64,000 nt of DNA. Source: Macrostomum lignano. Lineage: Eukaryota. Below, piece after piece: positions 1 to 64,000 of this stretch. The stretch is taken from contig NIVC01000713.1 in assembly GCA_002269645.1 (NCBI GenBank), forward strand, positions 248,001 through 312,000, given 5' to 3'. Numbering within the stretch: position 1 is the stretch's first letter; every line of letters starts with the position of its first letter. A program made the translations under genes and the position numbers. A model generated the notes under the pieces. It had not been told where the DNA came from and searched no databases. It saw only the letters and a list, made by a program, of their open reading frames with translations.

Positions 1-300
1 CAAGAGACAGTGGTACCCACCAAGAGACAGTGGCACCCACCAAAAGAGAGAGGGCGCCCACAAGAGACAGTAACACCCACCAAAATAGAGAGGGGCGCCC
101 ACCAAGAGACAGTCGCACCCACCAAGAGACAGTGGTACCCATCAAGAGACAGTGGCACCCACCAAAAGAGAGAGGGGCGCCCACCAAGAGACAGTAACAC
201 CCACCAAAATAGAGAGGGGTGCCCACCAAGAGACAGTGGCACCCACCAAAAGAGAGAGGGGTGCCCACCAAGAGACATTGGCACCCACCAAAAGTTTCTA
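1..300. repeat. Minisatellite of alternating ~20-21 bp units (cccaccaagagacagtggca / cccaccaaaagagagagggcg)
   Basis: Visible tandem reiteration; ORFs 10-342 and 152-379 are repeat translations. Confidence 0.85.
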
Positions 301-1424
301 CGCCACTTTCCAAAAGCATTCATTGCCCAGTTTTTTTCATAGTTTAGCTAAAAAGACTCTATTTTGGACCATTTATTAATGCTATGTTTGCAATACATAA
401 CTCATATGAAACCATAGGGAGAAGTTCGAAACCAGCTTATGCGGTTTTTCCAATCCAACAACGTATCGGCACTGCAACAAAAATTGACGATTGGCAACTG
501 CGACTTACCAGATATACACGGGAGGACGATTCTGTGGCAGTGCGTCCAGGACAACCAGAGCAATGAATCCCTACTGCGCCTTCTGATGAGCAAAGCTGAC
601 CCAACTTGTGCCGACGTAGCTGGCAGCAGCTGCTTGCATGCGGCGGTGCGTACAACGAAGAAGTCATAAAAGCGCTCATTGACGCAGGAGTAAACGTGAA
701 CGAGCGAACTGAAGACGGCGTTACCGCTTTAATGCGCGTGGCAACCAGCTCAGAACTCTCGGACAGCGAGTCAGTAACAATTGCTGATCTGCTTCTGGAT
801 GCAGGTGCGGACTGGACGATTGAGAGCAATAGCAGCTCTACGGCCCTGAAATTCGCTGTTGAGCACGGAAAGAACAGTCTTGTCAAGCTTCTTTCGCAGT
901 GAGAATTATTTTTGCGAATCAAAAATTATTCATTAAAGCTTCGTTGCTTGATTACAGCAAGTTTTAAAGTACTAAAGTAAAACTAGATCATTTGAAGTCG
1001 GCCAACATCTAAACATACGTTTTGGAGGGTACCATTAGCAAAATTTTTAATAGGTTAACTTAGGACTAGGCTGTACAATTTATGACTTTAAAGCACTTTA
1101 AATGATCTGAATTGTTAATTAAAATCTTAGGACTTTTTGAAGATATTAAGTATTATTTTTGTTTTCGATAATCGATGCACTTTATTCTTACTCTTAACTT
1201 TGTGCATTATTTTCCTCCATTTTAGATATGAAGGGAGATCGTATTTCGAAGTGGCTGGGTAAGGCTCGAAACTAGCTAGCTACTGTAGTTGCTTACTTTT
1301 TCTATAGCTACTTTATTGTTTTCTTGAATCGTACGAGCGTACGGCACGGAAAACCCATGAAGGTCATTTACCGATTTAAAACTTATTAGGCTGAGAAATA
1401 CTGTGACTGTACCGGCAACCAAAC

Positions 1425-1625
1425 GTTGTCACAGACAGTCCCATAGACCATCCTTGCCACAGACATTCCCGTAGACCATCCGTTCACAGACAGTCCATAG
1501 ACATTCCGTGACCATCACAGACATTCCCGTAGACCATCCGTTCCCGTAGACCATCACAGACATTCCCGTAGACCATCCGTGTCACAGACATTCCCATAAA
1601 AAATCCTGGCCACAGGCAGTCACCT
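1425..1625. repeat. Intronic tandem repeat (cacagacattcccgtagaccatccgt-like)
   Basis: Several degenerate copies visible. Confidence 0.75.
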
Positions 1626-3858
1626 GCATAAAAACAAATATCAAACAGTACTATAGACTATAATTGCTACAGAGAACTAGTGCAGAAACCACTTTTTAAC
1701 AAAGTCTGAATAATTCACACTCTGAATGTTGCTTTTGAATTACAACATTCGAGAAAGAAACCCAACTGGAAGAACCAATGATTCACGATCAGCGCAAACG
1801 TTGTTATTCATATAGTCAAACCGTTACTAAAGTAAAATTTCCGGCATTTATTATATTAAACAAACATGCTTCTACAACACAATATTTTAGAGCAAGTCAA
1901 GCAAGACACTCTTTAACAAGCATCGTTACTGCCTCAGCTCCAGCCAAAGCCCTTGAGTACTCAATGGTGCAACTCCAGAAGACGCAGCCTCCTAAAAGAC
2001 GTCTTGAAGGGTCCATGGAGGAAGATATTCTGCGAAAGTCTGAATCCTCTGAAGCTACTAGTTTAAAATATGAGACGGAAAAATAAAGAAGCGCATTCGT
2101 CCTCAAGGTCCTTCACACCGCCCGAAAGCGATTTTGGAAGAAAACACAGATTTTTCGAGTTTAAGGCTATTAAAAGAATCAGGAAATGAACGACAACTGC
2201 TTCCTTCACACAGTGCAGTTCACACTGAAGAATTAGATGAAGAATCTCGTGACATTGGTGCGCCGACTTCTGCTGACACTGAAGGATCAGACAGAGAATT
2301 TTGTGATATTGGTGCACCGACCTCAGCTCACACTGAAGAAGCAGACAAAGACTCTCTCACTAATCGTCCAGTGTCGTCAATTAATCCGAAGAAAAAACAA
2401 GAGCAATGCTTTATCACTACTCCGCTTATCCGTGCAGCATCTTCAATTCACCCTGAAAGAGTAGAAGGAGAATCCAATTTTGCTTTAACGCTGCAACAAA
2501 TTCGTTCGGAAAGAGAAAAAAGGGCAAGCAGAATTGATGAGTCCGATCTAGAGTCGGAACAAGAAACGAGTACTCCTAAACGACAGCAATCTATTTCCGC
2601 TGAGGAAATCGAGCGCTTGTTCGATGCGGAAGAGCCGGACAAAGTTCTGAATGAGAAGTGGAGCCGGGGCACTAACGAGACTCCTCTCATGCTATTGGCA
2701 AAAAGCGATGCAGACCCCGAACTGGCTGTTAAATTATTGAAAGCTGGCGCCTCAATTCGGGCTAAAAATTCACTTGGACAGACGCCGATTTGCATGGCCA
2801 GCACTCAAGGGAACAATAAGTTACTTAAAATTTTTACAAACAAGTCACATATAAAGCATCTTAACGTGGTCGAAGAAGTCAACAAGCCAGACAACTCTCT
2901 TTCGACGCCTCTGATGCACGCGGCCGCGAATAACCATCCAGATACGGTGAAGTTGCTGCATAGCATGGGAGCCGATGTAAAGAAAGTGGTAAGAACTTAT
3001 TGATGCTTACATAACTATGATTTAAGTTGCGTCCAGGCCCATCTCGCCTATTGCGTCCTCGCCTAAATTACTAATAGGACCGGTGCAAGCTTACCGCCCT
3101 AGCGCACGCCGCCAAGCGGGGGTCGCAAAACTGTGTGGCCATCCTGATCGATATCGGAGCCGAGGCAAACACCAAAGACTTCTGCGACAACACGCCTCTA
3201 ATTTGGGCCGCTAGGGGAAATTACCTGGAAGTGATCAAGGAATTGAGTCGAGTTCCGGAGCTTGAGTGGACTCATCGAGGGGAGTACAAGATGACAGCGT
3301 TGGAATGGGCCAAGTTCAATAAATTTCAGGACTGCTGCGATCTCATCCAACAGAGGTAAATGCAACAATTCTTCCAGGAAAGTTAACGTGCCTCACGGAT
3401 ATTTTAGACCTGTAATTTTTTACGAGCGTAGGCTGCAAGAGTCCATTAAGTCGAGCCATGTAATTATTCGAGTCGATTTACGCAGAAAGAAGATCGAACT
3501 TAAGTGATTTTTGTCATAAGGACATTCGAAAATTTTCATAAATAGGGTCAGTATTACCTAACTCGCTCATACTATTAGGAACTTCTTTCACCTTCACGCT
3601 TTGTACAACCCGCTTCGTAAGCATGTAAGCCCCTGGCAAAGACCAATTATTTGAACAGTAGCGTCTCTACGCTAGTAGTGGACAATGTGATACAATTTAG
3701 TTAGCCACTGTCATCAATAAACGTAAGCCCCCGAACCCATTTACGTGTACGCTCGTAATAAAAGATTTCAGAGCAATAAGCTAGTAGAATTGTTCACGAA
3801 TTTGAAAATTAATCCTAATTAATTTTGGAGCATAAATGCAAAAAAACATTTATTTTAG

Positions 3859-4715
3859 TATGCCAAACAGTTACCAAAGCGACGCTAGAACATTGGCTAC
3901 AAGTGCCAGAGGTAGCGCTGCTGAGGCTGGAGATGAGAACGGGGCTCCGTGGAGCGAAGCTACTGCGGCGGCTGCTCCTTCCGTCGTTCCTCCATCGCTA
4001 CCGCCAACAGCACCGCCAATGCCGCTGCCTCCCAATCGATACTCCATGGACAGACCCACAAGAGGCATTGCAATTATAATAAACAATGTTAACTTCAACA
4101 CTGCGAGTCTACTCGAAGGCATGGAGCAATGAACGATAGCCACGAGACGGGGCTGACACAGGCGTTCGAGAGGTTGGGACTGGAAGTAGAAATTCACTGC
4201 AACCTGACAAGTCACTTCTTTACGCACTACCTGCCCGCTATAAACAGGCCTGTGACACAATACCAGCAGCATGATGTTTTTGTATTGTGCGTCATGAGCC
4301 ACGGCCATAACGGCTGCATATTCAGTACAGACGGCCACAGAATCGAACTGGAGTCTTTGTTCAGTCAGGTGCGCGAGTGTCCCGGCCTCCGTGGCAAGCC
4401 GAAGATTTTTATTGTCCAAGCTTGCCGAGTAGTGGTGGGCCTGTGGCGCCGCGAACTCGGGTGCAATGTCTGGAAGACTGCCTGTACATCTACAGCACTT
4501 CCGAGGGTCTGGGGTCGGAGCGAAGTGGTTCAACTGGCGGCATTTTCACTAACATATTCCGTGACGTCATCATGGCGGCCGACCTGCGGTTCGAAGACTT
4601 CAACAACCACCTGTTGCTGCAAGTTGCTAATCAAGTTAATCAAGCAACAGGGGGCCGACAGGTAGTCGAATGGGTAGTTACTCTGCAGAAGCATCTCTAC
4701 TTTCCCCCCAATTAG
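3859..4715 (+). pseudogene. Caspase (peptidase C14) exon, copy 1, two frameshifts
   Basis: ORFs 3836, 4129 and 4377 join into one caspase with His (SHG) and Cys (QACR); phase-2 acceptor ttttag|t. Confidence 0.9.
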
Positions 4716-5934
4716 AGTTCAAAACAGAAATTAAAAGCTAACTGTTGTGTATTGCACACCTTTTCTGTTCGCATCCTCTTATCGCTGTCCTTTGTGTCCA
4801 CGTTTGTCCGGTGTTTGCTTATACGCATATTTGCTGATGCGTTCAATTTGAATTAAAGAATTAATGTAAGTTAAATGAAAAATCCTGAATCCTAACCAAA
4901 CCATAACCCCATCCTAAATCTTAATCCTAATTCTAACCCTAATCATTAGAAACTGCGTAACGGTGTATCGTACTGAATTTATCTACAGTTACTACTGAAA
5001 GTATTTAAAATATTATTTAAGACACAAATAGTTTAGTTTTCGGTGTTTGCCGGACTTTCCTGATTTAAACAAACGATAAAGGTGGAAAATTTTGTGTTGC
5101 TTTTGAAAGGCACAGAGGCTGACTGTGATATTCGAATTTGATGCAACTTGCCGTTGCGTCATAAGTATAAAAAAATCCAACGGTTATTTTGCTTTTTAAA
5201 TGGGTAAAAATGTCAATTCAATTCAAAATGTAGACAGATTTTTCAGGTGTAATGTAATGTTTGTTTTAATAAGGTAGAATTTTTACGCTTGACGCCCTAA
5301 AGTGAATTAACATTCTGCATCCGGTTTGCACCCGGGGTTTGAGCCTGCTTAAACTCGTTCTTAAAATAAACCGGAAGCAAACCGGAAGGACGCGGATGGG
5401 ACGATACCTCAACCGGATTGGACCCCGATGATTTTAAGCTATAAATAGCTATCAATATGCATTACTGTCTTAAATGTAAATCACAAAGCAAGACCAGTTC
5501 TGAAGTTTTGCTGCTTTAAAGAATTTTTTTAAATCGTTGAGCTGAACTTTCCTCTCCAGCTTTTCGCCCATTTTTTGCAGAATCTCGCGAGAGTATCAGG
5601 AATTAAATCTAGCCTTTCATGACGTTCCAACGATTATTTAACGAATGTCCTATTTTATAGATAGCTAGCTAACTGCTTGTATCACTTTTCTGACAATTTT
5701 ACAAATATTTTTTATATTCCTCATTTTTTAAGTGCCATTAAATGCCAATTTTTACTCTTAACAAATATTTTTAAATCTTTCCGACCATTTTGTTTAATTT
5801 GTTACAACGAATCAATTATTTTCTGGAGTTTTTGCTGAGATCTTGATAAAAAATTAAATAAAAACTTTGCTTTATAAAAAATGATAAATTCTTATTTTGT
5901 GTTTTATTTTACGCTTCGATCGATCCGTCCGTGC

Positions 5935-6700
5935 GGACCGCGCATACGGGGTGATCGGGGTTTGGGTACGGGACTGCCCAGAGCTTGCCGGGTATATAAG
6001 CGGGAGAGCGGCAACCCCCTAGGCGTACTTAGGGGCGCAAGTGGAGGGCTGAGAGCGTACAGACACTCAGCAGCAGCAGAGGTTTCTGGAGGTTCCAGTC
6101 TCTGGAGGCGTACACGGACATTTCGCAGACCCGAATAAAGACTGTGACGAGAGAAGAGAATACTTGGAAGACGAAAAATAAATAAAGAACAACACTCTGT
6201 ACTTTCGGGATGGGTAACTCTCGCTGCTGCGCTTATGCAGTCTGGCTTTGCCTTGTCGCTTTAATTCGTTTTGCTCTGACTATGTACTAAGTACGTAGTG
6301 GTAGAGGGAGCAGAAGAGGCTAGAGGCATGGGGAGGGCGAGAGCCGGGCGAGGGCCGTGCGCGCACGTAAATACTTGGTGAGAGCAAGGGGTTGGGTGGG
6401 CTAAGCCACGCAGGGCTGGGGACGGGGGGTGTTGAAGAGAGAGAAAGAATTGGGGGAAGGCTGGCCAATCAGGGGCCTGCGCGGCGAGAGACATGATTGG
6501 ACTGGCCCAAACGGGAGAGAGACAGCCAGCCAGTAAAAATGAAAACAAAAAATAAAATGAAGAATGGCAGCTTAAGACAGGGGGGGCAGACCAGAATGTA
6601 AACCAGCGGCAGGGAGAGGAGAGGCGGAGAGCACAGTAGTCGGGGCAAGGGCATTGTAAGGCGCAGCTCACAACATATGCACTACATTTATATCGGTGCC
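5935..6700. mobile_element. GC-rich island, possible LTR or terminal-repeat remnant
   Basis: TATA-like gtatataag (~5992), AATAAA (~6135) and CCAAT in a GC-rich non-coding island within AT-rich DNA; no termini or TSD found. Confidence 0.3.
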
Positions 6701-7391
6701 AGCATTTTGGCGAATCCCTGCATGGTATTGGCTGAAAGTAGCACCGTTTCAGCGCAGCTTTAAATGGGATTTTCGCATGCAATATGTCAATTGATATGCG
6801 CTCTGTTAACTAAATTTACGCCACTGTTGGTGCAGGAAAACCTATATGTACGAGTATTTAGTGGTTTCATAAAATTACAATTATATTAAAGCAAGCATTA
6901 AGTGTATAGTATAGGATAAGTCTGGTCGGAACTTTATAATAGCTCGTTAGTTTTCCCCCACACAAACCCTTCAAAATGTTCGCATCAAATAATAAATAAT
7001 GCGCCGCTCCCAGACTCGCAATCCTGGCCGATTCTCACGGACCTTCCTGCTGGACGTGCTGGTGCGTCTTCTGAATTATCTTAGTATTGGATGGACATGT
7101 AGTTGAATCCCCGTCCCAAATAAGACATAAGACCCTTAAAGTGGAAACAGACTTTTAGGGCGGCCTGCACTCACCATTTACAATGCCCGTCATCAAGCAC
7201 TTGTGGTTTTTTGTAAGGGTGCAGGCCTCCACAACTGCTGCACTGCACCACGCTCTGATTACATTGCAATTTCCTAATTTCCTGATCTAACCTTACCTAA
7301 ATCCTATTCTTAATAGTCCCTCTAAATAATATTGGATTAAATATATATGATTCTCAGGCGCACAAGCGCGCGGATACGTACGCAGTCATAC

Positions 7392-7608
7392 GCACAGGCA
7401 TACACTCACACAGGAGTGTACAGCGGCCCTAACTTTATTCATTGTTATGGCAAGTACATTTCACTGTGCCTTGGGGGTTGGCCCTCAAGGCCGTTACGAG
7501 CAGAGCAAAGCCGAGATTCCAATTTAGCCCCAAATTAATGTGACTGCACTTGGAATCGAGCCAGATCAGAGCTCCGCGCTGCTGGACCACTGTGCTGGGC
7601 TACGGCCC
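7392..7608 (-). mobile_element. tRNA-derived SINE, copy 1
   Basis: Minus strand starts GGCCGTAGCCCAGCACAGTGG (A-box-like) ... GGCTCGATTCC (B-box-like); body closely similar to 36109-36343. Confidence 0.7.
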
Positions 7609-8326
7609 CCGTACGGCTACGGAGAGGGCCGAGGAAGAGATCGGAGGAAGAGACGGGGAGGAAGGTTGTCGGAGAGTCCAGCTAGAGAACGCAAACATAT
7701 TCTAATACGCTATTGCTCAGAGGTTTAGGCGATCTGTAGCTGTAGCTGGACAAACAGCCAGCTAGTCGATCCCAGATAAATAGCCCTTGGGAGAGAAGCA
7801 GCATTTTTTGTCAAAACATTGAAAAGCGGAGCGGTTGCCATGGGAACGGCTGTTCTTTTGGACAATGAGACACTCCTGAGTGAGGATCTAGGGTGGCGGA
7901 TAAAGTTTTACACTTTACTAGTGAATAAAATTTTATTCCCCCTGCCTACCATTCTCTCTCCGCCCGCATCCCGCATCCAACGCAACTGAACTGCTGCCCG
8001 TCACTGCACTCAGCATTGGCTATTAAATTCCATAGACTGAATGACTGCTCATTTCAAACCACTGGACCAGCTTCAATTTTAATAGGGGAAAATATAATGA
8101 CGTGTACGAGCGTAGCCATGGCAACCGCCGTTGAGTGACGTTTTTTAGTTTTACAATAGACAAGCATCCTCTACCTCTTTAGTGTAAGGGCTGACAAATT
8201 TGCTACAGCTCAGTACTCAGGGAGGAATCCGCTTATTTTTGGTGAGTTTGTGCTCTATTGCCTATATACAATAACATCCAATTCAAAATCTCTTAATGAT
8301 GAAATTTTTAACACCAAGAATCGAAC

Positions 8327-9061
8327 ATGACTCGCAGAATGAAACATCATCTTGCGACCATTATTTCTGTGTGCTTGATGGCTGCCGTAGCCGTAAGAGG
8401 CTTCCGTCCAGACTGTACATTTCACCGCGGCCAGAACGAGCAGTGCTGTCGCTCCATCGGAGTTTCTCATCGGCTGCGGCTTCAGACCGGACTGCTTCGG
8501 CTTCTACTGGCTGCTCGGAGCGTGTCGGCTGTTCAACTTGCAGGCGTTTTTCAACGCTAGAGCATGGGTCAGCACCGGCACGTCTTCGTGGCCGGTAGGT
8601 CAGCTGCATAGATTTTTATCTACTTGGAAGTTGGCTTTAAAAATTAAAAAAATGAGTTCAACTAAACATGCAGATGAAATTCACCGGATTACCTCAACGT
8701 CAAACTCAAAGCGTTTGTCGTTTTCGGGCTGCGGCCAGAGCTCAACCGAACCGGTCTATCCCTACCCCTTCAATGGAGCCATCGACGGCAATACAAGTAG
8801 TGGGAGGGCAGCTTTACAGCCCAGTCATTTGTGACTTTCGTCACCATCTACAACAGGCAGGGCTGCTGCGCTGAAAGGCTCAACAAGTTCGACCTGCAAG
8901 TGGACGGGTCCATGTCCAACCAGGTGAACGTCAGCGTGCCGTTCTCCGTGGCCAACTTCACCTGCAACGCCTTCGTCTCTCGAATCCGAGTCGTGAGTCG
9001 CAGCGACCCGCCTTTAGCCCTTACCATTTGCGAGCTCATGGCGTTTGGAAATTCAATCTGA
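8327..9061 (+). pseudogene. Secreted PAN/apple-like + F-type lectin (fucolectin) gene, frameshifted and internally deleted
   Basis: Signal peptide (LATIISVCLMAAVAVRG); PAN-like RPDCFGFYWLLGACRLF; F-lectin QSST..AIDGN, VTIYNRQGCCAERL, LTICELMAFG. The segment normally carrying the HT and WW motifs is absent; several frame breaks; probable intron ~8595-8673. Confidence 0.75.
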
Positions 9062-9219
9062 TGTAGGAGCAATACTGTACATGAGCCAGTTTGATCAGAA
9101 TAGGCTGGAGCTGCGTCAGAATGTCAGATAATCAAACATCCTGCCCCCACTAATCTTTGCGCACCTCCCCTTCCTTCCTTGTGGTTCCTGTCCCCCGTGA
9201 TGACTCATCCCAATGATGA

Positions 9220-10070
9220 CTCATGTTTATCGCCCACCGTACTCCCCCAAGCAACAACTTTATATTGTTCGAATTCATAATTCATGCGTGTGACAGCTTT
9301 ACGACCCCCCATATCTCCCCAAGCTTTTCCCCGCCTATTACAATACATGCACGTAATCCCCTATTATCAATCATTTTCTTCGCTGCGCCCCACCCCAACT
9401 TCTTGTCCAATCACAGTGCGCGGTTGGTGGGTGACGTCATCAGGGTTGCTTGGTAATGGAGGTCAAGGACAGGTCACCGCCTTCAATGCCACTCATCACG
9501 CTCACGTAATCACCCTACACGCGTGGACTCATGGCTATAAATAACTTCTAGTGGTCCTTGTTTGGGATCTTCTTGGCAGCAACGCAGCTACCACACCATC
9601 CAAAGGCGTACAAAGTCTGGTAGACGAGGCCTTGCTAGCGGCTGTACCTTTCAGCGCCAGAGCCCAGAGGTTGCACACTGTACAGGTGTTTCAATGCAGC
9701 CCGGGTTACGTCACAATACTTAAAATTGCATACGAGCGTGCAGCATACATGTAGCTTTTAAAATCCCTCTCGGCACATTGGGAAATTTTACTAGGCTATT
9801 ACTCGTCACACTAAGCAATTGCCCAATGGGTGATTTTACTGCCTTCCTGAATTACCTTAGTATCTACTGAGAAGTTTTACATGTAGATGCGTGCCAGCCT
9901 CGAGTATGCAGAGCTGCAGACTATAGAGAAGACCCTGACACTGCACCCAGCTTCTTGTCTTGTCGAACGACAATCCAACGACCAAGAAGTTGCCAAAGAC
10001 ACAAATTAAAGTAAGAGTGGGCTTGTGCATTGTGTGGATCATCCGATGAGTCTCATCTGGACTGGAGCTC
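9220..10070 (-). mobile_element. Highly degraded Penelope-like element (RT and GIY-YIG relics)
   Basis: Minus frames give QEAGCSVRVFSIVCSSAYSRLARIYM (RT QxxGxxMGSP..ANxYM-like) and GITCMYCNRR...GGRKAVTRM (GIY-YIG-like), with stops. Confidence 0.45.
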
Positions 10071-10480
10071 AAGCAAGAGTCCTATCCAGTAATTGAGTAA
10101 AGCAAGTAACACAAAAATTAGATACCAGACGGTATTTAAATTACATTTACATGTTTACATGTGCTGGAGCTAAATGGAGCAGATACATACAGTATTTGTT
10201 ATGGCACGTACATGAATGTACTGTATTTATACTTACATATACTTAAAGTGTTTGAACATTTGATATTTTATCGTCAAGTTGGCTTCTGTAGCGACATATT
10301 TTTTTCAACTACAAGTGTAATTATATTATGTGATGAGGACGCACCTTTTTTCAATCTTAGAACCGCACATTTTGCTTCGATGCGCTTTTCCCCTACTGTC
10401 AGTAGGCCAGCTTAGGAATTTCTCTCCATTCTCTCATCTAGGCTAAGTTCTATACTAATTTATGCCATTACTATTAGTTA

Positions 10481-11960
10481 TGTTAGAAACTCAATGTACT
10501 TCTCTTAGGATTCTAATTTTGGATTGTTTACGCACCTTTGAAGGTCAGACTGTCTGGGTTTGAGACGGATTGACCTCCAACAGTCTAGACAGGCGACACC
10601 AAGTCTGGGAGGAACGTTTTTAACCCCATTCTGACTCCCAGATTTGCGGCTTTTTCACTGTTTTCAGTGATTTATGGCCGTCTAGCTGTCACTTTTGGCT
10701 CCAGCTTGTCTGGGTCAAAGAGGTCTTTCCAGCTTTCTCCCCACTCGCTCTGTTACCTTCTCCTTTGGTTTATGGGCGTTTTGCAGTCACTTTTGGCGCC
10801 AGTAGGATGTCTAGACAAGTGACTTTTATTCGGTTTTGCTCATGATTTATGACCGCACCTGTCAGCTCCCCTGGGGTCTGAAGGCCACCTGGTGGAGTGG
10901 GTTTTGGGGTCTTGAACTCAGCCAATCAGAGTCGACCTGACTGCCCCGGCTCGACCAATCAGAAAATTCGGCGCCTATTTTAACAAAAGCTCTCAGCCAA
11001 TCGGAAAATTCGGCGTGCGTAATAACAAATCGGCCGCGTGAGAGCTATAAAAGGCGGCGACTCGACCCGCGCTCGAGTAAACCGTCCTCGGACACCCAGG
11101 GACCCTTTGCTTTCACGACCCTTCAGGTGTTTCCGGGCTTGCTGGTATCTTGTTCCGGCTGCCCCTTCGGCATCTGGTCCCCCTTCCCCCGGCAGCTTCG
11201 GCTTCAGCAGCTAATTTTTCCCTCGGGAGACGTCACCAGTCTTTCCCGGCCGCGAACCAAAAGCAGCACCGACCATCGGCAAGTGAAGAGTAGCGGCAGC
11301 GATCGTCAGTCAAGATCAGCAGCAGCATCCCGTCTGAGCGCTGCGGTCTCTGTGGATTCCTTGGCTACCGGCAGATAGGTCCTCTGATTGGTTGGGTGAG
11401 AGGCTTTCTTGACCTGCTTAACTGGGTGCACCCTTTGTCTGACCCCTTCCTAGGTAGTCTGATAGGATTTGCACTTTTGCTTACTTGCTTTTGTGTGTCA
11501 ATCTCGAGGCAGAAGTGTCAGTTAATATTAAAAGTAGCCATTCGCTCCAACTCAATCTAAAGTGTTTAGGATTGCGGATTAAGTGAGAAAGTTAAATCTG
11601 GAAGTTAAAGACTTAGCGTTTTCTTTCTTTTTCGCAATGCCAGCTGAGATGAGTGGCTAAATCTAGAGGTAGAGGTCACGGTGGACCGGAGGCGGCGCAG
11701 TTCCCAGTCAATCAGTCGATCTCAGAAATCATGATAAGCATGCGAATTAAGTGCCAGACTGGTGCTTTCGCGCAGTCTCAGGCAGCTAAGCGGCTATAAA
11801 ACGAGATAAATATTAGTCTAAAGATCTCCGAAAGTGAAAATGCATCTACATCATCGCTATCTGTCGACGTGTTAACACATTTAGTGCCAAAAGCGTGCAG
11901 TTGCGTGTACTTATAAATGTACTTCTGGGAATTTGGTAATGAAATAGTGCATTTAGTAGT
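10481..11960 (+). mobile_element. Probable LTR-like remnant of a second element
   Basis: Starts TGTTAG; repeated CCAAT boxes (10920-11005) and TATAAAAG (~11047); non-coding; no matching end or TSD found. Confidence 0.35.
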
Positions 11961-11969
11961 GTATGAAGG

Positions 11970-12840
11970 TGTGACGTTGTCAGTTTAAGGTGGTCCCGAA
12001 AAGGGCCGTTGGACTGCTGTTCCTCTATAGCTTCAGACTATGGAGAAACAGCAGTCCATAGTCATTCAACCCTTCAGTTTCACCGTTTCAACTAAACTTT
12101 TCCATCCGTTTATTGCGACGTTTACTTGTAGTAGTGCCCAACGATTTTGTGGCAATTTCTAATTCACTGTATATTTTGCTATCCTCTCTCGCGACCGTAT
12201 AAAAATGGCACGATCGATAATTTTAAGTTCTCTCGCCAGCCAATGAAATCACTCGTGCTCGCGCTACCCCCCCTCTGCGCTCCCTTGTTAAACCCTCGCC
12301 TGGCGGGCTGGGGGCTTCACTTGCCTGCTTGTGTTCTCTCTCCCTGTCTGTCCTTGGCCTTGTGTGTGTTTTTGCGTTCTTGTCTGGCTGCCTCGAGCCT
12401 CCTTATTTCTCGCCACGGCCCCTCTGTCTGGGCCAGCCTACTCACACACTTACTTGACTGCCTCACGCCACGGCTGACGCCAACCTCGCCACTGCTCATC
12501 TGCCTGACTACTACGTCTCCCTGCCTTCTCTGTACTCATTGCCATTGATCATCACGTTACGTCGCCATTACATCACTCGTCTGTCGCTTGAACTCACATC
12601 CAATTTATCTTGAAAGAAACCATTGTTGCAGCCGCCAGTGCCCAGAAAACCATAGTTTGTTATTTGCCAGTAACAACCAAACTTACTATTTATATTGATA
12701 ATAAAAACGACTACGGCAGTTTCCTGCCCTTATTGCCAAGTGCTCCGCTACACCATCCACTTCGCCTGAGTTGACTCCAACTTATTTTGGGACTAAAACG
12801 GCCCTTTTAAGGGTCACGGCCAACATCAAATAACGTGACA
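11970..12840 (+). repeat. 5' LTR of the Gypsy element
   Basis: TG...CA with imperfect terminal inverted repeats TGTGACGTT / AACGTGACA, directly followed by the PBS. Confidence 0.8.
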
Positions 12841-12846
12841 TAATTT

Positions 12847-12863
12847 TGGAGGTCCCACCGAGA
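12847..12863 (+). promoter_or_regulatory. Primer-binding site complementary to the tRNA-Gln 3' end
   Basis: TGGAGGTCCCACCGAGA is the reverse complement of UCUCGGUGGGACCUCCA (animal tRNA-Gln 3' end); 6 nt after the LTR CA. Confidence 0.85.
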
Positions 12864-13310
12864 CTCCTACTCAGCACTGCCGGCTCGCAACTAAATCAGT
12901 GCCATCAAGACTTCTGTTCAGCGCTGCCAACTCGTAATCAGCACCACCGAGACTCCTACTCAGCACTGCCGGCTCGCAACTAAGTCAGCACCACCGAGAC
13001 TCCTACTCAGCACTGCCGGCTCGCAACTAAGTCAGCACCACCGAGACTCCTGCTCAGCACTGACGGCTCGCAACTAAATCAGTGCCATCAAGCCTTCTGC
13101 TCAGCCCTGCCAGCTCGCAACCAAGCGTCAGCAAGATTCTGCTCAGCTCTGCCGGCTCGTGACTGAGTGCCGGCCTGCCACGTTTCTGCCTGACGGTCCG
13201 CAAGGCTGCGAGAGCCTGTGCCACGCCTGAGGTTCGGTCCGCAAGGCTACGAGAGCCTGTGCCACGCCTGAGGTTCGGTCCGCAAGGCTGCGAGAGCCTG
13301 TGCCACGTCA
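12857..13310 (+). repeat. Tandem repeats in the Gypsy 5' leader (~48-bp caccgagactcctactcagcactgccggctcgcaactaa and ~39-bp gagagcctgtgccacg units)
   Basis: Direct reiteration visible. Confidence 0.8.
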
Positions 13311-13697
13311 GGCCCAGGGGTCCTGACTGCTCGGCTGGTCTTCGCTCGTCGCCGCGAGTCGTCGCTGGTCGTCGCCCTGAGCAACGCGCGCTGTCAACTG
13401 CGTTGAGCTCGAGCTTACGCTCTGCCAAGATAGCTCCGCTGCGTGTGCCAAGCCACGCCAGGTTACGCTGTGCGCTGATTGTTTGTAGGGACTATTGCCT
13501 GACAGTTAGTCTGGGTGGTTTGCATGATAGGACTCTCCCCTATTATAGGCTTTTTGTGGTTTGCCCCTGTCAGGCACGTATTTTGTTAGTAGGACGCAAT
13601 CTCTCTCGTCTCTCTCGCGTCATCAACCTCAATTCGTTTTCTCTGGAGCCTTATTTTCGTTCACGCTTGATTCATTTGTCTCACTCAATCTTGCACA

Positions 13698-16600
13698 ATG
13701 TCCGACAACGGGGACAACCATGCCGCAGCGTCATTGGCTGACGGAGATGCCGTCGTGCCAGATCAGGACGCAGTCGATGCCGGCGAGCAGCCAGCAGGCG
13801 CAGCTGCTGCCGCCGCGCCAGCTCCTAGTGAGCAACTCTTGTTGACTCAAACCTTAGCCTCTCTCCACCGGATGCTCGACGAGCGTCTCGCCGTTTCCTC
13901 GCCGTCAGCGCCCAATTCCTCGCCGCCTGCGAAGCCAGACATACGCCTTCGCCCTCCAATCGCTTATCAGCCGAAGATGAACTTTGATACGTGGGAAGCT
14001 CAGCTTACTTCGTATCTAGCCACTTGCCGCGTTCCTGAGGACCAGAAGTCCGCCATTCTCGTATCTTTGCTGTCAGCCGAATGCCAAGAGGTATATCTTA
14101 ATTACCGGTGTGACCAGTTGCCTTTCGAATCTGCGCTTCGGCTGCTCAGGGAAAGGTACACCGATGCCAAGAAGAAGGACAAGGCCTACGTGGAATTAGT
14201 TGCTGCCGCCCAATCTCATAATGAGCAGATGTCTGATTTCTTCGACAGACTGGTCTCCTATTCTAGACTAGCGGGTCTCTCGCTCGCTGAAGCGAAGCCC
14301 CTACTCAAGGCCAGATTCTGCCATGGGCTGAGGGATAAGGACCTCGCCGAAAAGCTCCTCTTATGGGATCAGGAAACCGACAGTGCCACCTCTGCAGAAG
14401 AGCTGATGCAGAAGGCCAAAGATCTTGTCGGGGTCCGCCAGCTTCTGAACGTGCCTTCTACTATAGCCAAGGTTCGTGCCATAGAACCTGACGCTGAGAA
14501 GAAAGCGTTAGAACAGAGGGTCGCCGAGCTTGAGAAGATGGTGACCGACCAAGCCAATAGATTAAGCCAGACCATTCCGCCTGTCACTACCAATCAGGGG
14601 CCCGCTCGCACAGAGCCCACTGGGGGCCCACCACAAGTTAGCCAAACCTATAGACAACCTAGACCAGCTCCTCGCCGTCCGCGGGCTTGCCATCGATGCG
14701 GCCAGACCGATCACCTGATCGCTGACTGTCCATCGCCCTCGCCGAGACCACAGTCGCCAAAGCAGCCCCGGGGGAGCCAAAATCAGCAGCCCAGCCGTGG
14801 AAAAGTCACGACTGAACTAGGAACCATTGCCACATGGTCTCAGAATTACGGGTTCATCCAATCTGAGCACCTGCCAGAGAAATTGTTCGTTCACATTAGC
14901 CAACTGTCTCCCAGCCTGCGTAGCCTAGTCGAGCAGCACCGCCTTAGGGGGACTAGGGTGAAATTCCAGCGCCAGGTCGACCCCGGGCGCCAGCACGACA
15001 AGGCCTGTAATGTGCAACCTCAGCCAGGGGACAGTGATCCACAATGCCGACAAGGGGGGTACACAGCTGACACCTTTGAGTCTAGCTATTTCGTGCAGCT
15101 AGGAGTAGGAGACTCTAAGGTTCTGGCCTGTCTAGACTCAGGCGCCAATGCCAGCATCATGGGTGCTGACGTGAAAGCCAAACTGGTCGCAGCTGACCCC
15201 GTCAATAACATATTCACGCCTAGTGCCAATAAGCAGCGTGCCACCGCCTTCGGCGGCTCTCAGGTAGACATCCTAGGGTCGCTACGCTGCGAAATCAACT
15301 TAGGTAATACGACTAAACAACATGTATTCCTAGTCACTGCTTACTGTACCACGGAAGCCCTGTTAGGCATGGATTTCCTGCGCAGCTTCGAGATGCTGCT
15401 AGACTTCAACTCTGGCCGAGCTTTAGTAGCAGGGGTGTCGGTGCCAGTCATTGAGGGGGACAAGGGAATTTTCCAACTCCGACGAGTGATGGCCGCCGGC
15501 ACCGTAGAATTGCCCCCGCACTCGGAAACCTTGATCCCCAGTCGTGTCCTCGACTCTTCGCCGTACACCTCCGGTATAGTCATGTCCCGGATCCTCGGAC
15601 CAGAGACCGAACAGTTGGTAGCTAAGACTCTAGACTCAGTTAGTGATACTAACCACATACTAGTGCGCGTGCTCAACAGTGGGGAGCAGCCTATTCAGAT
15701 AACTAGGGGGCAAGAAATTGCCTCATTCCAGGAATTAGATAGTCATGAGGTCATAGCTCAGACGACCCTGAAGGAGTCTGACTTTAGCCTGGACAATGTA
15801 GCTAACCTCACCAGCCAACTCAGTAAGCTGCCGCCGCCTAGTAGGGAGTTAGCCAAATGGCTGACAACGCAGTTCCAACTAGACCAAGCCAAATTGTCTA
15901 GGGGCCAACTCGCCACCGTTTTGAAACTGCTCAACTACTTCAATAGCCAGATTTCTAGATCAAACGCAGATTTAGGCCATACCACATTACACGAGATGGG
16001 CATAGAATTAATAGATCCCAAGGCCAAGCCTGTTGCACAACCATACAGGCGCACTACGCCAGCCCAAAAGGAATTCCTAGATCAGAACATAGCGCAGATG
16101 CTCGAGCAAGGGGTCATCGAGGAATGTGACTCCGATTGGGTGTCCCCTATCGTTCTAGTCAAGAAGAAGGACGGCACTCAACGCCTTTGCATAGACTATA
16201 GGGCCGTCAATAAGCTCATCAAGCCGTGTAGCTTCCCTCTGCCACTCATAGAAGAATCTTTTGACAGCCTTGCTGGGGCCACTGTATTCTCTAGCCTAGA
16301 CCTGACCTCTGCGTACTGGCAGGTAGGGATTAAAGAGGAGGCTAGGGACTACACTGCTTTTGCCTGCCCCCAGGGCACTTTCCGCTGGAAGGTAGTACCA
16401 TTTGGGATCAAGACAGCGCCTGCCAATTTCGCGAAACTAATGCACAAAGTGTTTAGGCCTCTCCTGATGAAGGTCAGCCTCATCTATCTAGATGACATCA
16501 TCATTAAGGCTGTCAACAATGACCAAATGATCGCGCATCTCGCGCTGGTCCTCTGGCAGCTTAGAAAAGCCGGTCTCAAAATCAAGCCGTCTAAGTGTGA

Positions 16601-17474
16601 GCTGTTTAAGGACAAGGTTGCCTTCCTGGGGTTCGTTGTGTCTAGCCGGGGCATTGAGGCTGACCCAGCGAAAACCCAGGCTGTCCAAGAGTGGCCTAAA
16701 CCGCTTTCTAAGAAACAGCTCTTATCCTTCTTAGGATTCGCGAATTACTACCGGAAATTTGTGCCGCGATTCTCAATCATCGCCACGCCTTTGTATGCCT
16801 TAGCCAAAAAGGATGCTCCGTTTCTATGGCAACCGCATCACGAACGGGCTTTCCAAGAACTCAAACATAGTCTCTGTTCACCACCGATTCTGGCGTATCC
16901 AGACCTCTCTGCCAAGGGGCGCGAATTTATTTTGGACTGCGATAGCTCGCTTGACGGCACCGGGGGTGTGCTGTACCAGCTCGGGCCAGATGGCCAAGAG
17001 CAAGTCATAGCTTACGCATCCAAGAAATTCAACAGTAGCCAGAGAAACTACTGCGCCACCATGAGAGAGTTGTTAGGGCTCGTTCTGATGCTCGAGCACT
17101 TCCGTCCTTACCTATTAGACAAGCCTTTCACTGTCCGGGTGGACGCGGCCGCGCTCAAATGGCTGCATTCTAAGAAGCATGCCACTGGTATGCTGGCCCA
17201 ATGGCTTGCCACCATTGAACTGTACCCGCTGAAGGTTCAGCAGTCCACTCTAGAACGAATAGCCGAATACGATTTCACAGTCCAGTACCGTCCAGGCGTT
17301 GACCACGTGCCTGCTGACGCTCTTAGCAGACTGCCAAAATTCAGAGCCGATCACTTTGACTGCCCGACGTGCAGCCAGATTCCAGAATTTAAAGGGAAAT
17401 TCCTGGACCAAGACCCAAAGCACCGGCGTACGCCCCCTCTAGAGAACTGCGTCAGGTGTGCGTCCAGACCATAG
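13698..17474 (+). CDS. Gypsy Gag-Pol: capsid, CCHC knuckle, cold-shock domain, aspartic protease, RT, RNase H
   Basis: CHRCGQTDHLIADC; NYGFI..LFVHIS; LDSGA; YLDD; LDCDSS..RELLG..DALSR. Confidence 0.95.
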   Translation: MSDNGDNHAAASLADGDAVVPDQDAVDAGEQPAGAAAAAAPAPSEQLLLTQTLASLHRMLDERLAVSSPSAPNSSPPAKPDIRLRPPIAYQPKMNFDTWEAQLTSYLATCRVPEDQKSAILVSLLSAECQEVYLNYRCDQLPFESALRLLRERYTDAKKKDKAYVELVAAAQSHNEQMSDFFDRLVSYSRLAGLSLAEAKPLLKARFCHGLRDKDLAEKLLLWDQETDSATSAEELMQKAKDLVGVRQLLNVPSTIAKVRAIEPDAEKKALEQRVAELEKMVTDQANRLSQTIPPVTTNQGPARTEPTGGPPQVSQTYRQPRPAPRRPRACHRCGQTDHLIADCPSPSPRPQSPKQPRGSQNQQPSRGKVTTELGTIATWSQNYGFIQSEHLPEKLFVHISQLSPSLRSLVEQHRLRGTRVKFQRQVDPGRQHDKACNVQPQPGDSDPQCRQGGYTADTFESSYFVQLGVGDSKVLACLDSGANASIMGADVKAKLVAADPVNNIFTPSANKQRATAFGGSQVDILGSLRCEINLGNTTKQHVFLVTAYCTTEALLGMDFLRSFEMLLDFNSGRALVAGVSVPVIEGDKGIFQLRRVMAAGTVELPPHSETLIPSRVLDSSPYTSGIVMSRILGPETEQLVAKTLDSVSDTNHILVRVLNSGEQPIQITRGQEIASFQELDSHEVIAQTTLKESDFSLDNVANLTSQLSKLPPPSRELAKWLTTQFQLDQAKLSRGQLATVLKLLNYFNSQISRSNADLGHTTLHEMGIELIDPKAKPVAQPYRRTTPAQKEFLDQNIAQMLEQGVIEECDSDWVSPIVLVKKKDGTQRLCIDYRAVNKLIKPCSFPLPLIEESFDSLAGATVFSSLDLTSAYWQVGIKEEARDYTAFACPQGTFRWKVVPFGIKTAPANFAKLMHKVFRPLLMKVSLIYLDDIIIKAVNNDQMIAHLALVLWQLRKAGLKIKPSKCELFKDKVAFLGFVVSSRGIEADPAKTQAVQEWPKPLSKKQLLSFLGFANYYRKFVPRFSIIATPLYALAKKDAPFLWQPHHERAFQELKHSLCSPPILAYPDLSAKGREFILDCDSSLDGTGGVLYQLGPDGQEQVIAYASKKFNSSQRNYCATMRELLGLVLMLEHFRPYLLDKPFTVRVDAAALKWLHSKKHATGMLAQWLATIELYPLKVQQSTLERIAEYDFTVQYRPGVDHVPADALSRLPKFRADHFDCPTCSQIPEFKGKFLDQDPKHRRTPPLENCVRCASRP

Positions 17475-18275
17475 GCATTAGCGTAGCGTGTCAGACTGAC
17501 ACAGATGCCCCGGCTGAACCAACGCCGAATGTCCGCGCTACTGCTAGCGGTGCTGTCCCTAGCCCAGAGACTGAATCCCGTCAGCCTGAAACCGAATCCC
17601 AAGTGCCACCTGAGCTCATCTGGGCCCAGAATGCCCAGGACTCCTGTGTTGACATGGCGCGCCTGATCGCCAGTGTCCAGTGTAAGACTGAGCCATTGTC
17701 CAAGGCCGAACTGCGGGATTGTAGCCGGGAAATGCGCTCACTCTGGGCTCAATTCAATGACCTTGAAGTAGTCGAGGGTCTATTGTACTTAGCTAAGTCT
17801 TCCAAAGCCAAGACTGCCAACAGACGCCTGGTGGTGCCTGAGACCGCAGACGTCAGTCATCTGGTCCTTCAGTATCATGGCCAGTTGAACCATTGCGGTA
17901 TCACCAAGACAATGGCCGCCCTGAAGGCGCGCTTCGTTATTTCCGACTTAGATACTATAGTCAAGGGGGTCCTGGCCGAATGCACCGTTTGCGCTAAGAC
18001 TAAGAAGTCAAAGCGTAAGCTCAAGGCCCCTATGCTACCAGAACTGTCCGGCTACCCGAACCAGGTTGTCCACGTGGACCACGCAGGCCCATTCGAAGAG
18101 TGTGAGGGATACAAGTACCTGCTGGTTATGATTGACCGGTTCACCGGGTTTGTCGAAGTAGTCCCTGTTCCCGACGTCAGCGCAGAGACCACTGCCACAA
18201 CCATCCTGACTGAATGGGTTGCCAGGTATGGGGTGATGGAGCAGTTGGTGTCTGATAACGGAACGGCCTTCATCA
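17456..18275 (+). pseudogene. Gypsy integrase (HHCC plus first two Asp of DDE), shifted frame, truncated
   Basis: YHGQLNHCG...CTVC, VHVDHAG, IDRFTG, VSDNG; stops before the catalytic Glu. Confidence 0.9.
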
Positions 18276-18668
18276 ATAGTAAAGGGCAAAAAAGCGTCCA
18301 CTGGAGAAACTGGATCATTCCCCAGCGACGGTCTCAAGCGATGCATTCAGGCTCGGCTACTTCGAGACTTCAATGGGTTGCCAGGTGGCACAAAGGTGTT
18401 AATTACCGAGCTGATCTCGGAACCGCCTGGCTGCTCTTTCTACTGCGCCGGGAGCACTTATTCCTTGCCTATTGATAAGTTTGATTTCGGTGAAGCCGAT
18501 GACCTGGCAATTGCGATGCATAATTATTCCGCTTTCGGCGTCGAAATCAAAGCCGGACAAATTGTCTGGACTTTGCGCAGGCCGACTCAGCATCGAAGAA
18601 AGTGGCTGGCATATTTAAACGGCAAAGCAGACTACTTTCCAGAGGAATATGCTCTGTCTTTGAATGAG
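18276..18668 (+). pseudogene. 5'-truncated twin-SH3 exon, copy 2
   Basis: KGKKASTGETGSFPSDGLKRCIQARL...KWLAYLNGKADYFPEEYALSLNE aligns with copy 3 GRNVSTGQTGIFPGDCLMRCIRANL...WWLGEYNGRAAYV..MPLDE; same phase-0 donor gag|gt. Confidence 0.85.
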
Positions 18669-18843
18669 GTAAGAGCCAGGTAGTCTGATCGTTGGATTTG
18701 AGTCAAATCATTTGAGACTTTAGAGCCTTAAAGTTTAATCGAGAATAACAAAATCGATGAATTTGACACTTGCCTCTTCCTAAAAATAAAGGCAAACACT
18801 GCGTTGATAAAACTTCAACTATATAAAAAAACACATTTTGCAG

Positions 18844-19329
18844 GCCATGAATCAGCTAGTTAAATTTGCCAAGGAAGGAGACTTTGACAGTGTCCGTAAG
18901 CTGGCAAATCCGGCACTAATGAAGATGCACGGCTTGCAAGGTCGCACCGTCCTGTTGATGCTAGCAGACGCTGATACTTACGCGAACAGCAAAATGCGCT
19001 GACTACATGATCCACTTAGGCTGCAATCCTTCCGCTACGGATTCTAAGGGGGACACAGCTGCACACCTGGCGGCGGGATGCAATAATCTGCAACTCCTCG
19101 CTTTGCTACCTTTTGAATCGAAGTGGCTGCAGAATGATCAGGGCCTGACGCCGCTCATGGTGGCGGTGGAAGCCGGCAAATGGAGGTGCATTAAACACCT
19201 ATTGCATCTCTTTCGGCAGAATAAATATCATCAATTCAAGACGGAATATCTGAAAGAGATGAAGTCCTGTCAAGATCTATCAGTTTTAGACATCGCGAAG
19301 CAGGCTGAAACTGCGGAAATGATCGAATT
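18844..19329 (+). pseudogene. Ankyrin exon (ANK-C), copy 2, one frameshift
   Basis: GRTVLLML, GDTAAHLAA, GLTPLMVAV; paralogous to 41135-41637; phase-0 acceptor, phase-2 donor tt|gtaggt. Confidence 0.85.
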
Positions 19330-20218
19330 GTAGGTTGGACCGGCTTATTGACATTTGCAACAGTTTGTTAGTTTGGATTAGACCATAATTATTACAAACT
19401 ATAATATCATGTAAAAATCTAAGAAGCATCAAAAATCAGAAGTGTTATATAAAGAATCATAGAAGCCTCATGTAAAAAATCATAGAAGTGTCATGTAAGC
19501 AATAATAGAAGCTGCATGTAAACCATCATAGAAATATCATGTAAAAAATCATATAAGCGTCATTAAAAAATCATAGTAGCGTAATGGAATAATAAAAAAG
19601 TGTCATTTCAAAAATAAAAGAAGCATCACATAAAACTGTGCTGTGACTCTTAAGGAGAATTACTATGAGTTCAAGGCTCACAGAGAATAACAGCTGTAAA
19701 GGATTATGGGGGGATTTCTGAGATGTCAAAGCAAAAGCCGGAAGCTACATATAGTTAACTGAAATTTTTTATTACATTCTTTGTTGGCTCGTCACAGGGG
19801 TGCTGATAGAAGAAGTGTCATATAAAAAAGAGGGGAATAGCTAATATGTCAAGACTTACAAGGGATTGCTGAGGTTATTGCAAAGAGAAGCTATTGTTTA
19901 AACATGTAGTTTATTCAAAAGTAGAATAAAGCCTTGACAAAAAAAGTGTCATGTAAAAAAATGTCCCATGAAACTGTAAAGAAATTGTGACTCTGGAGGA
20001 GAATTACTATTGATGTCAAAGCTTATAGGGGAAGATGTCAAGGCTTATGGGGGAATAACTGAGATGTTAAGGCTAAAGTTAGAAGCTACATGTAGTTTCT
20101 TCAAAACTTATTATATTATTTGTTGGCTCTTTGTTGGGATGTCACTGATAGAAAAAGCATCATGTAAAAAAAGAAGTATCATGCTGAAGTTAAGAGATTC
20201 ATTTGGGAATCCCCATGA

Positions 20219-20514
20219 CATACATGCGCAACAGTTGGCCAAGTCGGCCGATCCGGCCGACCAATTTGACGGCTAACCAAGGAAGTTGCAAAAATGCCCA
20301 CCCAAAAAAACCAAAGTAGTAGTACTAAGTAGCTGACGAGGCATTTTGACTTAATAAGACAGTCATAGTTACTCCTGCCGTTTACCCAAAGTTGCGTTAA
20401 TTTTGCGTTAGCATTTTTTTACATGTAAGTCGCATTTTTGGCCAAAAACTACGTCGCATTTTTGTTAAAACTAAGTCGCATGGCCGACCGAATTTTGGAG
20501 GTTGCGCATGTATG
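20219..20514. mobile_element. ~296-bp MITE-like element
   Basis: Perfect 14-bp terminal inverted repeats CATACATGCGCAAC / GTTGCGCATGTATG; GC-richer than flanks; no clear TSD. Confidence 0.6.
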
Positions 20515-20600
20515 CCCTATATGTCAAGACTTGCAGGGAATTGCAATAATACTATAGTGCTATAATAACTCTTGGGGAGAATTATTGAAATGTCAATGCT

Positions 20601-20640
20601 TTAGGGTTAGGGTTAAGGTTAGAGTAGGGTTAGGGTTAGG
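20601..20640 (+). repeat. Short interstitial TTAGGG-like tract
   Basis: agggttagggttaaggttagagtagggttagggttagg. Confidence 0.7.
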
Positions 20641-22378
20641 TTGACAGATTTTTTAAGATTTCAAGGCTTATGGGAGGTATCACTAAGATGTCAACAGGGA
20701 AAGTTGATATTTTAAGGCTTGTGGGAGGAATTGCTGACATGTCAATGCTTAGAAGGGACTACTAAGATATATTGCAAAGAGATGCTACATGTACTTTATT
20801 AAAAAACTTGTACTGCATTTTTTAGCTCCCAATGGGGCCCTAATTGCTAGTCCCATATACTAAAAATACACCTATTATATATTAACAACAATATGATTAT
20901 ATAGAAGTAATTTTGGCAAAAATGGCCTAACCAATTTTCATGAGACTTTGACTATTCAATCAGAAAATTTTCTAAGATAGTAATGTGTTGTTGCTAGGAA
21001 ATTGCTCAATGCTAAAGGGATTAAATATTTAAAACAAGCTTTATTGCAAGTATCAAGCAGATTCTTAAAGTTAAAACATATTGTTAAAATGCTAGAGAAA
21101 AAAACTAACATATAGAATTTTGATTCTGATTAAGATTGTATCATAGCTGAATTGTGATTCTAGCTTGAATTGTGGCAATGTGAAATGCCAAAATATGTTC
21201 CACATAATGTGGAAACATAACATGAGACTTAATTTAGATTATGCAACCACATTGTTAACTTTAATTGAAACTGATATTCACTGAATAAGAAATTGATTAT
21301 GTCATATAACTGCTTTGTGTGACTTTTACTCTAATAGAGTATGTAATATAATGTAGTAATGAGTAAGTATACCTAGGTGTCTAGGTGTCATGTGTACCTA
21401 GAAGAAGCATCATGTAAAATATCACAAAGTATGATCATGTATTACATAAAATAATTGTCATAAAATATAAAAGAAGCATCATATACAAAATAAACAAAAT
21501 TTCATATAAAACAAAAAAGCATTTGTGTTACTAGGTTTCTCTTTTGTGATAAGGATAGTATAGTATCTTGACTTTCAAAATTGCATCCTCAAATTAGACA
21601 TTATGCTTGAATGCAATTTTGCATCCTAGTGCCAGTGAAATAACCCTAGGCTATGTAATGTACTAGGGATGGTATGTAATATCCTGACTTTCCAAATCAT
21701 ATCCTGAAGTTTGACCTTTGATACAATTTTGCATCTTAGCACCAGTGAAAAAACCTAGATCATAAAAGTAATAACAAAAGAATCATCATGTTAGACAGAA
21801 GAAACATCATATAAAACATGAAAAAGCTCATATAAAACATCAAAGAAGTTATTATATGAAAATAATAGTTATTTCAGACATGTCAAAGAAGAAATCATGT
21901 AGTCTTTGTAAGAATTTCTATTGCTAAGATGTCAAGGCTTAGTTTGGAATTATTGAGATGTCAAGGCTTATGGGGAGAATTGCTGATCATGAGTAACAAG
22001 GTATATAGGGGGATTTCTTAGATGTCAAGGCTTAGGGGGATAGCTGAGATATTGAGGCTTATAGCAAGTAATTGCTGAGTTATTAAGGCAAAAGTACTTT
22101 TTCGATTTTAAAACTACAATAAACCCCTATATTTTGTATTATAGTTTTTTTAAAGGCTTTTATTTAAAATTTAAACTTTGTTTTTTATCACCCCATTAAA
22201 GTCAGATGAATATTTTTTTATTTTTTTGAAAATGCATTTCTTTCTTCTTTCTAATTAATATTTGCTTTTAATTCTAAGCAATTGGATTGCACAGTTATTC
22301 ATTTGCAAAAAACCCAACATTTTATTAAAATTTGCCATTTGTATTCATATTGGCAAGTCATGGGATCCCTGGGTTTTT

Positions 22379-22745
22379 TTAGAAAGTTTTTTTGAGAAAT
22401 ACAAATTGTAATATATAAAGAGCCTTAAAGTTGAGCTTAAAGCCAGTGAATATAGGTTTACAATACACTTTTAAACACAAAATGTTCCTAGAGCAGTCAA
22501 CTTTCATATCTAAAAAGTTTCTTGTGTCCATGACCATTTTCAAAGGTGAATTTGATATTAAGAGTAGGTTGATTGCTAAAACAAAAGTTTTATGGTCTTT
22601 CTCACTATCAAATACAGCAAGCATGTCATCAACATAGCATTTGTAAAACTTTGGTGTACAAGACAGTTTCAGCATTTACAGACTCCTGGTAAGTCATACA
22701 GAGATCAGCTAATGTGGGAGCTAAGGGGTTACCTTTACCTTTATG
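22379..22745 (-). mobile_element. Penelope-like reverse-transcriptase fragment
   Basis: GNPLAPTLADLCM...PKFYKCYVDDMLAVF...FLDMKV...VYCKPIFTGFKLNF, matching PLE RT motifs (YVDD, FLDV, VYRKPT). Confidence 0.8.
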
Positions 22746-23281
22746 CTATGTGTATATGATTTTCATTTTTATGTGTATCAAAAAATATATTTACATATAT
22801 AAGATACATATGCAGTTTTTATACCTAGGAGATATTTGCTTTTTAATAGCAATATATAGTTCTTTGTAATTTTATTAACATATTATAGCCAAAAATATTT
22901 AAATTTGCTACACAAAAATTTTTAATTAATATTAACTTTGGTAAAGTTGGTTTTTTACTATGTAAATAGTAGTGATATCTAATATTTTATGATTTAATAA
23001 TCCAACTTACTTTTGTACTTTAAAAAACTTCACATGTTTTATATTATCTGAAATTGCCCATTATTTCTTGATTATTTGAATTACAAGTTATAACAAAAAT
23101 TACCTCCAAAAATTTGCAGCATACTGCGCGCTGCATTGTGCAGCCGCTAGCAGGCACTGCAAAGCCTTAGGTTCTAACTTGATTAATCAGACTTTTGAGT
23201 TCTAAGCAGACTGTCAAAGAAGTGTAGAGCTCAAAGAAGTGTGATTCTACAGTTAGTGAATATTTAGTTATTAGCAACAAA

Positions 23282-23781
23282 ATGGGCTGCTGCTTTTCAA
23301 AGCACGCGGCAGAGCAACCCGGCCGGAGGTACATTGAAGATCCGCAGCAGCTGCAGCAGCAGCAGCAACAGCAGCAACTGGCGCCTGTTGCACAGTGGAA
23401 CAACCACATGGGCCATGCTGATGCGATACCAGGCCACATGCAGCCGCAGAGGCCGGGTAACAAATTCATGGGGCCATATCCGCAGCAGCCCATCGGCCGG
23501 CCCAACCAGCCAATGCCGATGGTTGAGCCGCAGCCTCCGCCACAGCAGCGCATCTTGGTCAGGGCGCTCTACAACTACAATGCCCAGAATCCTGACGATC
23601 TGGACTTTCGCAAAGACGACCTAATGGAGGTTTTAGGCGACACCTCCGAGCCCTGGTGGTACGCCAGGCACCAGCGCAGCTCCAAGGCCGGCTACATACC
23701 GTCTAACTATGTGCTCATTGACGACGGCAAGCCGACTTCGCTCAGATCCTGGTTCGAAATCAGCCGCAGAGATGCTGACAG
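23282..23781 (+). CDS. Orphan first coding exon of a Src-family-like gene: MGCCFSK acylation motif, Gln/Pro region, SH3, start of SH2
   Basis: ALYNYNAQNPDDLDFRKDDLMEVLGDTSEPWWYARHQRSSKAGYIPSNYV then WFEISRRDADR; donor ag|gtttgt (phase 2); no further SH2 or kinase exon seen in the window. Confidence 0.85.
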
Positions 23782-23835
23782 GTTTGTGTGGTCTGCAGTG
23801 CCGCTTGGTTTTGCTTTGGTCACTGGTTGGTATAC

Positions 23836-26277
23836 CCTAACCCCTGACACTCCAATTCCTGACACCCTAACCCATGACACTCCAATCCCTGACACCCTAA
23901 CCCCTGACACTCCAACCCTGACACCCTAACCCCTGACACTCCAATCCCTGACACCCTAACCCATGACACTCCAATCCCTGACACCCTAACCCATGACACT
24001 TCAATCCCTGACACCCTAACCCCTGACACCCTAACCCCTGACACTCCAATCCCTGACACCTTAACCCCTGACACTCCAATCCCTGACACCCTAACCCATG
24101 ACACTCCAATCCCTGACACCCTAACCCCTGACACTCCAATCCCTGACACCCTAACCCCTGACACTCCAATCCCTGACACCTTAACCCCTGACACTCCAAT
24201 CCCTGACACCCTAACCCATGACACTCCAATCCCTGACACCCTAACCCCTGACACTCCAATCCCTGACACCCTGACCCCTGACACTCCAATCCCTGACACC
24301 CTAACCCATGACACTCCAATCCCTGACACCCTAACCCATGACAATCCAATCCCTGACACCCTAACCCCTGACAGTCCAATCCCTGACACCCTAACCCATG
24401 ACACTCTAATCCCTGACACCCTAACCCATGACAATCCAACCCTGACACCCTAACCCATGACACTCCAATCCCTGACACGCTAACCCCTGACACCCTAATC
24501 CCTGACACCCTAACCCCTGACACTCCAATCCCTTAACACCCTAACCCCTGACACTCCAATCCCTTAACACCCTAACCCCTGACACTCCAATCCCTGACAC
24601 CCTAACCCCTGACACTTCAATTCTTGACGCCCAACTCCTGACACCCTAACTTCTGACACTCCAATCCCTGACACTGAAATCCTTTACACCCCAACCCCTG
24701 TCCCTGACACCCTAACTTCCGACACTTCAATCCCTGACACCTTAACCCCTGACACTCCAATCCCTGACATTTAACCCCTGACACTCCAATCCCTGACACC
24801 CTAACCCCTGACACTCCAATCCCTGACACCCTAACCCCTGACACTCCGATCCCTGACACCCTAACCCCTGACACTCCAATCCCTGACACCCTAACCCCTG
24901 ACACTTCAATTCTTGACGCCCAACTCCTGACACCCTAACTTCTGACACTCCAATCCCTGACACTGAAATCCTTTACACCCCAACCCCTGTCCCTGACACC
25001 CTAACCCATGACACTCTAATCCCTGACACCTTAACCCCTGACACTCCAATCCCTGACACCCTAACCCCTGACACTCCAATCCCTGACACCCTAACCCATG
25101 ACACTCCAATCCCTGACACCCTAACCCCTGACACTCCAATCCCTGACACCCTAACCCCTGACACTCCAATCCCTGACACCCTAACCCATGACACTCCAAT
25201 CCCTGACACCCTAACCCATGACAATCCAATCCCTGACACCCTAACCCCTGACACTCCAATCCCTGACACCCTAACCCCTGACACTCCAATCCCTGACACC
25301 CTAACCCATGACACTCCAATCCCTGACACCCTAACCCCTGACACTCCAATCCCTGACACCCTAACCCCTGACACTCCAATCCCTGACACCCTAACCCCTG
25401 ACACTCCAATCCCTGACACCCTAACCCCTGACACTCCAATCCCTGACACCCTAACCCCTGACACTCCAATCCCTGACACCCTAACCCATGACACTCCAAT
25501 CCCTGACACCCTAACCCCTGACACTCCAATCCCTGACACCCTAACCCCTGACACTCCAATCCCTGACACCCTAACCCATGACACTCCAATCCCTGACACC
25601 CTAACCCATGACAATCCAATCCCTGACACCCTAACCCCTGACACTCCAATCCCTGACACCCTAACCCATGACACTCCAATCCCTGACACCCTAACCCCTG
25701 ACAATCCAACCCTGACACCCTAACCCCTGACACTCCAATCCCTTAACACCCTAACCCCTGACACTCCAATCCCTTAACACCCTAACCCCTGACACTCCAA
25801 TCCCTGACACCCTAACCCATGACACTCCAATCCCTGACACCCTAACCCCTGACACTCCAATCCCTGACACCCTAACCCATGACACTCTAATCCCTGACAC
25901 CCTAACCCATGACAATCCAACCCTGACACCCTAACCCATGACACTCCAATCCCTGACACGCTAACCCCTGACACCCTAATCCCTGACACCCTAACCCCTG
26001 ACACTCCAATCCCTTAACACCCTAACCCCTGACACTCCAATCCCTTAACACCCTAACCCCTGACACTCCAATCCCTGACACCCTAACCCCTGACACTCCG
26101 ATCCCTGACACCCTAACCCCTGACACCTTAACCCCTGACACTCCAATCCCTGACATTTAACCCCTGACACTCCAATCCCTGACACCCTAACCCCTGACAC
26201 TCCAATCCCTGACACCCTAACCCCTGACACTCCGATCCCTGACACCCTAACCCCTGACACCTTAACCCCTGACACTC
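23836..26277. repeat. 2.4-kb satellite, 30-bp unit ccctgacaccctaacccctgacactccaat, with higher-order blocks
   Basis: Exact 30-bp period across 25020-25690; variant blocks recur (24612/24901; 24427/25908). Confidence 0.95.
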
Positions 26278-26366
26278 TCCGGACGCCGTTTCAGTTATGA
26301 ATTATACATTTCGCAATTGACTGTCGAATTATGTACTAACTCGCTATTAAAAAAACTGGATTTTAG

Positions 26367-29081
26367 ACTTCCTCATAAATCTGAGGGCCCTGCGGCAGCA
26401 GAGAATTCCGAGCGCCTGGTATTTACTCCACATTCTGAGAGATTAGAAAAAAAGCACCACAGAATTTGTCTTCCCTGCACCCAGTCGCCAAATTCGCTCG
26501 TCTCCTGCAATAAGGCCAGGGTCTGCCGACGAACACATAAGTGAAGCTGAGTCTTATTTGCCTGTAAGAAATCCTGTTCTAGAAAGTTACAATTCGCTCG
26601 GACAGACGCAGGTAGCGGTTGCTAGTAGTAACGGGGACAATACGACGCTAAGTAAGTTGCGTCAGTCGGTTGACAAAGAAGATCTTAAGCGAGCCGTTAA
26701 CACGCCAGACAACTCGCTGAAGACGCCTGTGATGCTTGCCGCTTTAAACAATTTTCCGACAACAATAAAGCTTTTGCACGAGATGGGAGCCACCGATCTC
26801 AGTCAAGGGGTAAGAGTAGCAGCAAAGTTTAAAATAGCGAATACATGTATTCGGAATTAGAACTAACAACAACAACAAAGGCGTTACACAGTCCCCGAGT
26901 AAGTCAGTGGAGGGAGCGTCAGATAGGCGCACCGAAGTGCCAGCGAGCAGACAATGTGGGCCCATTGACGGTTTCGGTCGCCCCAGCGTCGCTCAAGATG
27001 CAGTCTACGTATCTCCGGGTCCTCGTTTGACCCCGCCTGAACGGTCCTGGCGTATTGAGCAGCTGCACAGGACGAGGGCAGGAGCTTTCAGCCCCGGATC
27101 ACGTTGCTTGCCAGTTGGAGATGGTGGAGTTAGAACTAGCAGTATCAATGTCTTACGCAGAGGGTCCCAGCACCCCACAAACATTGTAGCGCCCTCATAA
27201 AGAAAGCTCGATTTCCACCAATAACGAATGAGAGGAATTTAACTTTTGCCACCCCTTGGACGTGGTATTCACCAGCCTAGGAGACGCGGGTAGGGGCGCC
27301 CATCAAGAGACAGAGATGCCAACCCAGGAGATCAAACCCAGACACCAGATGGCAGTGTTAAATTGATTTTTTGTCAACCTTTTCAGGACCGAGCCAAGCT
27401 AACGGCTCTTGCGCACGCGGCTATGCGAGGGAACAAGGACTGCATTGCCGTTCTGCTCTCTCTGGGCGCAGAGCCTCACACAGAAGACTTTAGCGGTAAT
27501 ACGCCTCTGATCTGGGCGACTAGAGAAAACCACGTTGGTGTAATTGAAAAACTGAGTGAGGTTCTGCAAAATCTGTCGAATTGGACACATCGTGGAGAGT
27601 ATAATATGAGCGCGTTGGAGTGGGCGACTTACTTGCAGCATCATGAGATTGCGAATTTGATTGTGCTGAGGTAAAGGCTTCTTTCTCTGCTCAAGTTTAC
27701 CTCTTTACACTTCTTCCGCTTCAAAACTGTATTTGAGTGTACATTTGAAATTATAATTTCTTTTCTAGACTTACACACAGTGAGCGTAAAAGCGCACAAC
27801 TTTTACAGCGCATTTTCTGGTGCAGGCGTCTAGAGATACAGTGTATAGCAGTGTAGTGGAGAATGAAACTGATTGTCGTAATCTCATTCCAACTAGCGCT
27901 ATCAAATAAGAAGCACACACTTAAGCCTTTTCGTTTCGCAGTTTTATTTTTATAGTCTCTTTCTCTCGTGCCTAAGTAACTGCTTTAGGCTGTATTCAAG
28001 TGGTGTTTTGGCTTAATTGTCTGGCCAAAAAGCTAGGTAATCTGTCATCATTATACTCGTAGCTGGTATATCTTTATACGGCATTAAGCATCCATATTCT
28101 AAAGAATTCCTAACTACACTACTCACGAGTAGACAGAGCAAATATTCTTTAGATAAACATCGATCCAGCTTTCACAATTTTATAACCGTTGCCTCTGATA
28201 ACGTAGGATATGAATTTGTCGTCTTTTATGAACATTATAGCCACTTTTTTAAATCCAGCATCAACAGCCTCCAAACCGATGCTCGGGCTCAAGAAGCTGC
28301 ACAGGAAATGCCATCAATTGAGGCTTCTGAAGCAATCAGTGCACAATTACCGCTACCTGCGCTTCTGCCCAACGACCGATACCGGATGCTGAGCAGGCCG
28401 AGCTCAAGAGGCGTTGCCATCATAATAAATAATGTGGATTTTGACAATACAGACAGGAGAAACGGTGCGATGGCGGACACCCATGAGACAGGACTGTACC
28501 AAGCCTTCGTCAAGTTGGGATTGCGCGTTGAGATTCACCATAATTTGAGTAGCCACTTTTTCAACAGCCACAATCTAATCAGCCTAAACAGGCATGAGAC
28601 AGAGTACGAGCAGCACGATGTGTTCGTGCTCTGCGTTATGAGCCACGGCGAGGACGGCCACATAATTGGTTCTGATGGTGGGCGAATCGAACTCGAGCCT
28701 TTGTTCAACCAGGTGCGCCAGTGCGACAGCCTTGCTGGCAAGCCGAAGATATTTATAGTACAGGCCTGCCGCTTGTTGAGTACCTCCCATCCTGCAGAGT
28801 CAGCCAATGTCATTCGCGGCCAAGACTGTCTGTATATCTACAGCGCTTGCAGAGGTCAGCTGTCGGGGCGAGATCCCAACACTGGTTGCATATTTATTCA
28901 AGCGCTCAAAGACGAAATCTTGGCCGCCGACCTACGATCTGTCGAGTTCACTCACCTGCTGCCTAAAGTTGTCAAGCGAGTTCTGGAACTGACTAACGGC
29001 GCTCAGGTTGTGAGTTCGGAGACAACTCTTTCTAAGCTGCTGTGCCTTCCACCAACACGCGATCTGTTAACCAATCCGTAA
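26367..29081 (+). CDS. Ankyrin-caspase gene, copy 2, 3' half (exons 26367-26809, 27387-27670, 28259-29081)
   Basis: Acceptor attttag|a as in copies 1 and 3; one apparent frameshift in an A7 run (~26447); NSLGQT, KTPVMLAA, NTPLIWAT; phases 0 and 2 as in the other copies; caspase exon uninterrupted. Confidence 0.75.
28259..29081 (+). CDS. Caspase (peptidase C14) exon, copy 2, intact
   Basis: RGVAIIINN, RRNGAMAD, CVMSHG, GKPKIFIVQACR, DCLYIYSA, SGRDPNTG. Confidence 0.93.
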
Positions 29082-30509
29082 ACGTCTAAAGTGCCATTTA
29101 CTCATTTGAGCTCGTATAACTACATGTCCGAGCTATATAGCTTTAAACTTGAATGACAGACGACTTCTTAGTTATACGGTCAGCCAGTTTTTTATAAACA
29201 TGCCATTAACATTGATTGCAGTATTATACTCTGTGATACTTTTTTAAACGTTACTCGTACGAGCGTATATTAATACTTGAAAAATGTTTTATAACAGCAA
29301 CATTGATATATAGCTACCTCTTGTGGATATCTAATTCTGTTTTTATAAATCTCTACACTAAGAAATCTCACGTGCGCCACTACAGTATTAAAAACATTTT
29401 CGAACATTTTTAAGCGTTGGCATGCCTCGATCTAAAGCGTCATCTGGCTTTTACCTAATGATTGTAAAGTAGTCTGATATGCTCTATATTAATCGTGTGG
29501 ATAAACGCTGAATTCGCATTGATAGCTTCGATCAGAACAATTTTTTTCCGTAGCTACTAAAGATTCCCAAGGAAAAATATGGTATTGAGAATTAGACACA
29601 GTTAAAGAACTACATTTTCCATCGCTATTTGAAATGCGGGTGTCTGTCTTGGTTCTTAAAGTTATGTTCGATTTTGTATGCACCAGTAACTGAAATGCAT
29701 TTGCTACAGAAATACGAAAACTATATAGGCATCCATGTAACTTCTCATTCTTTTGACTTGAATAGAGAATAGAATACTGAGCACTATACAAAAGTTGTAA
29801 AACTTGCACTCTAATTCTGTGATGTTAATTATTTATTTATTTATTTCCAAAGAAATGTTTCACTTTTATCTGTTTTCCTCAATGAGACTGCAGGCAGCTA
29901 TATTTATCCAGAAATTTGTTTTGGGACAACAAAGCAAGGAAAAAATCGTACCAACTGTCATCCGCTGTATAAAGTCAGTTTCTTCCTATCTCGGGGCATT
30001 CATTTCTTATGCAACTTTTGTGTGATCTCTACGCTTTTATTTTTTATATTGTCATGAATTTTAAAATTAAAATATAATTAAATTCAGTCAGCCATGATTA
30101 GAAATACAAAATGCACTTTATTTCTCATATTTATACTGACATTATACTTACATGCATGTCTGATGCATAATGTCTGATGCATACTGTAAATGTACTCGTA
30201 CGATGACTGAATCTCACCCCAATCTCATACTTTTGTACAAGTTATATTCATCTCATGAAGTTCTGGACTCCAGTGTAGGGTATTATGTACTTCAGCTGAA
30301 CTTTAGTACCTGTGACAACAGCAACAACATACGCGGCCCTGCAAGCAAAGGTCACAGTTAGAGCAGGGCGCGTCAGATGGCGCGCCGCAGAGCCTGGGAG
30401 CGAACAAAATCCGCTCCGTTGGCAGTGTCGGGCGCCCCAGCGTCGCACAGCAGGCAGTCCGCGTATCGTTTAGTACCTGTGAGAGTATTATACATAATAA
30501 TAGCTAATA

Positions 30510-30522
30510 AGAATAAGAATAA

Positions 30523-30560
<38 letters not shown>
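30510..30560. repeat. (AAT)n microsatellite
   Basis: aataagaat then aataat runs. Confidence 0.9.
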
Positions 30561-31367
30561 GATTACACCTGCCCCAATTGGGCCAGATGTGCAGCCGACA
30601 GCTCAGCCGCAGCTATTATATTATTATTATACAATATTATACAGCTATTATACATTATTATACATACATAAATACAGGCAAGTAGCTCGTGCGCTCGTGT
30701 AGGGCATTTAGTACATAGGACTAGCTAAACACCGCACCCCAAGGGAAGGGAAGACGGACGTACGCGAGTGTTTGCGAGTAACGAGTACAGTGCGAGTGGA
30801 TACGACGGTCCTCTGTACAGCAAGTCTATTTGTGCAGTACAGAAAATATAAAAAAGCAAAAAAAGCAAACAAAAAATTTCATGCAGCGCGAGAAAGGTGA
30901 GGCAGGCTGAGTAAAAGCTAGGTGATATAAGCCTCACGGCGGAGGGGTGCAGTGCAGAGAGGGGGGTGGACTTGGGGTGGGTGTTTACAACCAATCAGCA
31001 AACGCCGATTGGAGACTAAACACCACACCCCAAGGGAAGGGAAGACGGACGCGAGTGTTTGCGAGTATCGAGTACAGCGCGAGTAGATACGACGGTCCAA
31101 AATCCGAAAAAAGACGGGAAGATAGTGAAAGAAAAACGGGGGGGCACGCAGAATGCTGGTCACGCTTGCAAGCAAAATAAAATAAACAGTCATTAAAACA
31201 GCACTTAATCGATAAAACAACAGTCATCATTGCAAAAAAGATAAAATACGAAATAAGAAAAGTGCACGAGTTGAGAAGAAAAAAAAATCTGAGCATTTGA
31301 GTCCAAGCGAGAGGAAAAAGAAAGCAGACAGCACACCAGCTTCAACTCAGAGCAGGCAAACGAAAAA

Positions 31368-32234
31368 TTATAAGCATTGAGACAGTTTGCGAACAGCCGC
31401 CAGCTGGAGATCGAAGCCTTTCTCCAGCCCCAGGTACACCTCAACCGCCGAGCTCCGCCAGTCTCCCAGGGCCTTGACGACCGGCAGCGGCACACCGGCG
31501 CGGAACGCCAGCGAGGCGCCGCCGCGTCGAAGGCTGTGAGGGGACAGAGACCGGTCTGCCATGCCGGCACGGTGGACGACGTGCTGAAACAGGCGACAGA
31601 ACCGGGTGCCGGTCAGAGGCGTCAGGCCGCCGCTGCTTCGGTAGGCGAAGAGGTGGGCAGCAGCGGCGCGGTCGGGCTGGTTGATGCGCAGGTGGTGAAG
31701 CAGCGCTGCCACCGGGCAGAGCGGGTGCTGCACCGCGTGCCGGAGGCGCGGCAGGACAACGCGGTGCACTCGCTGGCGGAACTGGTTCGTCTTGGAGCGC
31801 CGAATGTGCAGGATGGCCAGATCCGGTGATACATGCAGGTCGCCGCAGGTGACCGCCTCGCCGGCTGGTGGGAACGGTTTCGAGCAGCACAGATTGGCGC
31901 GGCGCAGGAGGCCCCAGAATCCGACCAGGACCGCCGCCCAGAAGGCTGCATCTTGAGGCTGCTGCAGGCGCAGGGTTCCTCGCAGTTTGAGGAGGTCACC
32001 CGGAGTGATGGGCGCCTTGCGCGCCGGTGGCTTGGCGAGTTTGCGCTGGACACCGCGGAGGAGCAGGTCGATGCGGGGGTCGCGAGGAAGGCCGCGGCCG
32101 GTCTTGAGCTTGCAGTGCAGGTCTGCGGCGTTAATGTACGCACCGACGCTGGCATGCGAGGAGAGGCGGTCGGACAGCGCGATGATGTAGTGCGCTACCT
32201 GCTGCAGAGGCGGTCTGGTGCTGTCGATGCGCAT
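31368..32234 (-). CDS. Tyrosine recombinase of the Ngaro element
   Basis: GFWGLLRRANL, IRRSKTNQF, HSLRRGGAS, LGDWRSSAVEVYL (R-K-H-R-W-Y catalytic set). Confidence 0.95.
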   Translation of the reverse strand: MRIDSTRPPLQQVAHYIIALSDRLSSHASVGAYINAADLHCKLKTGRGLPRDPRIDLLLRGVQRKLAKPPARKAPITPGDLLKLRGTLRLQQPQDAAFWAAVLVGFWGLLRRANLCCSKPFPPAGEAVTCGDLHVSPDLAILHIRRSKTNQFRQRVHRVVLPRLRHAVQHPLCPVAALLHHLRINQPDRAAAAHLFAYRSSGGLTPLTGTRFCRLFQHVVHRAGMADRSLSPHSLRRGGASLAFRAGVPLPVVKALGDWRSSAVEVYLGLEKGFDLQLAAVRKLSQCL

Positions 32235-34388
32235 CTGCTTGCAGAACCGCTTCCAGGAGTCGATCTGGCAGCGGTAAAAGCGCGCGGTAGTCTCAGCGAA
32301 GGCCAGGTGGCAAAGCTCGCGGTAGCGTTTGCTGAAGTTCGCGCTCGGGACTTGAGGCGGGCGATCTGTTGGGCGAGAAATTCGCAGGTGGCTGGCGAGA
32401 GGGTGTGCTCTCTAAGGTTGCTAAGGTCAACGTGAACAGAGCCAAAGAGCCGGAGCAGGAAGTTTGTCAGCTCGCTGATGTCATCGGCTCGGCTGCCACT
32501 ATCAGCGAAGATCTGGAATGTCCCGGGGACGTGGAAGGCCTGGACGGAGAGGTCGCGGTGCGCAGCGAGGAGCATCAGCTGTTGCAGAGCCGAGTTGACG
32601 ACCCGATTTGGCGACGAGCCCTTGTTGATGGCGCCGACTGCGGCGGTGCTGTCAGAGTAGATCACAAGCTGGCTGCCCAGTTGCAGCTGCTGCTGGAAAT
32701 GCAGGGCCGTAAGCACTGGCGCGAGACTTTCCTTGAAGTTGACGTGCAGCGGCTCGATCTCGGTTGAGTCGCGGTGCCAGTCCATGATGAGCCAGCTGGT
32801 GATGTCTGGGCCGCGGATGATGCCGCAGCCGCCCCAGTTGGACGCGTCGGACTCGATGGCCCAGCTGGGCCCGTTAGAACGCCAGATTTTGCAGCTGGGG
32901 GAGGCGGCCAGGCAGGCGTCCCACCAGCTAAGGATCTCGCGGAGATCATTGTGCACGCGCAGTTTATGCCGCTGCTGCTTCAGGTCGCTGAGTTCGAGCA
33001 GGAGTGGTCTCAGGAAGCACCTCCCGATGCGGACCACCTGGCAGACCCAGTTGATGCGGCCACAGAGCGATTGGAGCTGGCGCCTGGTGATGCGCTTGCG
33101 AGAGAGCGCGGAATGCAGCTGAGACTTGGTGGCGTCGAGCTTGTCCTTCGGAAGCTCCAGCAGGCCGCTGACGGTGTCGATGAGGACGCCCAGGTAGACT
33201 AGTCTGGTGCACGGCGCCACCACCTTGCTCCAGTTGATGGAGAAGCCAAGCTTCCGCAGCAGATTGAGCAGGGTGTTGAGAGCGAGCTGGCAGTCGTCCT
33301 TGCTGGAGGCTGCTATGGCGAAGTCGTCGAGATAACTGCCGATATCGTTGAAGCCCCGTCTCTGCATCATGCGCTTGACAGCCTGGCTCAGGCGGTGGAA
33401 AACTTCCATGGAGGCAGCAGCGCCAAAGGGGAGCCGCGTGTCGCAGATGTACGAATCGCTGCGCTGGTCGCTGAATTTCCACTTCAAGCCGGTGAGCCGA
33501 AAATCGTGCGGGCTGATGCCGACACTCCGGTAGGCATTGGCGAGGTCGACTTTGGCCATGAACCAACCGGGCTGCAGCTTGGCGGTGAAGTAACTGACGG
33601 TCTCGAACTTGATTCTGTTGTCGGAAGAAAATCGGCTGTTTAGGGAGAGACCCGGAGGGTTAGAGCAGTCGTGGATGAGACGAATCTTGTTGTTGCCCTT
33701 CGGAATGGCGCCAAGGGCGCTGATGACCTCCGGTTTGTCATTGACTTGAACGTAGCGGCCATTAAGGATTTCCTCTCGCATCTGCTGCTCGACCAGCTGC
33801 CGGTAACTGTTGACTGATAGGTAGTTCTGGATTTCTGACATAGTTGAGGCTCTTTCTGACGGGTCAGGGCAGGTGAGTTGGAAGCCGTTGCGGATGCCAT
33901 TCAGCAGGAATTCGCGGTCAGGATCATCAGCCAGCTCAGCTTCCCAGGCGGCTGTGGCGAGGTCGGATGAGAAAGCGACGGACTCGAGGGGCTTGGGACA
34001 GGGCCAGCCGGGGGGCAGCGGGGGTTCGACTTTGGCTTCGGCCGGGGCAGCTGCGCTGCCAGTTGAGCCCCCCGGCCGGCCGCAACAGCTGCCGGTAACT
34101 GTTGACTGATAGGTAGTTCTGGATTTCTGACATAGTTGAGGCTCTTTCTGACGGGTCAGGGCAGGTGAGTTGGAAGCCGTTGCGGATGCCATTCAGCAGG
34201 AATTCGCGGTCAGGATCATCAGCCAGCTCAGCTTCCCAGGCGGCTGTGGCGAGGTCGGATGAGAAAGCGACGGACTCGAGGGGCTTGGGACAGGGCCAGC
34301 CGGGGGGCAGCGGGGGTTCGACTTTGGCTTCGGCCGGGGCAGCTGCGCTGCCAGTTGAGCCCCCGGCCGGCCGCGATCTAGTTTTTTT
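32195..34388 (-). CDS. RT / RNase H of the Ngaro element, disrupted by an internal ~291-bp tandem duplication
   Basis: RLIHDCS, KVDLANAYR, LPFG, YLDDF, YLGVLID, ESDASNWG, HVNFKE, YSDS. Confidence 0.92.
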
Positions 34389-35443
34389 GAAGTGCAGAAC
34401 TGGCGCGGGTGCGCCTCGTAGCAGGCGGAGCAGACGTGCCTGAACTTGCAGTCGCGCCGTAGGCAGCCGTTGCGGTTGAACTTCACGCACAGCTCCCGCC
34501 CCTCAGGATCGATCGGGCCGACGAAGCCGGACGGCTGCTGCTTTGGCCTACTGGGCTTGAAGTTGGTGCGCTGGGAGATCGCGTTGCCGCCCTGATTTGA
34601 CTTTGGTGCCAGAATGTGCTTGGATAGCGACTCCCGCTCCCAGCTGCCGCTCGACTGGTGTTGCAGGATCCTGAAGTCTTCATCGTAACAGTTGAGGGCG
34701 GCATGACTGAAACCCTGGTGCATAAACTCGCCGAACTGCACACAGTAGTGAACGTAGGCCTTCAGCTGTTCAAGATCCACCGCGCCATCCTTAACGGTGA
34801 CCAAGAACCCTTCGTCGAGGAGTTTCAGCAGCATTCGGTTGCTGCCTGCTACCCACTGACCCGCCGAGATCTGCTCAGTCCGGACTCTAGACTTCTCGCC
34901 AGAGGCAGGCTCCTCGCCATCACGGTTGATAAAGTCCTTTACCAGAAGGGGCTTTGACGGTCCTGACGGCCTGGCAGAAGTGCTGTAGAGGCCTTGAGGG
35001 CCCAGGTCTGGCAGTCCCAGCTCCGGCTCATAGGCAGCAGGGGACCGGTCAATCGGCAAGGGGCTCCGCAACTTACGGCTCTGTTGGCAAGGCTTGTTCT
35101 CCAGCTCAGCCTCGATCTCAGCAGTCTGGCGTTGAAGAGTCCTCAGCCGAAGCAGTTTCTCCTGACGGGCGATCCTCTTGTCCAGATCGTCGGTGCCCTG
35201 CGGGGCGCCAGCCTCGTCCAGGGTCGCTTCTTCATCGTCGTCGCTGCTGCTGGTGCTGACTCGGTCGATTTCGCTCGAGTGAGTGGCTGTTGGCCGTCCA
35301 CGTCGCTTGGCTTGATTCGAGAAACTGGCTTGTTCGAGTCTGACTTGCAACTCTCGCTTGCGACCGCCACTGGACAGTCCCAGTTGGCGTAGACGGTCTC
35401 TAAGCTGCCTTGCAGTCATTTGGTCAATTAAAATCTCGGCCAT
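34193..35443 (-). CDS. ORF1 / Gag-like protein of the Ngaro element with N-terminal SAP-like motif and C-terminal CCCH-type finger
   Basis: MTARQLRDRLRQLGLSSGGRKRELQVRL; CVKFNRNGCLRRDCKFRHVCSACYEAHPRQFC. Confidence 0.85.
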   Translation of the reverse strand: MAEILIDQMTARQLRDRLRQLGLSSGGRKRELQVRLEQASFSNQAKRRGRPTATHSSEIDRVSTSSSDDDEEATLDEAGAPQGTDDLDKRIARQEKLLRLRTLQRQTAEIEAELENKPCQQSRKLRSPLPIDRSPAAYEPELGLPDLGPQGLYSTSARPSGPSKPLLVKDFINRDGEEPASGEKSRVRTEQISAGQWVAGSNRMLLKLLDEGFLVTVKDGAVDLEQLKAYVHYCVQFGEFMHQGFSHAALNCYDEDFRILQHQSSGSWERESLSKHILAPKSNQGGNAISQRTNFKPSRPKQQPSGFVGPIDPEGRELCVKFNRNGCLRRDCKFRHVCSACYEAHPRQFCTSKKLDRGRPGAQLAAQLPRPKPKSNPRCPPAGPVPSPSSPSLSHPTSPQPPGKLSWLMILTANSC

Positions 35444-36108
35444 TGCAGTTGCAGCCTAGGCAGCACTCACGCCACTCCGTACGATACAAAAAAATTTCAT
35501 GCAGCGCGAGAAAGGTGAGGCAGGCTGAGTAAAAGCTAGGTGATATAAGCCTCACGGCGGAGGGGTGCAGTGCAGAGAGGGGGGTGGACTTGGGGTGGTT
35601 GTTTACAACCAATCAGCAAACGCCGATTGGACACTATAATTTGCGCCGCCCCCAAAGAGCACGGAATTAATTTCCAAAACAGTAGAACTAGAAAAAATTG
35701 AATAAAAAAAGGCTCCCAGTACCTGCTTCCTCAAGTTAGCCCTCCCTCCAGCTTAGCACCAACCCCCGTCAAATTTGCACTACTCCCAGCAGATAAATTT
35801 TTTGAAAATAAATTTCTACGAAAATGAGGATTTTAATTTTACACAACTTACAACGATTGTACAATTCGAATACATATTCGGGTGAATGAACATTGCGCGT
35901 ACATCACGTGCGAATCGATAATGCGCAGACACACATAGGTGACAGTCGGCATTAGCTGATTCACATATCAAAGGCGAGCCCCTGGCTGGAACTCTCACTA
36001 TTTGTTTTAATTAGAGGCAGGGGGGTCGTGTGCACCCTGGCGCACTTTAAGCGACATAGGTACGCAACCGGCGAGAGGCATTACTGCGCATTCCGCCGAC
36101 TCCCCTGA

Positions 36109-36343
36109 GCAGGCACACACTCACACAGGAGTGTACAGCGGCCCTAACTTTATTTTATCGTTAGGCATGTACACTTCACTGCGCCTTGGGGGGTTGGCTC
36201 TCAAGGCCGTTAATTGCACGAGCAGATCCAAGCCGAGATTCCAATTCAGCCCCAAATTAATGTGACTGCACTTGGAATCGAGCATGGGTCGCTGGCACAC
36301 CAGAGCAGCTGCGCTACCGCTGGGCTACCGCTGGGCTACGCCC
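36109..36343 (-). mobile_element. tRNA-derived SINE, copy 2
   Basis: Minus: GGGCGTAGCCCAGCGGTAG...GCTCGATTCC, tRNA-like head with a duplicated A-box; body matches 7392-7608. Confidence 0.75.
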
Positions 36344-37027
36344 CCCCCTGAACACTCACTATATAGAATGTCTGCTAAAAGTGACAGTGACAGTGACAGC
36401 CTTGCTAGTGAGCCAAAAAAGACAGACAATGCAACCCTTTCAAAGGATGATTGCGCTAAAACTGACTGCAAAGCAGCAGTAAAAGTGCCGCTGATGAATG
36501 ATTTTTATCGGAAGGCGGCTTAGTGAAGCTGTTCTTGAGGGTCTCACGGACGTAAAGATTGCTTTTAACAGGCTTTGCCTTGAAGCAAAACAGCCCAAAT
36601 CCAGTGTCGCTTCGATCAGTGTTGCCAGTGAAAACTGCAATCGACAATGGCACCATGCATAAAAGCGTCATTACCCTATGACAATTCACTCAGAAACTGT
36701 AAACTATAGTTTATTGTCTCTGAGTGAAAGCTGAAAGACGAGAAGACAAAAGCAAAAAATTCAAATTCAAAGCAGCTGCTGCTCAGTAGATAAATTCGCC
36801 TCAGTTGTCACAAGTCAGTAAATGGAAATCAGAAGACAGTTCAATCCGCATTGAAAGTCTATCGATGTGCTGTATAAAATACATGTACAAAAATTCGAAA
36901 GGAAGCACCGCTCTAAAAACTTTGAATTGAGTAAAAATACTCATACGAGCTACAGTCCGGTGATTGGCAAGTCCGCCTTTTTCAGAAAGACAGCTTACAG
37001 GAAATATTTGAAAAACTCACTGCGACG

Positions 37028-38013
37028 ATGATGGTTCCGTCTCCCCGACTTCTGTTGTGCGTGGCTGCCTGCTGCTTTCTGTCACTGCAGACCGTCTTTG
37101 CCGGATGCCGATCGAAGTGGAAGCAGCTCCGAGGCGACATCACAGAGTACAAGCTGATCACTGTGCTCAATTTTCCAAAGATTACCGACTGTCTGATGAA
37201 ATCGTCAGCGGCCGAGGCTCACGCAGCCTCCTTCGACGCTGAGTCGGGCGACTGCGCCCTGCTGCAGTGCGACCGGTGCGGCAGGGACGCCTGCAGGAAG
37301 TGTCGACACGAGAAGGACGCGAGTCTGCCGATGCTCTGGGTAGGTGACCCGTTTCACTACATTTTTTCCATTTAGCATGATAACTGATATAGTTATTGAG
37401 CCAAACAGTGGATTTTAATCGACGTTGCTGGTTTGTACTTCAGATCAAGGATCCACCGAAGACTTGCTGGAAGACGTTCCAGCGCAGAGTCGACGGTTCC
37501 GTCAGCTTCAACCGGAACTGGTCGGAGTACGCGAGCGGATTCGGTCAGGGCGAGAGTCTCAACTACTGGATGGGACTGGAGCAGCTGCACCAGCTCACCG
37601 CCACTGGAGTGTGGAGAGTCCGCTGGGAGTTCAGCGACTGGAATGACAACTGGTACTGGGCTGAGAATGCTCCGTTCTCTGTAGGCCCAGCGGCTGACAA
37701 ATACAGGTGCTCGATGGGTCCGCTGGACGCGAGCAGGTCGAACGTTAGACAACCGACGGGGTTAGCTTCTTCATCAATGAATGAGTCGTTTAGCACTCCT
37801 GATTCTGATAATGACAATTGGCCCTATGGGAAGTGCGCTGGACGTTCTGGCTGGTGGTACAGTTAATGCGCTTTCATGAGCCCGAATGAACTTTACCCGT
37901 ATCCTCCTTACGCGTATGATAACATGGGTATCTACTACTTTTTGTCTCACTCTGACCCCGTGTTGCGAGTGAAATGCTCCATGAAGACGTTCGAGCGCAT
38001 GATTCGGCAGTAA
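37028..38013 (+). pseudogene. Secreted PAN-like + fibrinogen-related domain (FReD) gene; exons 37028-37339 and 37444-38013; one in-frame TAA at 37864
   Basis: Signal peptide; WKTFQRRVDGSVSFNRNWSEYASGFG, YWMGLEQLHQLT, FSTPDSDND, GWWYS*CAF...MIRQ; phase-0 GT-AG intron. Confidence 0.88.
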
Positions 38014-39857
38014 ATTTTAAAATCTAAAACGGAACATAATTACATTTACATGTAATTATGTTCGATCGTCCATAGGAAAAATTCTGAGACAATAATTTTG
38101 TTTTAATAGCAACATCAGTTTTTGTCATCAAGTCAAACTAAAACCGCGTGATAATTAATTTACAAAAAATATCTTCAGCTTCATTGAGATACGAGTGTAT
38201 AGCTAACTATTCGTAATATAGCTAAATGCAAATTATCTCGCTGATTCTTTCCATTGCAAACTTCAACAATTTTCTAACTTTGGGCTCAGTTAACTGACTA
38301 GAATGACGCGCCAACTTCTCTCTCATGTAGTAGACTATGCTATTTAGTTTTAAGATTGTTTGTATGTTTCTTGTTTAAATAGCACGTCATTTATTAATTT
38401 AACAGCCAGTGGATAAATCGTTGTTGCTAGATTTGCAAGGTAAACTTTTAAGATGTTTAAATTGTTGCAATTGTATTTCTAAGCATTTAAGAACATATAC
38501 TTCAGTTCTTAAGTACTATAATATTATAAACAGTTGTACATATAATTTTGTTTCAATTATTAACTTACACTCAATATGATAGTCATATGGTTAGTTATCT
38601 CATTTTTCATCTTTAGTTTGTCACTAGGATGATTTAATTAAGTAAATTTTTGCATTAAGCCATGTAATCTGAATAATCTGAACTTCGATTAGCCTCACCT
38701 AGCATTGTGATTTGGCATTTGAGCCTTCAAATCTTGCTACTTTGGTATTTCATCTTTAAAATTTGTAAGTTTGCGAGTATCATTGTGTCAGTAATAGAGA
38801 AAGAGAATGCAGATAGCAAAATATGTGGCTGGAGTTTGTTAGAGTTATTTTTTAACAGTTTGTAACTTTCAAATTATGCTCTTACTGTTACAAAGAAATT
38901 TTTTAGAGAAAATTAGATTATTTTTCACCGGGTCGTAAGTAAAGCTTCTGAAGACTAGCTTCTAATGATTAATTTTAAGCCTATGGCCAAGCTTATAAGG
39001 TGCGTGCAGCCAATGTCAAGTGCTTGCTTGTGCAGGAGATCAAAACTCTCCCTATACAGCTGTCAGCAACAAGATAAATGATTAATATTCACAAGAAGAA
39101 TGTGGCCACCTGGGCGCAACGCCTTCGGCGACATTGTCCAGCCATCAGCGATAAGACGATTCTGCCTATTCTGCTGACTTCTGAGCACATTACAAGGGTG
39201 CCAATACTGTACGCAGGCATTTACACTGTGCCTTTGGGGTTGGCCCTCCAGTGAAGTGTGAATCCATGTGAATCCATGACGCGACAGTAAGAGGCGTTTA
39301 CCGCTAAGCAGCTTCCGCCCCGAGCAGCAGGGTGAACTGGACCTTAACAGTAGGAATACCAAGCTATGCCCCCCCCCCTGGTGCCACTTGTTGAAGGTCC
39401 AGAATGCTAGCGACCAAAGAATTCAAAGCTAATGCAGACATATGCAGTTGGCTTGCTGATGAAATTTTGAGGCTTGGCAAGGTCACACTGAGGCGCAGTA
39501 CGGATTGACGCACAGGGCTGTATTGAACATCTACGCTCGTAGACGGTCTCAAGGGCTGGCGACTGGATTCTTGTTTGAGAGAAATAAAAAGTTAGCCTGT
39601 ACCCTTGAAATTTCGTGGGCCTGCGTTACTCCGTTCAAAAACAAGTCAGGGTGAATCCCCCTTAGTTGTTCTATACTGGTAACTTTCCTTAGAGGTGACG
39701 CAAGCCCAAACTGAGCAGCTGCCTACTAACCATTTGGCCGATTCTGCTAAACTTAAATCCCAGCTTATATGCTATTCAGATATCTCTGCTAAGAGTTGTT
39801 TCTTGCTAAGACGGCTATGGCATTCGGCACCAGCTTTTTAAATTATTTTCTTGCAGC

Positions 39858-40409
39858 ATGGCCAGCAACAGCACGGGCGAACCAGAGGACTGCAGCTACA
39901 CATACGCGGCAACTCGCTGCCAATCAGCCTCGGCAGATGGGAGGGTGCTAGCTGTGCAAACAGGTGACCTTATTTGTGCCTGTAACCCGCCTTTATTTGA
40001 TAGTCCAACAATCCATGGTCGAAACGTATCAACGGGCCAGACGGGAATATTTCCCGGCGACTGTCTCATGCGATGCATCCGGGCTAACTTGCGCAGCAAC
40101 TTTGACCAGCTGCAAGCTGCTGCAGAGGTGCTGATCACTGAGATCAGAATGCAACAGCCCGGCTGCCCGTTCTACTGCGGCGACAGTTGCTACACCAGGC
40201 CAATCGATTGGTTCTATTTTGACTGCGCGGAAGATTTGGCAGTTGTTATCCGCGCCTACTCGGCCCGCGAGGAGGACGAGCACAGCCTGGCAGTGAGCCA
40301 AGTTCTGTGGATTCTCCACAGGCGTACAAGCGACCTCGGCTGGTGGCTGGGCGAGTACAACGGAAGAGCGGCTTATGTTCATTGCAGCTGCGTTATGCCA
40401 CTTGACGAG
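39858..40409 (+). CDS. Twin SH3 exon, copy 3
   Basis: Degenerate SH3 (VQTGDLI...GRNVSTGQTGIFP) and a second SH3 (VIRAYSAREEDEHSL...GWWLGEYNGRAAYV). Confidence 0.8.
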
Positions 40410-43400
40410 GTGAGAATTTTGTGCAAAGGGGGACAAATTATCGTACTTATTCGTGCTTTGTCCTCCCGCCTTAGGTGGTTCAAATTCACTGCAAGACATC
40501 AATGTTACTTCTATACTTAAGCAAAGGCTCATAAAGTTAAAAAACTCCTTAACGAAGTTAAGCTAAGGAAAAGTGTTTTCCTGGCCCTACAAAAGGAAAA
40601 GCGGTCGCTCGTCCATTTCACTATCGGTAGACGCACTATGAAATCTATAATTAGATACGCACAACAATGATAAATCTGATAATATAACACTTCAAACTTC
40701 CCCAATAAGGCTGATATTGAATTGGTATGAATGATGGGCATGTGGGAGATTGCCACAGGTCACAAAAAGGATAATTGAAGTGGGAAGTTCGATGCAGTTT
40801 AAATGCTAAGGGACGCAAAATCTCGTAGGAGCGATCACAAGTTTGAGCTTTATGATTCCCGTGCGACTAATTTAATCTCGCGATTGACAATTTCCTTGAG
40901 CGTCACCAGCAGCACCTCCTGCACCGGCTGTGTGCAGTACAACTGCTAGATGGAGTCGCCGACAGCGCAACAGATTGCTTGAGCAGACCAGTGCTTCGTT
41001 GGTGACTTTTCAATTATTTTTCAAATGTGAAGTGTAAAGGCTTATTAAGTGGCTGGGGCGATGGCACCCCGTAACCACAGCGTCCATGAATTTTGCTTAA
41101 TGATAAGTGTATTTTATGTACTTTAAACTACCAGATCCAGACGCTGCTCGCCCAGTGGGCCATGCAAGGTGATTTCGAGGCAATTCGGGCTATTGTCACA
41201 CCCGAGCTCATGCGGTTTTACGGTAAGAATGGTCAGACGGTCTTGATGCTGGCGGCGACATTCGGCGCTCTGCAGTCAAAGGCCTCGGCTGCCAAGTGCG
41301 TAGGCTATTTGATTCACAGCGGCTGCGATCCTCGAGCAAGCGAAACTTCGGGCAATACGGCCGCGCACATGGCAGCCGCTCTCGATAATTTACAACTACT
41401 GGCGCTGATACCGTTTGAAGCGAAGTGGCTACTCAATAGCCTGGGTTTCACGCCTCTCATGGTGGCTGCTCAGGCTGGCAGCTGGAGATGCGCCAAGCAT
41501 CTGCTGCATCTATTGCGCCAGAGCAGATACCGCCAACAGCGTGACAGCTGCATCCACATCAGAGCTGGCGACGGTCGCACAGCGTTGAACATCGCGAAAG
41601 ATAGCGGCAAGAATGATATCGCGCAGATGATTGAAAAGTATGTTTATAGCTTGATTAATCAACTTTACAGTGACATAAAAAAATTCTATTCGACTGCCAA
41701 CTTGCTACTATTTTAGCGAAATCGGTTTTAATTATGCCGGACCCCGCTCAATCTTCTTGGAGCACACAGTAAGACTCACATCGTTTAACTATGCAGTTTA
41801 ACAGAGTTCAGAAATACGACTTTGTTCCTTCAAAGCTCAGTCAAACTTCTATCAGCTGATTTATCATATCACTCAACTGATGTACTAAGCAACAAGTATA
41901 TGAAGGTCATCGATCGCGTAAACATTAATCTCTAATTTTGCCTGAAAATATTTGTCACCAGCTTTAAAAGCTCGCTCACAACGCAATCAGATAAGACCAA
42001 TTTATTGGCGTCGTACGGCTGCACCTACGCTCGTAGTATATACGAGCTATATTTAGTCGCTTTTTACATCAGTCGCGTGATTTGATTGCTCCGATCGATA
42101 CTACTGTGAATGGGCCTATCACAGCAACTTTTAAAATTACACTTACAGCTTGAATACACACGAAAACGGCTCGTAGAATTCGCCAAGACGAGCAAAAATG
42201 GCAATCTAAGAGACCTGTTAACGTTGTCAAACTCGGATTTGCCGGACAGAACCGGCAGAACCGCTCTGTGTATTTTCTCTGAGGGCAAAGAAAACAATAA
42301 ACATATTGCCCGATCGTTGTTGTCCAACTGCGATCCAACCTGCGCAGACGTTGGTGGCGGGACCTGCTTGCACGCGGCGATGCTAAGCGGCAACTTGGTA
42401 GCCTTGCAGAGCCTCCTTGGCGCTGGCGTAGACGTGAACGCCTGCACTGAAGACGGGACCACGCCTTTGATGCAAGCGGCCCGCCAAACCGGCTGTGACG
42501 ACGCTGTGGCTGTGAAAATGTCTCGGCTGTTGCTGCAGTCGGGCGCAGACTGGACTGCGAGAAACAGCATTGGAAACACGGCGCTGAGTATGGCAAGGGA
42601 GAGCCACAAAACTTCTCTGTCTACTCTGCTGCAGCAGTAAGCTGGCAATGTCCTTTCAATCCTAAATTTAAAATGTGTACATGTATCGTGCCAGCACTTT
42701 TATTTATATTCCTTCTATTTTTCAGGTACGAAGGCAACAATTACTTCGATGTTGTTCAGTAAGAATGTTTTTGAAATATGCCTTATTTACTACAATGGAC
42801 TGCTAGCAAATACGCTCGTATTCAATAATGTAAGTCAACAATGCTTCCCCGAGTCCCCCCTGTGTTTGATGTCCCTGTGTACGCTCCTGAGGGCCAACCC
42901 CTTGAGGCAATGAGTTGCTACTCATGTTGTACGGACCACCGACTATAAGAAATTTGTCACCCCTGTGCGTTCGATCCATGTACGTGTAGGTGTTCAGGTG
43001 TCAGCGAGCTGAGACGGGTACCTTTTTTGTCTTCTCGCTGGCTGCGGGTTGACCGTCGCCAGAAGTTGCGCAATTTCCCAAAGCCTTTGAAAATTAACTA
43101 ACAAATACAATATAGCAACACGGAATGGTTAAGTAAAGAATTCGATGAGCAAGGTGCAACATAAAATTTAATTCAAAAAACCGAAACAAAATTTTAGACC
43201 AAACGATGAGTCGCTAAAACTGAGCTTCAATGCAACAAGTACGGAGAGAAACCTTCAGTCAGCTCAGACGCCCGTTTTGCTAAGACTGGCGGCGAAAAAG
43301 CAACAGCCACCTATGAGGCAATTGAGTTCAGGTGATCCACCGCAAAGGCACATACCCTCGCGAGCGCGTCAGTTGAGAAGACCTAGTAGTGAGATTCCAA

Positions 43401-46400
43401 TCTCATTCGGTGGACCTAGCAGTGACCGGCCGTTGTATTCATCGACGAGAACCCATAAGGACAAAACTTACGTACCTTTTAACTCACAACAACAATGTGT
43501 CTTGAAAAAGCCAGATTTTTTTATCGCACCAGATGGTCAAGAGAACGAAGCGTTTTTGAATCCACAAGTGGCGTCAGACTGTGGTGCATCTTCATCTCCG
43601 CGAGTGAGCCATGAAAACGAGGCTTCCAAATTTACGAGCCTTACCGAAAACTCTCCAGAGCAATCTGGAAACGAGGTGCTTTCGAATTCTCCTGAGCGAC
43701 TCGAGATTGGGAACGAGGTGTCTTCAGAGGATCTTCCCGAGCGACCCGAGGTTGGGAACGAGGTGTCTTCGGAGGATCCTCCTGAGCGACCCGAGGTTGG
43801 GAACGAGGTGTCTTCGGAGGATCCTCCTGAGCGACCCGGGATTGGGAACGAGGTGTCTTCAGAGGATCTTCCCGAGCGACCCGAGGTTGGGAACGAGGTG
43901 TCTTCGGAGGATCCTCCTGAGCGACTCGAGATTGGGAACGAGGTGTCTTCAGAGGATCTTCCCGAGCGACCCGAGATTGGGAACGAGGTGTCTTCGGAGG
44001 ATCCTCCTGAGCGACCCGAGGTTGGGAACGAGGTGTCTTCGGAGGATCCTCCTGAGCGACCCGAGATTGGGAACGAGGTGTCTTCGGAGGATCCTCCTGA
44101 GCGACCCGAGATTGGGAACGAGGTATCTTCAGAGGATCCTCCCGAGCGACCCGAGGTTGGGAACGAGGTGTCTTCGGAGGATCCTCCTGAGCGACCCGAG
44201 ATTGGGAACGAGGTGTCTTCGGAGGATCTTCCCGAGCGACCCGAGGTTGGGAACGAGGTGTCTTCGGAGGATCCTCCTGAGCGACCCGGGATTGGGAACG
44301 AGGTGTCTTCAGAGGATCCTCCCGAGCGACCCGAGGTTGGGAACGAGGTGTCTTCGGAGGATCCTCCTGAGCGACTCGAGATTGGGAACGAGGTCTCTTC
44401 AGAGGATCCTTCTGAGCGACCTGAGAGTGGAGTGTCTTTAGGCCCATCGGAGCGTCCAGAGAGTGGAGTGTCTTTAGATTCCACTGAAATTAAGTTATCC
44501 CCTAAGCTAATGGAGAGACCTGAAAGTGGAATATCTGTGAACTTGCCTAAAACTAAGTGTGACATCTCTTCATCTCAAGAGGAAAGCCAAAAAGGTAAAG
44601 CTACTTCAAGCAAGCTACAGCGGTCAAGGAGGACACTGTCTTCAAGAAAAATTGTAGAAAACCATTCCTTAGCTGAAGAGTCATGTGTACAACAAAGCAA
44701 TGATGCAGACTATGAGTCGAATCTAAAACATCAGATTTCCGAAGACTTCATCAAGTCTCTATGCAAAGAGAATAAAGCGAGTATATCTCTAAATGACTTG
44801 AACGAAACGCCACTTATTGCGGTAGCAAAATATGGCGATCCAAACCTTCTGCTCAATCTGCTAAACCACGGAGCTTCGCTAAATGAAAAGGACACTTTCG
44901 GACGATCGCCGATTACAGTAGCTAGTTACTATGGAAAGAGTGAGATTCTTAAAGCCTTGGAGGGGCGCCGCACTCTGGTTGACGAAGTTAACACGCGGGA
45001 TAATTCGCTCAAAACTCCACTGATGCATGCCGCTGCCAACGACCATCCAGATGTAGTTGTGCTATTGCACAATATGGGAGCTGATGTGAACAAAAAGGTG
45101 AGTTATAGCTATATTTGTTTACCAAGCCCTGAATACCTGTATAGCTTCTTGAAATGATTGCTGGCATTGATTTGCTACCAGTACGGCAAGTTAAGCTGAG
45201 TCGGTCGCGGCTAGTACGCTAGCGCATTAAACTGAGCTTGAGTCTGTACCTGCTGTGAGTAGTGATAGCGCAATGATGCGTCCGAGTCTCGCGTCCCTGT
45301 AGGTGTAGCTGTAGGTGTAGTCCCTGTAGGCTCGATTCCCTGTAGGTGTAGCTGTAGGTGTAGTCCCTTCCCTATAGATTCGATTCCCTGTAGGTGCGGT
45401 CACAAAAACTTTGGGTTTACAAAAATTGGGCCTGAGAGCTTTTTGTCTGTTGTTGACCAAGATTCATCGACATTTTATTTGCACATGTCGGACGATCCTC
45501 TCAACATCTAACTGTGCCACTCTCAAGCCATTAAATCGTGGAGATCACCCTTTCACGCTCTTTAGGATCGGTGTGAGCAAACTGCGCTGACCCACGCAGC
45601 CATTCAAGGCTCCGACAGGTGCATCGAAGCTTTGATAAACCTGAAGGCGGAGGCCCACACCGTGGACTATTGCGGCAACACGCCGCTCATCTGGGCGGCC
45701 AGAGAGAATCAGAGTAGAGTTGTGGTGGCACTCGACCCGGCCTTGGACCAGCCGGCCTACTGGTCACACCGTGGGGAGTACCACATGTCAGCGTTGCAGT
45801 GGGCGGTGTACTTGGGCCATCGGGCCGTTGAGGATACCATCAAGCAGTGGTGAGAGTTGATGCGATTAACTACATGTACAACAAGTACAGCAGAAGCGGC
45901 CTTGCTTGAGCAATATACAGTTAAACACTACTTCCCAAGAGATTCGTTCACACCATCATCAAATTACGCCAAATTTTGGCAGGATGACTGCCAAATGAAG
46001 GATTATAGATGTGCAAGTGCACCTTTTTTGTCCTCGTTTTGTACGAGGACAATATTACGTTACATTATTACGTTAGTTCTGTAATTCGATGGCTAATTCG
46101 GTAGCGGTGTGAACAAGCCTCCAACGAAACGTCCGAGAAAACGTTTTTGCTTGAAGCCATTTACTTAGTGTAGAATAGCGTCAAAACTTTGGTGCGCTTG
46201 AAGTTATACAAGATAGAAGAAAATGCAATGCCTTCGCTCGAGCGTATAGCTGCGGTCTCTAGGCATATATGAAAGGCACAATAGATGGAATAAACTTTTG
46301 TTAAAACGGTATTCAGGCAATAACTATGAAAGAATTGGCATCTTCATAGCATGCTACGAGCTAGTTCTCGCAACACTGGTTTTACGAGCAAACTGTCCAT

Positions 46401-47989
46401 ACCTCTCGAATATTATACAATAGAACTTTTCTCAAAGACTAGCGCTTTAGACTGAAATTTTGTTCTATGCATGCCAAAGCTGTCTTAATTTCGAATGGCT
46501 GGCTAAGCACTGAGGCGTTAAGGCCAGCAGCTGTATATGGTACTTCAAATACTCGTCGTCGTCATTTTCTTTATGCGGTAAAATAGCGAGCAGAAAACTG
46601 CCTATAGTCTTTGCTCCGCAGCTAAAACTATACAGCACGTATAGCAAAGAGAAAACAAATGGGCATCGTAAAAAATTCTATTAGAACTTTGTTTAACTGC
46701 AATGACTGGGTATTCACCCCGCAAGACGTGGTTCAAAATAAAGCATTAGTTAAAAAAGCTATATGCTAAATAACGTCAAAGGTCTCAAAATGTAATGCTT
46801 CGAAAAGTAAAAGTCCACCCCTGACAATGCTGTTGGTCTAGACTCGAAAATTTACTCACGAGTGTAGAATTGTTTCGTAATATTTTCACTAGAGCGGAAA
46901 TCTACCAGCTCAAATCAAATATTCTTAAGCAGCGAAAGGGGCTAAAAAGCTAAAAAGTATTTTCGATGATGTGAAGTTTCGAACTTTAAGAGCAAAATCC
47001 GCACTCTTGAGGAGTCTCAAACAATGTCGACTTGAAATTTCAAACTTTTTGAGAATTTAGGGAGCCTGCGAAGTAAAACATTGCTTAGGAAGTACATGTG
47101 ATATTGTCAAACAACATCCTCTCAAAACAGCATTCGCAGACATCAAAGAGACGCTACCGCAGAGTCGGCAGCAGCTGCCGACGACGACGACCACGAAACT
47201 TTATCGTCGCCATGGAGCGAGGCGCTCGAGGCTGCGGACAGCGTAGCTCAACAGCCGACTCTGAGTCCGGTCGATGTTCAGGAGAGATACTGCATGACAG
47301 CCAGCTTCCGAGGCGTTGCTATAGTGATAAACAACATCGATCCAGAGTGTAACAACTCCGGTTTTAACGAAAGACAAGGCGCCATGGCAGACAGCAGCCA
47401 GACCGGACTGTACCAGGGCTTTAAGCGGCTGGGCCTGTATGTTGAGCTGCACAAGAACACTACTAGCCACTTCATGAAGAAACCCTTGCTAAGCTTAAAC
47501 AGACCAATATCTGACTATGCACAGCACGACGTATTTCTGTTGTGCTTGATGAGCCACGGTGAACATGGCTACATCTGCGGCTCGGATAATAATAAAGTTT
47601 TATTGGAGTCGTTGTTTGAACAGGTGCGCGAGTGTCCCGGACTGGCTGGCAAGCCGAAGATCTTCGTCATTCAAGCCTGTCGCGAGCCGGGTACCCAACA
47701 GGCGACACCGCGGACTTGCCTACAAGGCTTGGAAGACTGTCTGTACATCTACAGCACCTCGGAGGGCCTGCCGTCGCACAGAGACCCTAACACTGGTGGC
47801 GCATTCGCGCAAGCGCTCAACAAGGTCATTTTGAGCGTCGATCTAAGGAACAAAGAGTTCACCCACCTGCTGCCAAAGGTGGTTGACCAGGTTTATCAAG
47901 AAACCAACGGACAGCAGGTTGTTGAATCGGTAACAACGCTTAGAAAGCTGCTGTACTTTCCAATTAGGGAGTCGCAGAACAGAAACTGA
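39858..47989 (+). CDS. SH3-SH3-ankyrin-repeat caspase gene, copy 3, apparently intact (exons 39858-40409, 41135-41637, 42149-42636, 42726-42758, 43198-45097, 45566-45849, 47131-47989)
   Basis: All junctions are GT-AG. 42149 to 47989 splices to 3564 nt without a stop; 40409 to 41135 is in phase. The 41637 to 42149 join needs an extra phase-2 to phase-0 exon that I could not confirm. Confidence 0.8.
41135..41637 (+). CDS. Ankyrin exon (ANK-C), copy 3
   Basis: GQTVLMLAA, GNTAAHMAA, GFTPLMVAA, GRTALNIA. Confidence 0.9.
42149..42636 (+). CDS. Ankyrin exon (ANK-A), copy 3
   Basis: GRTALCI, GGTCLHAA, GTTPLMQAA, GNTALSMA; paralog of 418-898. Confidence 0.9.
43198..45097 (+). CDS. Large exon: disordered acidic linker with 16 x 15-aa repeats, then ankyrin repeats (ANK-B), copy 3
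   Basis: Open frame from the ttttag|a acceptor; NETPLIAVA, GRSPITVAS, KTPLMHAA; donor aag|gtgagt. Confidence 0.9.
43695..44420 (+). repeat. Coding minisatellite, 45-bp unit x16 (ERPEVGNEVSSEDPP)
   Basis: Counted from the translation and the nucleotide period. Confidence 0.95.
45566..45849 (+). CDS. Last ankyrin exon, copy 3
   Basis: DRCEQTALTHAA...NTPLIWAA...HRGEYHMSALQWA; paralog of 3078-3355 and 27387-27670. Confidence 0.9.
47131..47989 (+). CDS. Caspase (peptidase C14) exon, copy 3, intact
   Basis: RGVAIVINN, ERQGAMAD, LMSHG, GKPKIFVIQACR, DCLYIYST, SHRDPNTG. Confidence 0.93.
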
Positions 47990-48774
47990 TTGAATATTTC
48001 CAAACTGACGAACTTTTTGTTAATTGTGTTAATCATAGCCATTAATTGCCAGTAGAACTAGCAAGGCTGAGGAACGCATATCTATAGAGAACCTGCTAAA
48101 GAGCTAAAAAAACCTAAGAATCAATCGAAGCCAGCATGTTTAGAAGGTGGTTTTACTCGTAAAGTTGATTCACTTCAAGTTCGGAAAATACTACTAGAAA
48201 CGTGCAGAGAAGCCAAATTGCAGTATAATTCATCGCACCTTCCAATGTTTCTAAACTTAGATTCCTCTAATTAATTGCAGGGAAGATTTCTACTTTTACC
48301 TCTGATTATTATTTTCTGTTTTTTACTAACATTTCCGAGCAAACTATTTTCACAAAAAAATAAAAATAAAAATAAACAAGTTTTGTTATAACGTTCATTT
48401 TTCAATTCGGTTTATTGTCAATAAATGAAATATCTGTTGCCGCAAGATACAGCGAGTTCTAGCTGAAGTCAGTTAACAGGCAGCTATTTTATTTTTTCTC
48501 AATTAACATTTACAGCTTTTAAACGTTAAAAAAAGTCGTTTATAACGACACAACACGCAAATTTCGAAGAAAATGATTACAAAAATTTAGAACAGTGAAA
48601 TGAAGCTACACAGCAATATCTAGATTAAAAAATGCGACTCATTAATATCCAGAGCAAACAGGTACATGGTGCACTTTCAGTCGAGGGCCTGGCTAAAATT
48701 CTGTTGTGTCCAGTTGATTGCGTGCAATGCAGGCATTGTGACTAAAAGCACTTGGCTCACCCAGATACTAGAAT

Positions 48775-49183
48775 AACTAGATGGGCCACTCAGCACATTT
48801 GCGTGTAAGCTACTCTCAGTTCAGTAGTAAGTTAAACAGAAGCATTTTAATGCATTTTAAAGCCAAGGCTCATTTATTGATTTTTACCCCCCCAGCTTAG
48901 ACCCTCCAACCGTTTAAGCTACCCCCCGCCCGCCCCAATTTTATTGCTTTTCTCGGAATTCCACCCCAAAGCTGCCATGTACATTTCAGTGGACTGGCCA
49001 ATGTACATTACTGCTGAACCAATTAGCAAGTTGTTTACGCCTGCAAGCTTGGGCTTCTAAACTTATCAAGGTCATTTCAGCTGCCTTTATTTTTATAAAA
49101 TAGCTTATGTATTCTTCTTTGCTAATGAACTGAAAGTAGAAAGCAGTTTTACTAAGTATATATGCCTGCGTGGCATAATTAGT
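48775..49183 (+). mobile_element. ~410-bp TIR element (MITE-like), copy 1
   Basis: Closely similar to 58478-58900; left end aactagatgggccactcag, right end degenerate. Confidence 0.65.
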
Positions 49184-49689
49184 AAGGCAGTTAATTTTTT
49201 AATTGTTTTTTTTACCTTCAGGTTACCAGCAATCAGTGCTTTATCAAATTAGCCACGGCTTCTTAGTCTCAAGACTCAATTAAATCATAAAAAACGATGT
49301 AATATTTTCAATTTAAGAACCACGACGTAAAACAAAGCATAACAAACCAACTTCTATGCTCCATATTTAAAAATGACAGCCATTAATTTTCAGCATGATA
49401 GCTTGTGGTCTTATTACTCGTACAGACGATAATTGCAAAAAAGCTTAGATAAAGATATGAATACTATTGTACATTATACTACAGCACCAATTATGAGTTA
49501 GTCGAGTCAACTTAGACCAACACTAATTTGCATTTTAAAAAATCAACTTTGCATTGCCAATGGTGCAAAGCACAAAGCTTATGCGAGCAATGACTCAAAT
49601 CCAAGCCATCATAAAATGGTTATTAAAACGATCGCAAACATATAATTTACTATTTATTAAAAGTAAAAGCTCTCTAATGCTTATTAGCA

Positions 49690-50080
49690 CTTTACTTATA
49701 CCTAATTAGCCTCTCACTAATGCCTAATTGGCCTCTCGCTAATGCCTAATTAGCCTTTCGCTAATGCCTAATTAGCCTTTCGCTAATGCCTAATTAGCCT
49801 TTCGCTAATGCCTAATTAGCCTTTCGCTAAATGCCTAATGCCTCCCGCTAATGACTAACTAATGCTAAAAATGCCTAATTCGCCTCTCGTTAATGCCTAA
49901 TTTGCCTCTCACTAATACCTAATTGGCCTCTCACTAATGCCTAATTGGCCTCTCGCTAATGACTAACTAGTGCTAAAAATGCCTAATTAGCCTCTCAATT
50001 GGCTTCTCACTATTGCCTAATCAGTCGCTTACAAGTTTCTAATACCTAATTGGCCTCTCACTAATGCCTAATGTTACCCT
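49690..50080. repeat. ~22-bp minisatellite (ctaatgcctaattagcctttcg)
   Basis: Direct tandem copies. Confidence 0.85.
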
Positions 50081-50127
50081 AAAAATCCTGATATTAGAAA
50101 GCAAAAATAATCCCCGAATTATCCCCA

Positions 50128-53100
50128 TCACAGAGTTTGCCGATCGATGAGCCGCCTAAACACTCCATTCGGCCTCGCCATCAGTTCGACGTAGCTGCCC
50201 AGCTCGGCTAGTCGACCGTCGGACAGAACTCCAATGAGATCCGCTGTTCTAATAGTGGACAATCGGTGCGCTATGGTGATCACTGTTCTGCCTTTGGCTA
50301 CTTTTAGTAGAGCGTCGTGCACAAGGTATTCGCTTTCCGCGTCGAGTGCGCTGAAATTTGAAGGGATTTTTTATGTTTTTCAGAAAGTTATTTTTACGAG
50401 CGTAGGTGATCTTTAGGGACTAATTTCGGCGCTAATTTGGTAGCTAATACATTGCTAATTAGGAAGCTAATCTGTATATTAATTTACGCTGTTTTTCGGT
50501 CTGTCTGTCTGTCTGTCTGTCTGTGTAATTGATTTTTCCAAGAACCGTCTGGCCGAGAAAAAAGCCGATATGTATCGAAATCGCTAATAAGAAAACTAGT
50601 GCATTACTTATTTGGTAGCTAATGCATCACTAATTACAAAGCTAATGCATCACAAATTAGGAAGCTAATGCATCGCTAATTAGGAAGCTTATGCATCACT
50701 AATTAGGAAGCTAATGAATGCATCGCTAATTAGGAAGCTTATGCATCGCTAATTAGAAAGGTAATGCATCGCTAATTAGAAAGCTAATGCATCACTAATT
50801 AGGAAGCTTATGCATCGCTAATTAGAAAGGTAATGCATCGCTAATTAGAAAGGTAATGCATCGCTAATTAGAAAGCTAATGCATCACTAATTAGGAAGCT
50901 TATGCATCGCTAATTAGAAAGGTAATGCATCGCTAATTAGAAAGGTAATGCATCGCTAATTAGGAAGCTAATACATCGCTAATTAGGAAGCTAATGCATC
51001 GCTAATTAGGAAGCTAATACATCGCTAATTAGGAAGCTAATGCATCGCTTATTAGGAAGCTAATGCATCGCTAATTAGGAAGCTAATGCATCATTAATTA
51101 GGAAGGTAATGCATCGCTTATTAGGAAGCTAATGCATCGCTAATTAGGAAGCTAATGCATCACTAATTAGGAAGCTTATGCATCGCTAATTAGAAAGGTA
51201 ATGCATCGCTAATTAGAAAGGTAATGCATCGCTAATTAGGAAGCTAATGCATCGCTAATTAGGAAGCTAATGCATCGCTAATTAGGAAGCTAATGCATCA
51301 CTAATTAAGAAGCTAATGCATCACTAATTAGGAAGCTAATGCATCACTAATTAGGAAGCTAATGCATCGCTAATTAGGAAGCTAATGCATCGCTAATTAG
51401 GAAGCTAATGCATCACTAATTAGGAAGCTAATGCATCGCTAATTAGGAAGCTAATGCATCACTAATTAGGAAGCTAATGCATCACTAATTATGAAGCTAA
51501 TGCATCGCTAATTATGAAGCTAATGCATCGCTAATTATGAAGCTAATGCATCGCTAATTAGGAAGGTAATGCATCGCTAATTAGAAAACTACGAGTAATT
51601 CAGCAGCCTATCCGGTCCCTAAACCACTTCCGCCCACCAGCAGCTGCTGTGCTCACCTGGTGGCCTCATCCAGCAGCAGTACCCGCGGATTCTTGACGAT
51701 GGCCCGAGCGATGGCCACCCGCTGCCGCTGCCCGCCGGACAGCAGAACGCCCCGTTCGCCAACCAGAGTGTCGTAGCCCTGCGGCAGAGCCGACACGAAT
51801 CCGTGCGCGTTGGCCAACCGGGCCGCCGCCTCGACGTCGGCTTGCGACACAGTCGTCGACGACAGGGCGGCGCCGTAGCGAATGTTGTCGGCGACGCTGC
51901 AGGAGAACAGCATCGGCTCCTGGGGCACGCAGCCGATCTGCTCAGAGCGTCAGGACCGTGCGGATGGAATTGATCCCATTGTCTGCCACTCCATATCCCA
52001 TTGTCTGCCACTCCATATCCCCTTTGTAGTGTGAGCATCTTTTGTTAGTTAATTAATTGTATTGGGTTCTATGTTGTTGTTGAATTGTTATTTGCTTTAG
52101 TTTAGTCATGCGTTTTCAATGTACTTTTCTTGATAGTTAAAATCTATTTTGCGTAAACAGGTTAGAAGTCAGAAGCCAATCTGTGACTCAGCGGAGGGTT
52201 GAGTTTTCTGCGAACCCCAGCTTTGCGCGGCCAGCCAATCAGAACCGGCCTGGACCCTGGCACGCGGCAAGTTCTAAGTCTACCCGGCGCCGCGGGCACA
52301 GTGCAATCCGGCTTAGCAAGCGGCCGGCCAGACGACCACCACCCGGCTTGAGGGGGTTTTGGGGGGTTGTGACTCTGACTATAATGAAAGTGTGTTTGGC
52401 AATCAGATCTCATCTCTTTTTCTTTCCTTTTCTTCCCGGTCTTTGGTTTTTGTTCAGCTTCCCGGCCAGTGGCCTGTTTCCCTTTTTGGTTTGCGCTTTG
52501 AGGCGTTTTGATTTCGTCACCCCGGTCCATTCTTTGTTCCCTTGCCCAACCGCTTTAGTCTTGTGGCGTAACGTCTACGGCAAATCCTTGTCTGAAGTCG
52601 TCGCTGTCAAGCGCGGTTAGATAGAGACTGTCGGATCTGATCAAGTACGCGGCCTCGACCCCGAGGGCCTCAGTGTCACACTGAAGGGCAGTGCCGATAG
52701 AAGTTAGTCGGTACTCCGTTGAACGGTCGGTTCGGCAGGGCTCTCGTTGAGTGTAGGTTCTGGCTTAGGCCAGGGGTTAGGAGTCTTTCTCCGTGGTCCC
52801 GTGTTCGGTTTCTTCTTCTCTTCTTTCTCAGCTGAGATCTGCTTGCCATTGCGTAATCTAATCGTTGTCTCGTTGTTATTTCCGTTGTTGTCAAGTCTAA
52901 TTGTCCGCGCGAATTGCATTTGAGTTTTGTAACCATTGTCAAATTAATCAATTAAATCGTCAAGTCAATCAATTATTAGCTATTCTGATAGGATATCACT
53001 CTCTAAATCTGCTCGGTTCGTGTTCCCTCGTGTTCTTTCTTTTCTTGTACTGTACCTGCGGCTATTGGAGAAAGACTGGTAGGACTCGCCGACCGGCGAT

Positions 53101-56100
53101 AGGCAATTAGGGCTAATAGCTTTAAAATCTCCGAACGCTCCAAAAATAGGTTTGTCTAGGGCCTAAATCATTGCTTACCGTGCATGCTATTTATCTAATT
53201 GCCTTTTTATCACACCTTGTCTGCCACTCCATATCCCCTTGTCTGCCACTCTATATTCCCCTGTCTGCCACTCTATATCCCCTTGTCTGCCACCCATATT
53301 CCCTTGTCTGCCATCCATATCCCCTTGTCTGCACCCCATATCCCATTGTGTGCCACCCCATATCCCATTGTGTGCCACCCCATATCCCATTGTCTGCCAC
53401 CCCATATCCCATTGTCTGCCTCCCTCCACCCCATATCCCATTGTCTGTCACCCCATATTTCATTGTCTGCCACCCCATATCCCATTGTCTGTCACCCCAT
53501 ATTCCATTGTCTGCCACCCCATATCCCATTGTCTGCCTCCCCCACCCCATATCCCATTGTCCACCACCCATCCACATCCCATCGTCTACCACTCACCCCA
53601 TATCCCATTGTTTACCACTCACCCCATATCCCATTGTTTACCACTCACCCCATATCCCATTGTTTACCACTCACCCCATATCCCATTGTTTACCACTCAC
53701 CCCATATCCCACTGTCTCCCCCCACCCCATATCCCACTGTCTGCCCCCACCCCATATCCCATTATCCCCTCTTTAGTATTTTTCTCTCTCAACCAGATAT
53801 CCCATACACAGGAGTTCTCCCATACGCTCGTAAATCCCAGGAATTCTCCCAAAAAATACCAGGTACTCCCCTAAAAAATCCCAGGAATTCCCCAAAAAAA
53901 TCCAAGGAATTCCTCCATAAAATCACAGGAATTCCCCCAAAAAATCCCACTAATTCCCCATAAAATCCCACGAATTCCCACATAAAATCCCACACGCACC
54001 TGATTCCGCAGCCACGCCGGGTCCAATGTCCGAATGTCCACCCCGTCCAGCCGGACGAACCCCTGGTCGGGATCGTAGAAGCGCATGAGCAGATGGCCGA
54101 GCGTGGACTTGCCCGAGCCCGACGGTCCAACGATGGCCACGCTGGCCCCGGCCGGCACAGTCAGGTCCAGGCCGTGGAACAGCTGCAGCCGAGCCGCCTC
54201 CTCGCCCAGACCGCCTCCGCAGTAGGAGAAGGCCACTCTCTCGAACTTGATCTCGCCTCGAACTCTGCCTAATCGGCTGTCGGTCGCCGATGCCGCTGAT
54301 TGCCCGGCAACCGGCAGAGCGGGGATCAGCGGCTGCCGGTCGATGAGCTGCCACAGGCGCTGGCTGGCGCCCAGGCCTCGCATGAGGTCCGAGTAGAAGG
54401 AGCTCACCCCGTTGATGGACACTCCAACATAGACGGCGTAGAGCAGGAAAGCGGACAGATTCCCTACGCTTAGTCTGCCGTCCGACATCATTAAACCGCC
54501 GGAATAAAGTACGCAGAGTACTACCAGATTCCCGGCGGCGGTTACGGAGCCGAAGAAAGCTGCTCGAGCTTTGGCTTCGTTCAGGGTGACCAGGTAGACA
54601 GACTGGGTCTCCTGGGAGTAGCTGGGAGGGTTGCGGGCGACTCTGCTTGTTATCCAGAATTCTGGGTTTGATACTCGGCAGTAGAGAGGGAGGTTCAGGT
54701 GTTGATGAAGGAGGGAGTGAAAAAAATGATATTAAATTGAGGAGACATAAAAGAGTGTGATGTAAATAAGGGAAAGTAAGGAGATACAGAAGAGAAAGAG
54801 AGGTGGATAAAGGTGAGTGAGAGGTAGATAAGAAAGAGTGACAGAGAGATAAGAGAAAAATGAGAGGGAGATTAAGGAGAGTGAGAGGTAAATAAGAGGG
54901 AGTGAGAGGTAGATAAGATAGAGTAAGAGGGAGATCAGGGAAAGTGAGAGGTAGATAGGAGAGTGAGAGGTAGATGAGGGAGAGTGAGAGGGAAATGAGG
55001 GAGAGTGAGAGGTTGATAGGAAAGAGTAGATAAGGTAGATAGATAGATAGAAAGGTAGATAAGAGAGTGAGAGGGAGATAAGGGAAAGTGAGGGGGAGAT
55101 AAGAGAGTGAGAGGGAGATAAGGGAAAGTGAGAGGTAGATAGGAGAGTGAGAGGGAGATAAGGGAAAGTGAGGGGGAGATGAGAGGGAGATGAGGGAGAG
55201 TGAGAGAGAGATAGGGAGAGTGAGAGCAGCAGCAGCAGCAGTTGAACTCCAACCTGCGAATCTCGTGGGCCTCCTTAGCAAAGGCCCGCACAGTCCTGAT
55301 GCCGCTGAAGCGCTCCTCGGCGAGCTGGGTAGCCGCGGCCAGCCGGTCCTGCACCTGCAGAGTGATCCGCTTCACGTAGCGGCCATAGACAACCGCCAGG
55401 ACGGCCACGGGCGGCACCACGGCGAGGGACACGGCGGCAAGGCGGGGGCAGACGTAGATCATCATGCCGACGCTGGCTACGGCCATGAAAGTTGACCGGA
55501 TTCCGTCCGCCACGTTGAGGGTGAGCGACTCGCCAACGAGGGCGGTGTCGGCTGACAGGCGATTCACCAGCTCGCCGGTGCGCGACCGGTCGAAGAAAGC
55601 AATCTGGGCGGATCGGTAAGACTGGTTGTTTGTGATACTGTTCCTAGAATTCCCCTACTGTCAGTGGTCCAAGAATTCCCCTGTTCTGTGCTTCTCTGTT
55701 CCTAGAATTCCCTGTTCCGTCTGTTCCCAGAATTCCCCTGTTACCTCCTTTTCTAGAATTCCCCTGTTTTGTGCTCTGTCCCCCTAGAATTCCCAGAATT
55801 CCTAGAATCTCTCTATTCCTAGAATTCATCTGTTCTCCGTGTTCCTAGAATTCCTCTGTTCTCCGTGTTCCTAGAATTCCTCTGTTCTCCTTGTTCCTAG
55901 AATTCCTCTGTTCTCCGTGCTCCTAGAACTCCTCTGTTCTCCTTGTTCCTAGAATTCCCCTGTTCTCCGTGTTCCTAGAATTCCTCTGTTCTCCGTGTTC
56001 CTAGAATTCCTCTGTTCTCCTTGTTCCTAGAATTCCCCTGTTCTCCGTGTTCCTAGAATTCCCCTGTTCTCCGTGTTCCTAGAATTCCCCAGTTTTGTTC

Positions 56101-56699
56101 TCCCTGTTCCTAAAATTCCCCGGTTCGCTATGCTCTTGGAATTTCCCTGTTCAACATGTTCCAAGAATTCCCCTGTTTGCTGTGCTGTTGGAATTCCTTG
56201 GTTCTTCTCCCAGTGCCCACGCGCCCACCTCCTGGGTCAGCGTGCTGGAGTACACGGCATCCCGCATCCGCTTGATAATCCGCTGGCCGGCGGACCGCAT
56301 CAGGTACACCCTGGCGGCATTGGCGGCCCCGCCAAGCAGGAACAGCCCCGCCAATCCCGCCGAAATCCGCGTCAACGATCGACTCAAGGCAGCTTTGTCG
56401 TCTTTCTCCGAATCGATGACGTCAACAATTCGGCCGATGAAGAACGGCAGCGACACGGTGATGCCGCTGGAGATTGCCAGCAGGCCGATGCCGGCCAGGA
56501 TGTGCCGCCGTTCGGGCCGAGATTGAGCCGCCAATCGGCGGATGTCGCTCAGTCTGGGCCGCTGCTTCGGCGGCTGCGGAGCTGAGGACTGCAGCTGACG
56601 CCGGCAGAAAAACAGCAAGTCTTGCCGGTGTCTCTGATGCCAGCTCTGCTGCTGGTGAAGGCACCGTTGGCCTCGAAGAGTTGGCAACAGGCGCAACAT
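50128..56699 (-). CDS. ABCB10: Mitochondrial ABC half-transporter ABCB10-like; exons 56229-56699, 55254-55603, 54000-54621, 51657-51937, 50128-50350
   Basis: Arg-rich presequence; [20 protein letters not shown]; [17 protein letters not shown]; Walker [10 protein letters not shown]; signature LSGGQRQR; Walker B LLLDEATSALD; H-loop IAHRLS. All four introns are GT-AG and in phase (1947 nt). Confidence 0.92.
50580..51590. repeat. ~21-23-bp minisatellite (aatgcatcgctaattaggaagct) in ABCB10 intron 4
   Basis: Dozens of tandem copies. Confidence 0.95.
51970..53990. repeat. ~22-bp minisatellite (ccatatcccattgtctgccacc) plus an aggaattcccc repeat in ABCB10 intron 3, split by a solo LTR
   Basis: The same unit lies on both sides of 52025-53214. 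Confidence 0.85.
52025..53214. mobile_element. Solo LTR (1190 bp) with 4-bp TSD
   Basis: TG...CA ends flanked by CCTT (52021-52024 and 53215-53218); CCAAT boxes; no ORF. Confidence 0.8.
54690..55245. repeat. Purine-rich (GA) low-complexity repeat in ABCB10 intron 2
   Basis: gagagtgagagg-type reiteration. Confidence 0.85.
55640..56200. repeat. ~26-bp minisatellite (gttcctagaattcctctgttctccgt) in ABCB10 intron 1
   Basis: Direct tandem copies. Confidence 0.9.
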
Positions 56700-56809
56700 G
56701 ACTTGGGCTTTAAATGATTTCGTATCGTCAGCCTACTCTAAGTAGCATATGGTAGCTCAGATCCAGGGCTCGCAACTGCAGAGGGGAAGTGTGTTGAAGA
56801 ATTCGTAGT

Positions 56810-57945
56810 TAGAGGCTGTTTTTGCGACTGTGGCTGTCTGTATTCTGACTGTATTTGGCTGTTGCCTACTATAACTGTCTGTAGCAGTCTGTATTCTGGC
56901 TGTACATGTAATTGGCTGTTGCCTACAATGCTTGTCTATAATAGTTGACTATAACCGATTATGGCTGTCTGTATAACTGACTATAACTGTCTGTAGCTGT
57001 CTGTAACCAACTATGACTGTCTGTAGCTTTTATAACTGACTATGACTGTCTGTACCTGTCTGTAACCGACTATAAATGTCTGTAGCTGTCTGTAACTAAC
57101 TATGACTGTCTGTAGCTTTTATAACTGACTATGACTGTCTGAAGCTGTCTGTAATCGACTATGACTGTCTGTACCTGTCTGTAACCGACTATAAATGTCT
57201 GTAGCTGTCTGTAACTAACTATGACTGTCTGTAGCTTTTATAACTGACTATGACTGTCTGTAGCTGTCTGTAACCGACTATGACTGTCTGTAGCTGTCTG
57301 TAACCAACTATGACTGTCTGTAGCTGTCTGTAACCGATTATGACTGTCTGTAGCTGTCTGTATTCGACTTTGACTGTCTGAAGCTGTCTGTAATCGACTA
57401 TGACTGTCTGTAGCTGTCTGTAACCAACTATGACTGTCTGTAGCTGTCTATAACCGATTATGACTGTCTGTAGCTGTCTGTATTCGACTATGACTGTCTG
57501 AAGCTGTCTGTAATCGACTATGACTGTCTGTAGCTGTCTGTAACCGACTATGACTGTCTGTAGCTGTCTGTAACCAACTATGACTGTCTGTAGCTGTCTG
57601 TATTCGACTATGACTGTCTGTAGCTGTCTATAACCGATTATGACTGTCTGTAGCTGTCTGTATTCGACTATGACTGTCTGTAGCTGTCTATAACCGATTA
57701 TGACTGTCTGTAGCTGTCTGTAATCGACTATGACTGTTTGTAGCTGTCTGTAACCGACTATGACTGTCTGTAGCTGTCTGTAATCGACTATGACTGTCTG
57801 AAGCTGTTTGTATTCGACTATGACTGTCTGTAGCTGTCTGTAACTGATCATGACTGTCTGTAGCTGTCTGTAACTGATCATGACTGTCTGTAGCTGCCTG
57901 TAACTGATCATGACTGTCTGTAGCTGTCTGTAACCGACTATAAAA
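56810..57945. repeat. 30-bp satellite (tatgactgtctgtagctgtctgtaaccgac) upstream of ABCB10
   Basis: 30-bp period; ORF 57219-57911 is a repeat translation. Confidence 0.95.
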
Positions 57946-58477
57946 CCAGTTTAGTAAAATAAAACACAAACTACTTATAGATTAACTTTTAAAAGCTACA
58001 AAAATGTTCAATTATATGCCGCGATAGTATATTTAATATGCTTGCATTTTTGCATAAACAGAGTTTAATAATATCGTAATTGAAAAGTAGAGTAACAAAG
58101 ACTCAGACAGAGACTTGTACACGTATATTTAGGAAAAGGTAATACAACATCAAATGTAGAAAAAGTTTACGTCATCGCCAAGATTAATGCCTGTCTAACA
58201 GATATATAGTCGTAGTTAACTAATCATACTATTATAACATTATTGTATATTTAAACCAATAAGACGACAGAAATTTATAAGCTTTAAAATACAAAGCAAA
58301 ATATTATAAACCATATAATATAAATCAAATATAAAGTGGACTTACGCTAAACAACAGACAGTCATGTTCAGGCAAATCGTTAACCGGATTGAAAACGGCA
58401 CTGCGCATGCATTGTAACATTTGCAGCAGAAACCTGTTGATTCAGAAACATCCGCTCCTAGCCACAGATACTAGAAT

Positions 58478-58900
58478 AACTAGACAAGCCGCTTAGCACA
58501 TTTGCGCGTAAGCTACTTTCAGTTCAGTAGTAAGTTAAACAGAAGCATTTTAATGCATTTTAAAGCCAAGGCTCATTTATTGGCTCTTACCCTCAGCTTA
58601 AACCCTCGGAACGCGCCTTTCTACACTACCCCCCCCCGCCCCGCCTCAATTTTATTGCCTTTCTCAGAATTCCAACCTAAAGCTGCCATGTACATTTCAG
58701 TGGACTGGCTAATGTACATTACTGCTGAACCAATTAGCAAGTTGTTTACGCCTTCAAGCTTGGGCTTCTAAACTTATCAAAGTCATTTCAGCCGCCTTTA
58801 CTATTATAAAATAGCTTATGTATTCTTCTTTGCTACTGAACTGGAAGTACAATAGAAAGCTGTTTTACTAAGTATATATGCCTGAGTGGCCCGTCTAGTT
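58478..58900 (+). mobile_element. ~423-bp TIR element (MITE-like), copy 2
   Basis: Ends aactagacaagccgcttag / ctgagtggcccgtctagtt; the right end is the reverse complement of the copy-1 left end. Confidence 0.7.
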
Positions 58901-59079
58901 ATTATTTTACTATCTGTGGTCCAAGCCTTCTCTCTTTCATTATAATAAAAAAACTGTCAGATTAGAGTAAACATAGCAGAAAATGCCGACTTGTACTACT
59001 AGTAGCAGTAATTCATGCGTATGAGCTGCACAGGTGAAAATCTATTAATCAAATAGATTTCTCCCCCTTTATGCGATTC

Positions 59080-59285
59080 TGTGAGACTAAAGGGGGTTTA
59101 TTGGCGATTCTGTGAGGCTAAGTAGGGTTTAAGGAAATTTCGTGAGGCTAAGTAGGGTTTAAGGAGATTGTGAGGCTAAGTAGGGTTTAAGGAGATTGTG
59201 AGGCTAAGTAGGGTTTAAGGAGATTCTGTGAGGCTATGAAGGGTTTAAGGAGATTCTGTGAGGCTAAGAAGGGTTTATTGGTGGT
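59080..59285. repeat. ~28-30-bp minisatellite (gtgaggctaagtagggtttaaggagatt)
   Basis: Tandem copies. Confidence 0.85.
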
Positions 59286-59699
59286 TCACAGAAAAAGGGT
59301 TAACTGGAATTAAGCTGAAAGCAAAAATCATAAGTAAATAAAAATTTCGGGTTTATCTTCCAAAACAAAAAGCATTGTCTGCATAATAACTAAAATAAAA
59401 GGAAAACGCTTAACATAGGCTCATCTGGAGCTGACAAGTAGTATATCTTGCAACTTAATAAAATTCGCGCGAGACAAATTAAAAGAATTTAACTACGCTC
59501 AACTAAACTAATGGAATATAAAAAAATTTCCAAAAAAGCATTCAGCTGTATTAGCGGCAGGACTAGATAATGGGACAGAGCAAAGAACTGTGCAGCTTAA
59601 TTTAACTCATTTTAACACTGCGTTAAGAGAGACTCACAGCCTTCACTGGGCTATATTATTCCAAATCTATGAGTATAAGGACATACCGTTGCAATCTCA

Positions 59700-60240
59700 G
59701 CAATTTTTCAGTGGGCCATCAACCCCAACCCATCTAGGGTTATTATCGATTTTTGAGTGGCCACAAACTTCCAACCCATCTAGAAGGGTTATTATCGATT
59801 TTTAAGTGGGCCACCAACCCCCTAACCTATCTAGGGTTATTATTGATTTCCTGTGGGCCACAACCCCCCTAATCCATCTAGGGTTATATTGATTTTCCAG
59901 TGGGCCACGAACCCCCCTAACCCATTCAGGGTTATTATCGATTTTCCTGTGGGCCTTCTGGGCTACCAACTTCAAACCCACTTAGGGTCCTTATCGATTG
60001 TTAGTGGGCCATCAACCCCCTAGTTAATCTAGGGTATTATCGATTTTCCAGTGAGCCACCGACTCCCCGCTAACCCATCTAGGGTTATTATCGATTTTCC
60101 CGCGGGCAACCAATCCCTAAACATCTAGGGTTATTATCGATTTTCCCGCGGGCAACCAATCCCTAAACATCTAGGGTTATCAATTTTCCAGTCAGCCAAC
60201 AGCCTCCTAAATCATGTAGGGTTATTATCGATTTTCGAAT
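59700..60240. repeat. ~45-50-bp minisatellite (ctagggttattatcgattttccagtgggccaccaacc)
   Basis: About ten degenerate copies. Confidence 0.85.
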
Positions 60241-60786
60241 CTGCTGAGACTTGAAAGTTGCCGGTTTTAACATCCAAAGTAGTTGCGTTGAGTTAGGCTC
60301 GCAGATTAAAAGGCGCCCAACCTTGTTTTAAAAAGAAAATTAAACAAGAAAACGAAAAAAGTGAAACGCATATTAACTATAATTATGCTATCATTTATTT
60401 TCAAAATGTTTTGTACGATAAAAGCGATAAATATGAGGCAACAACAACAATTAAGCTAAGCGGGATACCGAAACATAGCATTATCATTTTACGATGTTAA
60501 GTACGGCATGTACTAGAGAAAAAAAGCAGAATTCGACTTTTGCTATTACTTCTCAGTGTGTAATAACAAAACAAGCATCAAAGCGAGAACTGCATTCCAT
60601 TCTATTTAGCTAAAATAAATCCTTAGCCAGGCGGCAGAATTTGAAGATCAGAGCATCAGCAGAATCACATGTTCATTATTTCGTCATCATCGTCGTCCTG
60701 AATTAAGTTATTGATTGAAAATATGTCAAAATATGATTATTAAAAATGTAAATAAAACTACTAATGACAGAAAGAATTCTACTAAC

Positions 60787-63700
60787 CTCGTTCATGATGT
60801 AGCGACGGTGGGAAGATGAAGCGTAGAGATGGGAGCTCCGGGAGTTGGAGGGCACATTGCTGCAAACAAGTGGGCAAGGATTAGGCAATGATTAGGCAAT
60901 GTTAGTACTGAATGCCACGGTTACTAAAATGCTAAATAAGAACTGCATAAATCAAAATAAAACTTTTTTGTTACGACTTGGCATGTCTTGGGTTCACCTC
61001 ACAGCGTCAAACATTACTTGTCATTAAACAGCCATTTCTCTTTTCCCACGCTCGACGTCAGGAACAATTCTGATCGCGCCAGGCACTCCGCACCTGAGGG
61101 CCTATCGCCATCTAATTGACCCTAGCAACTACCCGACTTGCAACTGGACACCCAGGAGCACCGGCCGTGCGCTGCCCTGCCCTCCGTAACATTCGTATCC
61201 GGTTCTCGACGACAAAATCGTAGCATCAATCCTCTCCTCGACTGACCCGACAAAGGCAGCGGCGCTGAAGATGGTGGAGCTTCTAGTCCTCTCAGCGCCT
61301 GATCAGCAGAAACAACAACAGAAACAACAGCAACAACAACAACAACAGCAACAACAACAACAGAAACAACAACAGCAGCAACAACAGCAGCAGCAACAAT
61401 AACAGAAACAACAGCAACAACAACAACAGCAACATGGAAGGCAGGATGGAGTGGAAGCACGAGAGGGCGAAGGAAATCTACGCGAAGAAGCAGCCGGACT
61501 GGCGGAAGGAAGGAAAGTGGTACAGAGCGGCCAGGCGCGATTTTGCCAGGTTCAGGACCGGACACCACACGGAGCTGGCGGAGTATGGTGCTCGGATTGG
61601 AGCCAGGGAGAGTGGAACGTGCCGGCTGTGCAATCTCGAGGAGGAAGGCACGGAACACGTACTGTTGAAGTGCCCAGTGATGGACAACATCAGGAGGAAG
61701 ACCGGCATCACGGAGATGGGTGACTTATGCGCCATGCCCGAAGAATGCCGGGCCCTTTGGAACGAGTTCCGAGAACGGGTTAGACTGAAGAGAGAGTAGG
61801 ACCGTGGTACGGCAACGCCAACAACAACAACAACAGGCCCTATCCGGCGCCGCGTCTTTGTCGCGGGGGGGAGGCAACGCCCGTTCTTCGGGCGGCGAAG
61901 AGCGCCGGGAATCGGTCACCGCTCCTGGCTCAGGGGCGGTGGATGTGGCTCGGTCCGGCCCTCTGTGCTCAGCCTTTGTCGCTGGCTCTGTCAGCGGTAG
62001 GGGTTTGGTACCTGGTCCGGTTATTCCGAGCTCGGTCCGCAGTCAACAACAACAACAACAACAGCAACAACAACAACAGAAACAACAACAACAACAGAAA
62101 CAACAGCAACAACAACAGAAACAACAGAAACAACAACAGAAACAACAGCAGCAACAACAACAACAACAGCAACAACAGCAACAACAATAGCAGAAAGCAC
62201 AACAACAGCAACAACGCCAGTACAGCAGGCTGTCACCTGTAATTCCCCGGCCGGTCAATGGCATCCCCAGACTCCTCAGTCTTGCTGCTGCCGCTCAATC
62301 CAAAATCGCCCAGATTGAAGCCGGAGCCCCAGAAGCTGTCGTCGGCCCCGTCAGCAGCCGCGCCAGCAGCAGCACAGGCAGCCGATCCCGCAGGCGTCGT
62401 AGCAACCGAAGCCGTGGTCTCCGACGAATTGGAAGCCGTGGAGGCGGTGGACAGTCGCTGCGAGCAGACGCTGCCGGCGGTTCGCACGTCGCCAAAGTTC
62501 ACCGACTTCAGAGCGGCCGATGCGGATGACGCCTTGCCGGCCGCTGCCGTGCCTGCAGGAATGGAAGATGCTGAAATCTCAATCTCATCCTCTAAAAATG
62601 AGAATCTGTCTTTGAATAACAATCTAAGAATCTCATCAGTCAATCTCAGACTCCTACCAGTCAATTTCAGAATCTCACCAGTCAATCTCAGACTCCTACC
62701 AGTCAATCTCAGAATCTCACCAGTCAATCTCAGAATCTCACCAGTCAATCTCAGAATCTCACCAGTCAATCTAAGAATCTCACCAGTCAATCTCAGACTC
62801 CTACCAGTCAATTTCAGAATCTCACCAGTCAATCTCAGACTCCTACCAGTCAATCTCAGACTCCTACCAGTCGATCTAAGAATCTCACCAGTCAATCTAA
62901 GACTCTCACCAGTCAATCTCAGACGCTCACTAGTCAATCTAAGAATCTCATCAGTAAATCTCATAGTTTCACCATTTAATCTCAGAATCTCACCGGTAAA
63001 TCTCAGAATCTCTCCGGTCAATCTCAGAATTTCACCGATCAATCTTAGAATCTCACTACTTAATCTTAGAATCACATCAGTAAATCTCCGAATCTTACCA
63101 CTCAATCTCAGAATTTCACCACTCAATCTCAGAATTTCACCACTCAATCTCAGAATTTCACCACTCAATCTCAGAATTTCACCACTCAATCTCAGAATTT
63201 CACCACTCAATCTCAGAATTTCACCACTCAATCTCAGAATTTCACCACTCAATCTCAGAATTTCACCACTCAATCTCAGAATTTCACCACTCAATCTCAG
63301 AATTTCACCACTCAATCTCAGAATTTCACCACTCAATCTCAGAATTTCACCACTCAATCTCAGAATTTCACCACTCAATCTCAGAATTTCACCACTCAAT
63401 CTCAGAATCTCATCAGTAAATCTCATAGTTTCACAAGTCAATCTCAGAATCTCCCCAGTCAATCTCAGAATCTCCCCAGTCAATCTCGGAATCTCACCCC
63501 TCTCATTCCCGAGACAGTCATCAGTTAACAATGGGATCAAAACCGCACCTGTGGGCGCCGGGGCCCTGAACACCTGGTTGCCACGCAGAGCTCTCAGCGT
63601 GGTGTGCCCAGTCGCGGCTCCGATTGTAGCGACACCGGCTGGCGGCTCGCCGCCGACACCGCTGGCCACGGTGCTGATGCTGGAGTTGGACGAGGACTGC

Positions 63701-64000
63701 AGACCGATAGGGCCGGAGATCAGCAGCGGCTTGGAGATGCCAGCGGCGCCTGCGGCAGAGTCAGCCGATGCCGCAGCAGCAGCCGCCGCCTTCGATCTGC
63801 GACCGGACGCAAAGCTGAGAAACGAACTCCTTGACGACCGTCGGGGACTTCCAGAGGAAGCTGGAGCGGCAGCAGCAGCCGCCGATGTCGCTTCACCTGG
63901 AAGGGTCCTGGCTTTGCTCAAGCCGCTATCGCTGCTGCCCTGCGAGTTCAGGGATTGGTTGCTGCGTTTCTGCTGCTGCTGCTGCTGCTGCTGCTGTTGT
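60787..64000 (-). CDS. Unidentified Ser/Ala-rich multi-exon gene, partial (exons 63549 to beyond 63921, 62237-62570, probably 60787-60859)
   Basis: GC-rich coding-like exons joined by a phase-1 intron (62571-63548) and a phase-2 intron; the last visible exon ends SHRRYIMNE|gt. Confidence 0.55.
61305..61432. repeat. CAA/CAG microsatellite
   Basis: Direct. Confidence 0.9.
61434..61835 (+). mobile_element. 3' end of a non-LTR retrotransposon (C-terminal CCHC region) with (CAA)n tail
   Basis: ARFRTGH...CRLCNLEEEGTEHVLLKCP, stop, then caacaacaac. Confidence 0.8.
62043..62215. repeat. CAA/CAG microsatellite
   Basis: Direct. Confidence 0.9.
62575..63500. repeat. 21-bp minisatellite (gaatttcaccactcaatctca) filling a predicted intron
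   Basis: Perfect 21-bp period at 63100-63400. Confidence 0.9.

Follow-up and report, generated by a model that had tools for sequence, protein, structure and literature searches.

Flatworm Src-family kinases begin with a Met-Gly-Cys N-terminus, a Pro-rich unique region, an SH3 domain and an SH2 domain that opens W[FY][DE]I[SG]RR[DE]ADR, and they continue into SH2 and kinase (e.g. P0068, 548 aa, with MGxC, SH3, SH2 and kinase). In flatworm ANK caspases, ankyrin repeats precede a caspase p20/p10 domain that has its catalytic His and Cys; a published study of flatworm caspases describes them as unique to parasitic flatworms, and the one caspase that it reports from Macrostomum lignano has a kinase-like pro-domain. 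When exon capture or partial duplication creates a chimeric gene (the jingwei type, and fusions in recent polyploids), a foreign 5' exon comes to lie upstream of 3' exons. M. lignano is neopolyploid, with three subgenomes that show large indel differences (PMC10733133).

The locus analysed here lies on contig NIVC01000713.1 of M. lignano assembly Mlig_3_7, where P0002, 100% identical to the ankyrin-caspase copy called copy 2, is also located; the window is the whole 64-kb stretch of this contig. Its ankyrin-caspase genes form a tandem array. They share the domain order and catalytic residues of flatworm ANK caspases but have an extra SH3-like exon at the N-terminal end and a long linker that is disordered or bears repeats, and their caspase domains score best against effector caspases 3 and 6 and against insect caspase-1. 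Upstream of copy 2 lies an exon that begins as flatworm Src-family kinases do, although the window holds this first exon alone, with the rest of SH2 and the kinase missing. The arrangement resembles jingwei-type chimeras in strand, in the agreement of intron phases and in an ORF that may be continuous; it differs in that the conserved junction leads to a premature stop, the donor is atypical and the recipient is multiply damaged. It also resembles the pseudogenised duplicates of neopolyploid M. lignano, being the one among about three paralogous copies that carries large indels, a transposon junction and frameshifts alongside an intact sister, yet unlike the usual relics it has received a first exon that is intact, compatible in phase and equipped with a start codon.

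The native gene family and its damaged copy

We found that each of the three ANK-caspase copies in the window is the 3' half of a larger native gene with an SH3-like domain, ankyrin repeats and a caspase (Table 1). Unit B encodes, in order, an SH3-like domain, ankyrin repeats, an acidic 45-bp repeat, ankyrin repeats and the caspase, with GT-AG boundaries in 7 of 7 introns and compatible phases throughout. The caspase region of unit C is scattered across three reading frames; P0215, a transcriptome-derived GenBank annotation from a paralogous contig, joins the ANK-A, 11-aa mini and big exons of this unit via ATTTTAG/A acceptors (slash, splice site). The same 8-mer precedes the big exon in copy 2 (26360-26367) and in the other two units (1884-1891 and 43191-43198), bearing out the conserved phase-2 acceptor that the sequence-only reading had placed at 26367, and T never occupies +3 in the donors of the family (GT[A/G] in 15 of 15 inferred). 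Because the native genes already open with an SH3-like exon, an SH3-type domain ahead of an ankyrin-caspase is no novelty at this locus.

Copy 2 is part of unit A, a damaged duplicate of such a gene. An LTR retrotransposon stands in for its start codon and approximately its first 50 codons: the rve match ends at profile position 82 of 102, leaving a severed integrase core joined to exon 1 (full-length relatives measure 1921 aa), and exon 1 is homologous to P0214, the sister copy of unit A, only from ~18276 (124 of 131 aligned residues match). At ~18984, where P0214 reads TYARRTAKC, the ANK1 exon carries a frameshift against this sister copy, with tblastn matches in two frames (18841-18984 and 18983-19264). 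It is followed by AT-rich filler, which includes degenerate minisatellites and, at 20601-20640, a (TTAGGG)~7 tract, and of which we found no second copy elsewhere in the window or in the paralogous contig L003. No counterpart of ANK-A occurs from 19.3 to 26.4 kb, and positions 26278-26578 show no detectable similarity to the paralogues beyond the 8-9-mer at the acceptor. Further downstream, the repeat portion of the intron (~26905-27130) is an exon in the P0214 model and has a 1-nt deletion in the window copy. The caspase exon retains its catalytic His (MSHGEDG) and Cys (QACRL) and is nearest to effector caspases 3 and 6 (PDB alignment to caspase-3, E=2.5e-18). The GenBank model for copy 2, P0002 (BOX15_Mlig004809g2), takes Met 27423, within the ANK-C exon, as its start; only ANK-C and the caspase are annotated as an ORF, and no gene calls fall in the interval 17474-27423. 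In the ankyrin frame itself, there is no ATG from 26447 to the Met of PVMLAAL in the ANK-B repeat.

The sister copy is intact where unit A is not: P0214 has a Met start identical to L003:25530-25793, an unshifted ANK1 and an ANK-A, and contains no Src sequence. The gene annotated at the sister copy's start on the paralogous contig is only 579 aa long and lacks a caspase domain, which suggests that the caspase half has an ORF of its own, expressed with no Src exon attached. Unit A and P0214 differ at 13 of 272 residues in the 5' half and 4 of 324 in the 3' half (Fisher p=0.012). Set against genome-wide paralogue SNP rates of 2.2% overall and 1.1% in CDS (PMC10733133), the 5' half looks neutral. 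The 3' half falls below the ~5% neutral expectation (binomial P=0.0003; P=0.03 if one copy alone drifts) and may therefore still be in use.

Table 1. Features of the ankyrin-caspase array and the Src-family exon, in window coordinates.
Feature	Position	Strand	Details
Unit C (copy 1), 3' part	418..4709	+	P0215 joins its exons
Unit C exons	ANK-A 418-898; mini exon 1226-1258; big exon 1891-2988; ANK-C from 3078	+	
3'-truncated LTR retrotransposon	13698..18275	+	gag/protease/RT/RNase H/integrase; Pfam RVT_1, RT_RNaseH, rve
Unit A exon 1 remnant (SH3-like domain)	18276..18668	+	donor GTAAGA; 41.6% identity to unit B exon 1
Unit A ANK1 exon	18844..19329	+	phase-2 donor GTAGGT; tblastn match and DNA reading
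AT-rich filler	19330..23119	.	27-38% GC; at expected site of 52-nt small exon and ANK-A
Putative 5'UTR of Src exon	23120..23281	+	inferred from sequence
Src-family kinase first coding exon	23282..23781	+	ORF, Pfam SH3_1, flatworm Src homology
30-bp satellite (ACCCTAACCCCTGACACTCCAATCCCTGAC)	23834..26277	.	81.6 copies, 90% matches
TACTAAC branch-point-like motif and ATTTTAG/A acceptor	26334..26367	+	motif 26334-26340; first exon base 26367
Unit A shortened big exon (ANK-B)	26367..26809	+	donor GTAAGA; family homology from ~26579
Unit A intron with dispersed repeat	26810..27386	+	
Unit A ANK-C exon	27387..27670	+	ATG 27423 (MRGNKD) opens annotated CDS of P0002
Unit A caspase exon (p20/p10)	28259..29081	+	Pfam Peptidase_C14 E=1.2e-30
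Unit B, intact-looking native paralogue	39858..47989	+	8 exons, 1556-aa ORF
Unit B exons 1-4	39858-40409, 41135-41637, 41717-41768, 42149-42636 (ANK-A)	+	
Unit B exons 5-8	42726-42758, 43198-45097, 45566-45849, 47131-47989	+	

A Src-family first exon without the rest of its gene

The ORF opened by the ATG at 23282 (MGCCFSKHAAEQ...polyQ...Pro-rich...SH3...WFEISRRDADR) is a genuine Src-family first exon, with the dual-acylation motif MGCCFSK recognised earlier, a polyQ/Pro-rich unique region, an SH3 domain (Pfam SH3_1, residues 94-141, E=3.1e-14) and the opening 11 residues of SH2. Over residues ~60-166 it shares 50-58% identity with flatworm Src-family proteins, and it has not decayed, with its 166-codon ORF intact and its SH3 and SH2-start residues conserved. 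The putative 5'UTR (162 nt) begins after an acceptor-like TTTGCAG/, contains a second such site (CTACAG/, ending at 23252) and is free of upstream ATGs, and the start context (acaaaATGG) is good; trans-splice acceptors of M. lignano show enrichment of the motif [T/C]TNCAG (PMC8629364). The exon spans 500 nt (166 codons plus AG) and is followed by GT, confirming the phase-2 end proposed for it. That end, at 23781, is placed solely by the loss of homology and the GT, in a donor (GTTTGT) that has T at +3 and is atypical against the 15 inferred family donors. Truncated flatworm homologue models imply introns after LLLVGN or RPSS, not after ADR, so the homology break at 23781 could be a rearrangement breakpoint instead of an exon end.

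The exon is stranded, with the remainder of a Src gene missing from the window. Searches by tblastn with P0001, an LCK sequence and five flatworm Src homologues found no SH2 or kinase exon past 23.8 kb on either strand, as the sequence-only reading had stated, nor is there one anywhere in the 64-kb window. We also sought the parental M. lignano Src locus and did not find it (the closest database relative is 56-58% identical), and no deposited protein that includes the Src exon was found in the databases searched. The exon lies on the same strand as ANK-B, upstream of copy 2 and at the site of the missing ANK-A.

Possible splicing across the satellite

The 2.4-kb satellite that had been noted after the Src exon is a period-30 array within a C-rich, nearly AG-free stretch (23782-26292, 2 AG versus ~51 expected), and its family was not found elsewhere in the window or L003 (90 kb examined). 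The proposed join of 23781 to 26367 does give AGA (AG+A), with the suspected frame break at an A7 run (26447-26453) that divides the frame entered at 26367 from the ankyrin frame, which opens directly after it. This join reads 59 codons and then meets TAA at 26542-26544, generating a 225-aa product with no ankyrin or caspase part. All the sequence elements named in the sequence-only reading were found at the positions given for them. The phase, strand and order claimed for a Src-SH3/ANK/caspase chimera stand, and the claimed junction does not; overall, that interpretation is partly supported. An alternative acceptor at 26484/26485, with the best pyrimidine tract of the interval (0.75), enters the ankyrin frame and produces an uninterrupted 643-aa Src-SH3/ANK/caspase ORF from the assembled sequence, needing no frameshift. 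Two AGs come before it, one at 26294 (26293-26294) and one at 26366 that has TACTAAC 27 nt ahead of it, and both lead to the stop at 26544.

Taking together the anatomy of the locus, its lesions, the native gene architecture and the Src-free sister copy, we consider it most probable (approximately 60%) that the Src exon is a captured gene fragment stranded in a decaying polyploid duplicate, likely lacking both productive splicing and function. The fragment would come from the 5' end of a gene for a Src-family tyrosine kinase and comprise its 5'UTR, its first coding exon and no more than 52 nt beyond that exon; it sits together with the AT-rich filler and the 30-bp satellite where unit A probably lost two exons, the 52-nt small exon and ANK-A. 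Unit A would then be one subgenome copy of the native M. lignano gene, having presumably lost its start codon and first ~50 codons at the truncated-retrotransposon junction, with further decay leaving ANK1 frameshifted, ANK-A gone, and the big exon shortened and interrupted at A7. Any transcript of the Src exon would most probably be spliced from the weak donor of that exon to one of the first AGs past the satellite (26294 or 26366), and because such a message stops at 26544, it would yield a truncated acylated SH3 peptide or a degraded message, not an SH3-ANK-caspase. Absence of the Src exon from the GenBank annotation is weak evidence against expression because the deposited set leaves out transcripts overlapping repeat annotations.

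Alternative readings of the locus

A working Src-caspase fusion is possible on paper, and we regard it as unlikely. Such a functional exon-shuffled chimera would splice the Src exon in frame to the remaining ANK-B, ANK-C and caspase exons, gaining from it a promoter or trans-splice site, a start codon, a myristoyl/palmitoyl anchor and a canonical SH3. Same-strand placement, correct order and matching phases are consistent with this, although a phase match is expected by chance 1 time in 3, and the uninterrupted 643-aa ORF depends on an acceptor at 26485 that lies behind two stop-directed AGs and on a donor with T at +3. The intact Src exon with its clean leader, the intact catalytic residues and the less-than-neutral divergence of the 3' half of unit A all fit a gene in use, and since the native start is destroyed, any ANK-B-containing protein would need a new 5' exon. 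However, the annotated ORF begins at 27423, the junction protein was not found in the databases searched, and the 579-aa gene at the sister copy's start suggests that the caspase has its own ORF without Src.

We think it improbable that the arrangement is an assembly artefact, in which the contig switches loci or subgenome copies at the satellite or the AT-rich filler and the Src exon is not truly upstream of copy 2. The assembly invites this concern, with 36% of Mlig_3_7 length in inter-subgenome chimeric scaffolds and 93% of read pairs multi-mapping (PMC10733133), and halves drawn from different copies could also explain why the left half of unit A is ~4x more diverged from P0214 than the right. 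A misjoin across the satellite, raised at the outset as an alternative, is nevertheless unlikely: the 7-kb Src-plus-satellite block is flanked on both sides by exons of unit A in correct order and orientation, and upstream synteny with L003 is colinear to ~10.3 kb. Because 52 nt separate the Src exon from the satellite and 3.95 kb separate it from ANK1, taking it out of this locus would need two misjoins within 7 kb; moreover, the 2.4-kb array fits within PacBio read length, and its family is not seen elsewhere in the 90 kb examined.

Very improbable, in our view, is a stand-alone acylated SH3-only protein acting as adaptor or decoy, either unspliced (a 215-aa read-through ORF ending in the satellite) or spliced at 26367 (the 225-aa product). 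Both ORFs exist, but their tails are satellite-derived or unconserved sequence, the 215-aa sequence was not found in a 15-billion-protein collection, and a stop ahead of two further junctions normally triggers mRNA decay. We give least credence to a complete Src gene whose other exons lie beyond the window, because its first intron of >40 kb would enclose two same-strand multi-exon genes in a species averaging introns of 1.1-1.4 kb and genes of 7.5-9.4 kb, and because the exon, though intact and functional-looking with 40 kb of window downstream, sits within the exon series of unit A and is followed by no SH2 or kinase exon in those 40 kb.

A stranded Src fragment in a decaying duplicate thus remains our preferred reading. 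As an inserted fragment, an intact, phase-compatible first exon is uncommon, and it keeps a path to a new gene open; were the chimera real, a gene copy lacking its own 5' half would have been rescued as a membrane-tethered ankyrin caspase.

Architecture of the SH3-like/ankyrin/caspase genes

Caspase and ankyrin exons occur together three times in the window, at about 1.9-4.7 kb (copy 1), 26.4-29.1 kb (copy 2) and 43.2-48.0 kb (copy 3), and a Pfam scan of ORFs placed an SH3-like exon (39858-40409) and two further ankyrin exons immediately upstream of copy 3, with paralogues of those exons upstream of copy 2 at 18276-18668 and 18844-19329. When joined, the exons of unit B, the gene ending in copy 3, form a single uninterrupted 1556-aa ORF of eight exons, in which 7/7 introns are GT-AG with GT(A/G)-type donors and all phases are compatible; a 52-nt exon (41717-41768) in this model supplies proper GT donor usage after exon 2. 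Units C, A and B thus make up a tandem array of genes whose encoded order is SH3-like domain, ankyrin repeats, disordered linker, further ankyrin repeats, caspase, and from this full-length structure it follows that the copies recognised by the sequence-only reading are the 3' halves of units. Within a unit, the big exon (ANK-B) opens at the phase-2 acceptor ATTTTAG/A, which receives phase-2 donors from two exons, ANK-A and a mini exon of 11 aa (YEGxxYF...). P0215 (BOX15_Mlig003046g1), the unit C paralogue annotated in GenBank from transcriptome data on the paralogous contig NIVC01000070.1, reads ...KLLSQ/YEGRSYFEVAG/ASQARHSL..., corresponding to ANK-A, mini exon and big exon of unit C, which makes this exon structure more than a prediction.

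Ankyrin pro-domain and caspase lie in one ORF in unit B, in P0214, the sister copy of unit A (Ank_2 and Peptidase_C14), and in the annotated copy-2 protein P0002 (ANK and caspase). The caspase domain is closest to caspases 3 and 6, with best matches of the effector type, and it keeps the catalytic His and Cys (SHG and QACR align with caspase-3); RxG and SGR motifs (S1-pocket Arg) were read from the sequence. ANK caspases have been described as a platyhelminth clade, reported to be unique to parasitic species, in a recent survey that reported for M. lignano only a caspase with a kinase-like pro-domain (PMC11463336). In contrast to that clade, the M. lignano units carry an extra N-terminal SH3-like domain. 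Set beside that survey, these tandem genes, which we liken to ANK caspases by domain make-up, look like a variant not yet reported, and one that comes from a free-living flatworm.

The units differ in their linkers and in the state of their reading frames. In the unit B big exon a 45-bp tandem repeat (16.5 copies, 43689-44430) runs in frame and encodes about 16 copies of PERPE[VI]GNEVSSED[PL]; the linker that holds it is far shorter in unit C and nearly gone in unit A. The caspase region of unit C (4034-4709) is spread over three reading frames, with further frame breaks in ANK-A (651-666) and the big exon (about 2080), and the 951-aa P0215 ends out of frame ahead of the caspase domain, so the unit C caspase seems to have been lost in more than one copy.

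Features located in the 64-kb window
Feature	Position	Strand	Remarks
Unit C	418-4709		
LTR retrotransposon	13698-18275		gag (zinc knuckle, cold-shock-like domain), protease, RT, RNase H, integrase
Unit A	18276-29081		
AT-rich filler, unique sequence	19330-23119		degenerate minisatellites and a short (TTAGGG)n tract; where ANK-A belongs
Satellite	23834-26277		30-bp unit, 81.6 copies, 90% matches
DIRS-like element	31368-35443	-	gag-like ORF with SAP domain, RT ORF, tyrosine-recombinase ORF; 292-bp internal tandem duplication at 33794-34374
Fibrinogen C-terminal domain ORF	37028-37866	+	
Unit B	39858-47989		
ABC-transporter ATPase and transmembrane ORFs	53871-56699	-	amid 22-26-bp satellites
Long coiled-coil ORF (DUF6944/TMF-like)	62233-63921	-	

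Rfam and tRNA scans of the window gave no matches. NIVC01000070.1 is about 97% identical to window 1-10.3 kb, apart from about 1.6 kb (8469-10027) that is inverted relative to it (21320-23621 of L003, a stretch of that contig).

Lesions in unit A

Macrostomum lignano is a free-living flatworm whose genome multiplication is very recent. The gene for P0002 (BOX15_Mlig004809g2, 356 aa, a GenBank protein 100% identical to the conceptual copy-2 protein) lies on NIVC01000713.1 of assembly GCA_002269645.1 (Mlig_3_7), and adding 248,000 to a window coordinate gives its place on that contig. This assembly contains three paralogous subgenomes with an SNP divergence of about 2.2% overall and 1.1% in CDS and with large indel differences, and subgenome-chimeric scaffolds make up 36% of its length (PMC10733133). 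Tandem repeats account for 15% of the genome, and the mean intron is 1.1-1.4 kb. We had considered reading the '.g2' of the locus tag as the second gene of a transcription unit and dropped this, because methods text and other locus tags show the prefix to stand for a cluster of transcripts at 95% identity; no mention of Mlig004809 turned up in the literature searched.

Comparison with P0214 (UniRef, M. lignano, 876 aa), which is 95-99% identical to the window in shared exons and whose residues 1-88 are identical to the start of the gene following P0215 on the paralogous contig (L003:25530-25793), exposes several lesions in unit A. Exon 1 of unit A is missing its start codon and some 50 codons, and it is fused at about 18270 to the LTR retrotransposon, itself cut within the integrase core. 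(The element's 1258-aa ORF is annotated as a GenBank gene; full-length relatives have 1921 aa.) The ANK1 exon carries a frameshift at about 18984, off any homopolymer, where P0214 reads TYARRTAKC. The ANK-A exon is missing, as had been noticed from the sequence alone: P0214 residues 324-476 match only paralogues in the window, at 35-45% identity. Farther downstream, an A7 run puts entry at 26367 out of frame with the ankyrin repeats, and a segment derived from a repeat (26.9-27.1 kb), exonic in the P0214 model, has a 1-nt deletion. This segment belongs to the ANK-B/ANK-C intron (26810-27386), which carries a dispersed repeat that recurs in part at 30356-30467 and in L003; part of this repeat may be exonised, as the P0214 model has it.

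Unit A and P0214 differ at 13/272 amino acids of the 5' half and at 4/324 of the 3' half (p=0.012, a small sample). By the measure of published paralogue rates, the 5' half resembles neutral sequence and the 3' half normal coding sequence; a change of subgenome copy within the assembly might also produce this contrast. Upstream of ANK-B, a three-way DNA alignment was too divergent to inform. Low-stringency tblastn and blastn of 26200-26700 against the unit B and C big exons found nothing significant upstream of about 26579, for which reason we dropped both an equation of AAENSERLVF with unit C SAEEIERLF and a mini-exon remnant at 26295-26330.

A Src-family first exon inside unit A

Within unit A, in the interval between ANK1 and ANK-B, an ORF begins at ATG 23282 (+) with MGCCFSKHAAEQ..., continues through a polyQ and Pro-rich stretch and an SH3 domain (residues 94-141, Pfam SH3_1, E=3.1e-14), and ends in WFEISRRDADR. 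It includes a (GCA)11 tract. The exon, at 23282-23781, has a length of 500 nt, which makes 166 codons plus AG, and GT comes next; the phase-2 end assigned to it by the sequence-only reading is borne out. Met-Gly with Ser or Thr at position 6 is a myristoylation signal and a nearby Cys a site for palmitoylation, and such acylation signals on Src-family first exons are textbook knowledge; the start MGCCFSK, with Met-Gly, Ser at position 6 and nearby Cys, is accordingly a predicted acylation motif. HMMER, run exhaustively over 1.84 billion representative proteins, returned 3994 matches to the exon, the best single-stretch ones being flatworm-type Src-family proteins at 50-58% identity. Those matched begin MGxC..., and the full-length ones run ...ADR(K/L)LL..GNPKGTYLIRPSS into SH2 and tyrosine-kinase domains, so that homology identifies the exon as the true first exon of a Src-family gene. 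The protein collections searched contain no close M. lignano protein.

Of SH2 the exon has just the first 11 residues, and homology to Src proteins stops at ADR (23781). Truncated models of flatworm homologues place introns after LLLVGN or RPSS, not after ADR, and the apparent exon end at 23781 may therefore be simply the breakpoint of a captured fragment. The exon has no disabling mutations, its 166-codon ORF being intact and the conserved SH3 residues retained, which is consistent with very recent capture or with retained use.

Composition shifts at 23120, directly after an acceptor-like TTTGCAG, and a 162-nt leader without ATG separates this site from the ORF; 52 unique bases lie between the putative Src donor and the satellite that had already been noticed downstream. 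From 23782 to 26292 only two AG dinucleotides are seen against about 51 expected. The first AGs after this interval are at 26293-26294 and 26365-26366, with TACTAAC 27 nt upstream of the second. The filler upstream of the exon holds an interstitial telomere-type (TTAGGG)~7 tract (20601-20640), and the complementary CCCTAA motif is present in each unit of the 30-bp satellite.

The most economical explanation, to which we give a probability of about 0.6, is that the Src exon is a stranded 5' gene fragment in a redundant, already damaged subgenome copy of an SH3-like/ANK/caspase gene. A rearrangement would have removed ANK-A from unit A and captured the Src fragment together with the filler and the satellite, and any splicing from the exon would most likely be non-productive. 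Duplicate decay and gene-fragment capture in a neopolyploid genome are a known kind of event.

Possible splicing from the Src exon and competing explanations

The sequence-only reading had proposed a possible chimera, in which the Src exon is spliced onto ANK-B of copy 2. The acceptor ATTTTAG/A that it named was found where it had been placed, with 26367 as first exon base, and is the big-exon acceptor; joined to it, the Src exon gives AG+A (AGA), and the phase-2 donor at 23781 lies on the same strand as the phase-2 family acceptors. Such a phase match has a 1 in 3 chance of arising by accident. Entry at 26367 or 26295, however, meets a TAA at 26542-26544, before two further junctions, and would yield 225 aa without ankyrin or caspase. 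By this route the proposed join would not reach the ankyrin frame; on paper another route does: the acceptor at 26484/26485 (tttgtcttccctgcacccag/T), the most pyrimidine-rich in the interval and phase-compatible with the Src donor, gives AG+T (Ser) and an ORF open for 643 aa through the caspase, and entry via 26455 is likewise open for 643 aa or more. An in-frame Src/ANK/caspase chimera can therefore be written from the assembled bases without correction.

An A6 instead of the A7 run would remove the frameshift on the 26367 route. Illumina and RNA-seq reads had been used to polish the assembly, so that a sequence error in the run, though possible, is not favoured. A gene of 579 aa with no caspase domain is annotated on the paralogous contig from the start of the sister copy, and the P0214 model skips to an acceptor at 26612, both consistent with a frame interruption that is real and shared. 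Against the chimera also stand the donor, GTTTGT with T at +3 where 15/15 family donors have A or G, and the homology break at ADR, which mismatches the intron positions of the homologues. We consider it improbable that, in one subgenome copy, the Src exon has taken the place of the lost 5' half of the gene and is spliced via 26485, or via 26367 if the run is A6, into a myristoylated and palmitoylated, membrane-tethered SH3-ANK-caspase born of exon shuffling after the very recent whole-genome duplication.

The deposited annotation bears on the same question. Between 17.5 and 29.1 kb the sole GenBank gene is that of P0002, with a CDS starting from Met 27423 in the ANK-C exon. A 35-nt spliced leader is trans-spliced onto about 30-39% of M. 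lignano genes (PMC8629364, PMC5730564), and the start at 27423 would be expected if the mRNA is trans-spliced at 27387, as it may be; it would also be expected if the mRNA includes the repeat-derived segment, open back to about 26907 without ATG, as it also may. For an in-frame ANK-B-ANK-C transcript this start is unexpected, as such a transcript would use an earlier Met (MLAALNN). A 5.8-billion-cluster collection has no Src-exon protein, the 215-aa read-through ORF has no record, and the Src junction is absent from the protein collections searched and from the deposited annotation. The GenBank deposit left out transcripts overlapping repeats, the Src exon contains (GCA)11, and unit B, intact by its looks, is undeposited too, so that the missing Src protein is weak evidence. 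Units B and C and the Src exon of this window have no deposited proteins; we had considered this as a sign of silence and dropped the idea as weak, repeat-overlapping transcripts having been filtered.

An assembly artefact is distinctly improbable. Mlig_3_7 is known for subgenome chimerism, and a copy switch within unit A is conceivable, but the sequence upstream keeps the order of the paralogous contig (colinear), and the Src block is flanked by ANK1 and ANK-B of unit A in proper order and orientation, which makes the simple misjoin across the satellite, raised earlier as an alternative, unlikely. Even after a copy switch, the Src exon would stay within a unit A copy.

Highly unlikely, too, is a stand-alone acylated SH3 peptide. 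Least probable of all is that the exon opens a complete Src gene whose first intron is giant and whose kinase exons could lie outside the window. In agreement with the sequence-only reading, tblastn of both strands of the 64 kb found no SH2 or kinase exon; the queries were P0001, five flatworm Src homologues and an SH2-kinase sequence of LCK, and six Src-type queries covered the kinase domain.

If the stranded-fragment explanation is true, unit A would be an ordinary, clear case of the spare copies of a neopolyploid decaying and gaining gene fragments, with a warning for annotation, in that P0002 would be the tail of a broken gene, and one for users of Mlig_3_7, in that a single unit differs strongly among subgenome copies. 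A true chimera would be a rare snapshot of exon shuffling yielding a lipid-anchored caspase in a model animal that allows transgenesis. Of more use is a by-product, the native family of tandem SH3-like/ankyrin/caspase genes in a free-living flatworm.
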